IMG/VR virus record: IMGVR_UViG_3300045988_183361 | Length of the DNA: 64,000 nucleotides | Strand: one strand, 5' to 3' | DNA from: a virus | In this document: in pieces, positions 1-64,000 of the stretch | Layout: the number at the start of each line of letters is the position of its first letter | Numbering within the stretch: the first letter of the stretch is position 1 | Made by a program: the position numbers and the translations under genes | The notes under the pieces: model-generated | What the model was told of the DNA's origin: nothing | The model's database searches: none | What the model saw: only the letters and a program-made list of their open reading frames with translations

Positions 1-645
1 ATCCATATCAAAAGTTACTGTTTTGCCTTTCTTTAACTGAAATAAATCATCTCTGTCATCCCTAAATCTAAATGGGAAATAATCATAACTTTCTATTTCA
101 TTCCTGATAAGATAATCTTTATTAAGCTTAAATGGCTTATCCCATATTTCCTTTACTGTTTTTATTATCATTTTCATATCATTTATTGAAAAGGTTATAC
201 TGCCATCAAAATACTTCATCTGTTTTGTAAGATAATCTATATAGCTTTCAGGAGTATCTTTAAATAATCCTGCATTTATAGCTTCTTTAACTTCATCTAC
301 TGTAAGAGGTAGATATGTATATCGTTTTACGGCTATTATATGTGTTATTCCGGTTACTATTGCTATTACAATTACGCCTATAATAGCAAAAGCAATTAAC
401 AGCATGAAAATTACGCCAAATAGCCATATAGCACCTATGACTGTTTCTATTAAAAATATTGTAAACTTACTGCTTACATCTTCTATATATGGATTTATTT
501 CTTTTCCATTATTTATGTATGGCAATATCAGATTTCCTATAATGGCAGATAAGGCAATGTATATCATAATTGCTCCGACTAATATTACTCCTGCACACTC
601 ATCTAAAAAAACTTTCCAAAATGATTTCTTTTTCTTAAATTTCAT
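1..645 (-). CDS. multi-pass membrane protein, upstream part runs off window start
   Basis: own translation of minus strand: ATG at 643-645 preceded by AAAGGAGATAAGTT SD; frame open to position 1; hydrophobic helices. Confidence 0.5.
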   Translation of the reverse strand, partial: MKFKKKKSFWKVFLDECAGVILVGAIMIYIALSAIIGNLILPYINNGKEINPYIEDVSSKFTIFLIETVIGAIWLFGVIFMLLIAFAIIGVIVIAIVTGITHIIAVKRYTYLPLTVDEVKEAINAGLFKDTPESYIDYLTKQMKYFDGSITFSINDMKMIIKTVKEIWDKPFKLNKDYLIRNEIESYDYFPFRFRDDRDDLFQLKKGKTVTFDMD

Positions 646-648
646 AAC

Positions 649-957
649 TTATCTCCTTTTTAGTATTGGTTTATATATTTTTAAATCTATCTCTTCTGTA
701 ATAAGAAATCCATTCTTATAAGACTCCTTATACTTAAGTGACTTTAAAAATGTTATCTGCTCTTCCCTTGATAACTGCTTCTTAAAGGTAATAATCTCAT
801 CATGGCTGCAATCAGTACATTGCTCAATAAGACTATATAGAAATGACTTCTCTTTTACTCTGTCAATTAAATCAATAGTTGATTTAAACAGCATTATTAC
901 CATAAAAGTTACAATAAACGAAAGTATAATAATCTTCATAAATAGTGTAAAATCCAC
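649..957 (-). CDS. small membrane protein, paralog of 1708..2223
   Basis: ORF track; N-terminal TM helix; shares ..LY..L....S.D....F....SR.EQI.FLKS.. and a KPIL tail with 1708..2223. Confidence 0.5.
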   Translation of the reverse strand: MDFTLFMKIIILSFIVTFMVIMLFKSTIDLIDRVKEKSFLYSLIEQCTDCSHDEIITFKKQLSREEQITFLKSLKYKESYKNGFLITEEIDLKIYKPILKRR

Positions 958-1040
958 ACTATTTTATATTTAAGTAGTGTAAATGTATTAACTTAAATTA
1001 AAGAAAAATCATTATATATTATAATTTTTTTATCATATTT

Positions 1041-1316
1041 TTAATAACCGCCATGCTGTTCAATATATTTCATTAATTCGGGCGAAAATAAACACAGTCC
1101 TCTTATCCCCTGCTTATCAAGCTTCTTTTTTATCTTCTCATATTTTTGCATGTTAAGGATCTTACCGGCCTTATTTACATAGAATGAATTATCAGAAGTA
1201 AAATTATTACAGTCTGATGTAAACCATTCCCCGGATTTATCTTTAAAAATATATCCCCAATATCCGGTTCGCTGTGCTATTTCTCTTGCCTCTTTCCTTG
1301 CTTCTTTAAATGTCAT
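1041..1316 (-). CDS. hypothetical protein
   Basis: ORF track; SD TAGGAGAAAATA before ATG. Confidence 0.5.
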   Translation of the reverse strand: MTFKEARKEAREIAQRTGYWGYIFKDKSGEWFTSDCNNFTSDNSFYVNKAGKILNMQKYEKIKKKLDKQGIRGLCLFSPELMKYIEQHGGY

Positions 1317-1499
1317 TATTTTTCTCCTAAAAAAGACATATCCAAATTCTTTATATCAGCTTCATACCCATTAGGAATATTCCTTAAGGTTATATTCGTA
1401 GATATTTCTTTTAATTTTGTCTGCTGTTTTTCATCCGGATGCCGCATTGACTCAAGAAACCCAACAGCATCATTTCCTGTAAGTTTCATATAAATTCTC
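1306..1499 (-). CDS. small hypothetical protein (about 59 aa, below ORF-track cutoff)
   Basis: own translation MKLTGNDAVGFLESMRHPDEKQQTKLKEIS...; GGAGAA SD; stop overlaps next start. Confidence 0.3.
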
Positions 1500-1707
1500 C
1501 ATACTCAGTTATCATATAAAATAGTCTTTATTGTCTTTTCTTAAAAATCTGCCTTTTACCTCATTAATATCAGCCATTTAGCCCATACTGGTATGTCAGA
1601 GCTACATATTATATAAACATAAAAAGATATAATAAGAGCTATAATAATGGTTATTCCTAATGCTGGTAATATACTTTTAATTTTCTTTATTCTGTAATTT
1701 TTCTGTT

Positions 1708-2223
1708 TCATAGTTTTATCTCCTTTCTAAGGATTGGTTCATACTCTGCTAATTCTTCATCATTCTCAATTAAAGGTACTTTCTGTATTACTGTCTTGGT
1801 TGTAATAACCTTATTACCGTTCTCATCAGTGGACTCTTCCTTTTCCGTTGATTCTACAGTTGTAATAACAGACTTTAGAAAAGCAATCTGTTCATTACGG
1901 CTCATATGTCTGAATTTCTTTAAATCATCCTGTGATATATCATCAAGCAAACAATCATAAAGAAGTTCTTTTTCATGTTCTTTCTCAAAAAATTTTGTAA
2001 AAGCTATCCATACAAGAGCCATTACACTGATTAATAAGGCTATCACAGTAGCTATAAAATTTTTAAAGCTTATATTAACAAGCGCTGGCAATGCTCCCAT
2101 AAGTAAAGACATAAATGCCTTATCTATAAGAGTCATATCGTATATGTTTGCAGTCACAAAATAAAAACTAAGCATAATCAATGAAACAACAAAGACTACA
2201 TTTACTAATATAGTTATAATCAT
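1708..2223 (-). CDS. membrane protein (3-4 TM), paralog of 649..957
   Basis: ORF track; hydrophobic N-terminal half; conserved C-terminal motif shared with 649..957. Confidence 0.55.
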   Translation of the reverse strand: MIITILVNVVFVVSLIMLSFYFVTANIYDMTLIDKAFMSLLMGALPALVNISFKNFIATVIALLISVMALVWIAFTKFFEKEHEKELLYDCLLDDISQDDLKKFRHMSRNEQIAFLKSVITTVESTEKEESTDENGNKVITTKTVIQKVPLIENDEELAEYEPILRKEIKL

Positions 2224-2326
2224 CTTTCTCTTTCCTTTCTGTTTTAATATATATTGTATTGTTTATTCTATTTTATAATGTTTTAGCCAGAAAACCCATG
2301 GTCTTTAGACCGTGGAATGAATGGCG

Positions 2327-3586
2327 TTAAATTACCAAGGTCTGTATCATTTCAGTTGACCTTGCCATTATGCGTTTACAATTACTCAATTTAGGTGTCT
2401 TGTATCCTTTTGGCATTGCCGAAAAATCAACCTTGTTACCATCTATATCCATGAGAACTGCATATCCAGTGGACATTCTACCCTTGATAAAATATTTGTT
2501 TCCAAAGTATCGAACTTTGTCAAATTTTCTAAAGCCACAAATCTTATCAGTGATAATAGGCTGTTCTGAACGAATCCCTTTTGTTTTTTGAAAATCACCA
2601 TCTGAAATGCATTTCTTTTTGTAAAGGTTGGATTTTACAGTAAATATATTGCCTTGTGTTGCAATCGTACAGGCATCATAATAATGTTCTTTGTCAATGC
2701 CAAGAAGCAAACGGTTAGCTTTTGTCACATATCCGAAGGTCTCAACTGCATCTGGATATAATTTAAAAAGCTGTTTACGAATAGAGTTCATCTGTGTGGC
2801 ATATTTAAGATTACCTTTAACTTTACCACTCAATTTGGGGTTAATTTTTCCACTATGTAAATCTTTATGACAGGTATGACACAGAGTAATTAGATTACTT
2901 TCTTCATCAGAACCCCCCTGACTACGAAATAAAATATGATGAACTTCTAACTTACTATCCTTATGTTTGCCTTTACAATATTGACAAGTATAATTATCTC
3001 GATTAAGAACCATCGCTTTGGTATTCTCAAACCCATAATTAATACCTTTCTGATAACCCCAATGTTTAATTTTAGGATTAGCAAGATTTGGATTTTTCAT
3101 AAGGTGAGTATCAAACTGACCTGTCTCAAATACCATTTCTGTAATCGGAAGAATAAATTTAATATATTTTATCTCTTTAACATGACTATGAAGCTTACTC
3201 TGCATCGTAGGGCTAAATCTATCATTCTTAATAGAATTAGCACGATTTAACCATCTTGCTTTTCTATAACGAGCTTTACGATTTCGTCTGTTTCTACGAT
3301 ACTTTGCTCTTTGTGTCATTTTGCCGGTAATGTCGTTTCTTATAACAACTTCCGACATATAGATAATATCTCCATTGTCTTTGCTTACAGAAGTGCCAAT
3401 AGTTCCGCTTCCGGTATCTACACCAAGAGTTAAGTCTTGAGTGTAATTTGTTGTTTCATAAGTCAATTTAATTGTAAATGGCTCACGTTTCTTAACTTTT
3501 GCTTTGCTTTGTTTAAGTAACAATCTTGCTATAGAGTTACTACAGGGCATTAGTGGTTTACCATCTTGTGAAATCACATAAACCAT
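2327..3586 (-). CDS. iscB: IscB RNA-guided nuclease (PLMP, RuvC-I, Arg-rich bridge helix, RuvC-II, HNH, RuvC-III)
   Basis: motifs read from translation: DGKPLMP; LGVDTGSGTIG; RAKYRRNRRNRKARYRKARW; FETGQFD; CQYC..HHI..N..LCHTCH; HYYDA; strong SD AAGGAGG. Confidence 0.85.
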   Translation of the reverse strand: MVYVISQDGKPLMPCSNSIARLLLKQSKAKVKKREPFTIKLTYETTNYTQDLTLGVDTGSGTIGTSVSKDNGDIIYMSEVVIRNDITGKMTQRAKYRRNRRNRKARYRKARWLNRANSIKNDRFSPTMQSKLHSHVKEIKYIKFILPITEMVFETGQFDTHLMKNPNLANPKIKHWGYQKGINYGFENTKAMVLNRDNYTCQYCKGKHKDSKLEVHHILFRSQGGSDEESNLITLCHTCHKDLHSGKINPKLSGKVKGNLKYATQMNSIRKQLFKLYPDAVETFGYVTKANRLLLGIDKEHYYDACTIATQGNIFTVKSNLYKKKCISDGDFQKTKGIRSEQPIITDKICGFRKFDKVRYFGNKYFIKGRMSTGYAVLMDIDGNKVDFSAMPKGYKTPKLSNCKRIMARSTEMIQTLVI

Positions 3587-3858
3587 AAATAAGTTCCTCC
3601 TTATAAATACTCTACTTAATAGTAGGTGATGCGTACTTTGTCGTACTGTTTACCATACGATTGTTCCGACTTCAACTCGACAATGATATAAAGGCTTTTA
3701 TGTACATATCACAAGGCTGTTCTTACTCTGACCTAACTTAAATATGTACGATAGAGCAACGGTCTGTTGCGTCAACCGAAGGTATCATAACCTAAATATC
3801 GTAGTATCCATTTCTGAATACTTAGTCTGGTGAACCATTTAACAGAAGCCCACTACCT
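3587..3858 (-). ncRNA. putative omega-RNA (guide-RNA scaffold) of the IscB element
   Basis: 272-nt non-coding stretch immediately 5' of iscB on the same strand, clearly GC-richer than its surroundings, multiple stable hairpins; matches the known IscB locus architecture. Confidence 0.5.
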
Positions 3859-4800
3859 TTAGGTGGTGGGTAGTTCACTTAATTCACCTGATTCTTTGTT
3901 AAATATAAATATATCTGAACTCAGATAATCTTCTTCTTCCTGAATACCAAATATCTTTAATGCCATTTGAATTTCTTCAGGAGTAAATTCATTGTATTTA
4001 CATATCAACAGAATATGTGCTGTAACAGGAACAATGTATAAATTTGTTTTCAGTTTCTCTGAAATATTCTTAAGCAAATTATTATTCAGAATTGCACTTG
4101 TGTTATAAAAGTCAATTATATTTTGAATTGCATATATTCCTTTAATACATTTGCTCTCAAACCCATCAGAATTACTTAGAGAAAATAATTCTTTCTTTGT
4201 TTTTTCATAATTATCATCATCTGCCAGTTGCGTCAAAAAATAATCACCTAATACACTGATAAAATATTTGTTGGAATATATTGAATGAATTGCAAGATTG
4301 TACAATTCGTTTTCATCAATTTTCAGTATGTCTCTCATATAGTTATTATCAATTACAAACATTGTACCTTCTGAATTTTCTTTAGGTATGATCACATTAT
4401 AAATTATTTCGAACTCATAAAATGGCCTATGAGGAATACCGCTTAAATCTTCCATATTGTCCGGCTTTTGTATTAATTGAGGTATAATATAGTGTTTTAT
4501 ATCATTTAAATTAATTTCTGGAGCTAAATTATTAAGTTTATATTCACTACCATTAGAATTTTTGTTTCTATAAAATGCTTCAGATATTGACAATGCAATT
4601 TCTTCTATTGACGAATTATTTAAATATTGTTTATATAATTGATTTAATTTAAATTCTAAGGGACACATAAACTGATTTTTAGAATGAAAAATAAGCTTAT
4701 CTGATGTGCAAACTATATCTGTTGGTGTAATATCTTCAATATTTTGAAGTAATTCGAATTTAAGATGTTTAAGAAAATCTTCGTAATTCATTTTTTGCAT
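3859..4800 (-). CDS. hypothetical protein
   Basis: ORF track; SD AAAGGAGAATTAATTAT; TGTCATAT box at 4837-4852. Confidence 0.6.
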   Translation of the reverse strand: MQKMNYEDFLKHLKFELLQNIEDITPTDIVCTSDKLIFHSKNQFMCPLEFKLNQLYKQYLNNSSIEEIALSISEAFYRNKNSNGSEYKLNNLAPEINLNDIKHYIIPQLIQKPDNMEDLSGIPHRPFYEFEIIYNVIIPKENSEGTMFVIDNNYMRDILKIDENELYNLAIHSIYSNKYFISVLGDYFLTQLADDDNYEKTKKELFSLSNSDGFESKCIKGIYAIQNIIDFYNTSAILNNNLLKNISEKLKTNLYIVPVTAHILLICKYNEFTPEEIQMALKIFGIQEEEDYLSSDIFIFNKESGELSELPTT

Positions 4801-4836
4801 ATAATTAATTCTCCTTTTATTTAGTTATATTTTTAA

Positions 4837-4852
4837 TATGACAGAAAAAATG
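4837..4852 (-). promoter_or_regulatory. TTTTTCTGTCATAT box (putative promoter core) for 3859..4800
   Basis: conserved box about 37 nt upstream of ATG, preceded by an AT hairpin and U-run. Confidence 0.5.
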
Positions 4853-4997
4853 AATTATTATTTTACATAAAATAATTGATGTGTGTTAAAATAAGACAGC
4901 AACTAAATGTAAATGCCTTTTATTTATTAAAATATCCCGTTTTTGTGTTTTTCTAAGCACTTTATTGGGTATACTATGCCTTCACTTGTAAAAAATA

Positions 4998-5373
4998 ATA
5001 ACAATATATTGTACGTTTATTGTTATATATTAGTTTAATATGTTAACTTTATTAACAATATATAGTTATTTAAGATTTATTAAAATATAGCTAAGATACA
5101 AAAATAATAACAATATATAGATATAAAATATGATTTAATATACATTAAAAATAACAACATTATGTTATAGAATAGAAAAATTTGTGTAATAAAATTAACA
5201 ATATATAGCTAAATATTTGATACATAAATGTAATAATGATAACAATATATAGTAATGTATTATCCGTTGCATAGCCAATAAAATGCCTTATATGTGTCAG
5301 AATAATACCATGATGTAGTTATCATATGCTGATTTAAGAGATAAAAAATGTTAATTTGATAACATATAATTGG
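4998..5373. repeat. iteron-like array: at least 5 direct copies of (A/T)TAACAATATATAG plus degenerate copies
   Basis: copies at about 4998, 5051, 5105, 5194, 5239 and variants at 5151 and 5358; spacing 45-55 bp; inside a 1.3-kb gene-free AT-rich region. Confidence 0.5.
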
Positions 5374-6081
5374 TAATATTAGCAATTATATATGGATTAA
5401 TTGGGTACAATAGACTGTATGATCAGTGAGAAAAATAAATATAACTGATTAATGGGATATAATTATTATTTACTAAAGTTAATTAATGGAATTACTGGAA
5501 ACATATATAGGAATGATAGAGTAAAGGAAATAGATCTAAGAGCAAATAAGAAAGAATTAGTGTATAAGAATGCAGCTATTGGAGATAGAAATGGGATTAT
5601 TGGGCTTACTAAGGCATTTGCAGGGCGAAGAATAGATTTACAGGAATCTAGTAATCATAATTTTTGTAATTATCATATATTATATATGAGGGAATTATAT
5701 TATTTATTAGTGTATTAAAGGCATTAATTGGGATAAATGAAGTGCTTGCTAGAGACAGGTAAGGAATTACCAGGGAAATAAACACAAAATGTATTAAGCT
5801 GATAAATGATATTGTATAAGGATATGACAATAATAGTTATACGCTTTTAATCCTTAATAATATTCTGGCGGTTATTATATTAAGTCTTAAAACGCTATTA
5901 AGGAATAATCAAATGTATTATATAAGGCTCTAATTTTTATATTTTAATAATAAAAAGCGTATCAATGGAAAAGAAAATAATAAAAAGGTTCTAAAAAAGG
6001 TGTATGACATATTACACTTAAAGGAAGTGTAATCATAAAAAAAATACAGCTACCTATTGATAACTGCATTTTATTTATATA

Positions 6082-7110
6082 TTACATAAAAGATTGTATA
6101 CTATATCCTTTCCGTCTGAAACGAACTCTAATCTTTTTTATTGCTTTTGATTCAATCTGTCTGATTCGTTCTCTGGATACATTCCATTCAGTACCTATAT
6201 CTTGTAAAGTTTTAACTTTTGAGCCATATCCCATTCTACCCTTAATTACATATAATTCTCTAGGAGTGAGACAATCTTCAACTTCTTTCCAAAGCAGTTC
6301 TTTCATTTCTTTTTGAATAATCGTATCTTCAACTTTAGGTTCAGGAGCTTCTATATAATCAGCCAAACATGAATCGTCATGGCCTTCATCACTTTGAATA
6401 GGTGCATCTAATGAAACCAATTCATTAAAACTCTGAATATGCACAAGCATTTCTTTAGTTAAAAGAGGATATCTTTGTTTTACTACATCATATAATTCAT
6501 CAATTGTAGGTTTTCTTTGAAGTTTATTAGTTAAATCCACAAATGTAGTCTTAACAAAAGAATCCTGTTCTCTTACATGTACAGGGAATCTAACTAATAA
6601 ATCATAATTGGCTAATTCTCTATATATACTCTGTCTAATCCAATGAGTTGCATAAGTTGAAAATGCATATCCTAATTTATAATCAAACATTTGTATAGCT
6701 CTGTATAACCCGAAAATACCGGCCTGACATAAATCATCCATTTCAAAACTTTGCGTTTTAGCTGTAACAGCTTTAGCAATACTGATGACTAAACGCATAT
6801 TAGATAAAATCAATTTTTCGGTTATTTCTTTTTTCTTTTTAGGATGTTTTTTTATCTCTTCAAATAATTTAAGAGTTTCATCTTTGGATAAAACCGGATA
6901 ATCAGCGAATGATTTAATATAATAAGTTATATTATTTTCTAATAATAGTTTCTCTTTTTCATTTAAAATCTCTTTATCATTTAAAATATCGGTATAATTA
7001 TCCTCTGATAAAATATTTATGTTTTCTATTGGTTTATTTGTATCAAATAATTCATCAATATATTCATCTTTATTGTTTTTTTTATTTAATAATAAATTCT
7101 TATCTGCCAT
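6082..7110 (-). CDS. sigma-70 family RNA polymerase sigma factor (regions 2 and 4 present)
   Basis: region 2-like YAFSTYATHWIRQSI; region 4.2 HTH LQDIGTEWNVSRERIRQIESKAIKKIR. Confidence 0.85.
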   Translation of the reverse strand: MADKNLLLNKKNNKDEYIDELFDTNKPIENINILSEDNYTDILNDKEILNEKEKLLLENNITYYIKSFADYPVLSKDETLKLFEEIKKHPKKKKEITEKLILSNMRLVISIAKAVTAKTQSFEMDDLCQAGIFGLYRAIQMFDYKLGYAFSTYATHWIRQSIYRELANYDLLVRFPVHVREQDSFVKTTFVDLTNKLQRKPTIDELYDVVKQRYPLLTKEMLVHIQSFNELVSLDAPIQSDEGHDDSCLADYIEAPEPKVEDTIIQKEMKELLWKEVEDCLTPRELYVIKGRMGYGSKVKTLQDIGTEWNVSRERIRQIESKAIKKIRVRFRRKGYSIQSFM

Positions 7111-7122
7111 AAAAATCTCCTC

Positions 7123-7518
7123 TTAACATTGATGTCCTAGCATTTTTAATTCATTATTTGCTTCTATTTTCATTGTACATATTCTACTAATTGCATTATA
7201 TGTAAATTTAGATTGCTCTTCAAAGGTTCCTAATATATCTCGTTTAATCATAAGCTCTTTACATTTATCTGAAGACTCTTTGTGTAATTTCATTTCTTTT
7301 ACCATTGAATCTAAAATAGAATGCATTGAGGAAAAATAGGTAAAATAATTTCCTACTTCACTCAATAAATTTCCTATTTCCAATAAATCTATTTCATCTG
7401 ATCTAGGAATTTCTTTCTTAAAATTAATTAAATACCATTCATATAAATCCGTTGAAGAAGCTTCAAGGATATCACTTATAGACTTATTTTTTAATTCATT
7501 ATTCATATTTGTTTCCAT
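7123..7518 (-). CDS. hypothetical protein, co-transcribed between CPBP protease and sigma factor
   Basis: ORF track; tight spacing to flanking genes. Confidence 0.5.
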   Translation of the reverse strand: METNMNNELKNKSISDILEASSTDLYEWYLINFKKEIPRSDEIDLLEIGNLLSEVGNYFTYFSSMHSILDSMVKEMKLHKESSDKCKELMIKRDILGTFEEQSKFTYNAISRICTMKIEANNELKMLGHQC

Positions 7519-7521
7519 AAA

Positions 7522-8433
7522 TTATTGCTCCTTAATTTCTATATTGATATTTTCAAAACACTTAATTACAAAATAAATTAAACTCATTATGCAGACTATT
7601 AAAATGCATACCTGTAAATATATATTTGTTATAAAAAACGTAAATGGTATTAATGCCACACAGTTTATTAGAATATGATATAAGCTGCTAAGTTTAATAC
7701 CATATTTATCTCTTACAGCACCTAACAAATATCCGCCAAAAGCATATATAGGGAATAAAATAAAATTAAAATGAATTATTCCAAATAAAACTGCTTGGAT
7801 TATATTTGCACATAATTTATTGTTGCTTGCTTTATATGCATAGCCATAAATTATATATCTAAAAGTCAATTCCTCAATAATAGGTGCCACAAAAGTTGCT
7901 ATTATTGTAGATATAATTGTTTTTATTCCTAAACTTCCATAATCAATATCTGATACATTTACAAAATGCATTTGAATTCCTGAAATAAGCTGCAATATTA
8001 CAGAAATTAATATGAAACAAAATGCAAAATTCCAATTTACTACTAATTTATTTTTCATAAACAAATCTTTTTTATAATTGTAAAATGAGCTTTTTATACA
8101 AATAAGGCACATAACAAACATTAATGTATATGTTGATATTGTGTAAATTAATCGAAATCCTTCATAATCTATTTTAGTTGAAATTCCTCCTGCATCATTC
8201 ATATACATATTTAATAGACTGTCTATAAATGTTGCAATAAACATTGAAAATAAAATTATAAAAACAGAAATAATAAATGGAATAAAAATCTTTATATACT
8301 GTTTTGATTTTGAAAAGAAAGAATTACTTTTCATTTTGTTTTTCACCATAAAATCCATATAAGAATTTAAATCATGCTTATTTTTTTTATTTCTTAATTC
8401 CTTAATATTACTGTTATTGTTACTAAGTATCAT
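7522..8433 (-). CDS. CPBP-family (CAAX/Abi) intramembrane metalloprotease
   Basis: multi-TM; IIEELTFRYIIYGY (EExxxR) and FGIIHFNF (FxxxH) motifs. Confidence 0.7.
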   Translation of the reverse strand: MILSNNNSNIKELRNKKNKHDLNSYMDFMVKNKMKSNSFFSKSKQYIKIFIPFIISVFIILFSMFIATFIDSLLNMYMNDAGGISTKIDYEGFRLIYTISTYTLMFVMCLICIKSSFYNYKKDLFMKNKLVVNWNFAFCFILISVILQLISGIQMHFVNVSDIDYGSLGIKTIISTIIATFVAPIIEELTFRYIIYGYAYKASNNKLCANIIQAVLFGIIHFNFILFPIYAFGGYLLGAVRDKYGIKLSSLYHILINCVALIPFTFFITNIYLQVCILIVCIMSLIYFVIKCFENINIEIKEQ

Positions 8434-8462
8434 ATATTTTCCTCCAACCTTTCTAATATATA

Positions 8463-8476
8463 TATGACAGATACAA
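8463..8476 (-). promoter_or_regulatory. CTGTCATAT box for the CPBP-hyp-sigma operon
   Basis: box preceded by terminator ACCGCTGTTTATTGCAGCGGT + U-run; 30 nt before ATG 8433. Confidence 0.5.
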
Positions 8477-8545
8477 TTTTAAAAATCTTTACATAAAAAA
8501 ATACCGCTGCAATAAACAGCGGTAAAACATAAAATAAATATTAAA

Positions 8546-10231
8546 TTAGCATTTGCGTACTATTGAAGGTGCTGACATATCAGGGTTAATGAATTTCTTG
8601 CATAAATGTTCAATTCCGGTTGTTGAATCAAGCCAATATAAATAATCCCCGTCATTATCTACCAGATATTCATTAATAGAATCAAGAACATCGTTTACTT
8701 CGGAAACAGTACATATAAATCTGTATGAAGACTTATTTTTCTTTAAAGGTTTAACAGACTTAACAATAATCTGATATACAGTTTCGTCATCTGAAGATCT
8801 AAAATCATCTACTTGAATTTTTCCTGATAAACATAATTTAGCATCATTAACAAGTAAGTCTCTAATATTTGCATAATCTTTAGAAAAACATACACCATTA
8901 ATAGAACCTGTTTTATCTTCTACCTCAAAAGTTACCCATTCGTATCCATTTCTATCCTTTCTTACAACAAGATTTTTAATTATACCAGATACATCGTTAA
9001 CTTCTGTTGAAATATCAGAAATGGGATCTGTATAAATATTATACTCATCAATTGGATGCCCTGTAATATAAACACCTAACACTTCTTTTTCATCATTTAG
9101 AATCTGACCTAAATCATCTTCTACATAATCAATATCTATATTTTCAAGATCATCTTCTAAGCTTTCTATAACTGTCTTAGCTGAATTGATACGTTTAATT
9201 ATGGAATCCTTAGTTGGCATCTTTTTTGAAGTAACTTGAAAGGAAATATTTTCTTCTGAAATTCTTTCCTTAAACTCATCAAGATCAATATAATCTTCCA
9301 CAAATTCAATAACTTTACTTGCGTTTTCAATAAACTTACTCTTCTCTCTGATTTTCTTAATTGTATCCTGAATTTCTTTCATACAAATCATATCTAATGA
9401 TATCATTGTTCTTGTATAACCAAGGCAATCGAAAGCACCTGCTTTAATTAAGGAACTTAATGCTTCTGCATTAATATTTGTTCGTTTGATAAAATCCTTA
9501 ATATCAGAATATTCTCCATTAACATTTCTATCTTCAATAATTTTAGCTGCTTCTGATCCAACATTCTTAATATTACTCAGACCATACAAAATGTTCCCAT
9601 CTACAACATCACAATGTAAATTTGAAGCATTAATGTCCGGAGGCAATACCTTTACTCCAAAATCAAGGGCATCACTAATATCATCAGCGACTTCATCAAT
9701 CTTATCAGTATGATTTATTACATTTGTAAGATAATAAGCCGGATAATAATACTTAAGAAAAGCAGTCCAATATGATGTAACAGCATAAGCAGTAGCATGT
9801 GACTTATTAAACGCATACTTAGCAAAGTCAACCATCGCATCCCAGATTTTATGAGCAATTTCTTCTGATATTCCATTTGCAATACAACCTGGTACTAATG
9901 CTTCATTTTCTTTTTTAGTATCAGCATTACCATATACAAAAGTGTGTCTTTCAGCATCAATCTCATCCTGATGTTTTTTTGACATAGCTCTACGGACTAA
10001 ATCAGAACGCCCCCATGTATATCCTGCTAAATCACGAACAATCTGCATTACCTGTTCCTGATAAACTATCTGTCCATAAGTAGTTGACAAAATTGGCTCT
10101 AATTGAGGACATAAATATTTAATCTTAGATGCATCCTTTTTACCTTCTATGAAATCAGGTATAAACTTTTCAGGACCAGGACGATATAAAGCATTCATTG
10201 CTATTAAATCTTCAATACCTGTTTTATTCAT
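8546..10231 (-). CDS. dnaE: DNA polymerase III alpha (DnaE-type), C-terminal part as an independent gene
   Basis: NALYRPGP, YGQIVYQEQVMQIV, fingers/OB-like regions; own TGTCATAA box, SD AAAGGAGAAA and ATG. Confidence 0.85.
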   Translation of the reverse strand: MNKTGIEDLIAMNALYRPGPEKFIPDFIEGKKDASKIKYLCPQLEPILSTTYGQIVYQEQVMQIVRDLAGYTWGRSDLVRRAMSKKHQDEIDAERHTFVYGNADTKKENEALVPGCIANGISEEIAHKIWDAMVDFAKYAFNKSHATAYAVTSYWTAFLKYYYPAYYLTNVINHTDKIDEVADDISDALDFGVKVLPPDINASNLHCDVVDGNILYGLSNIKNVGSEAAKIIEDRNVNGEYSDIKDFIKRTNINAEALSSLIKAGAFDCLGYTRTMISLDMICMKEIQDTIKKIREKSKFIENASKVIEFVEDYIDLDEFKERISEENISFQVTSKKMPTKDSIIKRINSAKTVIESLEDDLENIDIDYVEDDLGQILNDEKEVLGVYITGHPIDEYNIYTDPISDISTEVNDVSGIIKNLVVRKDRNGYEWVTFEVEDKTGSINGVCFSKDYANIRDLLVNDAKLCLSGKIQVDDFRSSDDETVYQIIVKSVKPLKKNKSSYRFICTVSEVNDVLDSINEYLVDNDGDYLYWLDSTTGIEHLCKKFINPDMSAPSIVRKC

Positions 10232-10267
10232 TTTAAATTTCTCCTTTCAATTCATAACTATATAATT

Positions 10268-10283
10268 TATGACAGAAAATTAA
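10268..10283 (-). promoter_or_regulatory. TTTTCTGTCATAA box for the dnaE C-terminal gene
   Basis: terminator, box, SD, ATG 10231. Confidence 0.5.
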
Positions 10284-10307
10284 AAAAAGCGTCCAATTTT
10301 GGACGCT
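10282..10307 (-). terminator. intrinsic terminator after gene 10318..10623
   Basis: GCGTCCAAAATTGGACGC hairpin followed by a U7 run on the minus strand. Confidence 0.6.
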
Positions 10308-10317
10308 TGCATGAATA

Positions 10318-10623
10318 TTAAAAAGAATACTTGTTACATATATTTTCTTTTATATAAGTGATCAAATTTTTAGCATAATCTATTCTGTCTTTTAATTTAT
10401 CAATATCATTAATATCATATGAAACATTACCAGTAATACTAATATAAAAATCATCTTTTATGGTTTTAATTTCAATATCATAATATGGAATCTTTGGAGT
10501 AAAAAAGAATCTTATGACTTTACCTGTTCTTGAATCTCTTCTTAATAGAATTTTATATGTTTTATTATCGTATTCATCTATTATCCATGGACCGGATTCA
10601 TATGTTCTAATAAAAGTTACCAT
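10318..10623 (-). CDS. hypothetical protein
   Basis: ORF track. Confidence 0.5.
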   Translation of the reverse strand: MVTFIRTYESGPWIIDEYDNKTYKILLRRDSRTGKVIRFFFTPKIPYYDIEIKTIKDDFYISITGNVSYDINDIDKLKDRIDYAKNLITYIKENICNKYSF

Positions 10624-11204
10624 TATCTTACTTCTTCCTCTCTGTTATCTTTATTAATTTCAGTATGAATTACATCTGGCATAATTTTATCTTCATCATC
10701 TTCTCCGCCTAAATCTAAATCAATATCTGATAGTTCATTTGTGTCAATATTGTTTGTTATATTACTAATATTAACACTTTTACAATTTTGAGTCATTGCC
10801 TTTATAACATCATCTATAGTTTTAGCATCTCTACCGATTCCGTCAAGATAAAAAGCAGCCGTTATCTGGGCGCAAAAATCTGCGATTATATGTCTATCAG
10901 TTGTTTCAGGGCAAAACTTAGGAACATTATAATATTCACAATCTCTATTGATTTGGGAACACGCAGCTATTGCAGCTTCATGTTTAATTCTCCGATTTTT
11001 ATCCATAGACTGAATAGCTTCTCGTAATTCTTCTCCCTTAAGTGTAGCATATTTAATTGGAGTTGAATAGTTTTGATGATAAACAATCTGTACATATTCT
11101 CCAAATGCGGCCATATTGTAATTTAACATATCTAAATCATTCTCTCTATATTCATTATCTGGCGAATTTATTGCATTTACTAATTCCTTAAATTCTTTAA
11201 TCAT
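10623..11204 (-). CDS. hypothetical protein (acidic C-terminus)
   Basis: ORF track; TGTCAT box at 11244. Confidence 0.5.
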   Translation of the reverse strand: MIKEFKELVNAINSPDNEYRENDLDMLNYNMAAFGEYVQIVYHQNYSTPIKYATLKGEELREAIQSMDKNRRIKHEAAIAACSQINRDCEYYNVPKFCPETTDRHIIADFCAQITAAFYLDGIGRDAKTIDDVIKAMTQNCKSVNISNITNNIDTNELSDIDLDLGGEDDEDKIMPDVIHTEINKDNREEEVR

Positions 11205-11303
11205 ATTTTTTACTCTCCTTCCATTTATTGTTATAATAAATAAATGACAGAAAAATAAAATAACAAGTACCCATTAATAGGTACTTGTTATTAAGCATTT
11301 GTT

Positions 11304-11750
11304 TTAATTTGAATCACTCTTATCATGTACAAAATATAATTTTTGTATTAATTCAGATTTTCTTTTTTCATACTGAAATAAATCATTACATTCACATGAT
11401 AAAAAACTTGCAGCAGAATCAATCTGTTTTACAATTTCCTTTACTATACAATCAATGATTTCCTTTGGTGATTCCAATAGTTTAATTAGGCCTAAATGCT
11501 CCCCTTCATGAATTATGAAAGCTGTATCTGGTGTCAAAACTAGCGTTGCTGTAGAGCCTTCAGAATCAAAATAACAGGATGCCGTATTATTGTTATAATA
11601 ATTAATGCACATATCTAATAAGTCATTTGGGACATCAGTTAAATATGAAGCGTTCACTCTACAATTTGTCTTTTCGAATTTAATATTACACCAACCATTT
11701 GTTAAAATTTCAATTATCATGATTTTCTCCTTAAATATAATTATAAGCAA
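11304..11750 (-). CDS. hypothetical protein
   Basis: ORF track; overlaps FEN stop, so operonic. Confidence 0.5.
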   Translation of the reverse strand: MLIIIFKEKIMIIEILTNGWCNIKFEKTNCRVNASYLTDVPNDLLDMCINYYNNNTASCYFDSEGSTATLVLTPDTAFIIHEGEHLGLIKLLESPKEIIDCIVKEIVKQIDSAASFLSCECNDLFQYEKRKSELIQKLYFVHDKSDSN

Positions 11751-12622
11751 ACAATGTTGCCATTTTTAAGTATACTTATAATACTGTTAAGTTCATACAA
11801 ACCTAATATCTGCTCACTAATTTCATTTAACATATTATCTGATACATTAGCGTTATAAGCATCAAGTTCTACATCTGTTTTTATTGTTGCTAAAATTTTT
11901 GACAACAAAATATTATCTTCACTATTTATTAAACAAGTTGAAATACTTTTTCCTTTAGACATATTAGATTCAATATCTGAAATATTCATATATATGTTAA
12001 ACAAATTTCCATACTTATGTATTAGTTTACTTGCAGTTTTAGGACCAATACCTGCAGCTCCAGGAATATTATCCGATTTATCTCCCATTAATGTTTTTAC
12101 ATCAATAAACTGTTTAGGAGTAACGAAATACTCATTCATAATTTCTACCGGAGTCCAAATATCTTCCGGGTTGTTTGGAACAACTAATGATACTAAATCA
12201 TTACATAATTGTAACAAATCATGATCTGCAGATATAATATTAACCTTATTTCCGGCTTTACTTTCAATAGTTGAAATTGTTCCTATAATATCATCTGCTT
12301 CATATCCTTCTTTTTCAATAACACATATATTCATTGTTTTAAGAATAGGAACAATAGCCTGTCTCTGAATCTTAAATTCTTCCGGTGCAGGATCTCTAGT
12401 TGCCTTATACCCGTTATACATTAAATGCCTGAAAGTTGGCTTTGCAGTATCAAACGCAACAATTAATTCATCAGGACTATACTTTTCTTTCATATATAGA
12501 ATTGTATTTAAAGCTCCTTTAATTGCATTAGTCGGAAATCCCTTTGAGGTTTTTAATTCTGGAACACCATAAAAAGATCTTCTGAGAATGTAATTCCCAT
12601 CAAAAATCATAATATTTTTCAT
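11741..12622 (-). CDS. FEN / 5'-3' exonuclease (Pol I N-terminal domain-like)
   Basis: VAFDTAKPTFRHLMYNGYKATR, EADDIIGT; start moved to ATG 12620-12622 (SD AAAGGAGAAAAATTA) because the TGTCATAA box at 12655 lies inside the longer ORF-track reading. Confidence 0.8.
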   Translation of the reverse strand: MKNIMIFDGNYILRRSFYGVPELKTSKGFPTNAIKGALNTILYMKEKYSPDELIVAFDTAKPTFRHLMYNGYKATRDPAPEEFKIQRQAIVPILKTMNICVIEKEGYEADDIIGTISTIESKAGNKVNIISADHDLLQLCNDLVSLVVPNNPEDIWTPVEIMNEYFVTPKQFIDVKTLMGDKSDNIPGAAGIGPKTASKLIHKYGNLFNIYMNISDIESNMSKGKSISTCLINSEDNILLSKILATIKTDVELDAYNANVSDNMLNEISEQILGLYELNSIISILKNGNIVCL

Positions 12623-12654
12623 TAATTTTTCTCCTTTATAATTTTTAATATATT

Positions 12655-12669
12655 TATGACAGAAAAAAA
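12655..12669 (-). promoter_or_regulatory. TTTTTTTCTGTCATAA box for the FEN gene
   Basis: preceded by GCGGGAGACUUAUGUUUCCUGC hairpin (G-U pairs) + U7. Confidence 0.5.
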
Positions 12670-12730
12670 GCAGGAAACATAAGTCTCCCGCTTTCAAAAA
12701 ATCTTATTTAGTTATGAAAAATCAAAATAT

Positions 12731-12988
12731 TCAATTTCTTTCACTTAAGAATTTTTCCACAGCATCTTCAACAGCTTCATATTCAGTAAGACCGTTACCT
12801 TCTGCGTAAGTATCATAAGCTGCTTCACCAATATCAATATAATCATTCTCAGTAATATCAGAATGATATTGAGACTGAATAATCTCTTTAGCTGTATTAA
12901 TCATCCATGTTGAAACAAATTCCTTATGAGCAGCATAAATTTCGTCATATGTTAATTTTATTTCCTTACCATTTCTTATTATTGTCAT
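12731..12988 (-). CDS. hypothetical protein
   Basis: ORF track; SD AAAGGAGAATAAGAC. Confidence 0.5.
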   Translation of the reverse strand: MTIIRNGKEIKLTYDEIYAAHKEFVSTWMINTAKEIIQSQYHSDITENDYIDIGEAAYDTYAEGNGLTEYEAVEDAVEKFLSERN

Positions 12989-13069
12989 GTCTTATTCTCC
13001 TTTAGTTGTTATTATTTTCATCAGAATTATCATATATGACACTTTCAATTATATTAATTGCTGTATTTG

Positions 13070-13126
13070 CATGAACTACTCACAACCGACTATTGTCGGA
13101 TGGAGTTTTCTTACAATTCTTCGATA
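13070..13126 (+). repeat. dispersed 57-nt hairpin repeat, copy 1
   Basis: ATGAACTACTCACAACCGACTATTGTCGGATGGAGTTTTCTTACAATTCTTCGATAA. Confidence 0.8.
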
Positions 13127-13158
13127 ATATTTAAAGTTTTCATAAAATTCCTTTCTTT

Positions 13159-13617
13159 TTACAATGTACTTTTTATAACCTTAACAGGTTCTAATCTGCC
13201 GTTTATAAATGAAGCAGTTCCTAATGTTTTATCAGTATTTTTAGAAGATTCAAAGAAATCATTTGCCATATCCTCATTTGAAAAATATGAATATTCTCCT
13301 GAATTGTCTCCGCAATCTGACTCATATCCTATCCAAACATAATAAAATGAAAATCTTTCAAGGTTATCACTGTCGTCAGGGATTGCTCCGTTCCAATCAT
13401 CATTTTCTTTTATATCTTCTTCTAATTCATATTTAAACTCGCTCATCATATTAGGATCGTCTAAATATACACATTTATGGTAATTATCAACTGCAATTGC
13501 GCATTTCTGTCCTAATGGATGCAGTAAATAATTCTTAGGCACTTCCAATAATGCTCCTATCATATCATTTACTGTTTCTAAGTTATTTTCCTTAATTTCA
13601 AATGCATTAGTTTTCAT
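13159..13617 (-). CDS. hypothetical protein
   Basis: ORF track; box at 13654. Confidence 0.5.
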   Translation of the reverse strand: MKTNAFEIKENNLETVNDMIGALLEVPKNYLLHPLGQKCAIAVDNYHKCVYLDDPNMMSEFKYELEEDIKENDDWNGAIPDDSDNLERFSFYYVWIGYESDCGDNSGEYSYFSNEDMANDFFESSKNTDKTLGTASFINGRLEPVKVIKSTL

Positions 13618-13701
13618 AATTTTATTCTCCTTTTTAAATTTTATAATAATACAATGACAGAAAAATAAAAAAACTGGCTACTAATAGTAACCAGTTTAAT
13701 T

Positions 13702-14691
13702 TTATAACTTTACAATTTTCTCATTAACTTCCATTCTAAATGTATTGATTTTGTCTATATCCGGCTCATCTGGCAATACAGAGTTTTTACATGCATTTTC
13801 AAACTTATTCTTGTATTCATCTACTATTTCAAAGAAATGTTTATTAGGGATTCCATTTTCATCAAGATATACACCATTTCTAATATCCATCAACAAATCA
13901 TGTTCTTTAATTCTTTTCGTTTGAATTTTCCCTTCAGAAACTAAATCAATTCCCATCATATACAATCTAAGTAAATGCATACTATGTTTTGCTATTTTAC
14001 CATGATTTAATGCATGTTCATTCCTTTTACTTGTTTTCCGGTAATCTCTTAAAGTGTTATTAAATTCTGAAAGCATTCCTGACAAATCTTCCATTGAACA
14101 CTGTGTTGCAATAATATTGCATTTGATTTTGCCGTCAACCAAATAAAAAGACACATTATTTTCATCTAAATTGTACTTATCGTTCATTTTCTTGGACATA
14201 TTATTAAGCACTCCAGAAATGTGTCTATTTAATTCTTCTTCCGTTAAAGCAGCGTTGGTCTTCTGCTGCATACGGTATAACTGTTGTAATGCATATTCAC
14301 TAAATGTATTAATACATCTATTCGATAAAAAAATATCTTTATTTTTTAATAAAAGCTCCCCAAATTCATTTTTATAAATATAATCATCTGTATCTAATCC
14401 TAAAAGTTCAATAGTGTTTGGATTGCATTTAGCTAATAAATCAATAATTTTGTCAAAACTATAAATAGTTGTATCTGTATTAACATCTACAAAATTTTCA
14501 AAATCATTACCTAACAAGATATCTTCTTTTCTTCTAACAGCAACTCCTCTTATATCAATATCGCTTTCTGGAAGATTTGTCCCATATGCTCTGCTACCAC
14601 CTAATCCAAGTATACAAATATTCTTATCTAAATTTTGATTTTCCTTTAAAAATGAATACTCAGGCATATTTAATATATTTTTATTTATCAT
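13702..14691 (-). CDS. nucleotidyltransferase-fold protein (PF10127/COG3541-like)
   Basis: ILGLGGSRAYGTNLPESDIDIRGV matches the GS-x5-G-x6-SDxD motif of pol-beta-superfamily NTases. Confidence 0.6.
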   Translation of the reverse strand: MINKNILNMPEYSFLKENQNLDKNICILGLGGSRAYGTNLPESDIDIRGVAVRRKEDILLGNDFENFVDVNTDTTIYSFDKIIDLLAKCNPNTIELLGLDTDDYIYKNEFGELLLKNKDIFLSNRCINTFSEYALQQLYRMQQKTNAALTEEELNRHISGVLNNMSKKMNDKYNLDENNVSFYLVDGKIKCNIIATQCSMEDLSGMLSEFNNTLRDYRKTSKRNEHALNHGKIAKHSMHLLRLYMMGIDLVSEGKIQTKRIKEHDLLMDIRNGVYLDENGIPNKHFFEIVDEYKNKFENACKNSVLPDEPDIDKINTFRMEVNEKIVKL

Positions 14692-14713
14692 ATTCTCTTC
14701 CCTATCCTTGTAA

Positions 14714-14769
14714 TTAAACTACCCACAACCGGCTATTGTCGGTTGGGGTTTTTTGCTTAATTGCGATAA
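14714..14769 (+). repeat. dispersed hairpin repeat, copy 2 (diverged, with compensatory stem changes)
   Basis: TTAAACTACCCACAACCGGCTATTGTCGGTTGGGGTTTTTTGCTTAATTGCGATAA. Confidence 0.7.
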
Positions 14770-14779
14770 TATCATTCTT

Positions 14780-15412
14780 TTATTTTCTAACAATAGCAGA
14801 AAAATCTACTGACTGTAAAATCTTAATGATATCTTCTACTTCAGGACTTCTCCATGCAGTCATAGCATAGGTATGAGCGTACTCATCGTAATGATAATGA
14901 TTTGCCTTTAGATGTTCAGCGGCTGCCTTTTCTGTTAAAAACATTGTGTTTTCATAAATTTTATCTCTATATGCATAACAGGTGAAAGTATATCTGCCAT
15001 AATTATGCTCATTCAACCAAGTCTTTAAATCATCAAGATCAGCTAAACATTCCTCATAATCATTATCTTCTTTTGATGTAACATAATATCCATCATATTC
15101 TTTTGAAATAACCCAAGAATCACCGTTTTCTTCAAATTCCTTATTAAAAAATACAATTGCATCATCAATATTATCAGCAACTTCTTCGACTGCCTCATTA
15201 TCTATTAATGTTACACCGTCTTCATATCCTTCTGGAACAATACACTTTTCTTTCCCCATAATAACCCAAAATCGAGGATCAGCTTGTCCTACATGGTCCT
15301 GTGTATTTAATTCATGCTGCAAATCAGACAAAAATTTGATTTCTTTATCTGTAATTTTATGTTTCTCTACTGTGTCTGGATGGTATTGTAAATGTTCATG
15401 AAATATTGCCAT
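14780..15412 (-). CDS. hypothetical protein
   Basis: ORF track. Confidence 0.5.
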   Translation of the reverse strand: MAIFHEHLQYHPDTVEKHKITDKEIKFLSDLQHELNTQDHVGQADPRFWVIMGKEKCIVPEGYEDGVTLIDNEAVEEVADNIDDAIVFFNKEFEENGDSWVISKEYDGYYVTSKEDNDYEECLADLDDLKTWLNEHNYGRYTFTCYAYRDKIYENTMFLTEKAAAEHLKANHYHYDEYAHTYAMTAWRSPEVEDIIKILQSVDFSAIVRK

Positions 15413-15439
15413 ATTTTTCTCCTTAAACTTTATTTATTT

Positions 15440-15676
15440 TTATTCAGTATAGTATTGGAATGCACAATCATACATTTGTTTCCCAGTTATCTGATCTGTG
15501 AATATAGGGCAATGCCAATCCTTATTAAATCCTGTTTCCTTACACCATTCATTAATAACTCTAGTAGTAATTGGTGTGACAAATACATATAAATCTGATT
15601 CATGGTGAAACATATCTTTTTCAGAATATCCAACCTCAATGAATCGTTGCATAAGAGTTTTATTATTTTTCTCCAT
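15440..15676 (-). CDS. hypothetical protein
   Basis: ORF track; box at 15715. Confidence 0.45.
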   Translation of the reverse strand: MEKNNKTLMQRFIEVGYSEKDMFHHESDLYVFVTPITTRVINEWCKETGFNKDWHCPIFTDQITGKQMYDCAFQYYTE

Positions 15677-15780
15677 AATATTGTTCTCCTTTATTTATTA
15701 TAATTTAAAAGAAATATGACAGAAAAAACGCACATCATAATGACATGCGTTTTAATACAAAATATTCAATTAACTATTCA

Positions 15781-16539
15781 CTATGAGCATAACTTCTTAA
15801 GGTTATTTCTCATACCGGCTGACTCAAACTGGAAAACATTCTTAGTTCTTCCTTTTGCATATACTTCTTTGTATACCTTATCAGCTTTAGGACCCTCTAA
15901 TGGAATATTCATTACATCAATTACTTCTCCTGTATCTCTCTGAATCATTCTGAGTGTGTCAGTAATAATTGTAAGAGTTTTTAATCCAAGAAAATCCATT
16001 TTTAATAATCCATTAGCTTCGCACTGAATCATGTCCATTTCTGTAGTTTTAATTCCCTTTTTTCCATCTCTAATAGGAATATAATCAGTAACATCATTAC
16101 TATCATAAATAATAACACCTGCGGCATGTTGTGCGTATGTCGTAAGCATACCTTCACAATGAGCTGCAATATTAAGAATAGAAATAGCATCTGGATTACT
16201 ATTATATTCATCCTTTAAGAAATCTAACAAAGAAATGCTGTCCTGAATATTAATGCCTAATTCATCAACCTTATTAGTATCTTTCATGCCAACAATATCT
16301 TCAAAATTAGTTGCTTTAGCAGGCACTTTCTTACGAATCTGATCTCCTAAAGATAAGAATTTCTTTTCATCATCATAAGCTTTCTTTCCATAATATCTTG
16401 CAGCATCTCTGATAGCACCTTTAGCCTGCTGTCTTGATTCTGTAATAATTCCAACAACAGCTTCACTACCATATTTAGCTCTTACATACTCAATTGTCTT
16501 TTCTCTTACTCCAAGAGCAAGATCACTATCGATATCCAA
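15781..16539 (-). CDS. dnaE: DnaE-type Pol III alpha, middle segment (exon 2 / palm-thumb)
   Basis: begins DIDSDLA (the PDxD DID.DF catalytic motif), ends FQFESAGMRNNLKKL; followed by its own terminator. Confidence 0.8.
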   Translation of the reverse strand: MDIDSDLALGVREKTIEYVRAKYGSEAVVGIITESRQQAKGAIRDAARYYGKKAYDDEKKFLSLGDQIRKKVPAKATNFEDIVGMKDTNKVDELGINIQDSISLLDFLKDEYNSNPDAISILNIAAHCEGMLTTYAQHAAGVIIYDSNDVTDYIPIRDGKKGIKTTEMDMIQCEANGLLKMDFLGLKTLTIITDTLRMIQRDTGEVIDVMNIPLEGPKADKVYKEVYAKGRTKNVFQFESAGMRNNLKKLCS

Positions 16540-17477
16540 ATATACCCCTACTTTCGTAGTACTTTAACACTTGTATAAGTGGGATTAGACTATATCTCAA
16601 TATAATATTGTTAATATTATATTTCAACGCACTTCCAACTGTAACCATTCTCAGTTGTACTCCTTAAAAAGGATAGTCGTTACACTTTAAAATAAATAAT
16701 ATTATATACGAACAATTTTTAAGTCATTCCATTTTAAATATTTATGCATTGAGGAATAACTTGCGTTATATTTTTCTTTAGCATATCGAGCTGCTGCTAA
16801 TATGCTTTCAAATCTATCAATTAATATATCTCCTTTATATAATTTACAACACTTATAATTTCTTACAGGAGACATAGTTTTATAACTATCATATAAATTG
16901 TCTTTTCTAGTACACCATTCTAAATTATTCACCTTACAATTTTGTTTATTTTTGTCTTTATGATTAACTTCTGGTAGATTATAAGGATTAGGAATAAAAT
17001 TCATCGCAACTAATCGATGCAATAAAAATTTTTTATTATCTAATCTTATCATCCTGTAATTCTTTTTACTATCTAAAAAAGGTTTAAGTTGTCGAATTTT
17101 CCCTTGTTTTATACTAAAAATCTTTCCATATGAAGTTATGTAATATTCGTGGTGATTTTTAATTTCTACTATTTTTTCACCTTTTTCAAGGAATGATGTA
17201 AAATTGATATAATCTATCATAAATATACACCTCCTTATTTATATAATATTATTTATAATCTTAGCACGGTATCGCCTGCTATCCTTCAATATCTTTTATA
17301 TAAAAATACGAGGACCGTAGGTTCTCTTACGAAGCTGCTTCGTCTATGGGTTAAGCTATATATCCTGTTGTGACACTTTATATAGCAGTCTTATTCAACT
17401 TCTACCGTTAGCACTTAATAATAAAATATTAAGCACACCTCTGAGTTAGAGTCCACGCTGAACGCCCAATATATTTA
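16540..17477 (-). ncRNA. group I intron interrupting dnaE, with HNH homing-endonuclease ORF
   Basis: about 940 nt inserted exactly between ..ERVSMP and DIDSD.. of the DnaE active site; GC-richer structured flanks at 17221-17477 and 16540-16701 around an internal ORF with its own SD. Confidence 0.6.
16702..17220 (-). CDS. HNH homing endonuclease (intron-encoded)
   Basis: NHKDKNKQNCKVNNLEWCTRKDN HNH-type motif; SD AAGGAGGTG; sits inside the intron. Confidence 0.8.
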   Translation of the reverse strand: MIDYINFTSFLEKGEKIVEIKNHHEYYITSYGKIFSIKQGKIRQLKPFLDSKKNYRMIRLDNKKFLLHRLVAMNFIPNPYNLPEVNHKDKNKQNCKVNNLEWCTRKDNLYDSYKTMSPVRNYKCCKLYKGDILIDRFESILAAARYAKEKYNASYSSMHKYLKWNDLKIVRI

Positions 17478-19270
17478 GGCATACTTACTCTTTCTGGATT
17501 TAAGAATCGTTCAAAAATCAGATTATACTTAAATGGATCAATTCCGGTAATACCAAGTAAATATGTAACCAATGAACCGGCACCTGAACCTCTTCCAATG
17601 CCTATTCCAATTCCGGTATTATAATTGTGAGTCTTAACATACTCTTTTGCACCTTCAATTGTTAAAGGTACTTCTGATAGTTTATCCATAGGCACTAATC
17701 CACAAATTCTTCCATATTCCAGAAAGTCCTTTACAATTAAATGATAATCGGCAAAGCCCATCTGAATGATAATATTAAGTTCGTATTCCATTCGTTTCTG
17801 ATGTTCTTCATCCCATCCTTTTCCGTTAGGATATCTCCAATTAATTCCCTTAATTGCTTCAGATCTTAATAATTCGTTTGAGTCCTTGTTCTTATCAAAT
17901 ACTGGATAATGATTAGATTTTTCTGGAATATAAGCACATCTTTTTCCAATTACATTTAAGTTATTGAGTGCTTCTGCAACCTGATCATCTGTTAATATAG
18001 CTGATAAGGCCTGAGCAAGTTCGTAAGGTGTTTTTACATATAACTCTTTATCTGATTCCGACTCACTTATCTTAATAAATCTTAAAAATTTAGCTACATT
18101 ACGCATATCAATACTTCTATCAGAATTATCTGCCATATGTGCATCATTAGCAGCAACTAATGGGATATTATGCTTCCTTGCTAACTGAGCTAACACAGGA
18201 TATGTTCTGCTTTCCATTTCAAGCCCATGATTCTGAACTTCAATGTAATAATTACCTGCTCCAAAAATTTCCTGATAAAAAAGCATTGTCTTTTCTGCTT
18301 CAGACATTAATTCTATTGGGCTTTTCTTTAATGATTCATAATGCTGTATCTTATTTTCATGATTAATATATTCCTCTACTTTAAGACTTATATCCTTTAA
18401 CTCGGCTTTCTTAGCATTAACTAATTTTCTGACATTAGGAATTTTATCTTTAGCTTCCAGAATTTTATTATTTATCTCCTCATATTCGTTAATCAGTTTA
18501 ATAAGCTCTGGATCATCATCATTTAAACACTTTCTTGCATCTCTTAATTTTCTTGAAATCTGTGTTCTTTCTGATTTAAGTTCCTTGGAATCACGAATAT
18601 TAATCAATTCATCTAAATCTGCCGATACCCTTTCAAATTCATCTTTAGCTGAAAGATATTCTTTATCATCAGGACTTATACAATCACGTATAACTAGCTC
18701 GTCTTTTTCAGTAGTATGCTGCTGTGCTTTTCTTTCTCTGTTAATCATTTTATCCAAAACATCATCTGATAATAATTGCAGAGCTGGTGCACCCGAAACG
18801 CAAGCAGAAGTTGCTATTATATCACCGTTAAAGTTATATTTCTTTAAATCTGATATTGTAATAACAGGCTTTCCCATTCTTTTTTCAGAAGCCTTAGAAT
18901 TTAACTTATCAATAATATGCTTGCCTCTTTCTGAAGTGGCTAACATAATCATATGGCCAATCTGCTCATTTATCTTAAATGGTGGCACTTCAATATAAGC
19001 CTCTACGCCATAAATGATATTAAAAGGATGTTCCTCAGTACTTATTTTCTTAGCGTAATCAATACATGTTTGCATTGCTGAAAATGATGCATGGTCCGTA
19101 ACAGCAAATTTAGTATATCCTGCATTAAATGCAGCATCTAAATAACTTTTAGGTTCATCTACGGCATCAAACAAAGAGCCTCCTGGATGGTTATGTTCAC
19201 ACACTGTAACTCCTGACTCAATAACCTTTTTTGTTAATTCTCCAATTTTTACATGTTCAAACATTGACAT
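17429..19270 (-). CDS. dnaE: DnaE-type Pol III alpha, N-terminal PHP + palm segment (exon 1; coding part probably ends near 17478, remainder is intron read-through)
   Basis: PHP motifs [20 protein letters not shown]; palm [34 protein letters not shown]. Confidence 0.85.
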
Positions 19271-19304
19271 TAAATTTCCTCCTTTATAAATTTTATAATT
19301 AATA

Positions 19305-19318
19305 CATGACAGAAAAAA
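19305..19318 (-). promoter_or_regulatory. TTTTTTCTGTCATG box for the dnaE N-terminal gene
   Basis: 35 nt upstream of ATG 19270. Confidence 0.45.
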
Positions 19319-19381
19319 TACACCAGTTGACTAATCTCAACTGGTGTATAAATACACATTATTTAATTGTTAATTATTTTA

Positions 19382-20533
19382 TTATTCTACCTTAACAACG
19401 TCTCCTCTATCTGATGTTTCAGTAATAACAATATACTTGATTTCCATATTGTCGTTTGCAAGAGCAATTCTTGTTACATTATCTTCCTTACTTGTATCGA
19501 CAATCCAATCATATCCTTCAACTGCAGACATTATCTTTGAATCAGTAATGATTTTATCAACATACTCTCCAATCATAATTCTGTCTTCAAGTCTGATAAA
19601 ATCAGCACTATTCCAACCAATTGAAACAGATTTAATATGTGAAGGGATATTAATACTATTGAGCCTCATTAATGTACCACCATTAAGAGCAATCATTTCT
19701 GCTTTAATATGATCCATTTCGATTAATTCCTTAGTATTAGTAATTGTATCTAAATGATAATCACAATTATTGCATTCATCATAATCTCCACAATCATTTT
19801 CGCAGTCATAACCACAATCACAATCAGGATTATAATAATTATTATCACATACCTGCTCTGTATATTCAATGACCCATGTAGGTACATTCATTGAATTTCT
19901 TACAGTAATGACATTATTTATTGGTGCATCAAGCATTAAATAACTTGAAATATAATTCTTTGCACCATCATAAACGATAATTTCAGCATTATCAAAATAT
20001 TCAGCGAAAATATCTTTTCCATTAAAATCCTTCTTTGTTTCAAAGTGTGTATAGGAAGTCTTTAGTATCACATATTTGTCACATACACCTATAACTTCCG
20101 GCATTGGAATTGAAACTGGAATAAGTTTCTTAAACTTATCCTCATCCGGCTTATAAGCAAATAAATCAATATAATCATCATGTTCTGTTGTGTTTTCTCT
20201 AGGTAATACAGATAATAAAAGCTTACCTGGAACAGATGTAACGATACTCTTAATTACCAGTGAACCCTGCTGTGTAGCAGCAACACCATCCTTAAGTAAA
20301 ATTCCGTCTTCTACTGAATATCCATCTGGAATATCTGGAATATTAGGATTGCTGATAAGTCTAAAAGCAATTGCGTTAGATGATGATATCATAACAGATA
20401 TATCCTCGTTTACTTCACCATTTTCTAAAAGACAAGCCGTTCCTACGCCATCGGTAACAGATGTAATTAAATACTGTCTGTTGTCAACCTTGTTTAATAC
20501 TGTTACATTTTCTAAAATTTTGTTTTCTCTCAT
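19382..20533 (-). CDS. hypothetical protein, paralog of 20666..21715, with Cys/Asp-rich insert
   Basis: shared NVTVLNKVD, SLVI.SI...V.G.L.LSV.PRE and IT/SETxDRGD C-terminus; CDNNYYNPDCDCGYDCENDCGDYDECNNCDYH insert. Confidence 0.55.
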   Translation of the reverse strand: MRENKILENVTVLNKVDNRQYLITSVTDGVGTACLLENGEVNEDISVMISSSNAIAFRLISNPNIPDIPDGYSVEDGILLKDGVAATQQGSLVIKSIVTSVPGKLLLSVLPRENTTEHDDYIDLFAYKPDEDKFKKLIPVSIPMPEVIGVCDKYVILKTSYTHFETKKDFNGKDIFAEYFDNAEIIVYDGAKNYISSYLMLDAPINNVITVRNSMNVPTWVIEYTEQVCDNNYYNPDCDCGYDCENDCGDYDECNNCDYHLDTITNTKELIEMDHIKAEMIALNGGTLMRLNSINIPSHIKSVSIGWNSADFIRLEDRIMIGEYVDKIITDSKIMSAVEGYDWIVDTSKEDNVTRIALANDNMEIKYIVITETSDRGDVVKVE

Positions 20534-20665
20534 AATGAAAAATCTCCTTTTTTTATTTTATTCAAATAAAATATGACAGAAAAATTAAAACAAAATAGGA
20601 TTAAAGCATATACATGCCTTAACCCTACTTTTTAAATTAATTATAGAGAATTCCGTTAATATCAA

Positions 20666-21715
20666 TTACTCTATGGTTATAATGTCTCCTCTATCTCTTG
20701 TTTCAGAAATAACAAGAGTCTTTATCTCCATAGTATTTGTATTAGCAAGAGAAATTCTTGTAACATGATCCTTAGATGTAATATCCACAATTACATTATA
20801 ACCTGCAAGCTCAGCAACTATCTTATCTGGGATCTTATATGTGATATCATTAATATACCACTTGCCTGAAGAAGCTTTAATCAGGCTTGCATTATATCCC
20901 TTTGAAATTGATTCTGGAACACTGTCAATTGCTGTTGTCTTATAAAGACTTAATGAATGACCTTCAGAAGCAACAAATCTTAATGTAATATAATCATCTT
21001 CCTTGATAACTCCGTCAGAATCGACTACTGTATCTGCTTCAATTGCGAAAATTGTTTCATTAGGTGCCTTAACAGAATCTACAGCCTTAATTGGCTCCGC
21101 AAAAGAAACATGATCAACAACTGCATCAGACATTACATCATATAACATGATTGCTGCAGCATCAAAGATATTATCTGTTTCAATAGTTCCATCTTCAAGC
21201 TTCTTATCCTTAGTATAAGTTCTTGAATATGTCATATATAACTGCATCTTATTCTCAGAAGAAGCAATGATTGTAACTTCTGGAATAGATCTTCTGATAA
21301 GCTTATTAAACTTATCTGACTCAACTGTATATGACATAATATCGAAATAACCTTCTCTTGGTTCTCTTGGTTCGACAGATAAAATAAGTCTTCCTGCAAC
21401 ACCTGCAATAATACTATTAATTACAAGTGAACCCTGTTCTGTAGCAGGGACTCCATTCTTAAGCAAAATTCCGTTTTTTACAGTATATCCAGTTGGAACA
21501 TCTGGAATATTAGGATCATCAATCAGCTTGTAAGCTATTGCATTATTAGCTGTAATTACTGCAGTAACCGAATCATCAAGTGAACCATCCTCCTTGATTA
21601 ACTTGGCTGTTCCTTTAATGGAATCACCTGAACCATCAACATTAATTACCTGGTAATTCTTACGGTCTACCTTGTTTAATACTGTTACATTAGTCTTAAT
21701 CTTGTTTATTCTCAT
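20666..21715 (-). CDS. hypothetical protein, paralog of 19382..20533
   Basis: as above. Confidence 0.55.
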   Translation of the reverse strand: MRINKIKTNVTVLNKVDRKNYQVINVDGSGDSIKGTAKLIKEDGSLDDSVTAVITANNAIAYKLIDDPNIPDVPTGYTVKNGILLKNGVPATEQGSLVINSIIAGVAGRLILSVEPREPREGYFDIMSYTVESDKFNKLIRRSIPEVTIIASSENKMQLYMTYSRTYTKDKKLEDGTIETDNIFDAAAIMLYDVMSDAVVDHVSFAEPIKAVDSVKAPNETIFAIEADTVVDSDGVIKEDDYITLRFVASEGHSLSLYKTTAIDSVPESISKGYNASLIKASSGKWYINDITYKIPDKIVAELAGYNVIVDITSKDHVTRISLANTNTMEIKTLVISETRDRGDIITIE

Positions 21716-21908
21716 GATTAAGTCCTCCTTTTGTTTTTTATTTAATACAAATTACATATGACAGAAAAATAAAAATAAACAAAAAATTGGACTTGTTTTT
21801 TCGCAAATCCTATTTTTATAATATCAAACAATATTGGCAAACCCCGAAGCTTCAGGCTTCGTGGGATAAGCCGATTTTTTATACTTTAAACAAAATTATA
21901 TTTTAGCT

Positions 21909-21917
21909 CTGTCATAT
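21909..21917 (+). promoter_or_regulatory. only plus-orientation copy of CTGTCATAT, inside the TnpB element 48 nt before the tnpB ATG
   Basis: GCTCTGTCATATTAAT, then SD GAAAGG and ATG 21965. Confidence 0.35.
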
Positions 21918-21964
21918 TAATTATAGGTTAAATCCTAAATTTTTATGAAAGGCCGGGCTTTAAT

Positions 21965-23314
21965 ATGGACATAAAATCAAGCTATGCAGTTGAAGTTAAG
22001 AATATTAACAAATTGTTCAATCCAACAATTAAAATTTATAATCAGGCTGTAACTTTTTGCATCCAGGTGTTTGAAAATGAGTGGTCTGTATTAAAAGATA
22101 TTAATGACTCAAAAATACAATGTGGTGTTGCAAGGAACTTAATTCATTCTACAAAGTCAAATAAAGCTAAGTATTCAGAGTTTGATAAATTGTTCCACAA
22201 AATGCCCAGCTATTGTACTACAGCAGTCATCAATGCATCTCTCGGTGTACTTAATTCTTATCATTCAAACTTACAGAACTGGTATGATGAAGGCTGCAAA
22301 GGTAATCGTCCTACATTGCAGATTCATACCAATAAATATCCAGTCTTTTATAAAGACAACATGTATAAGTGGGCTGATACAAAAAATGCCATACTGCTCA
22401 AGCTTTTTATAAACAATGACTGGCAGTGGGTAAAGCTGCGCTTAAAACATACTGATGTGCAAAGTATTAAAAAGCACAGTATCAATGCAAAAATTTCTGT
22501 GCCTACATTAGAGAAAAAGCATAAGAAATGGTTTCTGCGATTTGCGTTTGAAAGCAAAGCAATTTTAAATAAGACACCATTATCTAAGCAGAGAATCCTA
22601 GCCGTTGATCTGGGTATTAACACAGATGCTATCTGTTCAGTTATGGATTATTATGGAACTGTCCTTGCAAGATGTTTTATCAATCATGCAAGTGAAAAAG
22701 ACTATATTAAACATAATCTAAACAGGATAAAAAAGTATCAGGCTGCAGGGCAAAAAGATGTGGTCCGGAAGTTATGGAGTTTAGTTAAGAATTACAATAA
22801 TGAGCTTGCGTCAAAAACTGCTAATGCCATAGTGGATTATGCCAGACAATTAAATGTCGATGTTATAGTATTTGAACATCTGGATATGAAAGGCAGGAAG
22901 AGAGGATCCAAGCGCCAGTTATTACACATGTGGAATAAGAATACTATACAGAGAATTGTCACTCATAAGGCTCATTTATCAGGTATCCGCATCAGTCATA
23001 TATGTGCAAGGAACACAAGTAAGTTAGCATATGACGGTTCAGGATATGTACTAAGAGGAAAAGACGCAGGATTGCTTACATATGAACTTTGCAGATTCCA
23101 GACTGGCAAAATATATAACTGTGATTTATCTGCATCTTATAATATAGGAGCCAGATATTTTATTCGTGAAATCGAGAAATTATATACAGGGAAATCCATA
23201 TGTAAAAAAATAAACATATGGTCTGATATCCAGGCGAAAGTACCTGAATGTCAAAGAAGAACACAAAATACCCTTTCAACACTAAGAGCTATACATCAAT
23301 GTTTAGCAGTTTAG
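21965..23314 (+). CDS. tnpB: TnpB (OMEGA RuvC-like RNA-guided nuclease)
   Basis: RILAVDLGINTDA (RuvC-I), VIVFEHLDMKG (RuvC-II E), Cys zinc-finger, NCDLSASYNIGARYF (RuvC-III). Confidence 0.85.
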   Translation: MDIKSSYAVEVKNINKLFNPTIKIYNQAVTFCIQVFENEWSVLKDINDSKIQCGVARNLIHSTKSNKAKYSEFDKLFHKMPSYCTTAVINASLGVLNSYHSNLQNWYDEGCKGNRPTLQIHTNKYPVFYKDNMYKWADTKNAILLKLFINNDWQWVKLRLKHTDVQSIKKHSINAKISVPTLEKKHKKWFLRFAFESKAILNKTPLSKQRILAVDLGINTDAICSVMDYYGTVLARCFINHASEKDYIKHNLNRIKKYQAAGQKDVVRKLWSLVKNYNNELASKTANAIVDYARQLNVDVIVFEHLDMKGRKRGSKRQLLHMWNKNTIQRIVTHKAHLSGIRISHICARNTSKLAYDGSGYVLRGKDAGLLTYELCRFQTGKIYNCDLSASYNIGARYFIREIEKLYTGKSICKKINIWSDIQAKVPECQRRTQNTLSTLRAIHQCLAV

Positions 23315-23503
23315 TGTAAAAAGGGTATGGATTCAGTCGCCTTCAATATAAAAATTGATTGTATTTAGTTTTAATGTGGTATGTCAGAGCGTAAGTTCTG
23401 ATGCGCTAAGTTAAAACTGTATAAGATGGTGGATAAAATTATGCTGAGTACAAGGCATAAGTGAATCTCCGAATCTAAAGATTCGGAGTGTGTTCAATAA
23501 TTG
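23315..23503 (+). ncRNA. putative TnpB reRNA/omega-RNA and right-end region
   Basis: structured GC-richer region overlapping and following the tnpB 3' end, with RE hairpin. Confidence 0.4.
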
Positions 23504-24121
23504 TTAAAATTTATTTAAATTAATTGATTGCTGATATTTACTTCTTTTATCATTTATTTTATATGATTTTTGCTTTTCTGTATCATACTTTTTTGCCAAA
23601 GAATCTACATATTCATCAAAATCAGTTCTTAAATTCTGAGAATTATTATTAGCATAATCAGCTTTTTCTAATTCTTCATTTACAAGATCTGATAGTGATG
23701 TCTTAAGAACATGCTCCATTTTTTCCTTTTCAGTTTTTCTTTTTTCATTATTCTTACGAATTATATTACCGATAACTATTATCGCAATAACAATAACTAT
23801 AAAAATACCTATACAAATTAATATACCCTTAATCGGAATATTAGTTAAAACATCTGATACGCTATTTCCAATATTTTCTGTAGCTTCTGTAGTACTTTCC
23901 GAATCTGTTTGTGAAGTATTATATTCGGTTCTTAAAATTGAAATTAAAATAGAAAATATAAATCTTGAAAAAATCAAGATTGTCCCCACTATACAATTAC
24001 CAACTCCATTAGATACTCCTGACTCATCATCATTTAAAACCGATTTAAGTATATTAGAAAAACCTGTAGCAACAATGATAACCCCTAAGCAGCCTAAACA
24101 TGTGCTTATTACATTTAACAT
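23504..24121 (-). CDS. membrane protein (2-3 TM) with charged C-terminal tail
   Basis: ORF track; hydrophobic segments. Confidence 0.5.
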   Translation of the reverse strand: MLNVISTCLGCLGVIIVATGFSNILKSVLNDDESGVSNGVGNCIVGTILIFSRFIFSILISILRTEYNTSQTDSESTTEATENIGNSVSDVLTNIPIKGILICIGIFIVIVIAIIVIGNIIRKNNEKRKTEKEKMEHVLKTSLSDLVNEELEKADYANNNSQNLRTDFDEYVDSLAKKYDTEKQKSYKINDKRSKYQQSINLNKF

Positions 24122-24381
24122 AAAAACTCCTTACACTTAAATATACTCTAAAACTATAATTTAAAAATTAACTTAGAGTTTTAAAATAGCATTTTTAATA
24201 CTTCAATATCATCATATACAAATAAACATCGACTGAAATCCCATCTTCAGATATTTCACTGGCAACGGCATGTATTCCATCGATGAGCGTCTTATTTACT
24301 TCATTTTATTACTCAAAATACCAGCTATAATATGCCTTTATTATCAATCAACACTATCCCAAACACATTACACATCAATTA

Positions 24382-24549
24382 TTATTCATTTGCATAGTTC
24401 TCTACTGCAACTTCTGTCTGCTGTGTTTCAACATTCGTATTCTTAGCTGTATTTATAACACTATAGCCTACCACAAACATTATTGTACTAATCCAAATAA
24501 CAGCTATAATAACAATATAAATGCCATAATCATGCAAAAAATCTAACAT
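24382..24549 (-). CDS. small membrane protein (about 55 aa)
   Basis: own translation MLDFLHDYGIYIVIIAVIWISTIMFVVGYSV...; SD AAGAGGGA. Confidence 0.35.
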   Translation of the reverse strand: MLDFLHDYGIYIVIIAVIWISTIMFVVGYSVINTAKNTNVETQQTEVAVENYANE

Positions 24550-24696
24550 AAACTGTCCCTCTTATTTTATTTCTTTTTCTCTAATCTTTATTATTAAAAT
24601 CCTGCCTTTTACAGGTAAGCAATATGCTTAGGTTGAGTTTCACTATTTACTTTTATTGAAAAACAATAAAGGAAAATGTTAAAGCTGAATAATAAA

Positions 24697-24810
24697 TTAT
24701 TCTGCCTTATTATTTTTCTTCTTGTTTTCTTCCTTTTCCTTTAAAAGACTATTCTCCATCTTTACAAAAATTGATTTCTTCTTGCCAAAAGGCTTTGCTG
24801 TAATTCCCAT
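24697..24810 (-). CDS. small basic protein (about 37 aa)
   Basis: own translation MGITAKPFGKKKSIFVKMENSLLKEKEENKKKNNKAE; SD AAGAAAGGA; TGTCATAT box at 24858. Confidence 0.3.
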   Translation of the reverse strand: MGITAKPFGKKKSIFVKMENSLLKEKEENKKKNNKAE

Positions 24811-24931
24811 TTGTTAAATCCTTTCTTAATTAAAATATTTTTTAAAGACATTTAATATATGACAGATTTAATTACTCATTTTTTTACATAAAAAAAAGAG
24901 GTGTTTTTTGCCACCTCTTTTTTAAAATAAT

Positions 24932-25495
24932 TTAAAAATATTTCGAATAAAATAAATCAACCTGATGATACAAATATTGCAAATCCTTATCATTAGTTAT
25001 TAAGAAATCATATTCCTTTGAATTTTTATATGCATCAAATTCCTCTCTTTCACTCTCCAAGCGTATTCGCAAAGTATCAGGATTATCTCCTCTTAGAAGT
25101 CCTCTTTTAATTATTTTATCCTCAGCCAAATCAACATATACGCAAATTAAATTAAACAAATTATGCTTATTATGCTCTTTTAACCATTTAACGCCATCTG
25201 GATTTATAATGTATACACATGTATTTGATGGCAAAGCTTCTAATGCAGCACAATATTCTATTCCAGTTTTATCATTTTTTGTATAAGCAATGATTGTTTT
25301 TTCTTTTAAAATATTGCTCATTTCTTCCTTTGAAATAAATATATGTTCTACACCATTTGTCTCATATTCTCTTTTTGGTCTGGTTGTCATTGAAACAACT
25401 GAAGGAATTCCATATTTTTCATTTAATACTTTTGCGACTGTATCTTTGCCACTTGATGTCTTTCCTATAACTGCAATTATTGTCTTTTTATCCAT
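24932..25495 (-). CDS. guanylate kinase-like nucleoside monophosphate kinase
   Basis: P-loop AVIGKTSSGKDT; TTRPKREYETNGVEHIFIS resembles the guanylate kinase signature. Confidence 0.7.
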   Translation of the reverse strand: MDKKTIIAVIGKTSSGKDTVAKVLNEKYGIPSVVSMTTRPKREYETNGVEHIFISKEEMSNILKEKTIIAYTKNDKTGIEYCAALEALPSNTCVYIINPDGVKWLKEHNKHNLFNLICVYVDLAEDKIIKRGLLRGDNPDTLRIRLESEREEFDAYKNSKEYDFLITNDKDLQYLYHQVDLFYSKYF

Positions 25496-25510
25496 ATTAA
25501 AAATCTCCTA

Positions 25511-25566
25511 ATGAACTACTCACAACCGACTATTGTCGGATGGAATTTTCTTACAATTCTTCGATA
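25511..25566 (+). repeat. dispersed hairpin repeat, copy 3
   Basis: near-identical to copy 1; abuts the SD of the guanylate kinase gene. Confidence 0.8.
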
Positions 25567-25568
25567 AC

Positions 25569-25717
25569 TAATGCCATAAGCAATTATATAATTCATCAAT
25601 GCGATTCTGGCATCTGTCAGCTTCTAATTCATTACCGGATTCCGAATACTGGTCCCTTTTAATTTCCCAATTTTGAATTTCTTTTTTTATTCTTGTATAT
25701 TTACCATTTTCTTTCAT
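25569..25717 (-). CDS. small hypothetical protein (about 49 aa)
   Basis: own translation MKENGKYTRIKKEIQNWEIKRDQ...; SD AAAGGAGTTAATAT; box at 25753. Confidence 0.4.
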
Positions 25718-25814
25718 ATATTAACTCCTTTTATCTTAAAATTTATTAAATATATGACAGAAAAAAAGTCCCATTTAATTAAATGGGACTAAAAATTATT
25801 TTTATGAATTAATG

Positions 25815-26069
25815 CTATTTATCATCCATATTTTCATTAATATTATCAATATTAATGACATCATTTTTATCAGCTATTATTATATAAGATGATATTATTT
25901 TTGCAATAAATAAAGCATTAACTACAATTAAAATAACTCCTGGGATTATGTTATCAAAGTGCTTAATAACATCAAAAGCAATATCAGGAATGAACATAAA
26001 AGCTTCAATTATACAAGAAAATATTACACTATCTATTCCTTTTCTTATGCCTACTATATATTTATCCAT
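25815..26069 (-). CDS. small membrane protein (holin-like size)
   Basis: start taken at ATG 26067-26069 with SD AAAAAAGGAGAACATC; two hydrophobic helices. Confidence 0.5.
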   Translation of the reverse strand: MDKYIVGIRKGIDSVIFSCIIEAFMFIPDIAFDVIKHFDNIIPGVILIVVNALFIAKIISSYIIIADKNDVINIDNINENMDDK

Positions 26070-26095
26070 GATGTTCTCCTTTTTTTCTTTCCATA

Positions 26096-26992
26096 CTAAA
26101 TTACTGCACATTGCAAATTTAACCGGTTTATTATACTTACTACATGCTCCTTACATTTTTCAATTAAAATACATTTCCTTTTTTTATTAAGACATGCTTC
26201 TCCTGTAACGCCACTACCCGCAAATTGATCTAAAACTAATTCACCAGGTAAAGTAAAATATTCTAACAACTGTTCAAATAAAGCAACTGGTTTTTCTGTC
26301 TGAACATTCTTTAATTTATTAGGAATGGCCTGCACATTAAATTCAGTAGGCAGCATTCCATTAGCTCCACTCATAAATCTGGTAGGTACTCCATTTATAA
26401 CGCCTCTTTGCTTATCTGGTCTTAATGCTCTTGGCTTACCTTTACTAAAAATCATTATGTCTTCTGTATTTTTAGCTTTTCTGCCTGTATTACTTACAAA
26501 TGTACCTTTTTTCCATGCAACTTTTGCATAATACTTAAATCCTGCCTGTTCTGCCATCTTCTTAATCTCATACAAATAATCAAAATTATTTTCATTTTCT
26601 GCAGGTAAAATTTCTACTAAGAAACTACCTTCCTTTAATACCCTAGCTTTTTCCATAAAATCTGATAAGGTATACTTAAAACAATCATACTGGGCTAAAT
26701 GTCTTGTACCACCATTATTAGATTTCTTATCATCCCATGGATGATCAGTAATTATGCAATCCATAGATTCACTTTCAAAAACAGATAAATCTCTTCCATC
26801 GCCTTCAATAAGAACTACATCATCTGTTACATATAGTCCTTTTGATAGTTTCTTAAATTCTTTACCTAAATTTTCATAAATTCTTGCTCTGACTGACTCT
26901 TTTGGATATGAGGGATTAACAGCATATGCTTCTTTTAGTGTAAACTGCTTTCCTGGTTTAAAAGCCGCTAACAGATTTGATAAAACACTCAT
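26096..26992 (-). CDS. orphan DNA methyltransferase, beta-class (N6-A or N4-C)
   Basis: catalytic motif IITDHPW precedes SAM-binding motif LDQFAGSGVTG (beta-class order); no adjacent restriction endonuclease. Confidence 0.75.
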   Translation of the reverse strand: MSVLSNLLAAFKPGKQFTLKEAYAVNPSYPKESVRARIYENLGKEFKKLSKGLYVTDDVVLIEGDGRDLSVFESESMDCIITDHPWDDKKSNNGGTRHLAQYDCFKYTLSDFMEKARVLKEGSFLVEILPAENENNFDYLYEIKKMAEQAGFKYYAKVAWKKGTFVSNTGRKAKNTEDIMIFSKGKPRALRPDKQRGVINGVPTRFMSGANGMLPTEFNVQAIPNKLKNVQTEKPVALFEQLLEYFTLPGELVLDQFAGSGVTGEACLNKKRKCILIEKCKEHVVSIINRLNLQCAVI

Positions 26993-27005
26993 AATATATT
27001 CTCCT

Positions 27006-27890
27006 TTATTTTGTTTGATAAAGAAGATATGACAGAAAATTATTTACATTAGAATGTGAACTGTTATTTCTTATTACTAAAATATTTCTGATAACAATTA
27101 TGAAAAATATAATACTCATTACGATTAGACAAATATTTTGTAACATAACAGGCATAAAAGAGTACAATACACTACTTGCATTAACTCCAATATGAATTAA
27201 AATAGAGGACAATAAATTATCTGTTTTTATATATACATAGGCTAATATAATACCGAAAATAAATGCATAAGTGCTTTGAATAATATTAAAATGTACTAAT
27301 CCAAAAACGAAAGCTGATATATAAATTGAGCTTACATCTGGTTTCTTAAAGAATTTGTTTTGCTTTATTATTTTTGTAATACCGTATCTAAATATTAATT
27401 CTTCAACAACTGGCGTAATAACACCTGTTATTAAGAGTACTTGAAGCCAATTTCCGGTTACAGCAACATTCATCAAAGAATTATATGAATTAGAAACCAA
27501 ATTATTAGGTAAGGAATCTATTACCACAGAAGCTAAAAAATTCATAATAATGCCTGTTAAAATAAATGTCTTGACATCTTTTAATGATAATTTTGAAATA
27601 AATATGATTGATTTATTAACTTTATATTCTTTAAGCATAACAAACCCAAGTATTATAATATCGGAAACAAATAATGCAGGCATAATTAATTCACTGAGCA
27701 TACTAAGATAACTATATGAAAGTAAATTACCTGTTTCTATACATACATATAAATTATCATACCATTGTGAATCAGAAAACAATTTAAAAATAAATACGCC
27801 CAATGTACATACAATTTGAGTAATAAGAAAGGCAAATACTATTCCAATAATCTTTGTAATTTGTTTAATCATTATTTTGTTGACCTCCAA
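27006..27890 (-). CDS. CPBP-family (CAAX/Abi) intramembrane metalloprotease, second copy
   Basis: VVEELIFRYGITK and FVFGLVHFN motifs; multi-TM. Confidence 0.7.
   Translation of the reverse strand: MEVNKIMIKQITKIIGIVFAFLITQIVCTLGVFIFKLFSDSQWYDNLYVCIETGNLLSYSYLSMLSELIMPALFVSDIIILGFVMLKEYKVNKSIIFISKLSLKDVKTFILTGIIMNFLASVVIDSLPNNLVSNSYNSLMNVAVTGNWLQVLLITGVITPVVEELIFRYGITKIIKQNKFFKKPDVSSIYISAFVFGLVHFNIIQSTYAFIFGIILAYVYIKTDNLLSSILIHIGVNASSVLYSFMPVMLQNICLIVMSIIFFIIVIRNILVIRNNSSHSNVNNFLSYLLYQTK
27028..27041 (-). promoter_or_regulatory. TTTTCTGTCATAT box with extended leader shared with the box at 31011
   Basis: TTTGATAAAGAAGATATGACAGAAAA versus TTTGATAAAGAAAATATGACAGAAAA; upstream of the MTase gene. 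Confidence 0.5.
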
Positions 27891-28055
27891 ATTGCTTTGT
27901 TTTTATTTTGATATGATTTTTTAATTTTTATTAAGTCCATTATTATAATTCTTTCCTAAAAAAGTTTATATGTATTAATATGACAGAGTGAAACAAAAAA
28001 AATAGCAGGAATTAACCTGCTATTTTTTATTATATTCAATTGTATTAAATATTGA

Positions 28056-30977
28056 TTAAGATACTGACTTCTTATTTTTAGGCTTAGTACTATATGCAGC
28101 AGCAATTTTTTTTGTATCAATTTTTGCAAGTGCTGATGAATTCTTCTTAGCTTTGGCAGGAGAAGATGTATGAGAATTAGCTCTTACCTTTTTAATCTTA
28201 GCATCCTGTTCTCTTAACTTAGCTGCTTCCTTTAATGCCTTGTTTGGATCAATAGGAACATAATTAGTATTAGTTACATCAAATACTTCCTTAAGGAATG
28301 TGTTATATATTTCTCCATGTTCCTTATCTGAATAACAAACATATTGACCTGTTATAAATAATTCATCCTTTGCTCTGGTTAAAGAAACAAACAATAATCT
28401 TCTCATTTCCTCAATTTCTTTTTCATGATTAACTTTATTACGGATGCTATGCAAATGCTTGCTATCATACTTTGTAACACTGTTAAATATAACCGGCCAT
28501 TCAAGTCCTTTTGATGAGTGAGCTGTTGTAAGTACAACACCTTCGTAAGTCTGTTCCATTTTCTTGCAGCAATTAGTTCCAAATACTTTAAAATCCTGAA
28601 TATACTCTAACTCAGACTGTAAATCCTCATTTGCATATACCAAATCTAAGAAATATTCATAGATTTCATCTCCTTCATCTCCCTTAAGTGCGTCAAGCAT
28701 ATTATGGAAAATTTGTCTCTGAGACGGAATCGCTATCATATCCATATTCATAAACTGCTGCTTTAGTTTAGAGATTTCATCATTAATATCATTAAATGAT
28801 AAAAGATTTAATATTTCTCCATTATATTTCGCAGCCAGATAATCTAAATAAAGCTTATCTGCTTCAGGCTGATAAAATGCATCAGCTAAAGATAATGCAG
28901 CTTTAACCTTTCCGTTTTCAGCTAATGGCATTGGATTCATCATAACCCAAGGAATATTTGCTTTTGATAATGCGGCCCCAATAGAAACAAGTTCAGCCTT
29001 TGTATATGTAAGCACTGCAATGTCTTCTGGAATATGTTCGTTTAAATCCAACATCTCTTTAATTGTATCTACAATATACTCAATTTCTTCATCTTTGCTA
29101 TAAAAGCCCTTTACTGTTACAGGTGCACCATGATCCTTACATGGATTCATAGCTTTAATAAGTCTTTCCTTATTAAGTGCTTCTATATCAGTTGCAACCT
29201 TAAGTATTTCAGGAGTACTTCTTCTATTAACTGATAAATTAATATCTATACCTTTTATGCCTAACTTATCGAAGAAATGAATCATGTTTTCCGGAGATGT
29301 ATGTCTGAACCCATAAATACTCTGAGAATCATCACCTACAACCATTAAAGACTCAAAACATTTACAATTACATAGCTCCTTTATTGTATCCATCTGAATA
29401 TCATTAGAATCCTGAAACTCATCTACTATAATATGCTTAAAACCTAATCTTTCTAAATAACCCGGATGCGCATTGATAATGTTAAACATCATTGGTTCCT
29501 GATCAGCAAATGTAATAAGTGAATCTTCAAGTAGCTGTTTCTGGTATTCAGAATATAAATCTATTAACTGTGTAACAGCAATACCAGTGCCCATAAATCT
29601 TGAATAACCTTTATCTCTTAAAAGTTCTGTAAGCTGATTATTTGCATCTGGAAGTGTAATATCAACATGTTCAGTTTTAATCAACTCAAAGCATTTTTCA
29701 GCACAAGCTAATGCACCTCTTAAGTTCGGTGTATCTGTCATAAAGTTCAAGTAATCGATTCCGTTAATATGATTATCAGTTAATAATTGAGTAATAATCT
29801 TACGATTTCTTACATCATCAATTACAACAGGAGGATTTGTAAATCCCAATTCCTTATACTCAAATTTAACAATATTATAAGCAAAACTATTAAAAGTCAT
29901 TGCCTGAATATCGTCAGGACTTACAGAAAGTCCATAAGTTAAACACTTACTTGCGATCCTTGTTTTCATTTCTGCTGCACCTGCGTCTGTAAATGTTATA
30001 AATAACATTTCTTCCGGCTTGACACCTTCAACAAACATTTGTGCTCCTCTTTCAGTAACACATTCTGTTTTACCTGCACCGGCTGTAGCAATTACCCTTG
30101 CAATTCCTTTTCTAAAATCAACTATCTGCTGCTGTTCGTCTGATAAAATAATTTTGTCTCTCTTCTTAAGCGTTTTCTTTTCGAAATGTGCAGGAGTTTT
30201 TGTATAATGGCAAAGCATATTATAAGAACATGTTTTACAATCATCTTCTGTACACTGAATATGCCCCTGCTCAGATAAATTAATCTGCTTAATATAATCT
30301 AATTCTTCTCCACAAAGACTATCTTTACCCCATTCAACTTCTTTTTCAAATGAAACAACATTACCGCCGTAGCCTGAAAAGAAATCAGCATCAGTCATAC
30401 TTTTAGAAGTATCTGTGCTTTTTCTTAAGTAATAATAAGATCCTTTAATAATCTTTTTTTCACCTGGTTTAAGTAATGATTTTGCATATAAATATAATGC
30501 ATATATTTCCGGACACTTTAAAACAGATAAATCCTGTTTCTTGCCTGAGACAGTTACCACGGGCTTTGAAGCAAAAAACTTGATTGCTTCAATTTCATTT
30601 TTATTAACAGAAACAGCATCAGGTCTAATATGAATTGCGTAATCCTGACTTACAGGAATATCCTTAGCATCAACTTCAACTTCAAGTTTTCTTTTTTCGC
30701 AAGACGCATATCTTGTAAGAATTTCTGTAAGACGCTTAATTCTTCCTTCATTAGTTTCCGCAGGTAAATTATTCTCTTCAACACCTTCAGACACTAAATC
30801 ATGAAATTCATTAATCTGAAACTCACCTTTTAAATAACCCATAATAATCTGCTTAATAATAATAGCATTATCATAATTGTCATTTTTCTTTGTAGTAACT
30901 TCAATTTCCTTTTTTAAGTTCTTCATAAGACGACAATGATATTTGCCTCTTAACTCTTCTGATTTTAATACTTTCAT
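28056..30977 (-). CDS. UvrD/Rep-family SF1 helicase with N-terminal Cas4/PD-(D/E)xK-like nuclease region
   Basis: Walker A ATAGAGKTE, DEFQDSNDIQ, TAHSSKGLEWPVIF; N-terminal 280 aa with Cys cluster CTEDDCKTCSYNMLC. Confidence 0.7.
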   Translation of the reverse strand: MKVLKSEELRGKYHCRLMKNLKKEIEVTTKKNDNYDNAIIIKQIIMGYLKGEFQINEFHDLVSEGVEENNLPAETNEGRIKRLTEILTRYASCEKRKLEVEVDAKDIPVSQDYAIHIRPDAVSVNKNEIEAIKFFASKPVVTVSGKKQDLSVLKCPEIYALYLYAKSLLKPGEKKIIKGSYYYLRKSTDTSKSMTDADFFSGYGGNVVSFEKEVEWGKDSLCGEELDYIKQINLSEQGHIQCTEDDCKTCSYNMLCHYTKTPAHFEKKTLKKRDKIILSDEQQQIVDFRKGIARVIATAGAGKTECVTERGAQMFVEGVKPEEMLFITFTDAGAAEMKTRIASKCLTYGLSVSPDDIQAMTFNSFAYNIVKFEYKELGFTNPPVVIDDVRNRKIITQLLTDNHINGIDYLNFMTDTPNLRGALACAEKCFELIKTEHVDITLPDANNQLTELLRDKGYSRFMGTGIAVTQLIDLYSEYQKQLLEDSLITFADQEPMMFNIINAHPGYLERLGFKHIIVDEFQDSNDIQMDTIKELCNCKCFESLMVVGDDSQSIYGFRHTSPENMIHFFDKLGIKGIDINLSVNRRSTPEILKVATDIEALNKERLIKAMNPCKDHGAPVTVKGFYSKDEEIEYIVDTIKEMLDLNEHIPEDIAVLTYTKAELVSIGAALSKANIPWVMMNPMPLAENGKVKAALSLADAFYQPEADKLYLDYLAAKYNGEILNLLSFNDINDEISKLKQQFMNMDMIAIPSQRQIFHNMLDALKGDEGDEIYEYFLDLVYANEDLQSELEYIQDFKVFGTNCCKKMEQTYEGVVLTTAHSSKGLEWPVIFNSVTKYDSKHLHSIRNKVNHEKEIEEMRRLLFVSLTRAKDELFITGQYVCYSDKEHGEIYNTFLKEVFDVTNTNYVPIDPNKALKEAAKLREQDAKIKKVRANSHTSSPAKAKKNSSALAKIDTKKIAAAYSTKPKNKKSVS

Positions 30978-31010
30978 AAAATATCTCCTTTATTATTTTG
31001 ATAAAGAAAA

Positions 31011-31025
31011 TATGACAGAAAAAAT
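31011..31025 (-). promoter_or_regulatory. TTTTTTCTGTCATAT box for the helicase-nuclease gene
   Basis: leader near-identical to that of the MTase gene. Confidence 0.5.
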
Positions 31026-31202
31026 ATTCAAGAGTAACAATAATTCCATCTTGGAATTTAATATCAATATTCACAGCGCTTCTTATTTAATTAACTTAGC
31101 TTTAAATTAGTTTCTTTATGCGATATTGCTTTATTTTCAAGGCCTTTATTATAAAAAGGACAGGCTGATTATACTTCAACCTGTCCTTAAAATTATATAT
31201 TT

Positions 31203-32777
31203 TTACTTAGTAGAATTCTTTTCTGACTTAGACACTTTCTCAGGAACATTCTTTACAGTTACCTTAATCTCCGGGTCAACATCTTCTGGAATGCCTGTAA
31301 AGTTCACATTCTTTGTTGTCTTGGCATCATATGTATTAGCCTTCATTACTTCTGTAAGGTCAAAACCAGTTGTTTCCTTAACAGATTCAATTGTCTTTGC
31401 AAGTACTGATGGTACATTACTGCTAAATGAACCTACTCCGGTTTCACCATTACCACTGTCAATAATAGTTACCTTATCAATGGCTTCTAATGGCTTTGCA
31501 ATAGCTCCTGCCATCTCTGGAAGTACTTTGATAATCATTTCAGTCATGGCAGCCTTACCATACTTAGCCATTGCATCTGCTTTCTTCTCCATAGCTTCAG
31601 CTTCAGCTAATCCTTTTGCCTTAATACTTTCAGCATCAGCAACACCTTTTGCCTTAATACTCTCTGCTTCTGCAAAGCCCTGTGCCTTTACTGCTTCAGC
31701 TTCCTGTTCCTTAGCAAATCTGTCTGCTTCTGCCTGTGATTTCTTAGCTTCAGCCTGCTTCTGAATTTCAAACTGCTTTGCTTCTGCTTCCTTCTGTCTC
31801 TGATAAAGTTCTGCATCTGCCTTTTGCTGTGCTGCATACTTTTCAGCTTCGGCCTGCTTACGGATATCAGCATCAAGTGTTTTTTCCTTAACAGTGATTT
31901 CCTTTTCTCTTAATTCAATTTCCTTTTCCTGCTTTGCAATATTAGCATTGGCAGTAGTGATTTCAATTGTCTTTCTCTGTTCCTGCTGCTGGATTTCATA
32001 TGCCGCATCAGCTTCAGCCTTCTTAACATCTGCTGCTCTCTTTAATTCCTGCTTCTTAATCTCAAGTTCATTATTTCTTTCTGCAATAGCTGTCTCAGCT
32101 TCAATTCTTGCATCATTAGCCTGCTTTTCAGCATTAGCCTTTGCAACTGCAATATCTCTTTCTGATTCTGCTCTTGATATCTGTGCTGACTTACTGATAC
32201 TTACAACCCTGTCAATACCAAGGTTTTCAATAACATTACCTTCATCTGTAACATTCTGAACATTAAAGCTTACAATTTCAAGACCCATTCTTTCCATATC
32301 AGGAGCAGCATTCTCCTGTACCTTTTCAGCAAATAACTTTCTGTCCTGTACAATATCCTCAAGCTTCATCTGTCCTATAATTTCACGGACATTACCTTCA
32401 AGTACATCTACAACTGATTCTCTGATATAATCTGAATTTTTATTAAGGAAGTTACTTGCAGCCTTTCCAAGCATTTCAGGTGATGAACCAATCTTAATCT
32501 TTACAGCAGAATCAATATTAACATTAATATACTCATTTGTTGGTACTGATTCCTTTGTCTTTACATCAACAGAAATCATCTTTAAATCAAGCTTATCTAC
32601 TCTCTGTAAAAATGGTATCTTAAGTGATGACCTTCCGATAACATACTTAGGTGTCTTTCTAAGTCCTGATACAATAAGTGCCTTGTCTGTCGGAGCCTTA
32701 ATATAACTTGCAAATAATAATGCAATTAATACTACAACCACCGCTACTACAATTCCAATCGTTACTTCAATTCCCAT
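31203..32777 (-). CDS. flotillin / SPFH (band 7) domain protein with long coiled-coil
   Basis: N-terminal TM, SPFH-like region, extended A/E/K/Q-rich coiled-coil typical of FloT/YuaG. Confidence 0.8.
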   Translation of the reverse strand: MGIEVTIGIVVAVVVVLIALLFASYIKAPTDKALIVSGLRKTPKYVIGRSSLKIPFLQRVDKLDLKMISVDVKTKESVPTNEYINVNIDSAVKIKIGSSPEMLGKAASNFLNKNSDYIRESVVDVLEGNVREIIGQMKLEDIVQDRKLFAEKVQENAAPDMERMGLEIVSFNVQNVTDEGNVIENLGIDRVVSISKSAQISRAESERDIAVAKANAEKQANDARIEAETAIAERNNELEIKKQELKRAADVKKAEADAAYEIQQQEQRKTIEITTANANIAKQEKEIELREKEITVKEKTLDADIRKQAEAEKYAAQQKADAELYQRQKEAEAKQFEIQKQAEAKKSQAEADRFAKEQEAEAVKAQGFAEAESIKAKGVADAESIKAKGLAEAEAMEKKADAMAKYGKAAMTEMIIKVLPEMAGAIAKPLEAIDKVTIIDSGNGETGVGSFSSNVPSVLAKTIESVKETTGFDLTEVMKANTYDAKTTKNVNFTGIPEDVDPEIKVTVKNVPEKVSKSEKNSTK

Positions 32778-32811
32778 AAATTTTATTCCTTTCTTTTAGT
32801 AAAAATAAGCA

Positions 32812-32868
32812 TGAACTACTCACAAACGACATTAGTCGGATGGAGCTTTCTTGCTTGATTGCGATAAA
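32812..32868 (+). repeat. dispersed hairpin repeat, copy 4
   Basis: ATGAACTACTCACAAACGACATTAGTCGGATGGAGCTTTCTTGCTTGATTGCGATAA; in the flotillin leader. Confidence 0.75.
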
Positions 32869-32994
32869 CATCTTTTAAATTATTTTGTTTACGCCAGTCA
32901 TTAGTAATATGACAGATATTTAATTTATTTTTTTTACATAAAAAATGGCTATGTTTTCACATAGCCATTCAGGAGGGAGGTTTAAAATTTATTG

Positions 32995-33420
32995 TCAAGC
33001 ATACAGTGCAAACGTATGCTTATGAGTCAAACTTTTTGCTGCCGCAATATCTCTTTGAATAAATTCTTTGTTAATTCTTTTTTCGTAAGACTTAACAATA
33101 TTCTGGAAATTATGTAAACAGCTTTCAATTGATGACTGCAATTCTGAATATACGCAGTCATTTTTCATGTCAATATTATCAGAATTAATAAAAATACTAA
33201 CAACATTGCAATCTGGTTCAGGCATTCCGTCATCTGTATAATAGCAATCGCTACCCATAAAAAGCACATATTTACCTTCACCAAACACTAATTTTTTATC
33301 CATATAAATGTAAGATTCATCTTCATCTATATAGACCTCTGTTTCTCCAATTGATTCATCAAACATATTATTTTCAAATATATCAATGTCTTCTTCTTTT
33401 ATATCAAATAAATCTAACAT
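32995..33420 (-). CDS. hypothetical protein
   Basis: start moved to ATG 33418-33420 with SD AAAAGGAGGACAT. Confidence 0.5.
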   Translation of the reverse strand: MLDLFDIKEEDIDIFENNMFDESIGETEVYIDEDESYIYMDKKLVFGEGKYVLFMGSDCYYTDDGMPEPDCNVVSIFINSDNIDMKNDCVYSELQSSIESCLHNFQNIVKSYEKRINKEFIQRDIAAAKSLTHKHTFALYA

Positions 33421-33530
33421 ACTGTATGTCCTCCTTTTAAATTGATTTATCTTATATATGACTGAAAAATAAAATAAGATAAACAAAAAATGCATTTCTA
33501 TTTATTAATATAGAAATGCATTTAACACAA

Positions 33531-34469
33531 TTAAATATATTCAATTTTTAATTCTTCAGTTTTGAGCCATGCATTCATGATTTTGTTATATAATTCTTTA
33601 AGTCTCTTTATTTCTTTTTTCGTTAAATGAACAACATTAACTAACATTTTATTTGAAGAACCTGCTAATTTATTCAAGATAACCTGTTTATCTTTAATTA
33701 GATAAACAATTCGTGTACAAGCCAAATTTACTGCACAATCTGGATTTTCCTGAATCAAATCATTGAATGTAAATCTTGAGTTAATGCCATTTTTTTTAAT
33801 TAACCAAACGGCTTCAAGAGTTTCATCAAATTTTACATTTAAAGCTTTCTTATCTGTACTATAAACATAATCCTTTTCTGCAACACAATTATCCGGTATA
33901 TCAATTATAGACGGTTCATATTGCAAACAATCTATTATAGAACCATTTTTATCAAATATATTTAATGGATAATCCTGAATTCCTATTAATTTTAAGTCTT
34001 CAGATGTAAATATATTTTTGATAGGATTGTCAATGGCTTTAGATTTTTCTTCATTAGAATTATTATTTTTAACAGATAACTTTCCTGAAGAATCTATAGA
34101 AACAATACCCCAAGATGATTTATTATCTGCTTCTTCTAATGCGTAGTTTGACTTATCTCCAGGACATAACTCAGCAAGCCAATTTAATGTCTGTCCATAA
34201 TTTAGCCCTGTTTTTAATTGGACCAGTTTAATTACATTCCAACTTTCTCCACAAGCAAAGCAATGGATTCCCTTAAAATGCTTTTTTGAATCCACATATA
34301 TACTTGCTGAACCAAAATGTTTATCATTATGAAACGGACATAAAATTTCTCGTTTATTCCCAGTAACTATATCCGTTCCTGCAGTAGCATTTGAAATTTT
34401 AATATTAAGCTTGTTTATAACATCTAGCATATTAATGCTATCTACAATAGCTTGTCTATCATATCTCAT
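33531..34469 (-). CDS. primase-type CHC2 zinc-finger protein
   Basis: CPFHNDKHFGSASIYVDSKKHFKGIHCFACGESWNVI matches the DnaG CHC2 zinc-finger. Confidence 0.6.
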   Translation of the reverse strand: MRYDRQAIVDSINMLDVINKLNIKISNATAGTDIVTGNKREILCPFHNDKHFGSASIYVDSKKHFKGIHCFACGESWNVIKLVQLKTGLNYGQTLNWLAELCPGDKSNYALEEADNKSSWGIVSIDSSGKLSVKNNNSNEEKSKAIDNPIKNIFTSEDLKLIGIQDYPLNIFDKNGSIIDCLQYEPSIIDIPDNCVAEKDYVYSTDKKALNVKFDETLEAVWLIKKNGINSRFTFNDLIQENPDCAVNLACTRIVYLIKDKQVILNKLAGSSNKMLVNVVHLTKKEIKRLKELYNKIMNAWLKTEELKIEYI

Positions 34470-34738
34470 GCAACTGCCTCCACAACAACTTCATTACCTT
34501 CAATATGCGCATTGCTGCAATATCCGCCAATTGCTTTAAGGGATTCGACAACCAGATCCTTTGTAGCATATAAATGATCTCCAGGAGCTAAATAAAAAAC
34601 ATTTTCTTCACTGTTTATTAATTCAATGCCTTCTGATGAAGAAACATTTTTGCATACATATGGATAATTATCCTCCTTATTTTTGTTAACTTCTACTGCT
34701 AAAGCCTTTCTCCATGGCGTAAAATCGAATTTATTCAT
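34466..34738 (-). CDS. hypothetical protein
   Basis: ORF track; SD AAAGGAGGAAT. Confidence 0.5.
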   Translation of the reverse strand: MNKFDFTPWRKALAVEVNKNKEDNYPYVCKNVSSSEGIELINSEENVFYLAPGDHLYATKDLVVESLKAIGGYCSNAHIEGNEVVVEAVA

Positions 34739-34823
34739 AACAAATTCCTCCTTTAAATTTTTGATATAAAGGATATGACAGAAAAAAAATCATTAATGAA
34801 AGGAGATTCTAAATTCATGATGA

Positions 34824-34860
34824 TATAACAAAAGCAGGAGATGCTTGCTTATCTCCTGCT
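34824..34860 (-). terminator. intrinsic terminator
   Basis: AGCAGGAGATAAGCAAGCATCTCCTGCT hairpin followed by U-run on minus strand. Confidence 0.55.
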
Positions 34861-34885
34861 AAAATATTAATTTCTAAATTATTTT

Positions 34886-34942
34886 ATGAACTATTCACAA
34901 TTGACTATTGTCGAATAGAGTTTTCCTGCTATTCTTCGATAA
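34886..34942 (+). repeat. dispersed hairpin repeat, copy 5
   Basis: ATGAACTATTCACAATTGACTATTGTCGAATAGAG... with stem covariation (TTGAC/GTCGA). Confidence 0.75.
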
Positions 34943-34988
34943 TTGATTTTTCCTTTTTAATTGAATGTTTTATATATGACATAAAATA

Positions 34989-35423
34989 TCATTTAATCAA
35001 AATTCTAATCAAATTAGAATCTGCATCTGCTACAAAATTTTCTATTAAAACTATTTTTATAATGTTGCTTTTGTTATCCACGAATGTATATGTTAATACT
35101 GGATTTTCTAATACTGATTTATCCAGATCATAATATTTAATTAGTAAATTTCTTAACTTATCATAATTCATTATGAATTTATCTTTGTGATCATTTTGAA
35201 TAATATGAACCTTCTTATCTTTAGCATTAAATCTTATTCTGTCTTCCGAAATTGTAAATGCAGAAATTCCATTGTATATATTAAAATTATAACTAAAAAT
35301 ATATTCGTAATTAATTTCTGAAATGAAATTATTGATTATCTGGTTTAATTCATATCTAATTTTTTGTCTTGACACTTGTTTTTGTTTTGTTTTTCTCATA
35401 ATTTTAAACATAAAGTCCTCCAT
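34989..35423 (-). CDS. hypothetical protein
   Basis: ORF track; box at 35450. Confidence 0.5.
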   Translation of the reverse strand: MEDFMFKIMRKTKQKQVSRQKIRYELNQIINNFISEINYEYIFSYNFNIYNGISAFTISEDRIRFNAKDKKVHIIQNDHKDKFIMNYDKLRNLLIKYYDLDKSVLENPVLTYTFVDNKSNIIKIVLIENFVADADSNLIRILIK

Positions 35424-35513
35424 AATTAAAAAATATATTATATTTTTAATATGACAGAGGAAATAAAAAAACTGTCAGGAATCGTCCTGACAGTTTAATT
35501 ATAAAATAATAAA

Positions 35514-38048
35514 CTATAATTCTAATTCGTCATCAAATATTCTATTTTCCTTATGTTCTACTTTAGATAAATTCTTTAAATCTAATTCATCTGCTGCCTT
35601 TACTGTTACTTTTTCTAATTCCTTATTTGCAACAGGATTATCTAATTTTTCAGATTTACCGCAAAATTCATTAGAAATATAATCAAGGTCATACGATGAT
35701 ACTACCTTTGCATTCTCTTTTAGACCTTCTTTTTGAACATCTAGTGGATATAATGAGAACACTGTATCAGCCTCTTTTATATCAGTTGTAAGCTCTCCGC
35801 AGCCTTCGGCATATAAATCAAATAATTGTTTCATATCTGGAATAGCGTTATTTAATATATATCCTAATTCAACTGATGTCTGTTTATTTAAATCATTTGA
35901 AACAACATTCTGCCCTAAATTTAAACTGCCTACATGATCAATCCAATATGTCGCATCGTTTTCTACATCATAAACACATGGAGTTGCCATGGTTGATGCT
36001 GCATTTATTTTAATTGGATGCTCAATCTGTGATATTTCGAACTGTTTTCCAAGGAAAATAACAGATCGTTCATCTTTAGTAAAATCAATAACCTCATCAT
36101 AATCATCATATTCAGCATCATGATCCCTATGACATGCTTTTCTTGTATCCATATACTCACCTAAAGAACCCTCTTTTTCCATTTCAATAAATTTAAGTCC
36201 TTCAGCTTTATTAAATGGCACTGAGAATCCATGAATTTCTACAACAGCATATTTAATACCGGCATCTTTCATAGCTTTTTTATCTAATAAAACCATTTCA
36301 GTAGCACCATTTGGGGCATCTGTGTAATCGCCACTATGTACACCAAATTTTCCGGATTTTAAATTATAATAATACAGGGTATCAACTGTTATGTTTTTAT
36401 CATTATAAAACTTAACACTTAAATCAATGTCCCCTCTTACTTCATGTCCATTATTATCCTTATAATTTTTCCAGTATATTCCATAAGCTAATAAGTTTTT
36501 ATTCTGATCACCTGATAATCTACTATATGGAGGAATAATATTACCTGCAGAACAATCTCTCATATCTCTTAAAGGAATTTTAATATCTTCTAATTTAGGG
36601 TCAATATATACTTTACCCAACTGTTTTGTATCTGAAATGTTATGAACAATAGTCTGTCTAATAATATTTCTTATATTATTCATTTGAGCATCTGAAAGAT
36701 GTAACGGTTTATTGTCTGAAACTAATAATTTTCCATTTTTATTCTTATAAATTCTATTCTCATGTTCTTTATTTCTTAATTCAAACGAATTATACATAGT
36801 AAGCATTGACTGCACAGGAACATTACAATACATAATTTTGTTTGCAATTGAAGTTAAAGCTAAACCATTGCCTTCTTTTGCTGCTTCATCAACATACTGA
36901 ATATAATGCTGAACAAAATACCCAGGGAAATTATCCGCAAGCTTATTAAATTTTTGTACATTTTCAAATGATGAAACTTTAATAAGATTATCTATCGCTT
37001 TTTCAAACTGTCTTGGGACTGGAATAATATCCTTACCATTTTCATCCTTTTTTATTTTATTAGCAAGATTATCAAATGCCTTTACTACTCTTTCAGGACC
37101 AGTATGTGAATCAATTCTATTCATTAATCTCTTATATAATCCTTCATCCTTCCAGATATCATAGTAAAGATTTGGACAGTTATTTAACATATCCTTTATT
37201 AACCTTTTGTCTGAATTGGTTAACTTATATTTAACTTTGCCGTTCTTATTTGAAACTGTTTTCTTAGTATTTAATGATATATCATTAACTTTGTTTCCAA
37301 AATTCTGATTTGAAAGTTCTGCTGCAAATCTTAATACATCTTTAGAATCCTTTATCATATTAACTGCTGAATTTCTTGCACCCAGTTTATATAATAGACT
37401 AGCTGTTTTAACTAAATTTTCTTTACTCTGATAAGGTATCTCGGTTGAAACAATTTGGTCAATTTTAAATGGATATTCACGAAAATATGTTTCAACATCT
37501 TTCAAGTTTTCTTCATTCATACCTTTTGGCGCATGAATTCTGTTTATCATTAATTCATCTAATTCTTTTATATTTGTATTATTAATTACCTTTAATTTGT
37601 CAGGGAAGTTTTCCAATAATGGGAGCCTGTCAACTTTTTCCTCAGTTACAGAATCTCTTATCATTTGTGCTATCGTTTTACATCTTTCATCATCTGTCTG
37701 GGAAAATGTATAATATAATAACGAATTAATATATAATGCTTCCTCAGATTTATCCATGACTTCTTCCGGGAAATTAGGATAGAATAACTCAACAGAATTA
37801 AATTCATCAATCCCTTTATATTCTTTAATAATATCTGTCAAATCATTATATACCTCACATATTTCCTGTGCAGGCAATTTAGCTAATGCAGATATAGCAT
37901 CCGTGCTTAATGTATAACCATAACTTTCCAAATTTCTATTGACTGATAAAGCCATATTAATGTTTTCATATTCAATATCAATGGGATTTTGTGGGATTGA
38001 AAACTTAGATAGATTGTTAAATAAAATAGAATTAATAGATTTGTTCAT
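35514..38048 (-). CDS. large hypothetical protein with C-terminal TerD-like domain
   Basis: RGDIDLSVKFYNDKN...GVHSGDYTDAPNGATEMVLLD resembles the TerD Ca-binding domain; N-terminal 500 aa unassigned. Confidence 0.45.
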   Translation of the reverse strand: MNKSINSILFNNLSKFSIPQNPIDIEYENINMALSVNRNLESYGYTLSTDAISALAKLPAQEICEVYNDLTDIIKEYKGIDEFNSVELFYPNFPEEVMDKSEEALYINSLLYYTFSQTDDERCKTIAQMIRDSVTEEKVDRLPLLENFPDKLKVINNTNIKELDELMINRIHAPKGMNEENLKDVETYFREYPFKIDQIVSTEIPYQSKENLVKTASLLYKLGARNSAVNMIKDSKDVLRFAAELSNQNFGNKVNDISLNTKKTVSNKNGKVKYKLTNSDKRLIKDMLNNCPNLYYDIWKDEGLYKRLMNRIDSHTGPERVVKAFDNLANKIKKDENGKDIIPVPRQFEKAIDNLIKVSSFENVQKFNKLADNFPGYFVQHYIQYVDEAAKEGNGLALTSIANKIMYCNVPVQSMLTMYNSFELRNKEHENRIYKNKNGKLLVSDNKPLHLSDAQMNNIRNIIRQTIVHNISDTKQLGKVYIDPKLEDIKIPLRDMRDCSAGNIIPPYSRLSGDQNKNLLAYGIYWKNYKDNNGHEVRGDIDLSVKFYNDKNITVDTLYYYNLKSGKFGVHSGDYTDAPNGATEMVLLDKKAMKDAGIKYAVVEIHGFSVPFNKAEGLKFIEMEKEGSLGEYMDTRKACHRDHDAEYDDYDEVIDFTKDERSVIFLGKQFEISQIEHPIKINAASTMATPCVYDVENDATYWIDHVGSLNLGQNVVSNDLNKQTSVELGYILNNAIPDMKQLFDLYAEGCGELTTDIKEADTVFSLYPLDVQKEGLKENAKVVSSYDLDYISNEFCGKSEKLDNPVANKELEKVTVKAADELDLKNLSKVEHKENRIFDDELEL

Positions 38049-38188
38049 AATATAACCTCCAAAAAAATAAACACAATAGTTCTTACAAAAAAAGTCTTAA
38101 TATCATAGTTTATTTACTATGACATTAAGACTCAAATAATATAATAATCAGCGTTAAACAAAAAAAATAATTTTTCATAATTTAGAAT

Positions 38189-38454
38189 AAAAGTAGGATG
38201 TTTAGCATAAATATTATTATATATTTTTTTATATTTTAATACATCAGCATATAGCAAAAGGATTTATGATTATAACAAGTTTATTCTTTATTTAATCCCG
38301 CAGGATATCTCAAAAGAAAACCTGATATAATCATACTTACTATTTGAGTATTAAAAAGTAGGATGCTATATATATTATGCCTTAAAATATAAATCTGAGT
38401 CAGCTTACAACAAATATAATAACCAAATTGTTTTTTATTTTAAAAAGTAGGATG
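38189..38454 (+). repeat. three direct copies of AAAAGTAGGATG(T/C)T in the leader region of the 844-aa gene
   Basis: copies at 38189, 38354, 38443, each followed by an AT-rich TA-n-ATA tract. Confidence 0.4.
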
Positions 38455-38533
38455 TTGTAAATAATACTCAAAATACTCCATTAATTTGAAAGCATATATA
38501 ATATGACAGAAATAAAAAATAATATGATGATTT

Positions 38534-39628
38534 TTACTCATCAATTACATTTTTTATATTTTTTTCAATAAAGGGTGAAATGTCGTCTTCTCCCTTAAGT
38601 CTTTTTCTGATTAAAGTTTCTAATTTATCTTTATATTCCGAGTGCTCTTCTATATATAATTTAGCATTTGCTCTGCCCTGCCATCTTAAACTAGAATCTT
38701 CTGCATCTGTAAACCAAGCTCCAGTTTTATTGATAAATCCATGTTCAACAGCTAAATCAATTATTTCACCATTCTTGTCTATACCTTTACCAAATGAAAT
38801 TTCAAATGTTGCCTCCTTAAATGGAGGAGCTATTTTATTTTTAACTACCTTTGCTTTTGTTCTGTTAGCAACAATAGCTCCGCCTTCCTTAATTGACTCA
38901 ATTCTTCGTACATCAATTCTTACAGAAGAGTAAAACTTTAATGCTCGTCCCCCAGTTGTTGTTTCTGGGTTGCCAAACATAATTCCAACCTTTTCTCTTA
39001 ACTGATTAATAAAAATAACTGAACAATTACTTTTACTTACAACGGGAGTCAGTTTCCTTAAAGCCTGCGACATAAGTCTTGCTTGTAATCCAACATGTGA
39101 ATCCCCCATTTCTCCATCAATTTCTGCCTTAGGTACAAGAGCTGCTACAGAATCTATTACAACCAAATCTAAAGCTCCGGATCTTACCATTGTTTCTGCT
39201 ATTTCTAAAGCCTGTTCTCCGCTGTCTGGCTGTGAAATATATAAATTATTTATATCCACACCTAAATTAGAAGCATAAACAGGGTCTAATGCATGTTCAG
39301 CATCAATAAACCCGGCAATTCCACCATTTTTTTGTATTTCTGCAATCATATGCAAGGTTAAAGTTGTTTTACCACTTGATTCCGGGCCAAATACTTCTAT
39401 AATTCTTCCTTTTGGAATTCCTCCGCCTAAAGCCTGATCCAGTGCTAAGGAACCTGATGAAAATGTTTCAACATTTAATTTCTTTGTATCACCTAATTTA
39501 AAGACAGAACCTTTGCCATAGGTCTTTTCAATTTCTAACATTGCAGCATCAAGTGCTTTTAATTTGTCATTTGAAATTGATTCGTTACCCTGTGTTTCGG
39601 TATTAATATTCTTTGGTGGTCTTCCCAT
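38534..39628 (-). CDS. recA: RecA recombinase
   Basis: [32 protein letters not shown] and downstream RecA core motifs. Confidence 0.9.
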
Positions 39629-39666
39629 ATTTAATTCCTCCTAAAAAATAATTTATACATTGATAT

Positions 39667-39674
39667 ATATGACA
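39667..39674 (-). promoter_or_regulatory. CTGTCATAT box for recA
   Basis: 39 nt upstream of ATG 39628. Confidence 0.45.
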
Positions 39675-39718
39675 GTTTTTGTTGAACAATTTTTTACATA
39701 AATTAATTTAATTTATAT

Positions 39719-40210
39719 TTAAGAGACATTTTGTTTAAGCAACTCTTCTCTCTTTTTATCTAAATAGACTACACCAACAGCATATGAAGCCCAGATATCT
39801 TTTTTAAAGCCATAAAACCATCCCGGATTCTTTTTAGTTCCTACAATTCCAAATCTATCTATTAATGCTTGCCTTATATTCGCATCCTTTGCTCTTGAAT
39901 CATGGCAAATAAATTGTTTTTCTTCTATTCTGTATATTTGCGTCCATTTAATATTTCTGCTTTCAGTTACTTGAATGAATCTGCCAATCCATACACATGT
40001 ATCAAATACAGTTTTTCCTACTGCCATACCATATGAAGCTATCATTTCTATTGCTAAAATATCAAAATCAATTTTATTCATTAATTTTAATAATTCATTA
40101 TTATCTAATAATCCTTTGTCCAATATATGATAATTACTATCTAATAATGAATAAGCCGATTTAACATCTCCTGGATCTATTGCTAATATAATCTGTCTAT
40201 TATTTTCCAT
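39719..40210 (-). CDS. RuvC-like Holliday junction resolvase
   Basis: ILAIDPGDVKSAYSLL resembles the RuvC N-terminal catalytic motif; adjacent to recA. Confidence 0.6.
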   Translation of the reverse strand: MENNRQIILAIDPGDVKSAYSLLDSNYHILDKGLLDNNELLKLMNKIDFDILAIEMIASYGMAVGKTVFDTCVWIGRFIQVTESRNIKWTQIYRIEEKQFICHDSRAKDANIRQALIDRFGIVGTKKNPGWFYGFKKDIWASYAVGVVYLDKKREELLKQNVS

Positions 40211-40340
40211 ATTTTTCCTCCAATATATAAAACTTTATATTAAAAATATGACAGCTTAAAAAGAAAAATAAGACAATCTCAAATCAATGAAATTGCCTTA
40301 TTTATTAAAATATTTAGTTGTTGTGTTGTGTATTCAGATA

Positions 40341-42113
40341 TTAATAATCAATATCATCGAAAATAATCTGTGGAGTTGTTACGCCATTCCATATATTTTC
40401 ACTTAATCTTCCATATAAAGTTAAAACAGTTGGTTCTCCAAGCTTTTCAAATTTTTCAACTAACCCGCCAAAATTAATTGCGTTAGCCTGATTATTAAAG
40501 AGTTTTAAAACCTTTTTTTCAGCACCCAAAAGCTGATAATATACACCTTTTCTTAGTTCTGTCATATAAGAAATTTTATATCTTGGCTCTTCAAATCCTT
40601 TGCCAAAGATATAATTATGAAAGGCTTCCTGCTCTTCCTTTACCTGCTCTACTGTAATATCGTAATCATAATACTTGTAATTGAACTCTTTTGGCTTTTC
40701 TCCTGCAGCTTCATGTATAGCTTCAATAAACTTATCCATATTTTCAGCTTTAACTTCTGAAATACCTGCTGCATACGGATGTCCTCCATAATTACCCATA
40801 TACTGCTTAACCTGATCTAATAATAACTTCATATTAACATTTGCCCCTTCAATTTCTGGTGCTCTTGCAGAACCTTTATAGGCGGTACCATTATTTATTG
40901 GAGCAAATACAATAACAGAAGTATTGTATTCTTCCTGTAACTTACCGGCAATTAAGCCAATAACTCCCGGATGTATTTCTCCTTCCTTACCACATATAAC
41001 AATAGGATAGTCATTTTCCATATGAGCTTCCTCTATACGCTGTTTTAAAACAGGTAAAAGGTCATTAGTATATGCCTTTCTTCTTTCGTTTGCTTCTACT
41101 AGAACCTTTGCTTTTGCAATTGCTGTAACAAAGTCGTTGTCATTCTGAAGGAAAAGGTCTACTACCTGATTAGAACCAAAAGTTTCCAGTCTTGAAATAG
41201 CGTTAATGGTAGGACTTATTAAATAAGCTAAATCATCAGTTGTTACAACAGTTTCAAGATCAGGTTTAAGGCCTACAAGTAAGCAGAACATTCCGGTTGT
41301 ACGTCCAGAATTCTGTGTTAATGTAAATAACCCGTTCTTGAGTATTAAATAATTATCATATCCATATACTCCATTAATATTTTCAATTAAATTAACACTA
41401 TCACCAACAGTTGCGATAGCAGCAAGACCATTTATCTTATCTATTGTTTCATCTTTGATATACCATTCTGGCAAATTTAATTGCTTAATATGCTGAGCAA
41501 ATTTATATACAAGCCCTGCACCACAATAATCTGAGAATTTTGCACCACAATCAACTGCATGAGGATCAATAATTACATCTGCAGGTGGCAATATTTTTTT
41601 ATTGGTTTCGTCAGTAACTGGAAGGTGATGATCTAAAATAAGAACACTCCAACCTAATTCTTTTGCCTTTGTTATTGCGTCAAGAGCTGCGATACCATTA
41701 TCTACAGTTATTAACAATCCTGTATCATAATTTTTTATAACTGGTAAACCATGAATTGATATTTCATTACATAAATATTCTACAATATTTGCAGAAGCTC
41801 CATATCCATCTAATTCTCTATCTGGTATATACCATTTTACATCTGAGAATTTAAGGTCTAACAACATAAGATTTAATTCAGATGTTGAACATATTCCATC
41901 GGTATCATAATCTCCTATTATTCTAACTGGCTTATATTTAAATAAACTAAGTAAATTAAACGCCTTGTCAAAATCGGAAATTTTGTAATATTCAGATGTT
42001 TCTCTACCATTATTAAAATCAGCAAAATATTTATTTGCTTTTTCAATAAAATTTACCTCATCAGTATTTTTCTTCTTCCATGTTATACACATATAATTTG
42101 TTCTCCTTTTCAA
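40341..42113 (-). CDS. RecJ-like DHH-family ssDNA exonuclease
   Basis: IIGDYDTDGICS (DHH motif I), ILDHH (DHH motif III). Confidence 0.7.
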   Translation of the reverse strand: MKRRTNYMCITWKKKNTDEVNFIEKANKYFADFNNGRETSEYYKISDFDKAFNLLSLFKYKPVRIIGDYDTDGICSTSELNLMLLDLKFSDVKWYIPDRELDGYGASANIVEYLCNEISIHGLPVIKNYDTGLLITVDNGIAALDAITKAKELGWSVLILDHHLPVTDETNKKILPPADVIIDPHAVDCGAKFSDYCGAGLVYKFAQHIKQLNLPEWYIKDETIDKINGLAAIATVGDSVNLIENINGVYGYDNYLILKNGLFTLTQNSGRTTGMFCLLVGLKPDLETVVTTDDLAYLISPTINAISRLETFGSNQVVDLFLQNDNDFVTAIAKAKVLVEANERRKAYTNDLLPVLKQRIEEAHMENDYPIVICGKEGEIHPGVIGLIAGKLQEEYNTSVIVFAPINNGTAYKGSARAPEIEGANVNMKLLLDQVKQYMGNYGGHPYAAGISEVKAENMDKFIEAIHEAAGEKPKEFNYKYYDYDITVEQVKEEQEAFHNYIFGKGFEEPRYKISYMTELRKGVYYQLLGAEKKVLKLFNNQANAINFGGLVEKFEKLGEPTVLTLYGRLSENIWNGVTTPQIIFDDIDY

Positions 42114-42197
42114 TATTATTTAACAAATTAATGACAGAAAAATAAAATAAAAAGCATACATTATATTGTTTTATGCAATACAATGTATGCTTCTGAA

Positions 42198-42584
42198 TCA
42201 TAAATAGAAAAACAACCCTGAATAATAATACTTAGGAAGTTTATCTATCTCTTTACAAATTTGAATAATTCTTTCATCCACTAAGAAAGAATATTGTTTT
42301 ACTCTTCTTACATCAGATTTAAAATAATGTACATCATTTATAAATCCTATAAGAATAGTAAAGAATATAACATAAGACAAAATACTTATTATACTTAATA
42401 TAATATGTATTAAACCTGTAGTTAATAAATTCAAATTTGTAAAAATAGAAATTAACAAAGTTACACATAACTTTGTCTGCTGCATAGCTGTATATTTTTC
42501 AATATCACGCCAATAAGTTGTATAACCTGCAGCAACAGAGTTATATTTCTTTAAGAAAAAATGATTTAATATATTTTTATTCAT
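42198..42584 (-). CDS. small membrane protein
   Basis: ORF track; two hydrophobic helices. Confidence 0.5.
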   Translation of the reverse strand: MNKNILNHFFLKKYNSVAAGYTTYWRDIEKYTAMQQTKLCVTLLISIFTNLNLLTTGLIHIILSIISILSYVIFFTILIGFINDVHYFKSDVRRVKQYSFLVDERIIQICKEIDKLPKYYYSGLFFYL

Positions 42585-42990
42585 TATTTCTTCTCCTTTA
42601 TTAATTATATTCTGATAGATATATGACAGAAAAATTAATAGGAGTATGTATATAATTTTTATTCCCTTATTACAATAAATGATAAAGTAATTTTTAGACT
42701 TAATTTAATTAATATGAAAATATCAAATTTATTAATAATAGAGTATGGAGTTTTACTATAATTTTTGTAAAATTACATTTTAGAAAACAAATAATTACTA
42801 AAATATAAATCAGCTTATTAATAGATTAATTTATATATCAAAAATATTCAAAAATATAATTCTGGGTGCTGTTGATATTTTTAAAATTTATAAAAATAAT
42901 ATATGAAATGATTCATTTGATTTTAGGGTAACTTTAATAAGAATACCGTGTATACGCCATTCCAAATTCTAAAATATTGATATTATTTTT

Positions 42991-44757
42991 TTATAAATCA
43001 AATACTAGCCTGTAATTTGGATTAAGAGCAATACTTACGTCATTATGACTTAAGCTATGTTTATCCATAAATCCGCAGGCATCAAGTTTAAAGATGATAT
43101 CGTCAACATCATCTTTCCATAATCCCCATTTTTTGTCCTGATAATATATTTTTTCAAATGAATTAAAAAAGCTTGAATTTAAAATAAATTCCTTTATCTT
43201 CTTTCTAAGTATTCTATATTTGTTTGTATGTTTTTTTATTGTATCTAACTTTTCTTTATATTTTTTTACAAGCTTTTGTTTGTCTATTATGGGATTCCTC
43301 CGTGTAGCGCCAACAATTTTTCTTTTATTAATTTCTTTGATATTATTTTTTATCTGTTCAAGTCTGTCAGCATCTTCAGTAAGCTTTCGTGAAATTACAT
43401 TTGAAGATACATGCAATTCTTTCATTATTTCCTTATATGTTTTACCCATTGCATATAATTCTACAATTTTATTATATTTAAATTCTCTTCGTTTTTTGTT
43501 TCTTTCTACCTGTTCTTTTTTCTTTAACTTTTCTTCCATTCTATAGCCTTCAAGATTTTTAAGACCATATTCTCTTCTTGCTGTAAGTGGATCCAACCCT
43601 AACCCTTTTATGAAGGTCGTTGTTTTAAATTTACACCAATTCACATTATTAACATTATTAAAATCTTTGAATGTAAATAGTTCTAATTCATCAATTGATA
43701 ATGGCTCTGAAGTTTTCTTTGTCAGCTTCAGCATTTCCTTTTTTGCAGTTTCATCATCATATGCTGCTCTCAAAGTATTGTATGCGTAATATGCAAAATC
43801 TAATTTATCAACATACTTAGGAACAGCATCCTTAGCAAAATTATTAAGGAATTCTATTCTGTTTATTAAATTATCCTGTAAATATGAAGGAAGGTTTAAT
43901 TTATTGCTGCTTTTGCTGTCTGAATCTTCATAGTTTACAATATCATGCAATCTGTCATTATTCTTTATAAAATATAAAGGGTGTAATGTGTTATATAAAT
44001 CATGTACAGTTGTTTTATTCTTATTAATAAATAATAATGTTGGAGTCTCAAAATTTATTGCATCATAAGTTCCAGGTACACGAATTAAAGAGTCACATTT
44101 TACTGACTCTTTGTCTACTTCAGGGAAACCTAATGAAATTCCATTCATGTCTATTTGTTTATTTATAACCTGTAATAATACCTTTCCTACCAGATTATAT
44201 TTCCACAAGAGATCCTTTGATAATTCTTCAATGCCATATATTAATTCAACTTCATTATATATAGCGTTAATAATATTAGGCTTTGGGGCATCTCCTAAAA
44301 TATAATCATAGTTATTGAGGAAATATTGAATATTGTTTTTATAATCTTCTTCTGGCCATATTATTCTTACACATATAGCTTTTAGACAGAATATGTTCTT
44401 TTCACACCTAGCCATTCGCTTTTGTATTCTACTATGTGGTGTTTTACCAGTACTATACCCTGAAGTAGAAAAACCTATTTCAATTTTGTCATAGAATTCT
44501 TTATCTGAAACAACAGATGTCTTTAATGGGTTAATGCACATATATCTATTATATTCTTCGTTTAAATAATCTTTATTGAGATTAGAAAGCACATCTTTTG
44601 CATTAGACCTAAAAACTGCTGTCTTAGATGAATCATTAACATTTAATGCAACAAATTGATAATGGCATTGATACTGCTCATTTTCTTGTTCTGTTATAAA
44701 TTTAATAGCCCTCTTCTCATTTTTATCTGCACAATTTAAAAATTTCTGTTTTGTCAT
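42991..44757 (-). CDS. hypothetical protein with sigma-70 region-4-like HTH (possible replication or regulatory protein)
   Basis: YAMGKTYKEIMKELHVSSNVISRKL HTH-like segment; lysine-rich C-terminus. Confidence 0.45.
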   Translation of the reverse strand: MTKQKFLNCADKNEKRAIKFITEQENEQYQCHYQFVALNVNDSSKTAVFRSNAKDVLSNLNKDYLNEEYNRYMCINPLKTSVVSDKEFYDKIEIGFSTSGYSTGKTPHSRIQKRMARCEKNIFCLKAICVRIIWPEEDYKNNIQYFLNNYDYILGDAPKPNIINAIYNEVELIYGIEELSKDLLWKYNLVGKVLLQVINKQIDMNGISLGFPEVDKESVKCDSLIRVPGTYDAINFETPTLLFINKNKTTVHDLYNTLHPLYFIKNNDRLHDIVNYEDSDSKSSNKLNLPSYLQDNLINRIEFLNNFAKDAVPKYVDKLDFAYYAYNTLRAAYDDETAKKEMLKLTKKTSEPLSIDELELFTFKDFNNVNNVNWCKFKTTTFIKGLGLDPLTARREYGLKNLEGYRMEEKLKKKEQVERNKKRREFKYNKIVELYAMGKTYKEIMKELHVSSNVISRKLTEDADRLEQIKNNIKEINKRKIVGATRRNPIIDKQKLVKKYKEKLDTIKKHTNKYRILRKKIKEFILNSSFFNSFEKIYYQDKKWGLWKDDVDDIIFKLDACGFMDKHSLSHNDVSIALNPNYRLVFDL

Positions 44758-44927
44758 AAAATACCTCGTAGTGAAAATTCTTATATTATATTTATGACAG
44801 ACAAAAAAAAATTTTTTCTTGCATAAAAAAATAGTGCCATTTTTGGCACTATTAGACTGTAGACAAAATCCGAGGCAAAAACCTCAGATTTTTCTCATTT
44901 GTTCCTATTTTTATCATTAACGCATTA

Positions 44928-45737
44928 TCAATTATCGCCCATAACTATCAGCTCATAACAATCTTCCTCTGTTTTTGACTGATATATATTAAACATGTTG
45001 CAAATAGGATAATACTCTGAATTAAATTTATCAAAGTTGGTAATAAGTTCATTACATGTGATGAAATTATAGTTATTATTTATTCTGCTTGTCTTCGTTA
45101 GAGAATAAATACTATCTTTTATCTGCTTATCGTAGTCCAAAAGAGAACCTTTTCCAAAATCAACTATACACATGGTATTTATTATATGATTAGATTCATT
45201 AGCAGCATTTCCAAAAGCCAAAACATAGTCTTTTATCTCATCAATCTCTTTTGTTTCTTCTCTTTTCCATGAATCATGTCTCTCAGCGTTACAGAACACA
45301 ATCACATCTATGCCATGATTATGCGCTATACCCGCTAGATTTTTTAGCATTAATGTATTTTTATCCGCATTTTCACTGTCTAAAATTACATTTCTCAAAA
45401 TCATGTCATTCTTTTGTTTATTTTTTAACATAGCATTATTAAATATATCCATACTGAGATACTTAAGATAACAGGAATCATTTATGGCTTTAGCTACAGA
45501 ATCCATAGATATTGAACTCTTTTCTTCAAGTGAAAGAGTATCTTCCTCTAATTCTGAACTTGAAGAATTATCAGCACATTCATATCTTTTGCAGAAATCA
45601 TTATACTCATTTATCCATTCAATCGGAATTTCTTTTCCAGCGGCAATAAATCGTCTAATCGCCGATTTAAGTTCCTTTATTCTTTTTAATTCCCATATAT
45701 AGCGTGGTATTATCCCTATTGGTGGTTTCTTTGTCAT
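44928..45737 (-). CDS. hypothetical protein
   Basis: ORF track. Confidence 0.5.
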   Translation of the reverse strand: MTKKPPIGIIPRYIWELKRIKELKSAIRRFIAAGKEIPIEWINEYNDFCKRYECADNSSSSELEEDTLSLEEKSSISMDSVAKAINDSCYLKYLSMDIFNNAMLKNKQKNDMILRNVILDSENADKNTLMLKNLAGIAHNHGIDVIVFCNAERHDSWKREETKEIDEIKDYVLAFGNAANESNHIINTMCIVDFGKGSLLDYDKQIKDSIYSLTKTSRINNNYNFITCNELITNFDKFNSEYYPICNMFNIYQSKTEEDCYELIVMGDN

Positions 45738-45859
45738 ATATTCCTCCTGATTAATATTTTATTAATATCATTGCCATCACTGAATTGTTCGACACAAATT
45801 TCTGTTTTTTTTCTTCCCTCTCATAGTGCTATTTCTGGTACTATTAAGTTTTAAATATA

Positions 45860-47785
45860 TCAGCGATTATTTGAAAACGACATATGATTGTTCAAATGTT
45901 TTAAATATGGAGTAAGATATACTTTACGTTCATGATATATTTCTGGGACACATAAGTACATTTGTTTTTTTGCTCTTGTAATAGCAACATAGAATACTCT
46001 TAGATTTTCCTGTCTTTCTTCTTCAGCCATGCTCATAGCATTAAATCCTGGGTAAACTCCTGTAACACAATCAAGTACAAATACATATTCCCATTCCAAA
46101 CCTTTTGCTGAATGTACTGTTGAAATAACCAAGCCCTTTTCTTCATCTTTGTTATCCATCCCTAAAGTTAAATTATCAAGAAAAGCGTTTAAAGATTTGT
46201 GATGATTAAACACTGTACATAATTCATACAACTGTTTTAAAATATTTTTATCATCATCTAATTTATCCTGTTCATTTATTTTTTGCTCTTCATTTAATTT
46301 AGCATTTTCCAATAATTCTTTTCTTTGTTCAATATAATATTCATTTATTTTTAGCACAAGATCAGGGATACTTAACTTGTTCCTATAATACTTGATTCTA
46401 AAATTCAAAATTGTATTATGCAATTTTTCCATGTCTTGATGAAATTTTTTTGTTGGATATTCATGCAGCAAGAAATCTTTTTCTGTTACATGTTCTACAA
46501 TATTTCTTGCATATGTATCACCAATTCCATATATTAATTGTAATATTCTAAACCACGCTAATGTGTCAATTGGATTAGCAATAACTCTTAAATAGGCTAA
46601 GATATCCTGGACAGCTTCTCTTTCAAAAAATTTAGGTCCTCCAACTTTTTTGTACGGAATATTATTATTCATTAACAATGTTTCCAATATAGCTGAATCT
46701 CTGGAATACTTCTCTAGCACTGCTATATCCTTATATGGGACATTTTTATTATGCAGCTTAATTATTCTATTTAAAATGCAGGTTGCCTCTTCTGCCTGAT
46801 TTTGAAGGCTTATGACTTCAGGCATAGTTCCTTGTTTATTATTACTTATCATATTCTTAGGATATCCAAAATTAGCATACCGGTTCATAACTGAATTTGC
46901 TAAATTAAGTATTTCTGTAGTGGAACGATAATTCTTTTCAAGTTTTATTACTTTGCAATTTTTATGCTTTTTAGGGAAATTAATAAAGTTAGACACATTG
47001 CTTCCTCTGAAAGCATAGATGCTTTGATAATCATCTCCTACAACTGCTAGATTCTCATATTTCTGAGCCATTTTAAATATAATTCTTTCCTGCAGATTAT
47101 TGGTATCTTGATACTCATCTACCATAATATATTTATAACTGCTTGAAATTTGATTTCTGACAGCTTTATTATCTAATAATTCGTTAAAGTATATTAACAA
47201 ATCATCATAATCTACCAGATTATTTTCCTTTTTATAATTTTTGTATTTTTCAAACAGCTCCGTATATATATATGATAAAAATGCCAAGTTACTATCTTTA
47301 AGCCCAATAACTGTTTCTAATGGTAAATCTTGATTAATTGACATGCTAAATATTTTGGCAATTTCAGATACAGAGAAGCCGCTTTTTATTTTATATTTTT
47401 CTGGATTTTCAGCTATAAGAAGTTTAATTGTATTTACAACATCGCTCTCAGAAAGTATAGTAAAGTTTTTTCTTAGACCAACTAAAACCCCATATATCCT
47501 TAACATTTTGGCACAAAAAGAATGATATGTACATGCAGTAATTTTATTGCATCTTTCATCTAATATTTGTGCAGCTCTTTCACTCATTTCATTAGCTGCC
47601 TTATTAGTGAATGTTAAAAGCAGAATACTCTGAGGTGGAATTCCATTTTCTATCATATATGCAACTCTATGTATTAATGTTGCTGTTTTACCTGTACCTG
47701 CTCCTGCAATAATAAGTAATGGCCCATCAATTGTTGTAGCAGCTTCATATTGCTGCTCATTTAAAACAGCTTTATAATCAATCAT
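45860..47785 (-). CDS. UvrD/PcrA-type SF1 DNA helicase
   Basis: GPLLIIAGAGTGKT, DEYQDTN, TVHSAKGLEWEYVFV. Confidence 0.85.
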   Translation of the reverse strand: MIDYKAVLNEQQYEAATTIDGPLLIIAGAGTGKTATLIHRVAYMIENGIPPQSILLLTFTNKAANEMSERAAQILDERCNKITACTYHSFCAKMLRIYGVLVGLRKNFTILSESDVVNTIKLLIAENPEKYKIKSGFSVSEIAKIFSMSINQDLPLETVIGLKDSNLAFLSYIYTELFEKYKNYKKENNLVDYDDLLIYFNELLDNKAVRNQISSSYKYIMVDEYQDTNNLQERIIFKMAQKYENLAVVGDDYQSIYAFRGSNVSNFINFPKKHKNCKVIKLEKNYRSTTEILNLANSVMNRYANFGYPKNMISNNKQGTMPEVISLQNQAEEATCILNRIIKLHNKNVPYKDIAVLEKYSRDSAILETLLMNNNIPYKKVGGPKFFEREAVQDILAYLRVIANPIDTLAWFRILQLIYGIGDTYARNIVEHVTEKDFLLHEYPTKKFHQDMEKLHNTILNFRIKYYRNKLSIPDLVLKINEYYIEQRKELLENAKLNEEQKINEQDKLDDDKNILKQLYELCTVFNHHKSLNAFLDNLTLGMDNKDEEKGLVISTVHSAKGLEWEYVFVLDCVTGVYPGFNAMSMAEEERQENLRVFYVAITRAKKQMYLCVPEIYHERKVYLTPYLKHLNNHMSFSNNR

Positions 47786-47817
47786 AAATTATTACAATCC
47801 TTTCCATTATTAAATTT

Positions 47818-47874
47818 ATGAACTACTCGCAACTGACTATTGTCGGATGTAGTTTTCTTGCTATTCTTCGATAA
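47818..47874 (+). repeat. dispersed hairpin repeat, copy 6
   Basis: ATGAACTACTCGCAACTGACTATTGTCGGATGTAG...; in the uvrD leader. Confidence 0.8.
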
Positions 47875-47890
47875 AATCTTTTATTTAAAA

Positions 47891-47898
47891 TATGACAG
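47891..47898 (-). promoter_or_regulatory. CTGTCATAT box upstream of hairpin-repeat copy 6 and uvrD
   Basis: order on minus strand: terminator, box, repeat, SD, ATG 47785. Confidence 0.45.
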
Positions 47899-47935
47899 AT
47901 TTATAGTGGATTTTTCTTACATAAAAAAGAGAAGC

Positions 47936-48679
47936 TTATTGCTCCTCTTTTTCAACTCTTATTTCAACAATTTCACCTTTGAAATAATCATTAACAAATT
48001 CAATATTACCTGAATGTATTACTTTATTATCCAATAATGGAGTATCTACAATAAATTCTATTACAGATCCATTTGGATTCTGCCTATGCGTTAGTTTATC
48101 TGTATGTTCATCAGATTTAGCTTCAGCAAAAATACAGGGGATAATAGTTCCGTTTTCTAAAACCACATCAATTTTTTTACCTATAGTCTTTGTATAAAAT
48201 GAACCTACTGCTATACAATATCTATCATTTACCATTCTAAGACCAGTATTAACATCTGTATAAGCTTCATTATTCTGCATATCAAATTGCTTAGATGTTT
48301 TATCTGTAATTGTTCTATAATCCATAAAGGATTTGAAATGGCAATTATCAGGAGTATCATATAATTCATATTCAGATAAATAAATATTAGGAATATCGTT
48401 TTTATCCGAATCGGATTCTAAATCTGAATTATCTTCATTAACTTCAACTTCTTCAATTGTTTGACAATTAACATCATCATCTAATGAATTGTCTGATATT
48501 TTCTTTTGAATTGTTGTAAAAAAAGCTGATTGATTAGGCTTTATTGTATGGTTTGTAAAATTAGAACATTTTTTGTTTTCAGCCGCATACACATATGGCT
48601 TAAAATTACATAAGCAAATACACAGTGAAAATAAAAATAAACTTAAATTAACATTGAATTGTTTTAAAAATTTTTTCAT
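47936..48679 (-). CDS. secreted or lipo-protein (signal peptide)
   Basis: N-terminal hydrophobic signal-like segment. Confidence 0.5.
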   Translation of the reverse strand: MKKFLKQFNVNLSLFLFSLCICLCNFKPYVYAAENKKCSNFTNHTIKPNQSAFFTTIQKKISDNSLDDDVNCQTIEEVEVNEDNSDLESDSDKNDIPNIYLSEYELYDTPDNCHFKSFMDYRTITDKTSKQFDMQNNEAYTDVNTGLRMVNDRYCIAVGSFYTKTIGKKIDVVLENGTIIPCIFAEAKSDEHTDKLTHRQNPNGSVIEFIVDTPLLDNKVIHSGNIEFVNDYFKGEIVEIRVEKEEQ

Positions 48680-48784
48680 AATGTTTCTCCATTAATATAT
48701 TGTTCATTATATATATGACAGAGAAAAAAAGTCTTTATGCGATTAAACATAAAGACTTTTACAATAGTTTGATAAAGTAAAGTA

Positions 48785-49405
48785 TTATCTGGATATATCT
48801 TCTTCCATATTTTTTATATTTAATTGTTTATTTTGTGTCTTTTGAATAGATTTAATAATTTTAATTCTATCATCTGGGGACAAGCTTTGTGACAATTCAG
48901 CAAGCTTTTTAAAAGAACAATACTCCTGACCGTTAATTATCATAATATCTCCTTTTTCAATATATCCTTCATCCTCTTTTAATAAATCGAATACATTACT
49001 GTTTATATTTTGTTTTATTTCAGATTTATTATTATTTAAATTATCATCTTTATTAACAGCTTCAGAATCAATTTTATTATTCCATTGTGAACTTATATTG
49101 ATTTCATCATCATTAATTGTATAGATCACAGTACCTTCATTATCTTCAAATATTACTTTTTCCCAAAATAATCCACAATCAAAATCATTTACTATAATAT
49201 TCAGTTCTTCATCTAAAAATCTTGTGTCGCTATCATATTCATCTGCTGCATCTCCTAAAATTTCAGCTTCTGAACATTCAAAGTATTCTTCATCTTGAGT
49301 TTCAGAATCACTAATATTTATTAAAACAGATTGATTATTTTTAAGTTTTATTTCCATATATTCAGGAATATTCATATAGTTATTTGCATAACATTTTATT
49401 TTCAT
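48785..49405 (-). CDS. acidic hypothetical protein
   Basis: ORF track. Confidence 0.5.
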   Translation of the reverse strand: MKIKCYANNYMNIPEYMEIKLKNNQSVLINISDSETQDEEYFECSEAEILGDAADEYDSDTRFLDEELNIIVNDFDCGLFWEKVIFEDNEGTVIYTINDDEINISSQWNNKIDSEAVNKDDNLNNNKSEIKQNINSNVFDLLKEDEGYIEKGDIMIINGQEYCSFKKLAELSQSLSPDDRIKIIKSIQKTQNKQLNIKNMEEDISR

Positions 49406-49427
49406 ACGGCCTCCTAAAAAATTGGTT

Positions 49428-50747
49428 TTAATGAGTAATAATATTAGATAATGCAGTCATAATTTCTTCATTATTTTCTATTATTTGGTTTTTATCAAAA
49501 CCAATTATATACTGAACATAAAAATTATAAAGTACATCATAACTGATTTTGTAATCTAAAATTGACTTATCATTAATAACAGGGGCAAAATTATATTCTA
49601 TGCATAATTGCAATGACTTTAAATTTGCATATTTACCTTTAATAGCCTTTGAAATATCATTAATCCATAAAACATTATGTCCTGCTTCAAATTGATTCAT
49701 ACGCAAAGCTGTATATTCAATTTGGAATAATGACTTCTGTTCTTCAGCGGTAAATAATCTTTCAGGCTCAGCATACAATTTTTTAATATTTATAATATTA
49801 TTTGACATAAATTCAAGAATATTACAAATAATTCCACTACCAGTTATTGCTGTTACATTATCAATAGACGATGCTAAAATAGCGTGTTCCTTTAATTTTC
49901 CCTCTGGAATATCAATCAAAAGATTATTTGCTACAGAATTCATTTCTTTTGTTAATGTTTTTTTTATCTGTTTAATAATTTTTGCCTCAAAATATGTCGC
50001 TTTTATCATACTAAGTTCCTTAATATGATATTTTTCATATAATTCCACACCTAATATTTTTTGTAAATTATGTTTTGCTTCTATATCAGGGACAATAATG
50101 GTTTTGTTTTCATCAGTCTTTATATATAAAGAATATCTGAACACAGAAAAAGGGATACTTTTTATTGAACTGTAATTTTTATATATATTTGTTCTTTCAT
50201 TTAAAAAATTTGTTATATTATTTAATTCATCTTCTGTAAGATTTGATTTTTTCTCATTAACACTATAATGAGCTAAGAAATCTCTTATTGTATTTCCTCC
50301 ATAAATTTCAGTGCCGTTATGATTTTTTATGACATTACCGGCATTAATAATTTTGTCAGGAGTCATAAAATAATTTAAATCTAATCCTTTTAATTTAAAT
50401 ACCAAACCCTTATAAATCATTCCATAAGCTAAATCGGCTAATTCGATAATAGAGCGTGTAGGTAAATTTTCAATATTTAATTTAACAACATCATCATATT
50501 TAAATAAATTAATAAGTGCATTCTTTTTTGCATTATATCCATTTTGTAAATTATAAATATGTAATGGTGATAATTCTAATATATGCCTGCCGCACATATA
50601 TCCATACATTGTTTTATAAAAAATATCACATTTGTTATAATCATATTTAAATGCTTTTAAAATTTCTTTAGGATATTTCCTATTTGCTCTTTTTTTTACA
50701 TTATTGTTTTTATTACTATTTTCTTTAAATTCAACTTTTGTTATCAT
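49428..50747 (-). CDS. hypothetical protein
   Basis: ORF track; box at 50811. Confidence 0.5.
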   Translation of the reverse strand: MITKVEFKENSNKNNNVKKRANRKYPKEILKAFKYDYNKCDIFYKTMYGYMCGRHILELSPLHIYNLQNGYNAKKNALINLFKYDDVVKLNIENLPTRSIIELADLAYGMIYKGLVFKLKGLDLNYFMTPDKIINAGNVIKNHNGTEIYGGNTIRDFLAHYSVNEKKSNLTEDELNNITNFLNERTNIYKNYSSIKSIPFSVFRYSLYIKTDENKTIIVPDIEAKHNLQKILGVELYEKYHIKELSMIKATYFEAKIIKQIKKTLTKEMNSVANNLLIDIPEGKLKEHAILASSIDNVTAITGSGIICNILEFMSNNIINIKKLYAEPERLFTAEEQKSLFQIEYTALRMNQFEAGHNVLWINDISKAIKGKYANLKSLQLCIEYNFAPVINDKSILDYKISYDVLYNFYVQYIIGFDKNQIIENNEEIMTALSNIITH

Positions 50748-50873
50748 ATAAATCCTCCAAAATATATTAATCTTATATTGTTTGATAGAAAATTAATTCT
50801 ATATAATATATATGACAGAACAAAATAAAAAACAGGGCAATATATACCCTGTTTTAAATCATTAATTTGCATC

Positions 50874-51233
50874 CTAAATATTCATTTCTAAATATTTTTC
50901 TTGTTCATCATTTAATGCATCATATATTTCCGTAGAAGGAATTACTTCACAATTCATTAAACTATTATGATATGATTTTTCAGAAACATCATGACGTAAA
51001 TGATCAATAGGAACTCTTAGATTCCACATTTTTATTGCTTCATCTTTAGTCTTACCCATTCCACCGCTGGCTCCACAGCCTCCTTTTGCGTAATCGCAAG
51101 TAATCTTAAAGCCATTAGTTTTAATAGGGATAATACTCATTGAGTCCCACTTTCTACAAAATGGACATCTTTTGAGTCCTACCTTATTTGTTTTATTTAT
51201 TGCATTTGTTGACACTGTTGCTGTTGTTACCAT
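50874..51233 (-). CDS. Lar-like restriction-alleviation zinc-ribbon protein
   Basis: LKRCPFCRKW...TCDYAKGGCGASGGMGKTKDEAIKMWNLRV matches the CPFCG...C..C..EAI..WN.R pattern of the Lar family. Confidence 0.45.
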   Translation of the reverse strand: MVTTATVSTNAINKTNKVGLKRCPFCRKWDSMSIIPIKTNGFKITCDYAKGGCGASGGMGKTKDEAIKMWNLRVPIDHLRHDVSEKSYHNSLMNCEVIPSTEIYDALNDEQEKYLEMNI

Positions 51234-51263
51234 TATTGTATTCTCCTTTTTTCTAGTTGTTTT

Positions 51264-51776
51264 TTAAATTGATGAATTCGAAGAAGTAATTGTATGTTCA
51301 ATATTTTCAATTCTTATATTATCATCAAATAATTTTTCTATTGGTGATTTGTCCTTATCGGAAATCAAATTATATTTATTAGCAATTCTTGGCATCATTC
51401 TATGTAAATCTTCAAGTTTAAAACTTCCGTAAAAACTCAGAAAATTCTCACGATTCATACTATAATTGCTATCAGAGTTTTTATAAAATTGATTTATTTC
51501 TCTTCTTAAAGCTTCTTGTATTATACTTGGAAGCTCTGATACACATGTATGACGGTCTACTATACCTGCATCATACCAGTTATACTTTTCTAAATCAGCC
51601 TTAGAAATAATAGTTTTGGATAATAAAAATCCAAATGCAGTTATTCTTTCTGACTTTTCAGATTCATGCTTCTTTATAATGATATCTTTAGCTTCATTAA
51701 AATTTTGAAAAGCTATTGGCTCAATTGAATCCGGGATTTCCTCTATCGTATCTTTTAAAGCATAATATTTATACAT
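51264..51776 (-). CDS. hypothetical protein
   Basis: ORF track. Confidence 0.45.
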   Translation of the reverse strand: MYKYYALKDTIEEIPDSIEPIAFQNFNEAKDIIIKKHESEKSERITAFGFLLSKTIISKADLEKYNWYDAGIVDRHTCVSELPSIIQEALRREINQFYKNSDSNYSMNRENFLSFYGSFKLEDLHRMMPRIANKYNLISDKDKSPIEKLFDDNIRIENIEHTITSSNSSI

Positions 51777-51788
51777 AAAATTACCTCC

Positions 51789-52004
51789 TTAAGATGCCAA
51801 TACAGTTGCATCAATAATATCGATTACTTTTCTCAATCCATCATTATATGTTTTGCTTCCGCAAATAATATTAATAATAGAATCCTGAGTTCTGTTATCA
51901 TTTAATACACAAAAATCATCTGCTATTACCATTAATTGTTGTGCATCTGTAATTGGCATTAATATTTTTCTGTCACCTATCATTTTTTGATATCTCTTCT
52001 TCAT
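51789..52004 (-). CDS. hypothetical protein
   Basis: ORF track; box at 52042. Confidence 0.45.
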   Translation of the reverse strand: MKKRYQKMIGDRKILMPITDAQQLMVIADDFCVLNDNRTQDSIINIICGSKTYNDGLRKVIDIIDATVLAS

Positions 52005-52119
52005 AATTTTTCTCCTTTGGCTTTGTTATCATATATATTGAATGACAGAAATATAAAATAAGATAAAAAATATGATACTGTTTCTTAAATTAAAATCTTA
52101 AATGCTGTGATTGTTTAAA

Positions 52120-52734
52120 TTAGTGTTTAGAAAACCATTCTATCCATTTACTTGTGTCTTGTAATTCTATGAATTTACTAGAATATTTTACGCAATCATA
52201 GTGTCCTATTGTGATTAGCGCATAAATAATAAAATTATTTTCATCGTTATTAATTTTGCAATTATAAGATATATTTCTTTTATTCTTTTCTAAGCAAAAG
52301 AATTTATTGTATATTTTTGTTTCATGATTAATTGACTGTAATACAACAACAATAATTTTATTATTTTTTTTAATACACATAAGATTTTTATTAAATAATT
52401 TTGATTCATATAATGAATAGACATTTTCTCCATCTCTAATTGTTCTATAGAAATATTTTTTTCGTTCATAATAACTTTCTTCCTGATCAATAATATAAAA
52501 ATCACTTGATTGAAAATTAAAAACGAATAATCTGTTTTTATCTGAAAATAAATTATAATAATTATTGTTATATGCAAGTGTTCCACTTAAATCAATTTTG
52601 TTATTTTCAGAAAGTCTTGAATTTTGTATTATATGCTTTTTGTTTTCTTGTATGATATCTGGGAATTTTAATTCATATGAATACAGTCCATTTTCTTTTT
52701 TGGTATTTTCAATACATGGTACATTAATAAACAT
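52120..52734 (-). CDS. hypothetical protein
   Basis: ORF track; box at 52779. Confidence 0.45.
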   Translation of the reverse strand: MFINVPCIENTKKENGLYSYELKFPDIIQENKKHIIQNSRLSENNKIDLSGTLAYNNNYYNLFSDKNRLFVFNFQSSDFYIIDQEESYYERKKYFYRTIRDGENVYSLYESKLFNKNLMCIKKNNKIIVVVLQSINHETKIYNKFFCLEKNKRNISYNCKINNDENNFIIYALITIGHYDCVKYSSKFIELQDTSKWIEWFSKH

Positions 52735-52847
52735 AATATCTATTTAACTCCTTAAATTAAAATCTTAATTAATAAATATATGACAGTTAAAAAATATTTT
52801 TTGAAAAACAATATAAAAAACAGCCATCAAATGATGACTGTTTTTGC

Positions 52848-53495
52848 TTAAGATTTTTTATTTTTAGCTTTTTTAATTATGCTCCAATCCTCTTCTGTGA
52901 AATATGGATACATATCATAGACTGCAAATTCTCCATCTTTTTTAGAAATTGTATATTCTAAAACAATATGAAGTCCATGACAGTCAAAAGGAATATCATA
53001 ATTTGTACCTTTTACAATTCCTTTTCCTATAACCGTATTAGATACTATATCTATAACTAAACGATTATGTCTTCTGTCGTTGTAATAAATATCTCTATCC
53101 TCACACCAGTTCTGAATTTTAGAAATAATAGAAGTATTATTTGAAGCAATTAAAACTCTCTCTAATGCTTCAGATGCACTTTCTAATGAATCAAACCATG
53201 TAGGATGGAAGGTACCATTCTTAGCGCCTTTAATTCCTTTCTTTTCTTTTGTAGCTTCAGAAATTTTATTTATAGCCCATGAAATTTCTGGAGCTATATG
53301 TTGTAGCACATGAGGAGTATGTTCCTCAACATAATCATTTGCTCCTGATCTGGTTTCAACCAAATCATTAGCTTCGAAATTGAAAAGATATTCTTCTGCA
53401 TCATAAAATTTTTCGATATATGATGCTACATTAAAAAAATCCTTTTTATATGTGCCAGCCTTTTTGTCTGACATAATTTCATTTAATTCTGCCAT
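52848..53495 (-). CDS. hypothetical protein
   Basis: start moved to ATG 53493-53495 with SD GAAAGGAACG. Confidence 0.5.
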   Translation of the reverse strand: MAELNEIMSDKKAGTYKKDFFNVASYIEKFYDAEEYLFNFEANDLVETRSGANDYVEEHTPHVLQHIAPEISWAINKISEATKEKKGIKGAKNGTFHPTWFDSLESASEALERVLIASNNTSIISKIQNWCEDRDIYYNDRRHNRLVIDIVSNTVIGKGIVKGTNYDIPFDCHGLHIVLEYTISKKDGEFAVYDMYPYFTEEDWSIIKKAKNKKS

Positions 53496-53527
53496 AGTGC
53501 AGCGTTCCTTTCTTCGCAATGTGCGAA

Positions 53528-53573
53528 CAAAAAAAGCTACCCTAAAAAGTCTATAAAGACATTTTAAGGTAGC
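53528..53573 (-). terminator. intrinsic terminator after 53604..53984
   Basis: 17-bp imperfect hairpin GCTACCTTAAAATGTCT...AGACTTTTTAGGGTAGC followed by U7 on minus strand. Confidence 0.6.
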
Positions 53574-53603
53574 TAAACAAATAGTTCTAATTTTCAAAAT
53601 TAT

Positions 53604-53984
53604 TTAATCTGGATTATATGGATATTCTATAAAGAATTCATATTCCGGATTGTCGCTCATTAAGCGGGCAATATTTTCTGCTTTGGATACATAATATGTA
53701 TGTCTGTTATCCAACCCATCCTTTTCATTAAGCATTTCGCACTTAGCTCGTGTAACAATCTTATGAAACTGATTCCCGGATAAATCTACAATTATTTCGT
53801 TATCTCTATAGAAATAATCAATATTCTTTTTTTCAAGAATTTTGTTAATATAAGGAATTAATTCTTCTTTTGCCTTCTTAAAATGTCTCATATATAAGAC
53901 TCCCTTCTTGGAGTTATTCTCCATTAAATTTATTGATAAAAAATATATGACAGAAAAAACAGTATATGTTAAAGATTTATCCAA
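53604..53984 (-). CDS. hypothetical protein
   Basis: ORF track. Confidence 0.5.
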
Positions 53985-56310
53985 ACTGTTGTCTTTTTAT
54001 TAAAATATTATTATATATTTCATCCCAGTATTTATTTATAGCATCAATTTCTTGTTGATCAGTTAATGCGTTCTTATCGATAATAACATCATCAAGACTT
54101 TTTATAACAGTATTAGCAGTTTTATAATCTGAAATATTAGTATTCTCAGCTTCTTTTAAAGCATCATATGCTTTTTTGTAACAAAAACTGGCCTTTTCAT
54201 AATTAGGAAAATCGATTTGAAAAAAATCTTTTTTACCAGAATTATAATTACATTTTTTCCCTTCCCAGTCAATATAATGCTCATAAATAGTTTCAGGTTT
54301 CTCAAATTCCTTATTATCTAAATTCTGGTGCAAATATTCATTAAACTGCTTCCATATTTCTCCACATATTGCTGAACCATTATCAAAATTTTTAGGAATA
54401 TCATATCCGGTCCATATACATGTTGTGTAATATGGTGTATATGCACATAGCCAAGAGTCCTTGTTATCATTCGTTGTTCCAGTTTTTCCTGCACAAATCT
54501 GATTATCTATTTGATAATTTTTGACGTATCCTTCTGTAAAATTTGAAATTAAACAATCTGTCATCATATAAGCGGTGCCTTTTTTATATACTTGAATATC
54601 TTCTTTATTTTGATATATTTCTTCATTTTGACGCAACATATGTTTGATGCATGTATTATTATTGTATTTACCATTATTAGCTAATGCATTGTATGCTTTA
54701 GTCATGTTTTCTACTGTTACACCATTTGTAAAACCACCTATGGCAATTGCAGCATTATTATTATCTTCATATGAAATATTATAAAAGTGCATTTTATTTA
54801 AATACTCTAAACAATTATTTATTCCAACATTCATTAATGTTTTAACAGCCGTTGTATTGACTGATTGTAATAAAGCTGTTCTTACTGAAATATTGCCTCT
54901 GTAATATCCATCATGATTTTTAGGCTGATATTTACCCTCAAGTGGAGAATCCAAAATCATAGATGATGGATGATAGTCTAAAATATCAAAAGCCGGAGCA
55001 TAATCTAATATTGGTTTAATGGAAGAGCCTGGTTGTCTAGGAGATTGATATGCTCTATTTATATATTCATTATCTTCTTGTCCACCTATAATTGCTCTAA
55101 CATATCCAGTTTCATTATCAATACACATGGATGATGTTTGAAGAAGATGCCGCCCATCCTCGGATAAGCTGTTATCATATTGTGATAAAACATTTTTTGA
55201 AATTTGTAATAGCTCAAGCTGCTTATCTTTATCTATTGAAGTATATATCCTGTATCCTCCAGTTAATATTTCTTCTTTGTACTTAGAGTATATTTTATTA
55301 TATTGATTAATATAATCTTGCTCATCTTCTGAAGAATCAAAAAGGTATTTAAAATTAAATCCATTTATTTCCATAAGATATTCAATAGAACATTTAAGTG
55401 TATATGAAAATTCATAAGATGTTGGTAAATCAGATGTTTCTTTATATAAAATTAAATCAAGAGGATCTTCTAATGCTTCATTGTATTGTTTTTCTGTAAT
55501 TATTTTCTGATTATACATTGTATTAAGGACTTGATTTCTTTTACATATTGCTAATTCATAATTTGTTTCAGGATTATATTTTGTAGGGGCATTTGAAATA
55601 CCTATTAACATTGCGGCCTGAGATATTGTTACATCAGATGCATCACATCCAAAATAATATTTACAAGCTGCCTGAATTCCGTAACAATTGCTGCCGTAGA
55701 AATTAGAGTTTAAATACATTTCAAGTATTTGTTCTTTAGAATATGACTTTTCCATTTCAAGTGATGCTATCATTTCAGTAAGTTTTCTATCTATTGTTTT
55801 GTCTGAATTTTTTATAACAATATTTTTTACAACTTGTTGTGTGATTGTACTGCCGCCCTGAGTTATTTTCCCTTTATTCTTTATATAAGCCAAAGAAGCT
55901 CGTAACAATGCTTTAGCATCAATACCTTTATGAATATAGAAATTCTTATCTTCCACAGCAATATATCCTTGTATTATATAATCACTGACATCGCTGATAT
56001 TAACATATTCATAAGAGCCGTTAATATTAGCTGCCATTAATGTGCCATCATCATAATAAAAATATGTATTCAGTTCTTTATTAAATTCATTTTGGTTCAT
56101 ATTTTGTAATGACTCATATGCATTTTCCTGTGCCAATTTGAATTTACTGTAAAATTTAATATAAAATACTGATAATGATATTAAAGATAATAATATGACT
56201 ATCATAATAATCAATATAAAAATTTTAAATATGGTTAAAAGATGATTTTTCTGTTTTTTTAGTGGAATATTTTTATCATCATTATAAAGTGGTTGTTTTT
56301 TAGAACTCAT
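53977..56310 (-). CDS. class A penicillin-binding protein (GT51 transglycosylase + transpeptidase)
   Basis: N-terminal [14 protein letters not shown] (GT51), [11 protein letters not shown] (SxxK), KTGTT (KTG). Confidence 0.8.
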
Positions 56311-56344
56311 AATTTTTCTCCTTTATATTTATTTACACAATAAA

Positions 56345-56358
56345 TATGACAGAGAATA
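56345..56358 (-). promoter_or_regulatory. TTCTCTGTCATAT box for the PBP gene
   Basis: preceded by terminator AAAGCTCTCACCTTAATGGTGGGAGCTTT + U-run. Confidence 0.5.
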
Positions 56359-56588
56359 ACAAAAAGCTCCCACCATTAAGGTGAGAGCTTTAATCAAAGT
56401 TGCTAGTAGAATTGTAAAATTCTATTAAAGTGTATTTTTACAACAAAATTACCGGCTTTAACAAAAGTGCTAGTCTTTGAGGAGGCATATATGTATGCCT
56501 AATATATACCGACAATATTTTATCACATTGTAAATTATAATACAATATTGATTTAATTATTATATGACAGATTTTTGACTGCAAATTT

Positions 56589-57722
56589 TTACATAATTTT
56601 ATTTTTGCCTGTTCTTTTAGCTTTATATAAATTTTTATCTGCTGCATCAAATAAATCATGAACGGTATTATTTTTTTTATATTCTGTTATTCCTCCAGAG
56701 AAAGTAAATTGCTGCGGAATATTCTCATATTTAATATTGTTGAATTTAATTCTGATATCGTTAATTATATTATACGCCTCAGTATATTCATAATCTGCAA
56801 ATAATATTCCGAATTCTTCACCTCCATATCTGGCGACAAAAATATTTGATTGGTTAATATTTTGAAGTTCCTTAGCTAAATTAATTAAAACAGTATTTCC
56901 AAATTCATGTCCATATGTATCGTTAACTGATTTAAAATCATCTATATCTATTATACAAAAATAAAGTTTTTTCTTATATGATATCCATTTCTTTGTTGTA
57001 TTAAAAAGAGACCTATAATTATCTAATCGAGTTAATCCATCTTGTGAAATTTCTTTTAATAATTGCGCATTTCTATTTTCAGATAAAACCAGTTTAAGTT
57101 CTTTTTCTTTCTCATATTTAATAACAAGTCTCGAATAAATATATGCAAATATTGTTATGATACATGATAAAAACATATATATTAAATAATTTGATGGTAA
57201 CTTATTTAATTCAGAGATTGATGATAATGAAATTGTAATAATTTCAAATTGACTTATCAAAAATAATTGCCAATTAACCTTGTTACTACCATATACAATA
57301 CACATAAAAATTGGGCAGGCTATTAATGTATATAATACCGGATAATTATAATGAATGATAATTGAAACCACTATAATTAAAGTTAAAATATACAAAGGCA
57401 TGGCTTCATATATTTCTGGTATAATATTATCTTGATATTTTCTTATGATTTGTCTACCGGTAAACCATATTATTAAATTAGATGTAGTAGGTGTAAATAC
57501 ATTCAATATAATATAAGATAATATATTTATTGTTTGTTTTTCTATTATTATATGTATTGGTATAAATAATAATTCAAAAACAAATATTGTGATTATTATA
57601 AGAAGGTTAATAGCCATTATTTTATTTTGAAATTTATTATACAAATATGCGTATAAACTGGTTTGTTTTTCTGTATGCTCTATTGTATTATCTTGTATTT
57701 TAATTTTTTCTATTGTTTTCAT
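56589..57722 (-). CDS. membrane-anchored GGDEF diguanylate cyclase
   Basis: 5-6 TM N-terminus; RYGGEEFGILF active-site motif. Confidence 0.8.
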   Translation of the reverse strand: MKTIEKIKIQDNTIEHTEKQTSLYAYLYNKFQNKIMAINLLIIITIFVFELLFIPIHIIIEKQTINILSYIILNVFTPTTSNLIIWFTGRQIIRKYQDNIIPEIYEAMPLYILTLIIVVSIIIHYNYPVLYTLIACPIFMCIVYGSNKVNWQLFLISQFEIITISLSSISELNKLPSNYLIYMFLSCIITIFAYIYSRLVIKYEKEKELKLVLSENRNAQLLKEISQDGLTRLDNYRSLFNTTKKWISYKKKLYFCIIDIDDFKSVNDTYGHEFGNTVLINLAKELQNINQSNIFVARYGGEEFGILFADYEYTEAYNIINDIRIKFNNIKYENIPQQFTFSGGITEYKKNNTVHDLFDAADKNLYKAKRTGKNKIM

Positions 57723-57862
57723 AATAATATTTATTAATCACTGAATCCCTTATCTTCAGATAAGGGAAGAAGCAATTCTCCTTTCTGCCATATTGCATCT
57801 TTTTGTTTCTAATATATGAGCATTTTACAAAGTTATTATCATTTTTTTTATTAAATCTAACA

Positions 57863-59077
57863 TTACTCTGTTGCATCATAAAATTCTTTCTCTGGATACA
57901 ATTCGTTTAAATTTTCTGCTAAATCTATTTCTTCAAGTAAAGCATTATAATTCATTTTAATTTTTTCAGATTTAATTAAACTTAACATAGCATCTGCAAT
58001 TACAGGATCAAATTGAGTACCTTTACCCTTTTCAAGCTCATTAACTACAATTATTGAATCTAAATGTTTCCTATATACTCTGTCACTTGTCATTGCGTCA
58101 AAGGCATCTGCTACAGAAATAATTCTTGCAATATAAGGTATTTGTTCTCCCTTTAAGCCATCTGGGTATCCTTTTCCGTCATATCTTTCATGATGATATT
58201 TTGCTCCTAAATCAATGTCCTTAAGCATTGACATATCTTTTAAGATATTTCCGCCTATTACTGTGTGGTTCTTCATTACTTGGTACTCTTCATTTGTTAA
58301 TTTTCCTGGTTTGTTTAATATGCTATCCGGAATTCCTAGTTTTCCTATATCATGCAATAGTGCTATTGAATGAATATCTTCAATCTCATTTTTATTCATT
58401 CCTAATTTATATGCTAATAAGGCTGTATAATCTGCTACTCTGGTTGAATGGCCTTTGGTGTAATTATCTCTGGCATCGATAATATTTGCTATAGTTGTAA
58501 CTGTTTGGAGAGACATTTTATTAATTTGTTCTATTTGATTTATTATTGTTTGTGTATTTTGCAAATTTAGGTCTGTATTTCTTTTATAAAACTTTGAAAC
58601 AATATATGCTGCTGCAAAGCATAAAATAATTATTGCAAGTTGAATCTCCATGTCTTTGCCACCTGATTTATCAATTTTATTATATGTCTTAATAAATATT
58701 GCTGTAATATTCAACACTGTCGAAAATAACCCGGTTACTATAATTAAAGTTGGATCATAATATAAAATTAAAAGCAGGATAATTGGGAATATATAAGTAA
58801 AACATAAAACAGTATTTCCTGTAAATAAGGTAAATGTATACATTATTAAAAACGAGAATGTTACAAAATATTTTAAAAATAGCCAGTTTTTATTATAAAT
58901 AAAAACCAACCACCCTGTTAAATTCGGGATACTAATTAATATAGCAAATATTGCAAAATATGGTGGTGATATAGCATGTTTTAACATTTCACCAAAATAA
59001 ATGCCTAATAGTGTTATTGTTATTACTGACCAACCACATAAAAGTGATGTATTTAATCTTTCTTGTTCTCTATCCAT
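57863..59077 (-). CDS. membrane-anchored HD-GYP c-di-GMP phosphodiesterase
   Basis: multi-TM N-terminus; LHDIGK (HD) and HHERYDGKGYP (GYP) motifs. Confidence 0.8.
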   Translation of the reverse strand: MDREQERLNTSLLCGWSVITITLLGIYFGEMLKHAISPPYFAIFAILISIPNLTGWLVFIYNKNWLFLKYFVTFSFLIMYTFTLFTGNTVLCFTYIFPIILLLILYYDPTLIIVTGLFSTVLNITAIFIKTYNKIDKSGGKDMEIQLAIIILCFAAAYIVSKFYKRNTDLNLQNTQTIINQIEQINKMSLQTVTTIANIIDARDNYTKGHSTRVADYTALLAYKLGMNKNEIEDIHSIALLHDIGKLGIPDSILNKPGKLTNEEYQVMKNHTVIGGNILKDMSMLKDIDLGAKYHHERYDGKGYPDGLKGEQIPYIARIISVADAFDAMTSDRVYRKHLDSIIVVNELEKGKGTQFDPVIADAMLSLIKSEKIKMNYNALLEEIDLAENLNELYPEKEFYDATE

Positions 59078-59117
59078 AGGTCCTCCTTATAGTCAAAAAA
59101 AGTTATATTAATATATA

Positions 59118-59131
59118 TATGACAGATAATA
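59118..59131 (-). promoter_or_regulatory. CTGTCATATAT box for the HD-GYP gene (probably also GGDEF)
   Basis: 40 nt upstream of ATG 59077, SD AAGGAGG; no box between HD-GYP and GGDEF. Confidence 0.5.
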
Positions 59132-59295
59132 TTAAAAAAAGAGTTCAACGTGACTAAGTAAGATCATGCTTACCGTTACCGCTGAACCCTTTTTATAAAA
59201 AATATAATTAGCTCCTTTATTTTTAGCTAATAATAATATGACAGAATTAAAATAAATAAAGCGTAGAATAATTAATTCTACGCTTTACACAATCA

Positions 59296-59439
59296 TTATT
59301 TATTAATTTTTTTCTGATGTAAATTATTTATAAAAGTGATTGCCTCAGGAGGCAATGGAGAAAATCTATATACTTTTTTCATTTCTTCTTCGCAGCATAT
59401 ACCTGCTCGTTTTAATTCATATATATTTTTCTTTTTCAT
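59296..59439 (-). CDS. small hypothetical protein (about 47 aa)
   Basis: own translation MKKKNIYELKRAGICCEEEMKK...; SD GGAGGAAATTTT; followed by a terminator and a TGTCATAT box. Confidence 0.3.
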   Translation of the reverse strand: MKKKNIYELKRAGICCEEEMKKVYRFSPLPPEAITFINNLHQKKINK

Positions 59440-59451
59440 AAAATTTCCTCC

Positions 59452-64000: not shown

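Follow-up and report, generated by a model that had tools for sequence, protein, structure and literature searches.

The minus strand of the window, as we call the whole 64-kb stretch of DNA analysed here, carries an intact insertion sequence of the IscB type at 2277–3878. It belongs to the IS200/IS605 family, is non-autonomous, and consists only of an omega-RNA scaffold and the iscB gene. We consider it very probable that the locus is best explained as an IscB insertion sequence coupled to guide-directed cutting of alleles that lack it; its role would then most likely be selfish retention or homing by means of such cutting. The argument draws on the following features.

2277–3878, minus strand: whole mobile element, 1602 bp
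3612–3878, minus strand: omega-RNA scaffold, ~267 nt, comprising a HEARO match (3665–3878) and further covarying helices
2327–3586, minus strand: iscB ORF, 419 aa, with Pfam RRXRR and HNH and PDB IscB matches
3596–3602, minus strand: Shine-Dalgarno motif AAGGAGG, read from the sequence, 9 nt before the iscB ATG
3859–4800, minus strand: DUF5688 gene, upstream of iscB and co-oriented, with a chimeric 3' end
3879–3894, minus strand: predicted guide-encoding flank GAATCAGGTGAATTAA, outside the element, directly 5' of HEARO model position 1; also DUF5688 codons
3849–3870, no strand assigned: right-end subterminal imperfect hairpin, CCCACCACC TAAA GGTAGTGGG, doubling as an omega-RNA stem-loop
2296–2315, no strand assigned: left-end subterminal imperfect hairpin, CCACGGTCT AA AGACCATGG, followed by a 19-nt tail (2277–2295)
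3874–3878, plus strand (the presumed top strand): TEM TTCAC at the right-end boundary, where the element finishes ...GTAGTTCAC
2272–2276, minus strand: putative TAM, ATAAA on the iscB strand (TTTAT on the plus strand), following the target on its 3' side in the empty allele
38534–39628: RecA

Boundaries and ends of the element

Two IMG/VR contigs (L025 and L026) lack the element and have flanks ~97% identical to those of the window. In their empty allele, GAATCAGGTGAATTAA is directly followed by ATAAAATAGAATAAAC, whereas in the filled window the stretch GTGAAC...AACATT lies between the two. The difference is a clean insertion whose position is unambiguous and which duplicates no target base, and this comparison therefore defines the element as the 1602 bp from 2277 to 3878. 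Eight close relatives of the element, drawn from genome assemblies (Lachnospira, Blautia, Anaerostipes hadrus, Phoenicibacter, Oscillospiraceae and others; 68–87% nucleotide identity), share homology with it that starts at one common base, that of GTGAAC at window position 3878. Because seven empty sites are known, a boundary elsewhere is unlikely, and the extent of 2270–3858 given in the first-pass annotation is superseded. The element has neither terminal inverted repeats nor a target-site duplication, a trait of the IS200/IS605 family. Two viral copies (L034 and L036) end as the window element does and are shorter (1446–1498 bp), with different interiors. A blastn search of the element against the PLSDB plasmids returned a single 43-nt match and nothing more.

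Both ends carry an imperfect hairpin with a four-base loop. The one at the left end is fully paired on the plus strand (fold z-score −2.67), and the one at the right end also folds best on the plus strand (z-score −2.4). In relatives, the right-end hairpin shows the compensatory variants CCACAGACC/GGTCTGTGG and CCTCTAGG/CCTAGAGG. The ATAAA flank that we take as the putative TAM is deduced from related copies: it is present in 12 of 12, which have 11 distinct 3' flanks (L013 and L014 share one), and it follows the 19-nt post-hairpin tail in all but L036, where that tail is 1 nt longer. The ISGst elements of Geobacillus have TTTAT or TTCAT as TAM and TTCAC as wild-type TEM (Meers et al. 2023, PMC10055086), and TTTAT is the TAM defined by experiment in ISGst2 (PMC10055086). 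The TTTAT/TTCAC pair at the window element is thus the pair of experimentally characterised ISGst elements.

The insertion has rewritten the end of the gene that it entered. The DUF5688 gene (Pfam DUF5688, 3e-28, residues 32–302) overlaps the omega-RNA, which starts at 3878, 20 nt inside the ORF. Its product ends in ESGELNKIE in the empty allele and in ESGELSELPTT in the filled one, so that the last four residues (NKIE) have been swapped for six that the element encodes (SELPTT). The six new codons and the stop derive from the first omega-RNA hairpin, whose loop provides the TAA. Since the Pfam domain stops at residue 302 and the protein has 313, the altered tail is probably harmless. The gene is altered nonetheless, and the earlier description of an element inserted between two phage genes without disrupting them does not hold.

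The IscB protein and its omega-RNA

The 419-aa ORF matches the IscB N-terminal/RuvC family RRXRR over the full profile (3.5e-53, residues 2–181) and HNH (4.2e-12, residues 201–245), the latter inserted between RuvC-II and RuvC-III. Its best PDB sequence matches are IscB structures, with OgeuIscB (7utn/7xht) at ~4e-40 in phmmer and HfmIscB aligned over residues 3–403. The domains follow the IscB order: PLMP at 11–14, RuvC-I, an arginine-rich helix at 97–111 (RRNRRNRKARYRKAR), RuvC-II, HNH and RuvC-III. Alignment to OgeuIscB shows that no catalytic residue has been lost, a loss that the first-pass annotation had named as refuting its reading, with D57 (GVDTG), E154 (FETGQ), H216/H217 (HNH) and H301/D304 (RuvC-III) all present; the HNH region also contains two CxxC pairs. 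OgeuIscB has the same domain order, the corresponding residues D61, E193, H247-H248 and a RuvC-III His-Asp, and, like the window element, a HEARO-type omega-RNA. It is longer (496 aa against 419), and the two proteins align in two stretches. By these marks 2327–3586 encodes an intact IscB, predicted to carry out RNA-guided, TAM-dependent cleavage. The full IscB domain order recognised at first pass is borne out by the Pfam matches, the PDB alignments and the motif positions.

The region 5' of iscB on the same strand is, by homology and covariation, a true IscB omega-RNA. Rfam HEARO (RF02033) matches 3665–3878 on the minus strand from end to end with 109.8 bits (E = 5e-23), above its gathering score of 83, and is the sole Rfam match in the 64 kb. 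HEARO is the family known today as the IscB omega-RNA. We aligned 12 copies from bacterial and phage-like contigs, from the first base of the element to the iscB start codon. The consensus fold comprises 69 pairs, with 98.3% of the cells of the alignment paired. Compensatory double changes occur in 30 of these pairs, compared with 2–7 when partners are slid by 1–3 columns and 9.6 in shuffles. Beyond the Rfam model there are three more helices, of which the last two lie at 3641–3660 and 3612–3625; because they covary too, the scaffold extends to ~3612. The 272-nt gap between the ORFs (3587–3858) is non-coding and structured, with a GC content of 0.365–0.39 against ~0.26 in the flanks. The first-pass annotation had proposed an omega-RNA-like region here and a covariance-model fit as its check. 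Identity, strand, non-coding gap and GC contrast stand, while the start shifts from 3858 to 3878.

How this RNA would be made is suggested by its surroundings. A scan around the element for promoters and terminators told little: it gave 0 terminators, and promoter-like sites number 27 against 22.9 expected. With no promoter-like excess upstream, omega-RNA production rests on an assumed read-through. In IscB elements, upstream genes are biased to co-orientation because transcription must enter from outside (PMC10055086). The DUF5688 gene is the likely source of such read-through transcription for the guide.

Guide, targets and transposase

According to Meers et al. (PMC10055086), the guide of an IscB is encoded beyond the transposon end, in the flank 5' of the scaffold. 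Since the scaffold starts at 3878, the predicted guide is 3879–3894, its length of 16 nt being assumed by analogy with OgeuIscB. A guide near 3858, as first proposed, is ruled out, because the sequence there is the first scaffold hairpin.

The exact target followed by ATAAA is present in seven natural empty alleles, two from IMG/VR and five from metagenomes. The latter come from a scan of 241 million metagenome records with a degenerate pattern fitting both alleles, which found seven alleles in the context of this phage, five of them empty and two filled, plus ten unrelated matches. These ten lie on unrelated contigs, apparently largely non-gut and including one TARA scaffold, and are what chance would produce with a 21-mer so rich in AT. 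Within the 64-kb window, the search for further targets gave a single near-match, with two mismatches and then TGATA instead of ATAAA. The suggestion that the system targets host or competitor DNA thus finds no target in the window or the 241 million records other than the phage's own empty allele. It is highly improbable that the nuclease has been domesticated to defend the phage or take over its host by attacking host DNA or DNA foreign to both. Nothing specific speaks for this reading: the guide is a mere insertion-site flank, neither the near-match nor the chance-level metagenome hits offer it a suitable target, and the transposon ends have been kept intact.

We propose the following course of events. 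The element inserted beside TTTAT, within the last codons of the DUF5688 gene. Read-through from that gene would yield an RNA with the guide in its 5' part (3894–3879, GAATCAGGTGAATTAA) and the scaffold in the rest. IscB with this omega-RNA would cut any DNA in which a guide match is followed by ATAAA. In the filled allele the element stands between target and motif, which removes this arrangement; in the empty allele the arrangement is exact, and that allele should be cut. An empty allele could arise by TnpA-mediated excision, for which the expected donor joint is TTTAT joined to TTAATTCACC, or it could arrive with a co-infecting, element-free relative. Recombination with a filled copy would mend the break and so restore or spread the element, and the replicon has its own RecA and Holliday-junction resolvase. 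The original insertion and any further transposition would require a Y1 TnpA in trans.

No tnpA lies within the 1602 bp, and the element is therefore non-autonomous, as are ~98% of iscB loci (PMC10055086). None is recorded within 10 kb of IscB on ten contigs, and a Pfam scan finds none among 81 window ORFs. With the TnpA of a relative as query, tblastn recovers the C-terminal half of a Y1 tnpA at 63772–64000, cut by the window end. This fragment belongs to a different IS605 and sits directly upstream of a 431-aa TnpB (62487–63782); the complete tnpA is present on contig ERZ28664398 scaffold_110. The right end of that IS605 (62384–62413) likewise finishes GTAGTTCAC, as does that of a polymorphic tnpA-tnpB insertion on a related contig (L005), the left junction of which is not placeable to the base. 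Because the window-edge element shares the right-end motif, mobilisation of the IscB element in trans by a resident TnpA appears plausible.

Relatives with their own transposase exist in bacteria. Three of them, in Lachnospira, Blautia and Eubacteriales genomes from metagenomes (L011, L012 and L016), encode a 134-aa Y1_Tnp (4e-32) that overlaps the 3' end of iscB and that the window element lacks. They are 82–86% identical to it in nucleotides over omega-RNA and iscB, share its 5' end GTGAAC and, judged by their gene content, are the autonomous form among its relatives. The early observation that no tnpA accompanies IscB is accurate for the element itself; it needs qualifying for the Y1 fragment beside TnpB at the window edge and for these close bacterial relatives.

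The IscB-encoding ISGst5 and the other ISGst elements of Geobacillus stearothermophilus (PMC10055086) have the same architecture, with a guide outside the boundary, a scaffold derived from the right end, and then iscB. They share with the window element the TEM TTCAC, a TAM of the TTTAT/TTCAT type, subterminal hairpins and the lack of a target duplication. Like it, they mostly lack a tnpA of their own and lie behind co-oriented genes (PMC10055086). They reside in a bacterial chromosome, whereas the window element resides in a huge phage-like genome. The window flank ATAAAA also fits the published TAM of OgeuIscB, NWRRNA; the motif conserved in the window element and its relatives is ATAAA, its sixth position being free.

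The phage-like replicon, its alleles and possible homing

The element resides in a very large phage-like genome of low GC content, which comes from the human gut and is probably a phage; this assignment draws on its IMG/VR listing and on PHROG matches. The window has ~27% GC, with nearly all genes on one strand. Their products include a split DnaE, two UvrD-type helicases, RecJ, FEN, a primase, RecA, a resolvase (the Holliday-junction resolvase, a PHROG match) and methyltransferases, as well as HNH/NUMOD4 endonucleases, Lar, a class-A PBP, and GGDEF and HD-GYP-like proteins. In the 64 kb there are no virion structural or packaging genes, and the PHROG matches concern DNA metabolism only. Related contigs of 95–103 kb are listed in IMG/VR, and contigs with the exact IscB reach 650–700 kb. 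Megablast of window positions 1–8000 against 50,697 GenBank phages gave no match, so the replicon is without a close cultured relative; our literature search found no report of its lineage. On evidence that includes IscB at two sites, the TnpB of the window and the polymorphic tnpA-tnpB insertion of a relative, the case shows that AT-rich huge phage genomes have been repeatedly colonised by IS605-family elements of their Firmicutes hosts.

An IscB of exactly this sequence is found on more than 211 contigs of up to ~700 kb from human-gut assemblies, and the DUF5688-IscB context is the same in all ten listed places of this protein. The filled alleles are near-clonal, with 0–10 differences in 7.3 kb, and the empty alleles lie on backgrounds that are 2–7% diverged. 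The only filled allele on another haplotype (L048) has ~140 nt of the element present and may be truncated or chimeric. We had considered flank haplotypes as evidence of homing or co-conversion and set them aside, given that near-clonality and that lone divergent contig. A single, old, vertically inherited insertion would explain near-clonal filled alleles and diverged empty ones as well as homing does, and these allele data cannot separate the two. The element has nonetheless moved within the lineage, since a related 478-kb contig carries a 98%-identical copy at a second site, with a guide of its own and an ATAAA flank.

A dN/dS of ~0.08 against six copies from different surroundings, a bacterial chromosome in one case or more, indicates strong purifying selection on iscB. 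The two phage-borne copies are 11 nt apart with a dN/dS of ~1.1, which, on small numbers, gives no sign of constraint within the lineage. This value, the single near-clonal haplotype and the absence of a promoter signal upstream would all suit an inert passenger, that is, one insertion mobilised by a host or phage TnpA and inherited vertically, with IscB and its RNA unexpressed or without effect in infection. We regard this as unlikely: the ORF, the catalytic residues, the Shine-Dalgarno motif and the RNA structure are all intact, an identical protein is present on so many contigs, and the element directly follows a gene in the same orientation, a position that active IscB elements share.

Guide-directed retention or homing remains our preferred reading. 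For IscB and TnpB, retention/homing is an established model (PMC10055086). TnpB on plasmids provides a demonstrated case of homing between co-resident replicons, and for phages such homing is an explicit prediction (PMC13565253). The first-pass proposal of an RNA-guided homing candidate is made plausible by natural empty alleles that carry the exact 16-nt target and TAM; it shares the allele data with vertical descent.

Cutting could also serve the carrier phage itself. If the cleavage of relatives with empty alleles mainly destroyed or excluded co-infecting competitors (localized marker exclusion), the carrier would benefit beyond the copying of the element. Such a weapon between phages has been described in concept for phage homing endonucleases and OMEGA systems (PMC13565253); it fits the coexistence of both alleles in human-gut metagenomes and the perfect conservation of target and TAM in 7 of 7 empty alleles. 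We hold it to be quite unlikely, as co-infection by filled and empty types is only supposed and a phage-encoded RecA favours repair and conversion over loss; sequence by itself does not distinguish a weapon from homing.

Homing of the element would have a close parallel. TnpB-driven gene drive by IS605 in plasmids has been shown by experiment (Mears et al. 2025, as cited in PMC13565253). The predicted behaviour of the window element is the same: a cut at the orthologous empty site on a co-resident replicon, and copying without TnpA. The plasmid case concerns TnpB and is experimental, whereas ours concerns IscB on a phage and is deduced. Such 'non-restorative homing' is so far known to have been demonstrated only for TnpB on plasmids, and our literature search found no demonstration of phage-to-phage IscB homing. 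Tentatively, the locus might act in nature as an RNA-guided gene drive between huge gut phages that infect together. IscB would cut the DUF5688 3' end of element-free relatives and the phage RecA would copy the element across, with no need of a transposase; we see this as a possibility on the doubtful side.

IscB together with HEARO is already known on phage genomes, and the window holds no new kind of system. Among the phage records of GenBank, 59 contain IscB homologues, mostly under the label 'HNH endonuclease'. In Clostridium phage c-st (NC_007581), a 186-kb cultured phage and a distant relative in sequence, CST143 is an IscB homologue (42% identity over 309 aa) with HEARO directly upstream (140 bits) and a truncated tnpA downstream; it too is annotated just as 'HNH endonuclease'. 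What the window adds is that, in a natural phage population, filled and empty alleles can be paired with base precision. The two alleles of one phage locus coexist in gut metagenomes, with the predicted guide, the putative TAM and the boundaries defined to the base. The locus would thereby provide a clean natural test bed for the proposal that OMEGA nucleases act as programmable homing endonucleases between co-resident replicons.

Related IscB copies and junctions

A related huge contig (L054 3001-4260; 478 kb, ERZ4567432) carries, at another site, a copy of the IscB element 98% identical to the one in the window. Its guide, the flank just 5' of the omega-RNA scaffold, is AGGTATACATAAGGAT, and the flank at its other end reads ATAAAC. 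On the opposite strand, about 2.5 kb from this copy, is a TnpB gene. In some viral copies, on the IMG/VR contigs L029, L033 and L035, the two arms of the hairpin 3' of iscB appear to stand in reverse order with respect to the iscB stop codon, with CCATGGTCTTTAGACCGTG replacing CCACGGTCTAAAGACCATGG.

Two further copies, binned to Phoenicibacter and Anaerostipes hadrus (L013 and L014), have identical downstream flanks and differ in their upstream, guide-side flanks, a pattern that may stem from a composite unit of larger size, from a rearrangement on one side only or from an error in binning. The 1754-bp contig OLNY01028678.1 (L048) displays a junction of the type seen where the IscB element is present, joined to a different left-flank haplotype. 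Just ~140 nt of omega-RNA precede unrelated sequence in this contig, which therefore represents either a remnant left by truncation or a chimera made in assembly.

TnpB elements in the window and in a related contig

A second OMEGA-type element occupies the end of the window (62384-64000, minus strand). In it, Y1 TnpA precedes TnpB, and the right end terminates in the same GTAGTTCAC as the IscB element.

Features of the TnpB/TnpA element
62384-62413, minus: right end of the element, terminating in GTAGTTCAC
62487-63782, minus: TnpB, 431 aa, with Pfam OrfB_IS605 and Cas12f1-like TNB matches
63772-64000, minus: Y1 TnpA, C-terminal half only, the gene being cut by the window end

A polymorphic insertion of ~1.8 kb lies at about 16352-18146 of a 327-kb contig (L005), its left junction being approximate. 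It carries tnpA and tnpB and is an autonomous IS605; two otherwise near-identical contigs (L001 and L002) lack it.

Gene content of the replicon

Two minus-strand genes ~7 kb apart (8546-10231 and 17429-19270) each encode one part of a split DNA polymerase III alpha subunit. PHP and NTPase domains make up the N-terminal part; finger, HHH and OB domains make up the C-terminal part. The genes that separate the two include those for FEN and for an RlaP-like nucleotidyltransferase. The sole large plus-strand gene amid the 64-kb run of minus-strand genes is found at 21965-23314, and its 449-aa product had no match in Pfam or PHROG.

Cargo genes of the replicon
38534-39628, 53977-56310, 56589-57722 and 57863-59077: cargo gene set

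Among the genes of the replicon are those for a full RecA (1.8e-137), for a GGDEF cyclase and for an HD-GYP-like phosphodiesterase. The replicon probably also encodes a class-A penicillin-binding protein, a call based on transglycosylase and transpeptidase matches among the ORFs that were scanned and on the alignment of 53977-56310 to an annotated mtgA. Cargo such as this set of RecA, penicillin-binding protein, GGDEF and HD-GYP-like proteins is unusual in a phage and typical of very large mobile replicons.

Follow-up and report, generated by a model that had tools for sequence, protein, structure and literature searches.

A conserved, helically phased repeat array with NrdR-box-like units in the largest non-coding region of a 64-kb stretch of a giant phage-like gut element

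The DNA analyzed here, called the window below, is the whole 64,000-nucleotide stretch of IMG/VR record IMGVR_UViG_3300045988_183361. Its GC content is 28%, and almost all genes are carried by the minus strand, a single gene direction that is kept over more than 70 kb. A block of replication and recombination genes exceeding 55 kb encodes a DnaE-type PolIII alpha subunit (split by several inserts, an HNH endonuclease among them), a primase-like protein, RecA, RecJ, two UvrD proteins, and a 5'-3' exonuclease; also encoded in the window are two sigma-like proteins, a methylase, an IscB with its HEARO RNA, and copies of TnpB. At the end of this block lies a gene-free region that holds an array of direct repeats. 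No megablast match to positions 3800-8500 was found in annotated phage and plasmid collections, which likewise contained no homologue of the adjacent sigma protein above ~40% identity and no similar arrays. Two IMG/VR contigs are 96-98% identical. The assembly collection lists an exact copy of a neighboring 131-amino acid protein in over 2400 blocks, the contigs being as long as 555 kb; members of its cluster reach 831 kb, and one was binned as Lachnospira pectinoschiza. We call the element giant and phage-like (a phage or a megaplasmid), with a genome of more than 500 kb and a very common presence in the human gut. It is distinct from the "Hodor" gut megaplasmids, which have a GC content of 44-47% and carry Rep_3 and ParAB.

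The first-pass annotation had described the region as the largest non-coding stretch of the window, next to the sigma-factor operon, and both parts of that description hold: no gap between ORFs of at least 90 amino acids is larger than 4801-6081, and the gene at 6082-7110 encodes a sigma-70-family protein. The region and its parts other than the repeats are as follows, in the direction of transcription.

6082-7110, minus strand: sigma-70-family gene flanking the non-coding region
4801..6081, no strand assigned: conserved non-coding region of 1281 bp between the sigma gene and the DUF5688 gene, without a conserved ORF and without an Rfam family
6041..6072, minus strand: terminator-like hairpin of the sigma operon, with T-rich sequence on either side
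6000..6031, minus strand: dyad plus promoter-like element, TACACTT-N5-AAGTGTA-ATATGTCA-TACAC
6000-6019, minus strand: 20-mer AAGTGTAATATGTCATACAC within the dyad element
5260..5990, no strand assigned: spacer that evolves fast, tolerates indels, and has an inverted strand composition, the gene strand being pyrimidine-rich
4957..4972, no strand assigned: one arm of an inverted repeat bracketing the array; its partner at 5271-5286 is complementary at 14 of 16 positions
4836..4872, minus strand: promoter-like element that serves the downstream gene, with TTATGTAAAA and TTCTGTCATAT separated by 16 nt, kept in L005 and L045; its motif occurs 39 times in the window against 3.9 expected, nearly always just upstream of minus-strand ORFs
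3859-4800, minus strand: DUF5688 gene flanking the non-coding region

Two diverged lineages carry the same arrangement. Lineage 2 (L005-L009) was the only moderately distant relative group of the sigma protein, which is 51% identical, and lineage 3 (L045-L048) was found through the 131-amino acid protein, which is 62% identical. Gene order in all three lineages runs PolIII, an Rce1-like gene, a gene for a 128-131 amino acid protein, and sigma; lineages 2 and 3 have an extra gene after sigma for a membrane-anchored protein. The counterparts of the non-coding region occupy the same place and are gene-free over ~1.25-1.33 kb (12027-13356 in L005 and 12641-13885 in L045), and the genes downstream of it are lineage-specific and unrelated between lineages. 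Within the region, three blocks are conserved between lineages: the dyad and promoter-like element, the repeat array, and the promoter-like element of the next gene.

A protein-coding or pseudogene origin of the region was rejected. Its short ORFs gave no tblastn signal between lineages, and even near-identical genomes disagree in their ORF calls there and are set apart by frameshifting indels and by a deletion of 20 nt. No Rfam match was obtained over the region, either at the gathering threshold or with E-values up to 10, and a known RNA there was rejected. A HEARO RNA match at 3665-3878 belongs to the neighboring IscB. The ~700-nt spacer has no sequence conservation between lineages, although its composition is shared, the plus strand being strongly G- and purine-rich in all three (window, L005, and L045), with a plus-strand GC skew of up to +0.58 over 5260..5990. 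The spacer folds no better than its shuffled versions (z of -0.47 and -0.71), and on these values a structured RNA in it was dismissed.

The dyad and promoter-like element at 6000..6031 is identical in the three lineages and invariant in sister genomes. It holds the TGTCATA core of the promoter-like motif of the phage-like element. The 20-mer within it was also found in three unrelated bacterial contexts (host-type genomes), which fits a region that interacts with host factors. In one genome, a 3.2-kb insertion with an IS3-type transposase lies at the terminator-like hairpin. Both L005 and L045 have lineage-specific, GC-containing inverted repeats around parts of their arrays, in a topology that differs from that of the window. 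An invertible segment was considered and rejected because 12 lineage-1 and seven other assemblies are all collinear and because the topology of the inverted repeats differs between lineages.

The array itself is built of six same-orientation copies of a 16-bp partial palindrome that span 4999-5255. The 13-mer TAACAATATATAG is present exactly on the plus strand at 5053, 5108, 5196, and 5240 and with one mismatch at 4999, and it is absent from the rest of the 64 kb; in 2000 Markov shuffles, the maximum was two exact copies of any one 13-mer per 300 nt, against the four observed. The first-pass annotation had seen these repeats as iteron-like, and the four exact copies, the one-mismatch copy, and the degenerate copy at 5152-5167 bear out the repeats themselves; the sites it listed are real, with positions off by 1-3 nt, except for a degenerate copy claimed at 5358, which matches only three of the six key positions of the NrdR box (defined below) and is not supported as a site. 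On the gene strand, the unit consensus is TAAC-TATATATT-GTTA followed by an A- or T-tract, and the comparison across lineages extends this to an 18-bp dyad, ATAAC-N8-GTTAT, with its A- or T-tract, in constant orientation. The boxes are listed here with their matches to the NrdR key positions.

5240..5255, minus strand: box 1, TTACTATATATTGTTA on the gene strand, six of six
5196..5211, minus strand: box 2, TAGCTATATATTGTTA, six of six
5152..5167, minus strand: box 3, a degenerate copy, TAACATAATGTTGTTA, five of six (A6 replaced by T)
5108..5123, minus strand: box 4, TATCTATATATTGTTA, six of six
5053..5068, minus strand: box 5, TAACTATATATTGTTA, six of six
4999..5014, minus strand: box 6, GTACAATATATTGTTA, six of six
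5306..5321, minus strand: a possible but doubtful weak seventh box, TAACTACATCATGGTA, five of six, centered 66 bp upstream of box 1 and with a low PWM score

A PWM built from 19 sites of the arrays scored 17.9-30.7 solely inside the arrays of the window, L005, L045, and L046, and 13.4 at best elsewhere; exact matches to the 18-mer elsewhere in IMG/VR are isolated single sites. No 150- or 250-nt stretch of the window is lower in GC than the array (12-13%), and the same holds for L005. Tandem sigma-70 promoters were tried as an account of the repeats and rejected, there being 18 promoter-like matches against 18.0 in shuffles and a plausible -10 partner for one box only.

The array architecture recurs at one syntenic position in the window and the two diverged lineages, with six boxes in the window and seven to eight in its relatives. 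The first-pass annotation had named repeats missing or poorly conserved in related genomes as evidence against its reading; the opposite was seen. What the units have in common is only ~13-24 nt, and the spacers between the sites are not conserved. Among nine distinct sister sequences, boxes 2, 4, 5, and 6 contain no variable columns in 72 nt, against nine in 151 nt of spacer, which is suggestive of purifying selection on these four boxes. In box 1, position 7, which is not a conserved position of the box, is C in most sisters, and C4 is lost in one genome; in box 3, T11 is variable.

The spacing of the boxes is not arbitrary. Their centers are 44, 44, 44, 55, and 54 bp apart in the window, 43, 43, 45, 44, 53, and 56 bp apart in L005, and 86, 66, 55, 44, 87, and 66 bp apart in L046, so that across lineages the spacings are 43-45, 53-56, 64-66, or 86-88 bp, or about 32+11n bp. 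The 17 independent spacings gave a Rayleigh R of 0.907 at 10.7-10.8 bp, a value that none of 20,000 random sets reached, and the coherence of site positions was 0.87-0.98 at 11.0 bp versus 0.10-0.23 at 10.5 bp. Such spacing would place bound dimers on one face of AT-rich, bendable DNA, where they could form a higher-order complex. Gain and loss go by 44-bp units: L045 is short of exactly one such unit that is present in its three sisters. The closest pair of its boxes is at least 55 bp apart.

Because the repeats are real, specific, conserved in relatives, and helically phased, it is well supported that they form a cis-acting array of putative protein-binding sites rather than genes or RNA. 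The contrary reading, that the functional product is an RNA (a long non-coding one or a CRISPR-like array) and that the repeats do their work in it, is hardly credible. It could draw on the promoter-like element that points into the non-coding region and on the array segments of L005 and L045, which fold better than shuffled sequences (z of -4.1 and -8.7), but good folds are what repeated palindromes yield alone, and the array segment of the window has a z of only -1.0; moreover, the spacer is neither conserved nor structured, Rfam offers no family, and for CRISPR the repeats are not alike enough and their spacing is not regular enough.

Three readings in which the array serves replication or inheritance of the element were weighed against these properties. 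An iteron-type origin, in which the phased dyads would bind an initiator encoded elsewhere, the 12-13% GC array would melt, and the promoter-like element with the asymmetric spacer would give transcriptional activation or an RNA primer, is rather unlikely, even though a good deal of the array's anatomy suits it. There are more than enough direct, same-orientation repeats (three being the minimum), they are helically phased, whole units have been gained or lost, and the cluster is unique, coincides with the GC minimum of both the window and L005, and ends the >55-kb replication block of PolIII alpha, primase-like, RecA, RecJ, UvrD, and 5'-3' exonuclease genes. The G- and purine-rich plus strand of the spacer in three lineages is as found in R-loop-prone regions, and GC skew at third codon positions is larger downstream than upstream in all three (0.33 versus 0.27, 0.30 versus 0.16, and 0.23 versus 0.12), the direction expected for an origin; these differences, however, are within block-to-block variation and are not decisive. 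Scans of nearly all window ORFs of at least 90 amino acids with Pfam, PHROGs, and NCBIfam, extended to the flanks, found no Rep-, DnaD-, or O-type initiator, no DnaA box within one mismatch is present in any lineage, and the sites are 43-88 bp apart rather than ~22 bp. The first-pass annotation had looked to a skew inflection and a cognate Rep gene to reveal an origin. Neither was found: gene orientation is equal on both sides, bulk skew keeps its sign, there is no inflection or orientation switch within -8/+58 kb, and the protein it offered as a candidate binder (42991-44757) has only a weak sigma-70/ECF-like match. Under the origin reading, the full match to the NrdR box would also have to be a coincidence.

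A partition (centromere) site resembling F sopC, with ~44-bp units that each contain a palindrome for a ParB-type dimer, would make sense if the element were kept as a plasmid, and the 43-45-bp unit with its internal dyad, the single orientation, and the unique cluster fit it, as do the very large size of the element (contigs to 555 kb), its high prevalence, and its binning with a Lachnospira MAG. We nevertheless consider it improbable: neither the window nor the 10-kb flanks of the three lineages yielded a ParA, ParB, ParM, or TubZ, the spacers between sites are not conserved, unlike those of true tandem units, and the spacing in lineage 3 is irregular. Still less probable is a packaging or genome-end signal, be it binding repeats for a terminase small subunit or the terminal-repeat boundary of a linear genome read in one direction. 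The single gene direction over more than 70 kb, the position of the largest non-coding gap ahead of small lineage-specific genes, and the suitability of phased repeats for a ring-shaped, DNA-wrapping protein would be in keeping with it, but no terminase gene lies nearby (window and flanks were scanned), and many long contigs assemble straight through the region.

The identity of the unit itself points elsewhere. NrdR is a bacterial repressor with a Zn-ribbon and an ATP-cone, and it must be loaded with dATP plus ATP to bind DNA; it is a near-universal switch for DNA-precursor synthesis and has been studied as an antibacterial target. To our knowledge, its operators have so far been known only at ribonucleotide reductase (RNR) promoters, as pairs of boxes. 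The NrdR box is defined by six conserved positions (C4, A6, A8, T9, T11, and G13) within a partial palindrome of 16 bp, and binding requires two boxes whose centers are an integer number of helix turns apart (PMC13584703, PMC12051234). The linker between them is usually 15-16 bp (14-18), with a second optimum at 24-27 bp; binding has been tested up to 27-bp linkers, and long spacers were 7-70-fold weaker for three of four NrdRs (PMC13584703, PMC12051234).

The unit of the window shows every published feature of a single box, including the AT-rich center. The criterion applied was that C4 and G13 be exactly 8 bp apart with at least 63% AT between them. Five of the six window boxes match at all six positions and one at five; in L046, the seven boxes divide into four with six matches, two with five, and one with four; and in L005, none of seven reaches six, six have five, and one has four. 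Of the 24 tabulated sites, all have C4 and 21 have G13, both occur in all six window boxes, and the AT fraction between them is 0.75-1.0 throughout. The box definition explains why nothing but the last C is constant in the left "half-site" of the repeat. Box 2 agrees with E. coli nrdEF box 1, TTGCTATATATTGTGT, at 13 of 16 positions, and the core CTATATATTG is identical to the core of that box. The bare six-position core occurs 20 times in the 64 kb, against ~21 estimated from base composition, which is chance frequency, and the resemblance to NrdR therefore rests on the repeated consensus and not on any single site.

The arrangement of the boxes is where the array departs from the published operators. 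The canonical 15-16-bp linker is absent from every adjacent pair in the arrays; the linkers are 27-29 bp (11 cases), 37-40, 48-50, or 70-72 bp, only the 27-bp cases touching the range tested in the literature, and the integer-turn logic is retained (~32+11n) despite their length. Domain scans of the 64 kb and of 8-10 kb of flanking DNA in three lineages detected no RNR or NrdR gene, and the gut contigs that carry nrdR yielded no usable host-type (Lachnospira) NrdR operator. Scanning IMG/VR for CTATATATTGTTA followed by a second core at set linker lengths gave 35 loci with a 15-16-bp linker, in at least nine sequence families on unrelated viral contigs, and none with linkers of 20-21 or 27-29 bp. 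This box type is therefore paired at the NrdR geometry outside the arrays, which counts in favor of NrdR. No RNR was among the ORFs checked beside these canonical pairs, which were a terminase large subunit, a portal protein, a prohead protease, a family-A polymerase, an SSB-like protein, and a Cro/CI switch.

We propose, tentatively and with some way to go before even odds, that the array is an orphan multi-operator for NrdR or an NrdR-like dimer with non-canonical, long linkers, serving as a sensor of the dNTP state or as a repressor sink. We infer that NrdR may be the binder, that it may bind across the long linkers, and that binding may have a physiological output. Of the readings in the first-pass annotation, which were an iteron-type origin, a partition site, and a repressor operator cluster, the last is best matched by the sequence of the unit, through the single-box NrdR definition; neither the support sought for an origin nor a Par gene was found.

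The sites could instead be operators arrayed for one of the element's own regulators, for example an Xre- or Cro/CI-type dimer, that forms a repressive or insulating complex at the boundary between the conserved replication and sigma module and the variable downstream modules. The sites are dyad-symmetric, the region is a synteny breakpoint between transcription units with promoter-like elements at both ends, and in L045, 17 nt separate the end of the last box from the TGTCATAT element downstream of it, which belongs to the next gene. One family of canonical pairs lies between Cro/CI-type HTH genes, so that other repressors may use look-alike sites, and look-alike pairs are indeed present in the Cro/CI switch regions of other phages. 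However, the last box lies ~150 nt away from the next promoter-like element in the window and ~250 nt away in L005, the sites are at no other promoter in the 64 kb, there is no adjacent conserved DNA-binding gene, and the downstream genes are unrelated between lineages. We regard this reading as unlikely but, like the iteron-type origin, as a serious competitor of the NrdR reading. No conserved downstream regulator exists across lineages, and the extra gene beside the non-coding region in lineages 2 and 3 was rejected as the binder because its product has an N-terminal membrane helix.

If the multi-operator reading is followed, the binder would be NrdR, either that of the host or a copy encoded elsewhere in the >500-kb genome, and the array would couple the element to the dNTP state of the cell. 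In one option, the NrdR-bound array would gate transcription in or through the control region; in the other, it would soak up NrdR as genome copies accumulate, and the host ribonucleotide reductase genes would be derepressed. A more specific form of the latter is speculative and, on balance, improbable: six to eight NrdR boxes per replicated copy might act as a DNA sponge that sequesters the dATP/ATP-sensing repressor of the host, so that RNR would be derepressed and the dNTP supply raised without the element having a regulator of its own, and the host-shared 20-mer might be a second decoy or sensor for another host factor.

Were NrdR the binder, a giant element that ranks among the most prevalent in the human gut would carry orphan, conserved, phased NrdR boxes, mobile elements would be reading or manipulating the dNTP sensor of their host through DNA sites alone, and the arrays would be a natural test bed for NrdR on long spacers and in multi-box arrangements. 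Taken with the canonical pairs upstream of terminase, portal, polymerase, and lysogeny-switch genes, this would suggest that linking key genes to NrdR is common among phages; our literature search found no paper joining NrdR boxes with phage genomes. Should the array be an origin instead, it would be the first mapped for this uncultured group.

Among known systems, the NrdR operators of E. coli (nrdHIEF, nrdAB, and nrdDG), Listeria, and Streptococcus are like the array in their 16-bp partial palindrome, the six positions, the C and G 8 bp apart, the AT-rich bendable center, the flanks and linkers that are not conserved, and the centers spaced by integer helix turns. Linkers of 24-26 bp are used in Streptococcus, where operators have at most three boxes, and two pairs are present at L. 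monocytogenes nrdAB (PMC13584703, PMC12051234). Known operators have two to four boxes, whereas the array has six to eight; their canonical linker is 15-16 bp, whereas those of the array are 27-72 bp and never 15-16; and they adjoin an RNR operon or nrdR, whereas the array, on a giant phage-like element, has neither adjacent and, except for the last box in L045, overlaps no identifiable promoter.

Iteron origins, such as the phage lambda ori and those of plasmids P1, F, pSC101, and R6K, share with the array same-orientation repeats, partial dyad symmetry, helical phasing, AT-rich surroundings, and copy changes by whole units. Classical iterons are 17-22 bp long, contiguous or ~22 bp apart, and lie within the initiator gene or beside it, and DnaA or IHF sites often accompany them; this length and spacing, the initiator neighbor, and the DnaA or IHF sites were not found here. 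F sopC consists of 43-bp units that are near-identical over their whole length, each with a palindrome on which dimers build a higher-order complex, and in the phage-plasmid N15, parS sites are dispersed and need not adjoin the par genes. The array resembles sopC in having ~43-44-bp units, each with a short palindrome, but its units share only ~24 nt where those of sopC are near-identical throughout, and par genes were not seen. Finally, titration loci include E. coli datA, a sink for DnaA, and P1 incA, a sink for RepA; we know of no NrdR sink that has been described. If it acted as one, the array would resemble datA and incA as a cluster of sites that has no gene to regulate and takes its effect through sequestration in proportion to copy number.

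The 20-mer AAGTGTAATATGTCATACAC is a 7-8-7 dyad with a third arm, AAGTGTA/TACACTT, and is carried without any difference by the three lineages of the giant phage-like gut element (the window with its sisters, the L005 group, and the L045 group) and in three unrelated bacterial contexts, where it adjoins def, lies upstream of xth, or lies upstream of an RlaP-like pseudogene. The bacterial carriers include a Lachnospira MAG as well as isolates of Eubacterium sp. The 20-mer could be a host-factor binding site or a recombination core. A hairpin about 45 nt past it, TTCTTCCTCA(T/A)ATG ... CATATGAGGAAGA, is common to the L005 and L045 lineages and absent from the window. Around and upstream of the arrays of NrdR-box-like repeats, a second motif family, short and GC-containing, is found as direct and inverted copies. 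The window has the form CCCAAT(T)AAT; the other two lineages have GGGAATCCAT or GGGTAATCCAT, with arms that vary concordantly between the two.

Window 6000-6031, minus: 20-mer with its dyad
L005:12114-12133 and L045:12722-12741: 20-mer in relatives
L012-L044: bacterial copies of the 20-mer
L005:12148-12227 and L045:12770-12826: hairpin
Window 4966-4971, 5274-5286, 5402-5407, 5599-5607, 5723-5731: GC-containing motifs
L005:12293, 12664-12684, 13262-13284: GC-containing motifs
L045:13022-13036, 13464-13478: GC-containing motifs

The IscB gene and its HEARO RNA lie directly downstream of the DUF5688 gene. Only some of the sister genomes have them, which makes this a recent mobile insertion. In one sister genome, L049, an IS3-type insertion splits the terminator-like hairpin of the sigma operon, leaving the 20-mer, the spacer, and the array intact. 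Two TnpB-family genes lie elsewhere; the first, the sole sizeable plus-strand gene of the window, is very divergent, being recognized by NCBIfam (E-value 2e-20) and giving no match in Pfam.

Window 2327-3878, minus: IscB (RRXRR+HNH) with its own HEARO RNA
L049:11468-14637, at about window 6052-6070: 3.2-kb insertion with IS3-type transposase
Window 21965-23314, plus: TnpB-family gene
Window 62487-63782, minus: TnpB-family gene

The DnaE-type PolIII alpha is interrupted, occupying three separate ORFs in the window (8546-10231, 15781-16539, and 17429-19270, all minus) and two or three pieces in relatives. One split is made by an HNH endonuclease gene (16702-17220); at the second sits a 5.5-kb insert whose genes include those for a 5'-3' exonuclease and RlaP. 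The element also has genes that would more often be expected in a cell: a flotillin gene (31203-32777) and, at 53977-60738 (minus), those for a class A penicillin-binding protein, a GGDEF cyclase, an HD-GYP-type protein, and a PARP-like protein.

Over the whole window, TTCTGTCATAT occurs 39 times with at most one mismatch, against 3.9 expected, and nearly all copies are on the gene strand (examples, all minus: 4836-4846, 8462-8472, 15714-15724, 20571-20581, and 42621-42631). The ribosome-binding site follows 25-40 nt downstream, a terminator-like hairpin often precedes the motif, and in a subclass TTATGTAAAA lies ~15 nt upstream. TTCTGTCATAT resembles a promoter class belonging to the element itself, read perhaps by one of its sigma-like proteins. 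The 588-aa protein encoded at 42991-44757 (minus) had been proposed in the first-pass annotation as a DNA binder. Its sole match is a weak, sigma-70/ECF-like one at residues 310-461, and it is possibly another sigma factor, the second of the element and a divergent one.

Box pairs containing CTATATATTGTTA at the canonical NrdR geometry, with a 15-16-bp linker, were found at 35 loci in other viral contigs of IMG/VR (L070-L104), whereas two control linkers gave 0 such loci there. At least nine unrelated contig families hold these pairs, which lie directly upstream of genes for terminase large subunit, portal, prohead protease, family-A DNA polymerase, and SSB-like proteins; a Cro/CI switch is a further setting.

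Follow-up and report, generated by a model that had tools for sequence, protein, structure and literature searches.

A DNA polymerase III alpha gene divided within the fingers domain probably encodes a two-protein replicase in a clade of gut viral elements

Results

Two dnaE genes on one strand

The window analysed here is the whole 64,000-nucleotide stretch of IMG/VR record IMGVR_UViG_3300045988_183361, and it comes from a gut viral element. Its minus strand carries DnaE (Pol III alpha) in two parts separated by 5.5 kb and nine ORFs, confirming the arrangement that the original prediction had described from the sequence (ORFs 16539..15781 and 10231..8546). The N-part gene begins with exon 1 (17477..19270, minus strand, 598 codons), which encodes the PHP domain together with the first portion of the Pol-beta-like palm (PF02811, and PF07733 to profile position 102; the PHP match has E = 8.7e-19 and lies in ORF 19270..17429). 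The end of this exon was fixed by P0121, an intron-less protein of 849 aa that is 99% identical, together with locus L014. Exon 2 (15781..16536, minus strand) completes the palm (DIDSD, KMDFLG), adds the thumb plus the first ~60 fingers residues, aligns to residues 463-682 of Taq DnaE, and ends ..GMRNNLKKL-CS-stop; the terminus thus reads ..FQFESAGMRNNLKKL followed by CS-stop at 15781, and the last residues of ORF 16539..15781 are ..NVFQFESAGMRNNLKKLCS*. The C-part (8546..10231, minus strand, 561 aa) opens with M-NKTGIEDLIAMNALYRPGP at 10231, where ORF 10231..8546 has the first residues MNKTGIEDLIAMNALYRPGP, and aligns to Taq DnaE from residue 683; it comprises the remaining fingers, the helix-hairpin-helix, the OB fold and a C-terminal tail.

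Between them, the two parts hold the entire set of expected domains. The palm with its three catalytic aspartates (PDIDxD, KMDFLG) is present, PF07733 being covered as positions 1-102 and 103-260 across the intron, and in the N-part DIDSD corresponds to Taq residues 463-467 and LLKMDFLGL to 613-621. The fingers, helix-hairpin-helix and OB fold are likewise present (PF17657, PF14579 and PF01336; E = 3e-91 to Taq DnaE), and the hallmark motifs DIDSD, KMDFLG, YRPGP, YQEQVM, RRAMSKK and FAKYAFNKSHA are all retained. DnaE is nonetheless not encoded as a single polypeptide: one reading frame stops at 15781 and another opens at 10231, a layout that recurs clade-wide.

An intron at the catalytic PDIDxD motif

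The boundary between the two N-part exons is a 940-nt intervening sequence at the PDIDxD motif (16537..17476, minus strand), inside which lies a homing endonuclease ORF of the HNH_3/NUMOD4 type (16702..17220, minus strand, 172 aa; PF13392, E = 1e-8; PF07463 at E = 4.6e-4 falls under its curated cutoff, 20.8 vs 23.4 bits). The insertion is polymorphic, missing from the 99%-identical P0121 and L014 and present in L013. A U ends the 5' exon, a G is terminal in the intervening sequence, a P1 pairing (AUGCCU/GGGCGU) can be read in the sequence, and the ORF-deleted core folds with z = -2.8. The Rfam group I model (Intron_gpI) gave no match in a 1-kb window at E <= 10, which the 519-nt ORF may prevent, and the group I class is therefore probable, if unproven. 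These features suggest that the PDIDxD interruption is probably a group I intron with a homing endonuclease gene. Since this upstream break is an intron, the predicted products of the two dnaE genes are 849 aa (N-part) and 561 aa (C-part).

The break lies within the fingers domain

The Pfam fingers profile (PF17657, DNA_pol3_finger) is matched from 1 to 59 at the end of the first ORF and from 63 to 162 at the start of the second. When the halves are joined in silico, with ..AAGAAGTTA ending the N-part and AATAAAACAGGT beginning the C-part, they align without indels across the junction to the Pol III alpha of both T. aquaticus and E. coli. This alignment, which had been proposed as a check, places the break at L682|K683 in Thermus aquaticus DnaE and at about L623|Q624 in E. 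coli alpha, and bears out the earlier statement that no polymerase sequence is missing there. The break is ~60 residues into the fingers domain and not at the palm/fingers border. Of the earlier proposal that the catalytic subunit is made as two polypeptides, N-PHP-palm and fingers-OB, the two products are upheld by the conserved break, the separate expression signals and purifying selection, and the stated domain border is not.

We modelled a virtual single chain of the joined halves with AlphaFold2, using 80 aligned sequences, and obtained a mean pLDDT of 91. In this predicted structure the cut falls in a four-residue turn (251-254, NKTG) joining two fingers helices (241-250 and 255-265). 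With the cut here, the catalytic palm and the bulk of the fingers are on different chains, which demands a tight intradomain interface.

Each half has its own expression signals

Upstream of the N-part gene, a terminator scan identified a terminator-like hairpin with a 13-bp stem and T-run (19318..19349, minus strand), and a motif search located the promoter-like box TTCTGTCATG (19305..19314, minus strand) 35 nt 5' of the ATG. Directly past the N-part stop, where the original prediction had noted a terminator, sequence and fold reveal a terminator-like hairpin with a T-run (15723..15753, minus strand); it is followed by a promoter-like box, TTCTGTCATA (15715..15724, minus strand), for the first gene of the intervening block. 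The box, Shine-Dalgarno sequence and ATG that the original prediction assigned to the C-part gene are also in place, with TTCTGTCATA at 10268..10277 (minus strand), 37 nt 5' of the ATG, and AAAGGAG at 10241..10247 (minus strand); the terminator scan adds a hairpin ahead of them (10287..10308, minus strand). Each dnaE gene is therefore separately equipped with a terminator, a TCTGTCATA promoter-like box, a Shine-Dalgarno sequence and an ATG.

The promoter-like box occurs in 53 copies at <=1 mismatch against 9.4 expected, an over-representation beyond chance, and 29 of these copies are on the coding strand 5' of genes. The same promoter-like element also stands ahead of the C-part gene in L007, L010, L012, L011, L001 and L003, and in all lineages examined this gene is preceded by a terminator, a T(G/T)TCATA box and a Shine-Dalgarno sequence. 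The box of the N-part belongs to the same class as that of the C-part, so the two genes are probably co-regulated.

The sequence at the break leaves no room for an intein

Two separately encoded halves might still be united into one chain after transcription or translation, whether by a split intein, by an intron spliced in trans or a giant one spliced in cis, or by ribosomal bypassing. DnaE is a classic split-intein host, the gene already bears an intron at its other break, a Cys directly follows the N-part homology (..KKL-CS*), and Ser or Thr is common ahead of IED in the C-part heads. Yet an N-intein fragment spans at least ~25-120 aa starting with Cys or Ser, whereas the N-half tail is CS-stop in the window and 2-4 aa long in relatives; a C-intein fragment is ~35 aa ending in His-Asn, whereas the window's C-half opens with just M(N), and the heads of relatives are unconserved stretches of 3-84 residues, the shortest being 3 aa (MSI-SIEDII). 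Tails and heads of this length leave no space for intein blocks, in line with the original reading, and neither dnaE piece has a Pfam match to intein or Hint domains. The intein sites known in this protein lie elsewhere, at FAEY/CFNKSH in cyanobacteria and at TYG/CVYQEQ in P0201. Rfam scans of short windows at either border of the 15781-10231 break returned no group I or group II intron at E <= 10, which agrees with the earlier exclusion of an intron. The 104-nt and 86-nt spacers are occupied by a terminator, a promoter box and a Shine-Dalgarno sequence, and in one relative the 18.4 kb between the halves includes opposite-strand genes. We regard joining into a single chain as extremely unlikely.

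The intervening block varies between genomes

The block between the dnaE parts (10318..15676, minus strand) is not polymerase sequence. It holds nine ORFs, encoding proteins of 78 aa, 210 aa (phrog_3205), 329 aa (an RlaP-type nucleotidyltransferase, 13702-14691, minus strand), 152 aa and 85 aa, a 5'-3' exonuclease/FEN (11741-12697, minus strand), and proteins of 148, 193 and 101 aa. Described beforehand as nine unrelated genes, they are indeed nine in number, but the FEN is a replication gene and so not really unrelated to a polymerase. Searches of the nine ORFs against Pfam and PHROGs gave no match to the HNH, GIY-YIG or LAGLIDADG families. The 99%-identical genomes L013 and L014 carry the entire block without change, both retaining the 5.5 kb and offering no uninterrupted allele, whereas the 73%-identical relative L007 has in common with it only the 85-aa ORF and the FEN.

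The split is conserved across a divergent clade

At least 17 N-part protein clusters end at the same turn (16 retrieved, of 808-893 aa, plus the window's own), and all 17 stop 2-4 residues past ..LKxL. About 28 C-only clusters start 2-84 residues ahead of IEDxIAMNALYRPGP, and the clusters sharing this break point range from 44 to 99% identity. Both halves occur on one contig in five lineages, with differing genes between them: the spacing is 5.5 kb in the window, L013 and L014, 4.0 kb in L007, 3.9 kb in L010, 125 nt with no ORF in L012, and 18.4 kb with intervening genes on both strands in ERZ28573836 scaffold_109. An assembly or sequencing artefact, a general risk with metagenomic contigs and nothing more in this case, has a negligible chance of explaining such a pattern, as the same layout appears in independent projects (the two IMG/VR UViGs L013 and L014, and ENA, Logan and NCBI MAG contigs) and in protein clusters of 203 and 251 member sequences. 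The mis-assembly that had been named as a possible refutation is contradicted by this recurrence.

The halves also diverge in step, at 73/63%, 56/50% and 45/41% identity (N/C), and NG86 estimates of dN/dS, at saturated dS, come to about 0.08 (N part) and 0.14 (C part). Judged from these substitution patterns, both halves are under purifying selection, and the split is old and selectively maintained. This bears on whether the gene is simply broken, one or both pieces being relics while a host or other polymerase is used. A stop and 5.5 kb of foreign genes within an essential domain do resemble a disruption, and the only NCBI annotation of the C piece is "OB-fold nucleic acid binding domain-containing protein". 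However, both ORFs are intact in all lineages, from 99% down to about 44% identity, with every hallmark motif kept and dN/dS about 0.1, and both halves are kept in 5/5 lineages with enough contig. We consider loss of function very unlikely, and a recent insertion with a degenerate C-terminal piece, the other refutation that had been put forward, is likewise contradicted by the intact ORFs, the conserved break and the low dN/dS. Because the two-gene layout is conserved across the clade, the enzyme is most likely a two-protein assembly rather than a broken one.

A further alternative is that the pieces have taken up separate jobs. The N-part might, for instance, be a PHP nuclease whose polymerase is crippled, and the C-part might bind DNA or the clamp on its own. 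Some relatives do not have the two genes linked, the C-part there adjoining Rep3/ParA, and the length of the C-part heads ranges widely, between 2 and 84 aa. Against this, the three fingers helices of the N-part would be exposed without a partner, the residues flanking the cut are conserved on both sides as they are in fused DnaE, the halves are found together and their rates of divergence match, and both genes have the same promoter class in the window. Such a division of labour is unlikely, although we give it somewhat more weight than a broken gene.

An uninterrupted dnaE, which the original prediction had proposed to seek in related genomes, is found in more distant relatives (P0139, P0145, P0147 and others) that lie outside the split clade; the neighbour-joining tree is crude, has weak deep support, and firmly establishes neither a single origin nor the direction, fission or fusion. 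One fused protein, P0127, falls within the split clade, and its linker exceeds the canonical one by 3 aa. L011 has a second split site ~45 residues downstream, with a spacer made up of a terminator, TTCTTTCATA and a Shine-Dalgarno sequence.

Discussion

We consider it probable, with good confidence, that fission of the DnaE gene has produced two proteins that would form a non-covalent heterodimeric polymerase. The N-subunit, 849 aa after intron removal, is predicted to contain the PHP domain, a complete palm with the three catalytic aspartates, the thumb and the first three fingers helices, and the 561-aa C-subunit the remaining fingers, the helix-hairpin-helix and the OB fold. The original prediction had proposed looking for dimerisation extensions; neither dnaE half has an added one, and we therefore infer that the halves re-associate through the native packing of the fingers. 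The resulting heterodimer would be expected to be catalytically active.

As to how the split arose, the most likely route would be insertion of a short terminator-promoter-Shine-Dalgarno cassette into the fingers turn. The L012-like state, with its 125-nt spacer, may be a retained early stage of this fission, and gene cassettes later inserted or exchanged between the halves could have given rise to the distances of 4, 5.5 and 18 kb seen in different genomes.

Neither split polymerases in phages nor a DnaE split by an intein is new. In cyanobacteria, the DnaE halves carry N- and C-intein fragments and are ligated by protein trans-splicing, the split being at FAEY/CFNKSH. The dnaE-n/dnaE-c pairs of Ssp and Npu resemble the present case in that DnaE comes from two distant genes whose products must unite; the window DnaE differs in having no intein residues, a site about 150 residues upstream, and halves that are presumably held together non-covalently. 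T4-like phages reportedly contain "genes in pieces" made by free-standing homing endonucleases (Aeh1 nrdA/mobE; split gene 43), in which inserted DNA divides an essential enzyme gene into two cistrons and the enzyme is still functional as a two-protein complex. Unlike the Aeh1 type, the window has no free-standing homing endonuclease between the halves, and the L012 spacer is 125 nt of terminator, promoter and Shine-Dalgarno sequence.

A survey of Pol III alpha treats DnaE as a single chain in every cellular genome analysed, the exception it recognises being the cyanobacterial enzyme, which is repaired by protein splicing (PMC3919608). The two-piece DnaE, thought rare when first noted, is common in this clade, and we found no description of it in the literature searched. 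Among phage enzymes, the PhiKZ family-B polymerase is made from distant genes as DNAP-N (gp82) and DNAP-C (gp50), which form a stable 1:1 complex without ligation, a natural precedent for the assembly of a split phage replicase (PMC13648687). As in the window DnaE, that split lies inside a domain; it differs in affecting family B rather than C, in being located in a palm insertion domain, and in being proven biochemically and structurally, whereas assembly of the window enzyme is inferred. For group 2.2 jumbo phages, Iyer et al. 2021 (PMC7824862) predict a minimal Pol III alpha made of two proteins whose genes lie far apart. This module comprises a palm without PHP, fingers, helix-hairpin-helix and OB fold, accompanies a PolB, and has a cut that parts its NTP-binding subdomain from the Mg/DNA-binding one (PMC7824862); the window DnaE, by comparison, has the full architecture, an intact palm and a cut in the fingers. 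Finally, Pfu DNA polymerase remains active when split in the fingers by engineered termination-reinitiation, a split that is artificial, of family B and at the finger tip (PMC3061061).

Split replicases of other families are documented in phages, and our findings do not open a long-standing question. If correct, a naturally selected, non-covalent split in the fingers would mean that a C-family replicase tolerates two-subunit assembly, and enzymologists would gain a ready split site, for example for split-polymerase tools or subunit exchange. More tentatively, and with rather less than even confidence, a clade of large gut viral or plasmid-like elements may use an obligate, intein-free two-subunit C-family polymerase that underwent fission when the elements' own mobile terminator-promoter-Shine-Dalgarno cassette entered a surface turn of the fingers, in at least two events at neighbouring loops and perhaps with one reversal (P0127). 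On this view, regulatory cassettes would drive the fission and fusion of genes as well as the shuffling of cassettes in these genomes, and short cassettes of this kind may break up and rearrange essential genes of large mobile elements. For annotators, the two-protein reading would carry a warning, as the 561-aa "OB-fold nucleic acid binding protein" of one public record would be half a replicase.

Organization of the DnaE genes

All pieces of DnaE (Pol III alpha) in the window are encoded on the minus strand. The first ORF of the N-part (19270..17429) carries the PHP domain and positions 1-102 of the Pfam Pol III alpha catalytic profile, and it closes, after the last homologous stretch, with a tail of 15 unrelated residues. 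Downstream of it lie a 172-aa HNH_3/NUMOD4 ORF (17220..16702) and the middle piece, exon 2 of the N-part (16539..15781), which takes up the Pfam catalytic profile exactly at position 103 (DIDSD..), spans the remaining palm, the thumb and fingers profile positions 1-59, and ends in ..FQFESAGMRNNLKKL-CS-stop. The C-part ORF (10231..8546) opens with M-NKTGIEDLIAMNALYRPGP, takes up the fingers profile at position 63 and continues into the HhH and OB domains. ORFs, Pfam profiles and alignments agree with the original prediction of two dnaE pieces 5.5 kb apart, and nine ORFs, the number predicted, were counted between the N-part end and the C-part start. As had been claimed, no polymerase sequence is missing at this break: the fingers profile runs from 59 to 63, and the halves, joined in silico and aligned to Thermus aquaticus (Taq) DnaE, show no indel at the junction, which falls at L682|K683 and at about L623|Q624 of E. 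coli alpha. The N-subunit actually produced has 849 aa, and the C-subunit 561 aa. The NCBI entry P0001, 99% identical to the C-part, is named 'OB-fold nucleic acid binding domain-containing protein [Lachnospira pectinoschiza]', an annotation that misses its identity as half of DnaE.

Conserved split of dnaE at the 5.5-kb break, a probable gene fission

The C-part has stand-alone homologues in about 28 clusters (558-658 aa, 44-99% identity), all of which start 2-84 residues ahead of the same IEDxIAMNALYRPGP helix. The spliced N-part retrieved 16 clusters (808-893 aa), and together with the window's own N-part all 17 terminate 2-4 residues past ..GM+xxLKxL. Five lineages hold both halves on one contig, with widely differing spacing and gene content: 125 nt and no genes between them at locus L012; 3.9 kb with AAA_5 and CobT_C-like genes at L010; 4.0 kb at L007, which has only an 85-aa ORF and FEN in common with the window's block; 5.5 kb with nine ORFs in the window, L013 and L014; and 18.4 kb on ERZ28573836 scaffold_109, with MCM-like, HNH, UvrD, PARP, AAA, ParA and Rep3 genes on both strands. 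The N and C halves diverge in parallel, and dN/dS against L007 (NG86, with dS saturated) is about 0.08 for the N part and 0.14 for the C part. When related genomes were checked for an uninterrupted dnaE, fused forms were found in more distant relatives (P0139, P0145, P0147 and others; loci L015/L016), which a bootstrapped neighbour-joining tree, built with our own script, places outside the split clade. The conserved break, the parallel evolution of the halves at low dN/dS and the position of the fused relatives outside the clade exclude the scenario that would have refuted the original prediction, namely a block inserted recently next to a C-piece in decay. Among deposited phages, the 11-kb region had no megablast match and the C-part reached at most 40% identity in tblastn; therefore, no cultured relative is available.

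An intein at the break was rejected, since the N tails (2-4 aa) and the shortest C heads (3 aa) are too short to contain intein fragments. Pfam found no Hint domain in the DnaE pieces, and at the break none of the 240 retrieved homologues has an intein or any other insertion; in P0201, the only intein-bearing DnaE retrieved, the intein lies elsewhere, at TYG|CVYQEQ. Tail and head lengths and Pfam thus agree with the reported lack of intein blocks. Rfam searches at the gathering threshold (whole window) and at E <= 10 (11-kb region, upstream intron and post-N-part spacer) returned no intron family, with a HEARO RNA at 3665-3878 as their sole real match. The earlier rejection of an intron at the 5.5-kb break stands, as Rfam places none at either border and the 104-nt and 86-nt spacers consist of expression signals, namely a terminator hairpin, the box TTCTGTCATA, an AAGGAG-type SD and ATG. 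Skin-type excision of the block at the DNA level was also rejected: none of the nine ORFs was identified as a recombinase, inspection by eye showed no repeat spanning the coding ends, and in relatives the halves flank 18 kb of genes for replication and partition. We consider a two-subunit DnaE, the original interpretation with minor corrections, to be quite probable.

Position of the cut in the DnaE fold

We modelled the middle piece and C-part as a virtual fusion with AlphaFold2 from an 80-sequence alignment (mean pLDDT 91, pTM 0.82; a single-sequence run gave pLDDT 33). In the model the cut falls in a four-residue turn, NKTG (residues 251-254), between helices 241-250 and 255-265, and the N-subunit therefore keeps PHP, the entire palm, the thumb and three fingers helices. 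Its palm carries both DIDSD and KMDFLG; the C-subunit supplies the other fingers motifs (YRPGP, YQEQVM, RRAMSKK and FAKYAFNKSHA), HhH and the OB fold. The domain limits of E. coli and Taq DnaE are those reported in the 2006 structure papers. The prediction of two polypeptides is supported, but the proposed border between palm and fingers does not, as the cut lies about 60 residues inside the fingers domain. Inspection for dimerisation extensions revealed no conserved extension able to act as a handle; any association of the halves would presumably depend on native intradomain packing of the fingers.

Split polymerases are known from other systems. Cyanobacterial DnaE is split by an intein, whereas the DnaE of the window is split without one, and no intein-free split of full-length DnaE was found in the literature searched. 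Genes-in-pieces of T4-like phages are generated by endonucleases. A split is predicted in group 2.2 jumbo phages (PMC7824862), where it affects a 'minimal Pol III alpha' rather than full-length DnaE; PhiKZ PolB consists of two proteins in a stable 1:1 complex (PMC13648687); and an engineered split in the fingers is described for Pfu polymerase (PMC3061061). The split PolB/PolA and minimal Pol III alpha cases in that literature differ from a split of full-length DnaE.

Promoter-like boxes and expression signals

Promoter-like TCTGTCATA boxes precede genes of the element, including the N-part (19314..19305, minus strand), the first gene of the block (15724..15715, minus) and the C-part (10277..10268, minus). 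The dominant form, [T-run]TCTGTCATAT, has 29 copies in the window, all on the coding (minus) strand and placed about 25-35 nt ahead of an SD (AAGGAG) and start codon, often right after, or fused to, a terminator; further examples lie at 59246, 42631, 31020, 21766, 20581, 12664 and 4846 (minus). Allowing at most one mismatch, 53 boxes were observed against 9.4 expected. The box, SD and ATG predicted for the C-part are present in the window, in line with independent expression of the two halves. Every relative inspected has the same box and SD before the C-part gene, usually with a terminator hairpin upstream, and the 125-nt spacer of L012 also holds both. A subset of boxes (8472, 4846, 24867, 32917, 47900 and, more loosely, 56572) begins ATCTGTCATA with TTTTATGTAAA about 20-30 nt upstream, and may represent a second promoter class. 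The element encodes a sigma-70-type factor (6082-7110). The FEN ORF as listed (start region 12625-12697, minus) opens with a TTG that lies within a terminator hairpin (12695..12666). Judged by the box (12664..12655) and SD that follow, translation really begins about 24 codons further downstream, at the ATG of MKNIMIFDG...

Possible origin of the fission

In L012, which displays the minimal state, the stop codon is followed by nothing more than a terminator, the box, an SD and the ATG. Other lineages have a second fission site about 45 residues downstream, between ..IPEYIEG and LDxILGxTYG (locus L011, 9780-10100; proteins P0032-P0035, P0141 and P0143), where the genes are adjacent with an 89-nt spacer of terminator, TTCTTTCATA and SD; this site would be an independent fission. 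The minimal L012 spacer and the like spacer at the second site suggest that surface loops were the entry points of the element's own regulatory cassette, after which recombination at the flanking cassettes may have reshuffled genes. Promoter/stem-loop cassettes of T4-type phages resemble the proposed cassette. The fused protein P0127 (1403 aa, L009 10001-14212) is nested within the split clade, where it groups with the split P0129 (neighbour-joining bootstrap 74), and its junction linker LKELLHDGKGSIEDII is 3 aa longer than canonical; tentatively, this is compatible with a secondary re-fusion of the two genes.

Upstream break: probably a group I intron

At the catalytic PDIDxD motif the N-part is interrupted by a 940-nt insert (17476..16537, minus), which locus L013 shares. 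The N and middle pieces are joined exactly as ..ERVSMP|DIDSD.. both in P0121 (849 aa, 99% identical) and at L014, an IMG/VR locus, so the insert is polymorphic, present or absent among 99%-identical genomes, a pattern consistent with an actively homing HNH endonuclease. The insert is preceded by U and has G as its last base, could form a P1 helix (AUGCCU/GGGCGU), has a GAAA-capped hairpin near its 3' end and is more structured than shuffled controls (z = -2.8). The Rfam group I model gave no match to it, even at E <= 10. Judged by these features, the insert is probably a group I intron with an HNH homing endonuclease.

The element and its neighbouring genes

The element may be a phage or a plasmid. 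IMG/VR lists it as viral, with contigs of 95-103 kb; a 157-kb contig belongs to a Lachnospira pectinoschiza bin, ParA and Rep3 occur in relatives, and the window lacks virion genes and abounds in replication, repair and signalling genes. Cargo unusual for a viral contig (53977-60738 and 31203-32777, minus) includes a class A penicillin-binding protein (transglycosylase and transpeptidase), a GGDEF cyclase, an HD-GYP-type HD_5 protein, a PARP-like protein and a flotillin/SPFH protein. An IscB-like ORF of 419 aa (within 2327-3878, minus; RRXRR and HNH) starts with a PLMP motif and lies directly downstream of the HEARO/omega-type RNA (Rfam RF02033, 109.8 bits), and a TnpB-like ORF with OrfB_IS605 and Cas12f TNB domains occupies 62487-63782 (minus). 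A 449-aa ORF (21965-23314, plus), opposite in strand to almost all other genes, resembled TnpB by eye, but Pfam gave no match and thus no support for this assignment. Just upstream of dnaE lie two paralogous ORFs of 383 and 349 aa (19382-20533 and 20666-21715, minus), about 37% identical to each other and without a Pfam or PHROGs match; L007 keeps one copy at the same place. Downstream of the C-part, an Rce1-like/CPBP membrane protease gene (7522-8433, minus) adjoins its 3' end in the window, L007, L012 and L001 (the last from precomputed Pfam annotation), regardless of the upstream genes.

Follow-up and report, generated by a model that had tools for sequence, protein, structure and literature searches.

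Mobile group I introns with an HNH gene are a well-known kind of element and are ordinary biology. The crystal structure of the Staphylococcus phage Twort orf142 ribozyme is known, and in the Twort introns P2 lies between P1 and P3. Similar to the dnaE intron described here, the Twort orf142 introns (IA2; AF132670) interrupt a phage protein gene, and the two share near-identical J6/7-P7 (AAAGUG-Y-AACGACUAU) and J8/7-P7' (GAUAUAGUCU) segments together with P7.1, P7.2, a GAAA loop on P9 and a G as last base; however, Twort orf142 has a compact P4-P5 and is found by the Rfam model RF00028, while the dnaE intron, with no P2, with hairpins between P3 and P4 and with a branched P4a, is missed by it. 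The polymerase introns of SPO1 and SP82 (I-HmuI/I-HmuII) and of Bastille (I-BasI) also lie, like ours, in a replicative polymerase gene and carry an HNH gene of the same family. Their host gene belongs to family A (Pol I-like), whereas ours belongs to family C (DnaE/Pol III alpha), hence the target site is unrelated, and no similarity was found by BLAST between the dnaE ribozyme and the SPO1, SP82 and Bastille ribozymes. For I-HmuI-type enzymes nick-initiated homing is the expected mechanism (papers cited in PMC7685451 and PMC3984707). In the T4 td intron (I-TevI), as in the dnaE intron, P6/P6a loops out an endonuclease ORF that has translation signals of its own, and in each case the insertion falls on active-site codons of a gene for DNA metabolism, although T4 td has a GIY-YIG enzyme and a canonical P2, unlike the dnaE intron. 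A P4'-GUGCUAA segment is also common to both. A different class is formed by genes that are split without splicing, such as the T4-related gp43A/B and the nrdA of Aeromonas phage Aeh1, split by mobE.

True homologues of the dnaE intron are present in phage G (gp329/gp330), the SPbeta-like phage (dnaE_2/dnaE_1) and phi116, sharing the insertion site (…LP|DIDID…), the guide-exon pairing and the helices. Phage G and phi116 carry a GIY-YIG/NUMOD3 endonuclease and the SPbeta-like phage a remnant only, in contrast to the HNH gene found here. The GenBank records of these three describe split or truncated polymerase genes with no intron annotated. The open-access literature searched contained no account of phage dnaE group I introns; neither the dnaE insertion site nor this lineage of introns seems to have been reported before.

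The locus lies in a 64-kb stretch of viral DNA, hereafter the window. The first-pass annotation had claimed that the active site of its dnaE is split by a group I intron carrying an HNH endonuclease, a claim supported by four independent lines, namely a natural intron-less allele, the fold, the conserved core and homology to I-HmuI. Very probably, 17476..16537 is a mobile, phage IA-type group I intron that interrupts a Pol III alpha-like dnaE gene of a phage; its splicing and homing are predicted from sequence. All features described lie on the minus strand:

17477..19270, minus strand: dnaE exon 1, PHP domain and first part of the Pol III alpha NTPase/palm domain; last base T17477
16537..17476, minus strand: very probable group I intron, 940 nt, starting AAAUAUAUUGGGCG and ending ...GGGGUAUAUUUG; terminal (omega) G at 16537
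16702..17220, minus strand: putative homing-endonuclease gene, 172 aa, HNH / I-HmuI family, wholly inside the P6a loop
15781..16536, minus strand: dnaE exon 2, starting DIDSD (catalytic aspartates) and running to ...FQFESAGMRNNLKKLCS, then a stop
8546..10231, minus strand: DnaE C-terminal cistron, 561 aa, rest of the finger domain, HhH and OB fold

Exon 1 (Pfam matches PHP and DNA_pol3_alpha, the latter over profile positions 55-102 of 260) ends in translation with ...ERVSMP. It had been noticed at the outset that the N-terminal ORF runs on into non-coding sequence, and indeed the 613-aa ORF 19270..17429 consists of exon 1, 16 unrelated codons and a stop. The exon-2 ORF (16539..15781) starts TTG(M)-DIDSDLALGVREKTIEYVRAKYG. 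The frame is kept if T17477 is joined to G16536; the predicted exon-exon junction reads ...AGTATGCCTGATATCGAT..., and the predicted spliced product is 849 aa long. The joined protein aligns without gaps to Pol III alpha structures (T. aquaticus 2HPI residues 421-513; E. coli 2HNH residues 359-451) and is also unbroken when aligned to more than 1190 uninterrupted phage DnaE genes, in agreement with the earlier proposal that the two ORFs re-create the contiguous catalytic region. The insert separates the codon for Pro from that for the first catalytic Asp, a position equivalent to Pro400|Asp401 in E. coli.

The same junction occurs naturally. A phage contig that is ~98% identical here (L068) lacks exactly 940 nt, with window position 17477 joined to 16536, and reads in frame ...ATGCCT|GATATC... 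(ERVSMPDIDSD); the intron-less junction of this type is ...AGTATGCCT|GATATCGATAGC.... Removal of the insert thus restores the conserved gene, both in the natural L068 allele and in the gapless join to the solved structures. Another genome, L067 (99% identical), bears the intron, so that intron-plus and intron-minus alleles are both present among 98-99% identical genomes. An AGT/AGC difference falls at 16525. The limits are those needed by a group I intron, with a 5' exon ending in U and an intron ending in G. The first-pass annotation had placed the insert at 16540-17477: its length of ~940 nt was right, but its limits were 1-3 nt off the true 17476..16537. Its description of the ends as GC-richer is only partly right, with 34.0% GC in the 5' non-coding part and 28.5% in the 3' part, versus 24.1% in the ORF and 28.8% over the whole window. 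Codon differences are synonymous for the most part in all dnaE pieces (for exon 1, 21 synonymous and 3 non-synonymous when the window is compared with L068, and 18 and 1 for the two genomes that bear the intron; C-terminal cistron, 24 and 8), which argues that the interrupted dnaE is in use; the exons are under purifying selection.

The ORF inside the insert is of the HNH family and has its own Shine-Dalgarno sequence, as had been stated in the first-pass annotation. It matches Pfam HNH_3 with 35.1 bits (cutoff 24.8, E = 1e-8) and I-HmuI (PDB 1U3E) with E = 4.2e-9 over residues 20-112, through VNHKD...NLEW. At 172 aa it is close in length to I-HmuI (174 aa), and the Shine-Dalgarno sequence AAGGAGG (17236-17230) precedes its ATG by 9 nt. 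A NUMOD4 match (20.8 bits) is below the Pfam cutoff of 23.4.

The fold of the non-coding parts was tested on an alignment of 15 homologous introns, with RNAalifold run as an independent prediction. The following elements were assigned, all on the minus strand:

17463..17481: P1, exon UGCCU (17481-17477) with guide GGGCG (17467-17463), U.G wobble at the splice site
17472-17468 with 16536-16532: P10, AUAUU (adjoining the guide) with exon-2 GAUAU, 5 bp, 85% of cells paired
17454..17461: P3 5' strand UCAGCGUG, partner 16631-16624, 8 bp, 99.2% of cells paired, 5 pairs changing on both sides
17411..17451: hairpins between P3 and P4, provisionally named P3.1 (CUCU/AGAG) and P3.2 (GUGCUUAA/UUAAGUGC)
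17266..17408: P4-P5 domain, P4 ACGGUA (17408-17403) with UACCGU (17271-17266), P4a-c 17402-17331, P5/P5a 17322-17274
17221..17265: P6/P6a 5' strands and endonuclease leader, P6 GCU 17265-17263, P6a AUAAAUAAUA (17256-17247) with UAUUAUUUAU (16701-16692)
16588..16701: 3' catalytic core, P6a/P6 3' strands, J6/7, P7, P7.1, P7.2, P3 3' strand, P8, J8/7 (GAG-AU)
16678-16673 with 16593-16588: P7, GACUAU with AUAGUC, invariant
16672-16662: P7.1
16657-16636: P7.2
16631-16624: P3 3' strand
16623-16599: P8
16537..16587: P9 three-way junction, CCC/GGG (16583-16581 with 16547-16545) enclosing two hairpins

Over the 15 sequences, the 103 pairs of this model are paired in 93.1% of cells versus 35-46% when the partners are slid, 62 of them change on both sides, and the covariation score is 0.492 versus at most 0.107 for the controls. 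None of 500 shuffles reached the observed values; the 15 sequences are interrelated, which inflates the shuffle-based statistics but leaves the slid-partner control unaffected. P1, P3, P4, P5, P6, P7.2, P8 and P9b were recovered by RNAalifold independently. The folding check proposed in the first-pass annotation thus yielded a covariation-backed group I core fold, and all core helices of the window copy are intact.

Compensatory changes back P3, P4, P5, P6 and P8. The splice-site pair U17477.G17467 is U.G in 15/15 sequences, while the exon-guide pair at -4 covaries (GC 9, AU 3, CG 3), and every aligned homologue has the terminal G (G16537 in the window). In P4 pairing reaches 100% and one pair is compensatory (GC 11 / AU 4); P4a (GAAG/CUUC, UCAG/CUGA, AAAG/CUUU) and P5a are likewise 100% paired, and the first P5 pair in the window copy is A.C. 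Covariation was found in every pair examined of P6 and P6a, in every pair of P8, in 4/4 pairs of P7.1, in 6/6 pairs of P7.2 (100% paired) and in 4/4 pairs of P9b. P7 is pairable in 93% of cells, a helix that covariation cannot test because it never varies; the sequence around it, GAGAUAUAGUCUA at 16600-16588, is the conserved core sequence (R/S elements, J8/7). The second P9 hairpin (16559-16548) has an invariant GAAA loop and is followed by 7 nt and the terminal G16537. The order of helices is odd: P3 starts one base past P1 with no P2 in between, two hairpins stand between P3 and P4 (81-83% of cells paired; 2 and 5 covarying pairs in P3.1 and P3.2), and a ~70-nt branch stands between P4 and P5. 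The read-through stop codon of exon 1 (17431-17429) falls within P3.2. Two other pairings were discarded: a P4 first drawn by hand (ACGG/CCGU beside P5) mismatched in 7/15 sequences, and the P4 of RNAalifold was used instead; a canonical P3 strand just upstream of J3/4 (GUGC repeats) was rejected because position 74, which covaries within a local hairpin, would be mismatched with P3' in four sequences.

P7.1 and P7.2 lie between P7 and the P3 3' strand, which is a trait of subgroup IA (IA2-like), a possible placement for this intron; P2 between P1 and P3 together with a short J3/4, also part of the IA2-like definition, is absent, and 41 nt of hairpins lie between P3 and P4. By BLAST the 3' part of the intron is similar to the Twort, K-like/812 and S. 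thermophilus phage introns, and local alignment of the 3' half with three Twort introns revealed little beyond the common core motifs. No other group I core motif occurs anywhere in the 64-kb window.

The search with a covariance model, also proposed in the first-pass annotation, was negative: RF00028 gave no match in the window at the gathering threshold nor at E <= 10. The ORF-less homologue L001 scored 10.7 bits versus a gathering score of 50, the model aligning GAGAUAUAGUCUAGUCC of L001 to its own J8/7-P7' consensus, and nothing was found in four other ORF-less relatives. As a control, the three Twort orf142 introns were found at 64-101 bits, while nothing was found in another Twort region that has similar intron cores by eye (not annotated as introns). 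The sensitivity of RF00028 to phage introns being patchy, the Rfam negative is weak evidence.

About 30 homologous introns share this Pro|Asp site and are spread over five or more DnaE lineages, the carriers being more than 25 IMG/VR loci, Bacillus phage G, Staphylococcus phage SPbeta-like and Mammaliicoccus phage phi116. The inserts are 352-1207 nt long, with or without an ORF; the ORF-less versions measure 352-358 nt, and one of them (L007) has a plain hairpin in place of the endonuclease ORF at P6a. Sister introns encode GIY-YIG/NUMOD3 endonucleases or no endonuclease, and HNH, GIY-YIG/NUMOD3 or none at one site is the usual pattern for mobile introns. The intron's 5' motif was found in 62 IMG/VR loci, about half of them in dnaE. 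The family may be widespread among phages and prophages of Firmicutes.

Self-splicing, the activity and target of the endonuclease, and homing are inferred, and we propose the following course. In the folded dnaE-N transcript, P1 would form between the exon end UGCCU and the internal guide GGGCG, placing a U.G pair at the splice site, and a free guanosine held in P7 would attack after U17477. The terminal G16537 would then move into the G site, with AUAUU beside the guide holding exon-2 GAUAU (P10), and exon ligation would give ...ERVSMP-DIDSD... within a DnaE N-terminal protein of 849 aa. The P6a loop holds the 172-aa ORF, which would be translated from its own Shine-Dalgarno sequence into an I-HmuI-like HNH endonuclease which, in co-infection, may nick or cut intron-less dnaE alleles; repair from the intron-bearing copy would copy the intron in.

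It is highly improbable that the gene is simply in pieces, that is, that a free-standing HNH gene split dnaE and the parts, the second translated from TTG 16539, assemble non-covalently. A real break of this kind does exist in the same dnaE at 15781/10231, the exon-2 start is a TTG with a G-rich stretch upstream, and GenBank records annotate the two dnaE parts as separate CDSs; yet 421 non-coding nt form a covariation-backed group I structure whose guide pairs with both exon ends, and a break here would run through a single catalytic motif. Only in some homologues do the last three bases of the intron make a start codon (AAG, TAG or AGG in others), hence separate translation of exon 2 is not conserved, and the ORF-less versions of 352-358 nt at the same site mean that an endonuclease gene is not needed to explain the insert. 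We give practically no credence to a group II intron or an intein. Replication proteins, DnaE included, often contain inteins, but the host frame stops 16 codons into the insert, which therefore cannot be translated through, and no intein, reverse-transcriptase or group II RNA matches were obtained in Pfam/Rfam searches of the window.

Two further possibilities accept the group I ribozyme. That it is functional in an immobile element, with the HNH ORF inactive or re-purposed and the presence/absence pattern due to old homing or precise loss, is rather unlikely. The ORFs of the window and L067 differ at only two positions, both non-synonymous, NUMOD4 stays below its cutoff, sister introns contain decayed endonuclease genes (e.g. 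a 35-aa GIY-YIG remnant in the SPbeta-like phage), and the comparison of the window with L068 revealed no cluster of differences beside the insertion site that would mark recent co-conversion. Against this, the ORF is intact, has about the length of I-HmuI, aligns through the HNH motif and follows a strong Shine-Dalgarno sequence, and intron-plus and intron-minus alleles coexist among 98-99% identical genomes. We regard as improbable that splicing in vivo needs a protein helper (the HNH protein, a host or a phage factor), as the AT-richness of the ribozyme parts (28-34% GC), the unusual peripheral architecture and the weak A.C closing pair of P5 might suggest; the core helices of the window copy are all intact, ORF-less copies have been kept in seemingly functional genes, and in-vitro self-splicing is established for related phage IA introns (T4 td, Twort, SPO1).

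Splicing alone does not restore a full-length dnaE because there is a second break at 15781/10231. Only 251 aa long, the exon-2 ORF ends at 15781 inside the DnaE finger domain; this early stop was not remarked in the first-pass annotation. The rest is encoded by the C-terminal cistron (Pfam DNA_pol3_finger 63-162 of 166, HHH_6 and OB), which is colinear with uninterrupted DnaE genes, no residues being lost at the break (N part ...KKLCS, C part MNKTG...). Between the dnaE halves lie 5.5 kb with eight unrelated genes, and no endonuclease gene was recognised among the genes scanned there. Upstream of dnaE-C there are its own terminator, promoter-like motif and Shine-Dalgarno sequence. A second intron, trans-splicing or a split intein at this position was rejected, since there is no core motif and the terminator, promoter-like motif and Shine-Dalgarno sequence lie between the halves. 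The break is neither an intron nor an intein and is unrelated to the group I intron; it is only this second break that gp43A/B and the Aeh1 nrdA resemble, with two cistrons, own signals and no residues lost.

It is conceivable, if doubtful, that the dnaE introns form an undescribed, systematically unannotated IA-like subclass (no P2, hairpins between P3 and P4, branched P4-P5) and that the replicase of this phage consists of a spliced N and a separate C polypeptide. In that case the split 'dnaE_1/dnaE_2' genes of the databases would be intron-containing genes, and the replicase would be made of two polypeptides with the break inside the finger domain. For annotation, a 'truncated' or duplicated dnaE beside a homing-endonuclease gene (in this phage, G, SPbeta-like and phi116) should be corrected to one intron-containing gene, whose exact splice junction can now be stated, and the single group I model of Rfam is shown to have a blind spot. 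The intron-plus/minus pairs, together with HNH, GIY-YIG and ORF-less versions of one ribozyme, provide a good system for the study of intron-endonuclease association. A family C replicative polymerase is added to the phage genes targeted by group I introns. As a rule homing endonucleases select the most conserved DNA, and insertion precisely at the catalytic aspartate codons fits this rule.

The dnaE gene of the window is interrupted by an insert whose exact extent is 17476..16537 on the minus strand (940 nt). The reading frames concerned are as follows.

19270..17429, minus strand: dnaE exon-1 ORF, 613 aa; Pfam domains PHP and the beginning of the Pol III alpha NTPase domain
17220..16702, minus strand: HNH ORF, 172 aa, wholly within the P6a loop of the insert
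16539..15781, minus strand: exon-2 ORF, beginning TTG-DIDSDLALGVREKTIEYVRAKYG
10231..8546, minus strand: dnaE-C ORF, 561 aa, with finger profile 63-162, HhH and OB fold

The interruption of the active-site region, claimed in the first-pass annotation, is confirmed: the exon-1 ORF stops at position 102 of the Pfam Pol III alpha domain and the exon-2 ORF resumes at 103, the frame is kept when T17477 is joined to G16536, and the joined peptide aligns without gaps to the solved Pol III alpha structures from T. aquaticus (2HPI, residues 421-513) and E. coli (2HNH, residues 359-451). By this alignment the insert separates the residues corresponding to Pro400 and Asp401 of E. coli; published work identifies Asp401 and Asp403 as catalytic. 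A 530-aa query spanning the junction matched more than 1190 uninterrupted phage DnaE genes with no break in the alignment.

Scanning IMG/VR with the C-terminal DnaE protein retrieved two near-identical phage contigs. L067 (3300045988_182851), 99% identical to the window, carries the insert, while L068 (3300029581_000240), about 98% identical, lacks exactly 17476..16537, window positions 21052-17477 and 16536-13104 corresponding to L068 1-3566 and 3567-6999, respectively. The L068 junction joins ...AGTATGCCT directly to GATATCGATAGC..., encoding ERVSMPDIDSD. The insert is therefore a self-contained block of 940 nt that near-identical genomes either have or lack, and its ends obey the group I rules, a U closing the upstream exon and a G closing the element. 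Codon differences between the window and L068 are mostly synonymous (synonymous/non-synonymous: exon 1, 21/3; exon 2, 5/3; dnaE-C, 24/8), as they are in exon 1 between the two intron-bearing genomes (18 synonymous, 1 non-synonymous). This sequence comparison indicates that the interrupted gene is under purifying selection, from which we infer that the insert must be removed at the RNA level.

The fold was deduced from an alignment of 15 distinct same-site introns, with ORF loops cut out and 8 nt of each exon retained. Helices were recovered by both a column-pair scan and RNAalifold, after which the structure that was scored was assembled by hand.

17481-17477 with 17467-17463, minus strand: P1, with U.G in 15 of 15 introns and a neighbouring exon-guide pair that is GC in 9, AU in 3 and CG in 3
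17472-17468 with 16536-16532, minus strand: P10
17461-17454 with 16631-16624, minus strand: P3, 99% paired, five covarying pairs
17408-17403 with 17271-17266, minus strand: P4, 100% paired
minus strand: P5/P5a and P6/P6a, the latter closing the ORF loop
16678-16673 with 16593-16588, minus strand: P7, invariant
minus strand: P7.1, P7.2 and P8, in which every pair covaries
16537 (G), minus strand: terminal G, with a P9 three-way junction and an invariant GAAA loop

In the final structure 93.1% of the 103 pairs are paired, against 35-46% when the partners are slid by 1-3 columns. The covariation score reaches 0.492, with a control maximum of 0.107. Changes on both sides occur in 62 pairs, and none of 500 shuffles reached the observed values. 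P3 crosses P7, which gives the characteristic group I pseudoknot. The presence of P7.1 and P7.2 suggests subgroup IA, and in J6/7-P7 and J8/7-P7' the dnaE intron is nearly identical in sequence to the Twort orf142 ribozyme. There is no P2, a single base separating P1 from P3; the P3-P4 interval holds two hairpins (17451-17411, minus strand) and the P4-P5 interval a branched element some 70 nt long (17402-17331), all of this order at 17331-17461 being backed by covariation. Compared with the published IA2 structures (T4 td, Twort), such a helix order is unusual, and no precedent for it is known among them. On a more novel and less likely reading, the dnaE intron would represent a distinct, unmodelled structural subclass.

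The Rfam group I model (RF00028) found neither the window intron nor its ORF-less relatives, and among dnaE-family members it missed L001, L006, L007, L022 and L033. The same model detects the three Twort orf142 introns (AF132670; 64-101 bits) and found nothing in a second Twort region (126.5-130.7 kb) with compact intron-like cores. Since Twort cores are missed as well, the result reflects patchy model coverage more than evidence against a group I fold.

The presence of an HNH-family ORF with its own Shine-Dalgarno sequence was also borne out. AAGGAGG lies 9 nt ahead of the ATG, HNH_3 scores above the Pfam cutoff (NUMOD4 just below it), and the protein matches I-HmuI (PDB 1U3E, 174 aa; E = 4.2e-9), a nicking enzyme of the HNH family encoded by the intron in the SPO1 DNA polymerase gene. 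In L007, a close ORF-less relative of 452 nt, the loop of one hairpin stands where the window has the ORF. Endonuclease content was compared across phage G (L003), phi116 (L002 and L004), the SPbeta-like phage (L001), L011, L013, L014, L034 and L056. These sister introns, all inserted at one dnaE position, differ in what they encode: a related HNH_3 protein (family HNH_3/NUMOD4), a GIY-YIG/NUMOD3 protein (phage G gp330, phi116 and two IMG/VR loci), no more than a GIY-YIG remnant of 35 aa, or nothing at all. Such a mixture is usual for mobile introns.

By BLAST, the 5' non-coding part of the intron matches phages G (Bacillus) and phi116 (Mammaliicoccus), and the 3' part a Staphylococcus SPbeta-like phage and, more distantly, regions with introns in Twort, K-like/812 and S. 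thermophilus phages. In phage G, the SPbeta-like phage and phi116 the matching sequence has an annotated DnaE fragment on either side and occupies the same position, between ...LP and DIDID.... A 25-nt motif of the 5' part occurs at 62 IMG/VR loci, of which about 30 share the dnaE site and represent five or more DnaE sequence lineages. Same-site inserts measure 352 to 1207 nt; assembled genomes of Lacrimispora amygdalina and Clostridium porci have one too.

The alternative that exon 2 is translated separately is not supported: the last three bases of the intron form a start codon (ATG, GTG or TTG) in some homologues, but AAG, TAG or AGG in others. An intein is excluded, as the exon-1 ORF runs past the dnaE sequence for 16 unrelated codons and then stops. 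GenBank annotation handles homologous dnaE introns as gene ends. The annotated start of SPbeta-like dnaE_1 (L001 5143-5145) is an ATG formed by the last three intron bases, the phi116 record (L004 1-15) opens within the intron with a 'DNA polymerase' CDS beginning 15 nt ahead of the real exon, and phage G gp329 (L003 4158-5312) extends 17 codons into the intron. In phage G and in a relative, L006, exon 2 runs for only 164-172 aa before a stop, so these genes have at least one further interruption.

The window gene has a second break. The predicted spliced product still ends ...FQFESAGMRNNLKKLCS; its stop, at 15781, falls inside the finger domain (Pfam, profile 1-59), and the N part ends ...NLKKLCS. 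The C-terminal half forms a cistron of its own 5.5 kb and eight genes downstream, a flap endonuclease and an RlaP-type nucleotidyltransferase among the eight, and no residues are missing relative to uninterrupted DnaE genes. Each half is preceded by its own upstream signals and changes mostly synonymously. A hairpin and T run, unlisted by the terminator scan, are seen downstream of 15781, and a scanned terminator (10308-10287), a TTCTGTCAT motif and a Shine-Dalgarno sequence lie ahead of 10231. Neither an intron core nor an intein remnant was found at the 15781/10231 break, which among the relatives checked occurs only in the window, L067 and L068. The break leaves dnaE as a gene in pieces and has nothing to do with the intron.

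The 9-mer TTCTGTCAT occurs 21 times in the window where 0.87 would be expected, and 20 of the copies are on the coding strand (sites include 19314-19306, 15724-15716 and 10277-10269, minus strand). Each has T-rich surroundings, with a Shine-Dalgarno sequence and start codon 30-45 nt downstream and often a terminator just before it. The motif stands ahead of both dnaE cistrons, not of the intron ORF, and probably serves the phage as a promoter or regulatory element; a candidate reader is the sigma-70 family protein (regions 2 and 4) that the phage encodes at 6082-7110, minus strand. Just upstream of dnaE, two paralogue-like tandem ORFs (19382-20533 and 20666-21715, minus strand) both start M-R-x-N-K-I-x-x-N-V-T-V-L-N-K-V-D and end ...TRI-LAN-...-ITE-TSDRGD; a Pfam scan of the 19382-20533 ORF gave no match. 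The window also holds a phage-borne IscB system (2327-3878, minus strand).

3878-3665, minus strand: HEARO/omega RNA, 109.8 bits (gathering score 83), immediately upstream of the IscB protein
3586-2327, minus strand: RRXRR and HNH protein, 419 aa

The intron-less allele, the covariation-backed fold and the I-HmuI-like ORF together support the interpretation of the first-pass annotation, a group I intron carrying an HNH homing endonuclease. All defining tests that were run were passed by the dnaE intron except the Rfam score and the canonical P2 position. By analogy, it is predicted to work like the classic phage introns SPO1/I-HmuI, Bastille/I-BasI, T4 td/I-TevI and Twort. No description of a dnaE group I intron was found in the open-access literature searched; the element belongs to a well-known kind, and its interest is modest. 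Phage group I introns are under-detected by the single Rfam group I model.

Follow-up and report, generated by a model that had tools for sequence, protein, structure and literature searches.

Why does a transposable element lodged between the genes of a phage carry, just in front of its own tnpB gene, a copy of the sequence box that precedes the genes of its carrier? The question is raised by a 64,000-nt stretch of viral DNA (IMG/VR record IMGVR_UViG_3300045988_183361; the whole stretch is called the window), in which the sequence-only reading had described a tnpB element at 21800-23503 and had offered two explanations for the box, namely adaptation to the transcription programme of the carrier, or chance. 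We consider it probable that the element is an insertion sequence (IS) without TnpA, fitted with a phage-type promoter box in its left end (LE) and an omegaRNA-guided TnpB, which homes between phage genomes.

The ends of the element were read from occupied and empty alleles. It spans 21820-23497 on the plus strand (1,678 bp), carries tnpB only, and is a TnpA-less IS200/IS605 element of a lineage living in huge AT-rich gut phage-like genomes; its earlier placement between phage genes stands, with these coordinates in place of 21800-23503. The empty allele is found in L017, a separate assembly of this phage, where the junction reads cctatttttat followed directly by taattAttaaaattt. Set against 15 occupied alleles, it shows insertion 3' of the TAM TTTAT (21815-21819, plus strand, directly 5' of the left end), a seamless empty site and no target-site duplication. 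The insertion point lies 6 nt beyond a phage stop codon, between that stop and the terminator of the gene. In L017, the terminator of this 205-aa phage gene directly follows the stop codon; in the window, the IS separates the gene from its intrinsic terminator, which a terminator scan places at 21789-21810 on the minus strand. TTTAT also precedes the LE in L005, L001 and L198, giving three different sites in all, and a sister lineage (L103) has TTTAC where the phage-borne lineage has TTTAT.

Copies for comparison were drawn from the 15 occupied loci. Among 11 others of the same 1,678-bp length, seven are identical, two have one SNP, one has three and one has 14; one further copy measures 1,677 bp, and the L005 copy 1,679 bp. 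Searched by megablast against 50,697 GenBank phage records, the element found no match, and 24 kb of flank found a single one, a 683-bp unannotated fragment. In many bacterial relatives, as well as in L107, a Y1 tnpA immediately precedes tnpB; the present copy has no tnpA and is regarded as non-autonomous for that reason. The distribution of the IS family points to Lachnospiraceae or other Clostridia as hosts. The one tnpA that the window does contain is part of another element, with a TnpB gene at 62487-63782; it is unlikely to act as mobiliser, since the TnpB of that element is 23% identical and its right-end (RE) hairpin is unrelated. An IscB gene with HEARO lies at 2327-3878, and the element, earlier counted as the second OMEGA element, is thus one of three OMEGA genes in the window.

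Both ends carry the subterminal hairpins that had been noticed from the sequence. The LE hairpin (21833-21875) folds as DNA better than shuffled sequences (z -3.3), with an outer stem ATTGGC/GCCGAT and an inner stem CCCGAAGC/GCTTCGTGGG, also given as CCCGAAGC/GCTTCG(T)GGG. Together with the T6 run that follows (21875-21880), it makes up a terminator-like feature at 21833-21880 on the plus strand, within which the terminator scan matched 21855-21872 plus the T run. The RE hairpin (23467-23488; stem CTCCGAATC/GATTCGGAG) exceeds its shuffles more clearly (z -6.4). The two hairpins resemble each other and co-vary between lineages, L103 having CCCCTTAGC and CCCCTGAGC. All members of the phage-borne lineage keep the LE hairpin and TAAGCCGATTTTTT. 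The LE of the sister lineage has the hairpin without the T run and is about 50 nt shorter, the extra stretch in the phage-borne LE containing the T run and the box.

The tnpB gene (21965-23314, plus strand) starts with ATG, follows a ribosome-binding site GAAAGG (21947-21952, 12 nt before the ATG) that is kept in six of six aligned LEs, and encodes 449 aa. The catalytic residues D215 (AVDLG), E304 (VFEHLD) and D387 (NCDLSASYNI) align to the PDB TnpB structure 9nzp (match at 3e-6) and are invariant in 17 relatives, so the earlier claim of an intact RuvC-I/II/III was borne out. The zinc finger, also taken to be intact, is degenerate: LAYDGSG replaces the first CxxC and C-x9-C the second (region TSKLAYDGSG...C-x9-C). 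The first CxxC is missing in 17 of 17 aligned relatives, i.e., the loss of the finger is family-wide. The Pfam TNB score is 17.9 (cut-off 26.3), and the AF2 model has pLDDT below 50 at residues 346-449, where the zinc-finger region is unreliable. Family assignments are mixed, with TIGR01766 above its cut-off (34.5 vs 32) and both NCBIfam guided_TnpB (1.8e-20; 73.6 vs 100) and Pfam OrfB_IS605 (19.6 vs 30.5) below theirs; the precomputed family is PF27142, and PHROGs has no family for TnpB or the neighbouring proteins. The top 25 Foldseek matches in the PDB are Cas12f, Cas12g, Cas12h, Cas12k and TnpB (ISFba1, ISDra2), at probability 1.0 and E 3e-12 to 6e-8, with TM-scores kept low (~0.3) by domain placement and the poor C-terminus. 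Judged by dN/dS, which is 0.11 at dS 0.8 against the L001 copy (82% amino acid identity), tnpB is under purifying selection with its RuvC triad intact. Because the canonical zinc finger is missing and the curated Pfam and NCBIfam thresholds for TnpB are not reached, nuclease activity is treated here as an assumption.

Downstream of tnpB, covariation (RNAalifold) and folding delimit an omegaRNA (reRNA) scaffold at 23337-23497 on the plus strand, in agreement with the earlier proposal that the 3' UTR and RE encode the reRNA. It consists of an outer stem (23337-41/23428-32), nested stems at 23369-23416 and 23386-23399, a hairpin at 23439-23460, and the RE hairpin followed by GTGTGTTCAA, and it ends in GTGTTCAA at the mapped end of the RE. 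Compensatory changes occur at 25 of 35 predicted pairs among nine relatives, and the single-sequence fold has a z of -4.8. An Rfam search of 21600-23700 at E<=5 gave noise only, with no known omegaRNA family, RAGATH-18 or group I intron.

The predicted guide and target segment, TAATTGTTAAAATTTA (23498-23513, plus strand), is the flank directly 3' of the RE; it begins at 23498, as set by the RE boundary, and not at about 23485 as first thought. Part of it coincides with the end of the 205-aa phage gene, namely the stop codon (23504-23506) and the final codons. The predicted substrate of TnpB-omegaRNA is accordingly written TTTAT + TAATTGTTAAAATTTA. A search for further targets, as the sequence-only reading had envisaged, was run in the window and returned no other match with fewer than two mismatches. 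Wherever this right flank is preserved (15 occupied loci, L005 included), its sequence is the same. The L017 empty allele, which reads TAATTATT..., has A for G at 23503, that is, at guide position 6; the mismatch is that of one distinct empty allele (n = 1), beside one similar place.

What, then, is the box? In the window, the 9-mer CTGTCATAT occurs 28 times, as against 0.82 expected from shuffles, and 26 copies lie on the minus strand, which is the gene strand; the bias first described as minus-strand specificity is therefore real. Most of the minus-strand boxes (24 of 26) fall outside ORFs of >=100 aa, and 19 of the 26 are followed, at 28-62 nt, by an SD and start codon. They follow terminator hairpins and T runs, roughly one per gene or operon. 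For example, a box search located that of the 349-aa gene to the left of the IS (20666-21715) at 21756-21764, minus strand. One of the plus-strand copies, at 40559-40567, is antisense within a recJ-like ORF and is probably due to chance.

The other plus-strand copy is the one in the LE. As a 10-mer, TCTGTCATAT, it occupies 21908-21917, with the 9-mer core at 21909-21917, and lies 47 nt upstream of the tnpB ATG, inside the 28-62 nt range of the phage boxes. The box had been called the only plus-strand instance; given the copy at 40559-40567, this does not hold for the 9-mer, and it does hold for the 16-mer GCTCTGTCATATTAAT, which is present exactly at 21906-21921 as the sole plus-strand match in the window at <=3 mismatches. 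With the LE and RE as queries, a short-word BLAST of the window turned up box-centred matches of <=25 nt and nothing else: neither end has a second copy there, and no donor of the promoter-bearing segment of the LE came to light.

A 9-mer in AT-rich DNA may of course arise by chance and be functionless. Shuffles predict about 0.4 copies on the plus strand per window, and the other plus-strand 9-mer, inside a coding region, illustrates the point. Scaled to the 145-nt LE, however, the shuffle expectation is only ~0.001. Moreover, the box stands at the same LE position in the window copy, in L005 (98% amino acid identity), in L001, L003, L004 and L187 (82%), and in L106 and L198 (59%), while L002 has a one-base variant, CTGTTATAT. 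Across these three diverged IS lineages (59-100% identity), it forms a conserved island: neighbouring LE bases have diverged between the 100, 98, 82 and 59% copies, and the 10-mer has stayed in place at a tnpB dS of 0.8. Solo LE copies, now in front of phage genes, also keep it. Chance is already contradicted by these comparative data, and we regard it as extremely improbable; the comparison with other copies favours adaptation.

Conservation of this kind would equally be expected if the box were intrinsic to the IS, either as a site related to TnpA or TnpB or as an ancestral IS promoter, the likeness to the phage boxes being coincidental or the phage boxes having been seeded by the IS. Every copy of the lineage has the box, including the solo LEs before phage genes. 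In a neighbour-joining tree, the P0040 lineage sits on a long branch, and midpoint rooting makes this box-bearing lineage basal, so that the box, if not gained once, may be an ancestral trait that the 441-aa clade has lost. Against this, none of the 76 bacterial and 63 other viral loci has the box in the 170-200 nt ahead of tnpB, nor do the sister-lineage loci L101, L103 and L107. The same sequence was thus looked for in copies from unrelated hosts and was not found there. The sister-lineage LE ends about 50 nt after its hairpin, without a box, and every box-bearing copy sits in a genome that has the box before other genes. The 26 phage boxes do not look like IS remnants, since they have only ~10 nt in common with the LE and no LE hairpin nearby. 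An intrinsic origin is, in our judgement, quite improbable. Among the loci compared here, the box is shown to be retained only in IS copies that reside in box-carrying genomes. Since it is conserved in the phage-borne lineages and absent from relatives elsewhere, adaptation to the transcription programme of the carrier is supported, and the IS appears to be tuned for being switched on by its viral carrier.

It is a further question whether the box is a promoter element, as we propose for the LE copy, or another phage cis element that the IS has copied, such as a binding site for a regulator or anti-terminator or an RNA-processing signal. The latter gains some weight from the distance between the box and an upstream TTATGTAAA motif (~20-24 nt), which is unlike the standard -35/-10 arrangement of sigma-70 promoters, and from a sigma-70 promoter scan that passed over the box. 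The position of the boxes is nevertheless promoter-like: they come after terminators and T runs and 28-62 nt before an SD and start codon, are strand-specific, and occur about once per gene or operon. The phage also has an RpoD-like sigma of its own, encoded at 6082-7110. We think another type of cis element unlikely. As a promoter element, the box would be recognised by the machinery that transcribes genes during infection, for which the phage RpoD-like sigma is a candidate reader, and tnpB and the omegaRNA would be expressed from their own phage-type promoter. In keeping with this, the scan called no sigma-70-type plus-strand promoter from the start of the LE up to the tnpB ATG. Both tnpB and the omegaRNA are antisense to all neighbouring genes in the window, and the LE hairpin and T run may shield them from plus-strand transcription running in from outside. 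The IS of L001-L004 points the same way as the genes beside it, and an own promoter is not strictly needed there.

The population data bear on what such expression might serve. Among the 24 longest contigs, the locus is occupied in 22, with one empty and one similar place, and the identical TnpB protein is found in 224 blocks of the collection, where the 205-aa gene occurs in 714; a search of IMG/VR for the exact empty junction gave no match. A SNP-free core from 21650 to about 24226, comprising the IS and its near flanks, is common to 12 of 12 occupied genomes compared; next to it, two background haplotypes diverge by roughly 4-7%. Inside the core, 11 private SNPs, guide position 6 among them, set the empty allele apart. 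A clustering of the SNPs of the empty strain at the junction was considered and dropped; set against the occupied strains, the region proved to be mosaic throughout, with the shared core as the informative signal. On the proposed mechanism, TnpB-omegaRNA would cut copies of the locus that lack the IS (TTTAT followed by the guide segment), be they excision products or empty genomes of co-infecting phages, and repair from an IS-bearing genome would restore the IS with its near flanks, which amounts to homing. The pattern fits spread by RNA-guided homing between phages, as far as haplotypes can suggest. A shared core would also be expected from a single old insertion followed by ordinary recombination.

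Alternatively, tnpB may have become a domesticated phage gene, its product acting as an RNA-guided nuclease against competitor phages without the IS or in another phage function. Residence at a single fixed locus (22 of the 24 longest contigs), an identical protein in so many blocks, strong purifying selection, no cognate tnpA nearby and the putative phage-type promoter would all suit this explanation. However, the TAM and the two transposon ends have remained intact, and, as in mobile copies, the element takes its guide from its own flank. Related genomes have at least three insertion sites, and presence is polymorphic. There are also decayed copies (L020 with a 328-aa ORF, solo LEs and fragments) and rearrangements beside the IS in L005 and L196. 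Because these are the marks of a selfish element, we prefer the mobile, selfish reading and give domestication a small chance. The two overlap if homing also harms competitors.

How the element compares with known systems helps to define what is new. Like other IS200/IS605 tnpB elements, it inserts at a TAM without duplication, has subterminal hairpins, a TnpB with a RuvC D-E-D triad, and a flank-derived guide on a structured 3' RNA, and its autonomous relatives carry Y1 tnpA. Unlike them, it has a phage promoter-type box and a T run in the LE, has lost the CxxC...CxxC finger family-wide, is without tnpA in a huge phage-like genome, and matches no Rfam omegaRNA. IStrons are group I introns fused to IS605 or IS607 tnpB in Clostridia. 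They too are tnpB elements of Clostridia-type hosts that evolved to fit their carrier; the present element has no intron, is intergenic and antisense to its neighbours, and its adaptation is a putative promoter. An IStron identity was dropped on the Rfam result. Homing genes of T-even phages are transcribed from middle or late promoters of the phage. The T-even seg and mob genes are free-standing homing endonuclease genes (PMC13565253) and resemble the element in being selfish nuclease genes between conserved phage genes, with predicted cutting of a co-infecting empty allele here; they differ in that the predicted target would here be recognised by a guide RNA rather than by protein, and in that transposon ends are present. 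TldR proteins are nuclease-dead domesticated TnpB repressors (PMC10705468), which likewise are TnpB homologues with a fixed location and a guide RNA beside them; here the RuvC triad is intact, the guide is identical to the flank of the element itself, and the transposon ends persist.

A further precedent is the 'non-restorative homing' of TnpB into homologous plasmids or co-infecting phages, which has been proposed (PMC13565253) and for which plasmid data exist (bioRxiv 10.1101/2022.10.12.511977). Here, too, haplotype data suggest TnpA-independent spread to the same site in homologous DNA; prior work concerns plasmids and theory, and the present case is inferred from a natural phage population.

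TnpB elements are frequent in phages (PMC12607003), and their role and expression there are largely unexplored. The present element is a case in which the regulatory end of a transposon corresponds to the transcription signals of its viral carrier and not to those of a bacterium. Its natural population data, namely a guide-mismatched empty allele and an identical core on diverged backgrounds, fit a form of homing that has so far been mainly theoretical (PMC13565253). For a compact putative nuclease without the usual zinc finger, it also defines the TAM, the guide and the scaffold. More tentatively, we raise a wider possibility, on which we would not rely: this IS200/IS605 lineage may be a specialist parasite of huge phages, TnpA-independent, transcribed during infection from a captured phage promoter, and spreading between co-infecting genomes by co-conversion after omegaRNA-guided cuts at empty sites; its LE, with hairpin, T run and box, would have been left behind or reused as a terminator-promoter cassette before phage genes and a small non-coding RNA. 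Nature would then have, in this lineage, an RNA-guided equivalent of the T4 seg and mob homing genes. The finding bears on how phage TnpB lineages may persist long enough to yield phage-encoded Cas12-type effectors.

Across the assembly collection, 224 blocks contain a protein identical to the studied TnpB; the contigs concerned come from human-gut samples, measure up to 812 kb and show an unchanging gene neighbourhood, and one of them is a viral contig of IMG/VR. Querying with the adjoining 205-aa protein brought up one assembly with an empty allele (L017, on a 699-kb contig), where no tnpB separates the two flanking genes. Alignment of this allele gives the junction cctatttttat/taattAttaaaattt (slash, insertion point), and therefore the element occupies 21820-23497 (1,678 bp). 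It was inserted immediately 3' of TTTAT with no duplication, 6 nt past the stop codon of the 205-aa gene and ahead of that gene's terminator (21810-21789, minus strand). At two further sites of insertion, those of L001 type and of L198, the left end (LE) is likewise preceded by TTTAT; a sister lineage has TTTAC in its place. The hairpins reported at the LE and right end (RE) both fold far better than shuffled sequences. Many relatives in bacteria (chiefly Lachnospiraceae and other Clostridia) carry a Y1 tnpA gene directly upstream of tnpB; the studied element is a non-autonomous IS200/IS605 element.

The tnpB ORF proposed by the sequence-only reading is confirmed (21965..23314, plus strand, 449 aa). 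Judged by its sequence, the product is a divergent TnpB: it exceeds the cut-off of TIGR01766, matches NCBIfam guided_TnpB at 1.8e-20 (under the family cut-off), and matches Pfam OrfB_IS605 and TNB only weakly, and its closest solved structure is TnpB 9nzp (3e-6). Over residues 1-345 the AlphaFold model is of usable quality, after which it becomes poor; its top Foldseek matches are all Cas12f, Cas12g, Cas12h, Cas12k or TnpB (E 3e-12 to 6e-8). The RuvC catalytic residues D215, E304 and D387 are present, as had been read, and unchanged across 17 relatives. The zinc finger had been called intact, wrongly, because the canonical CxxC...CxxC is missing in this whole family of relatives. Comparison of tnpB between copies of the lineage gave dS = 0.8 and dN/dS = 0.11. 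The protein is a putative nuclease.

The suggestion that the 3' region and RE encode the guide RNA (omegaRNA) is supported by covariation. Alignment of this region in nine relatives, taken from the tnpB end through to the RE, gave a consensus structure of 35 pairs with compensatory changes at 25, and the window's own copy folds with z = -4.8. Its terminal hairpin is followed by GTGTTCAA at the mapped element boundary. The predicted guide is the flank starting at 23498, TAATTGTTAAAATTTA, and not 23485-23503 as previously proposed.

The window has 28 copies of the box CTGTCATAT, where 0.82 would be expected. All but two copies (26/28) are on the minus strand, the strand of all the genes, and 24 of these 26 lie outside ORFs of at least 100 aa. 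Nineteen minus-strand boxes are followed, 28-62 nt downstream (median 35), by a Shine-Dalgarno sequence and start codon, and many come directly after a terminator hairpin and T run. In some copies TTATGTAAA lies about 20 nt upstream of the box. A second conserved motif besides the box, TTATGTAA(A), is found about 20 nt 5' of some boxes, for example at 4855-4875, 8480-8500, 24875-24895, 32925-32945, 39685-39700, 47908-47925 and 56580-56595 (all minus strand), which suggests two promoter classes, with either the second motif or a T run alone before the box. The window also encodes a diverged RpoD-like sigma-70 factor with regions 2 and 4 (6082-7110, minus strand; top NCBIfam matches RpoD at about 180 bits, far under cut-offs), a candidate for the factor that reads the box.

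Within the LE, the box lies at 21909-21917 (plus strand), 47 nt upstream of the tnpB ATG, and is preceded by the LE hairpin and a T6 run. It had been described as the only plus-strand instance; this holds for the 16-mer, but the 9-mer has one other plus-strand copy, at 40559-40567. That copy is antisense within a recJ-like ORF (40341..42113) and is either a chance occurrence or an antisense promoter. Prediction of sigma-70-type plus-strand promoters from the LE start to the tnpB ATG returned none. The LE box is a putative promoter.

Many copies of the lineage were recovered at the same locus as the studied one; a variant has a different left flank (L005, 98% aa identity), and others lie at a different locus of a related genome (L001-L004 and L187, 82%) or next to the PARP gene in a further related genome (L106 and L198, 59%). 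Every one has TCTGTCATAT 47-48 nt before the ATG (variant CTGTTATAT in L002), while the LE bases on both sides of the box have diverged, and the box also precedes other genes at all these loci. It was absent elsewhere: TGTCATA did not occur within 170 nt upstream of tnpB at any of 76 GTDB bacterial-genome loci (43-62% identity), nor the box within 200 nt at any of 63 other IMG/VR loci (36-58%). The LE of a 441-aa sister lineage runs from hairpin to ribosome-binding site in about 50 nt with neither T run nor box, and in its member L107, tnpB follows tnpA and an HTH gene, again with no box. Copies with the box are therefore those that reside in genomes having it ahead of other genes. The sequence-only reading had offered adaptation to the carrier's transcription programme or chance; the comparison came out in support of adaptation, and among the loci compared no copy in an unrelated host carried the same sequence. 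As a separate observation, tnpB in the sister lineage (L101, L102, L021, L022, L107) directly follows a small XRE-type HTH gene, which in L107 lies between Y1 tnpA and tnpB; the arrangement is therefore a three-gene one, tnpA-HTH-tnpB.

A search with the LE T run plus box as the pattern found solo LEs at further positions in this phage family (L175-L178, L182, L185, L189, L193, L200; e.g., L177 7530-7800, reverse strand). These copies of about 105 nt (about 92% identity) span IS positions 1-105, from the TTTAT/LE start to 7 nt past the box, without tnpB or RE; that of L176 shares its IMG/VR contig with a full copy, L105. Their box is followed first by a conserved non-coding segment, then by a terminator, another box and lastly a gene. 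In a second class of LE-derived module (L180, L181, L183, L184, L188, L190, L191, L194, L195, L199, L201), an LE-like hairpin and T run directly after the upstream gene's stop codon are joined to a typical phage promoter, TTATGTAAAAA, about 20 nt and CTGTCATAT, then a ribosome-binding site and gene, which looks as if a terminator-promoter cassette had been made from an IS end. Either the IS captured a promoter, or recombination between IS box and phage box left solo LEs behind; whichever the direction, the LE box and the phage boxes can stand in for each other. Some boxes are also followed by a conserved element of about 55 nt, ATCGnAnnAnAGCAAGAAAnCTnCATnC...TTGnGAGTAGTTCAT (window 47786-47889 and 32778-32906; L177 5900-6036; L176 1180-1310; minus strand), located in UvrD-like and flotillin-like gene leaders and after a solo LE. 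It had no match in Rfam, and its four copies show only a short hairpin with little covariation.

No SNP separates 12 occupied genomes between 21650 and about 24226, a segment made up of the IS with 170 nt on its left and about 730 nt on its right, and the adjoining segments fall into two haplotypes about 4-7% apart, with breakpoints at differing places. The empty allele L017 has 11 private SNPs within this core, including G>A at 23503, guide position 6; TnpB cleavage is impaired by mismatches proximal to the transposon-adjacent motif. This pattern is expected of homing co-conversion, here seen against one distinct empty allele. It could also have arisen from a single old insertion with ordinary recombination afterwards. 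The element may have spread between phage genomes by homing. Further copies are truncated or rearranged: L020 has a truncated tnpB and 14 SNPs; L196 (reverse strand, ~9300-11000) combines the window's left flank with a foreign, ~10% diverged right third of the IS and an unrelated right flank (CAACCATCAGATCAG...); L005 (1-435) has the window's right flank and a different left one; and IS fragments are present elsewhere. These truncated, rearranged and fragmentary copies are signs of a selfish, recombinogenic element.

Elsewhere in the window, an IscB gene (RRXRR and HNH, 419 aa; 2327..3586) and a full-length HEARO RNA (3665-3878, 109.8 bits) form a minus-strand unit (2327-3878) directly downstream of a DUF5688 gene and without its own box. 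A third OMEGA element encodes a canonical 431-aa TnpB (62487..63782, minus strand), only 23% identical to the studied one and preceded by a Y1 tnpA (63766-63993) that runs past the window end; its RE hairpin, CGGTAATTCAATTACCG...GTAGTTCAC, bears no relation to the one in the studied IS. The PolIII-alpha gene (15781-19270, minus strand) is split into 613 aa and 252 aa by an insert bearing an HNH_3 ORF (16702..17220), and is unbroken (849 aa) in L006 and L010 (4757-7306); this is a second mobile insert with presence/absence variation, be it an intron or a free-standing homing gene. A separate 561-aa ORF (8546-10231, minus strand), about 5.5 kb from these N-terminal pieces, has the C-terminal PolIII-alpha domains (finger, HHH, OB). 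Consecutive genes at 53977-60738 (minus strand) encode a class A PBP (transglycosylase and transpeptidase), GGDEF, HD-GYP-like and PARP-domain proteins, and RecA, RecJ, two UvrD-like helicases and flotillin are encoded as well. Such a gene repertoire looks bacterial; the contigs that carry it reach 812 kb, and their viral status is that of the IMG/VR listing.

The element and its parts are of known kinds, namely a TnpB-only IS605-family element with an omegaRNA, and TnpB in phages has already been reported (PMC12607003). What is new is the lineage-specific, conserved phage-type box, a putative promoter, together with a terminator-like hairpin in the LE. Also new are population data that would fit spread from phage genome to phage genome by TnpA-independent homing, a process so far discussed mainly in theory (PMC13565253).
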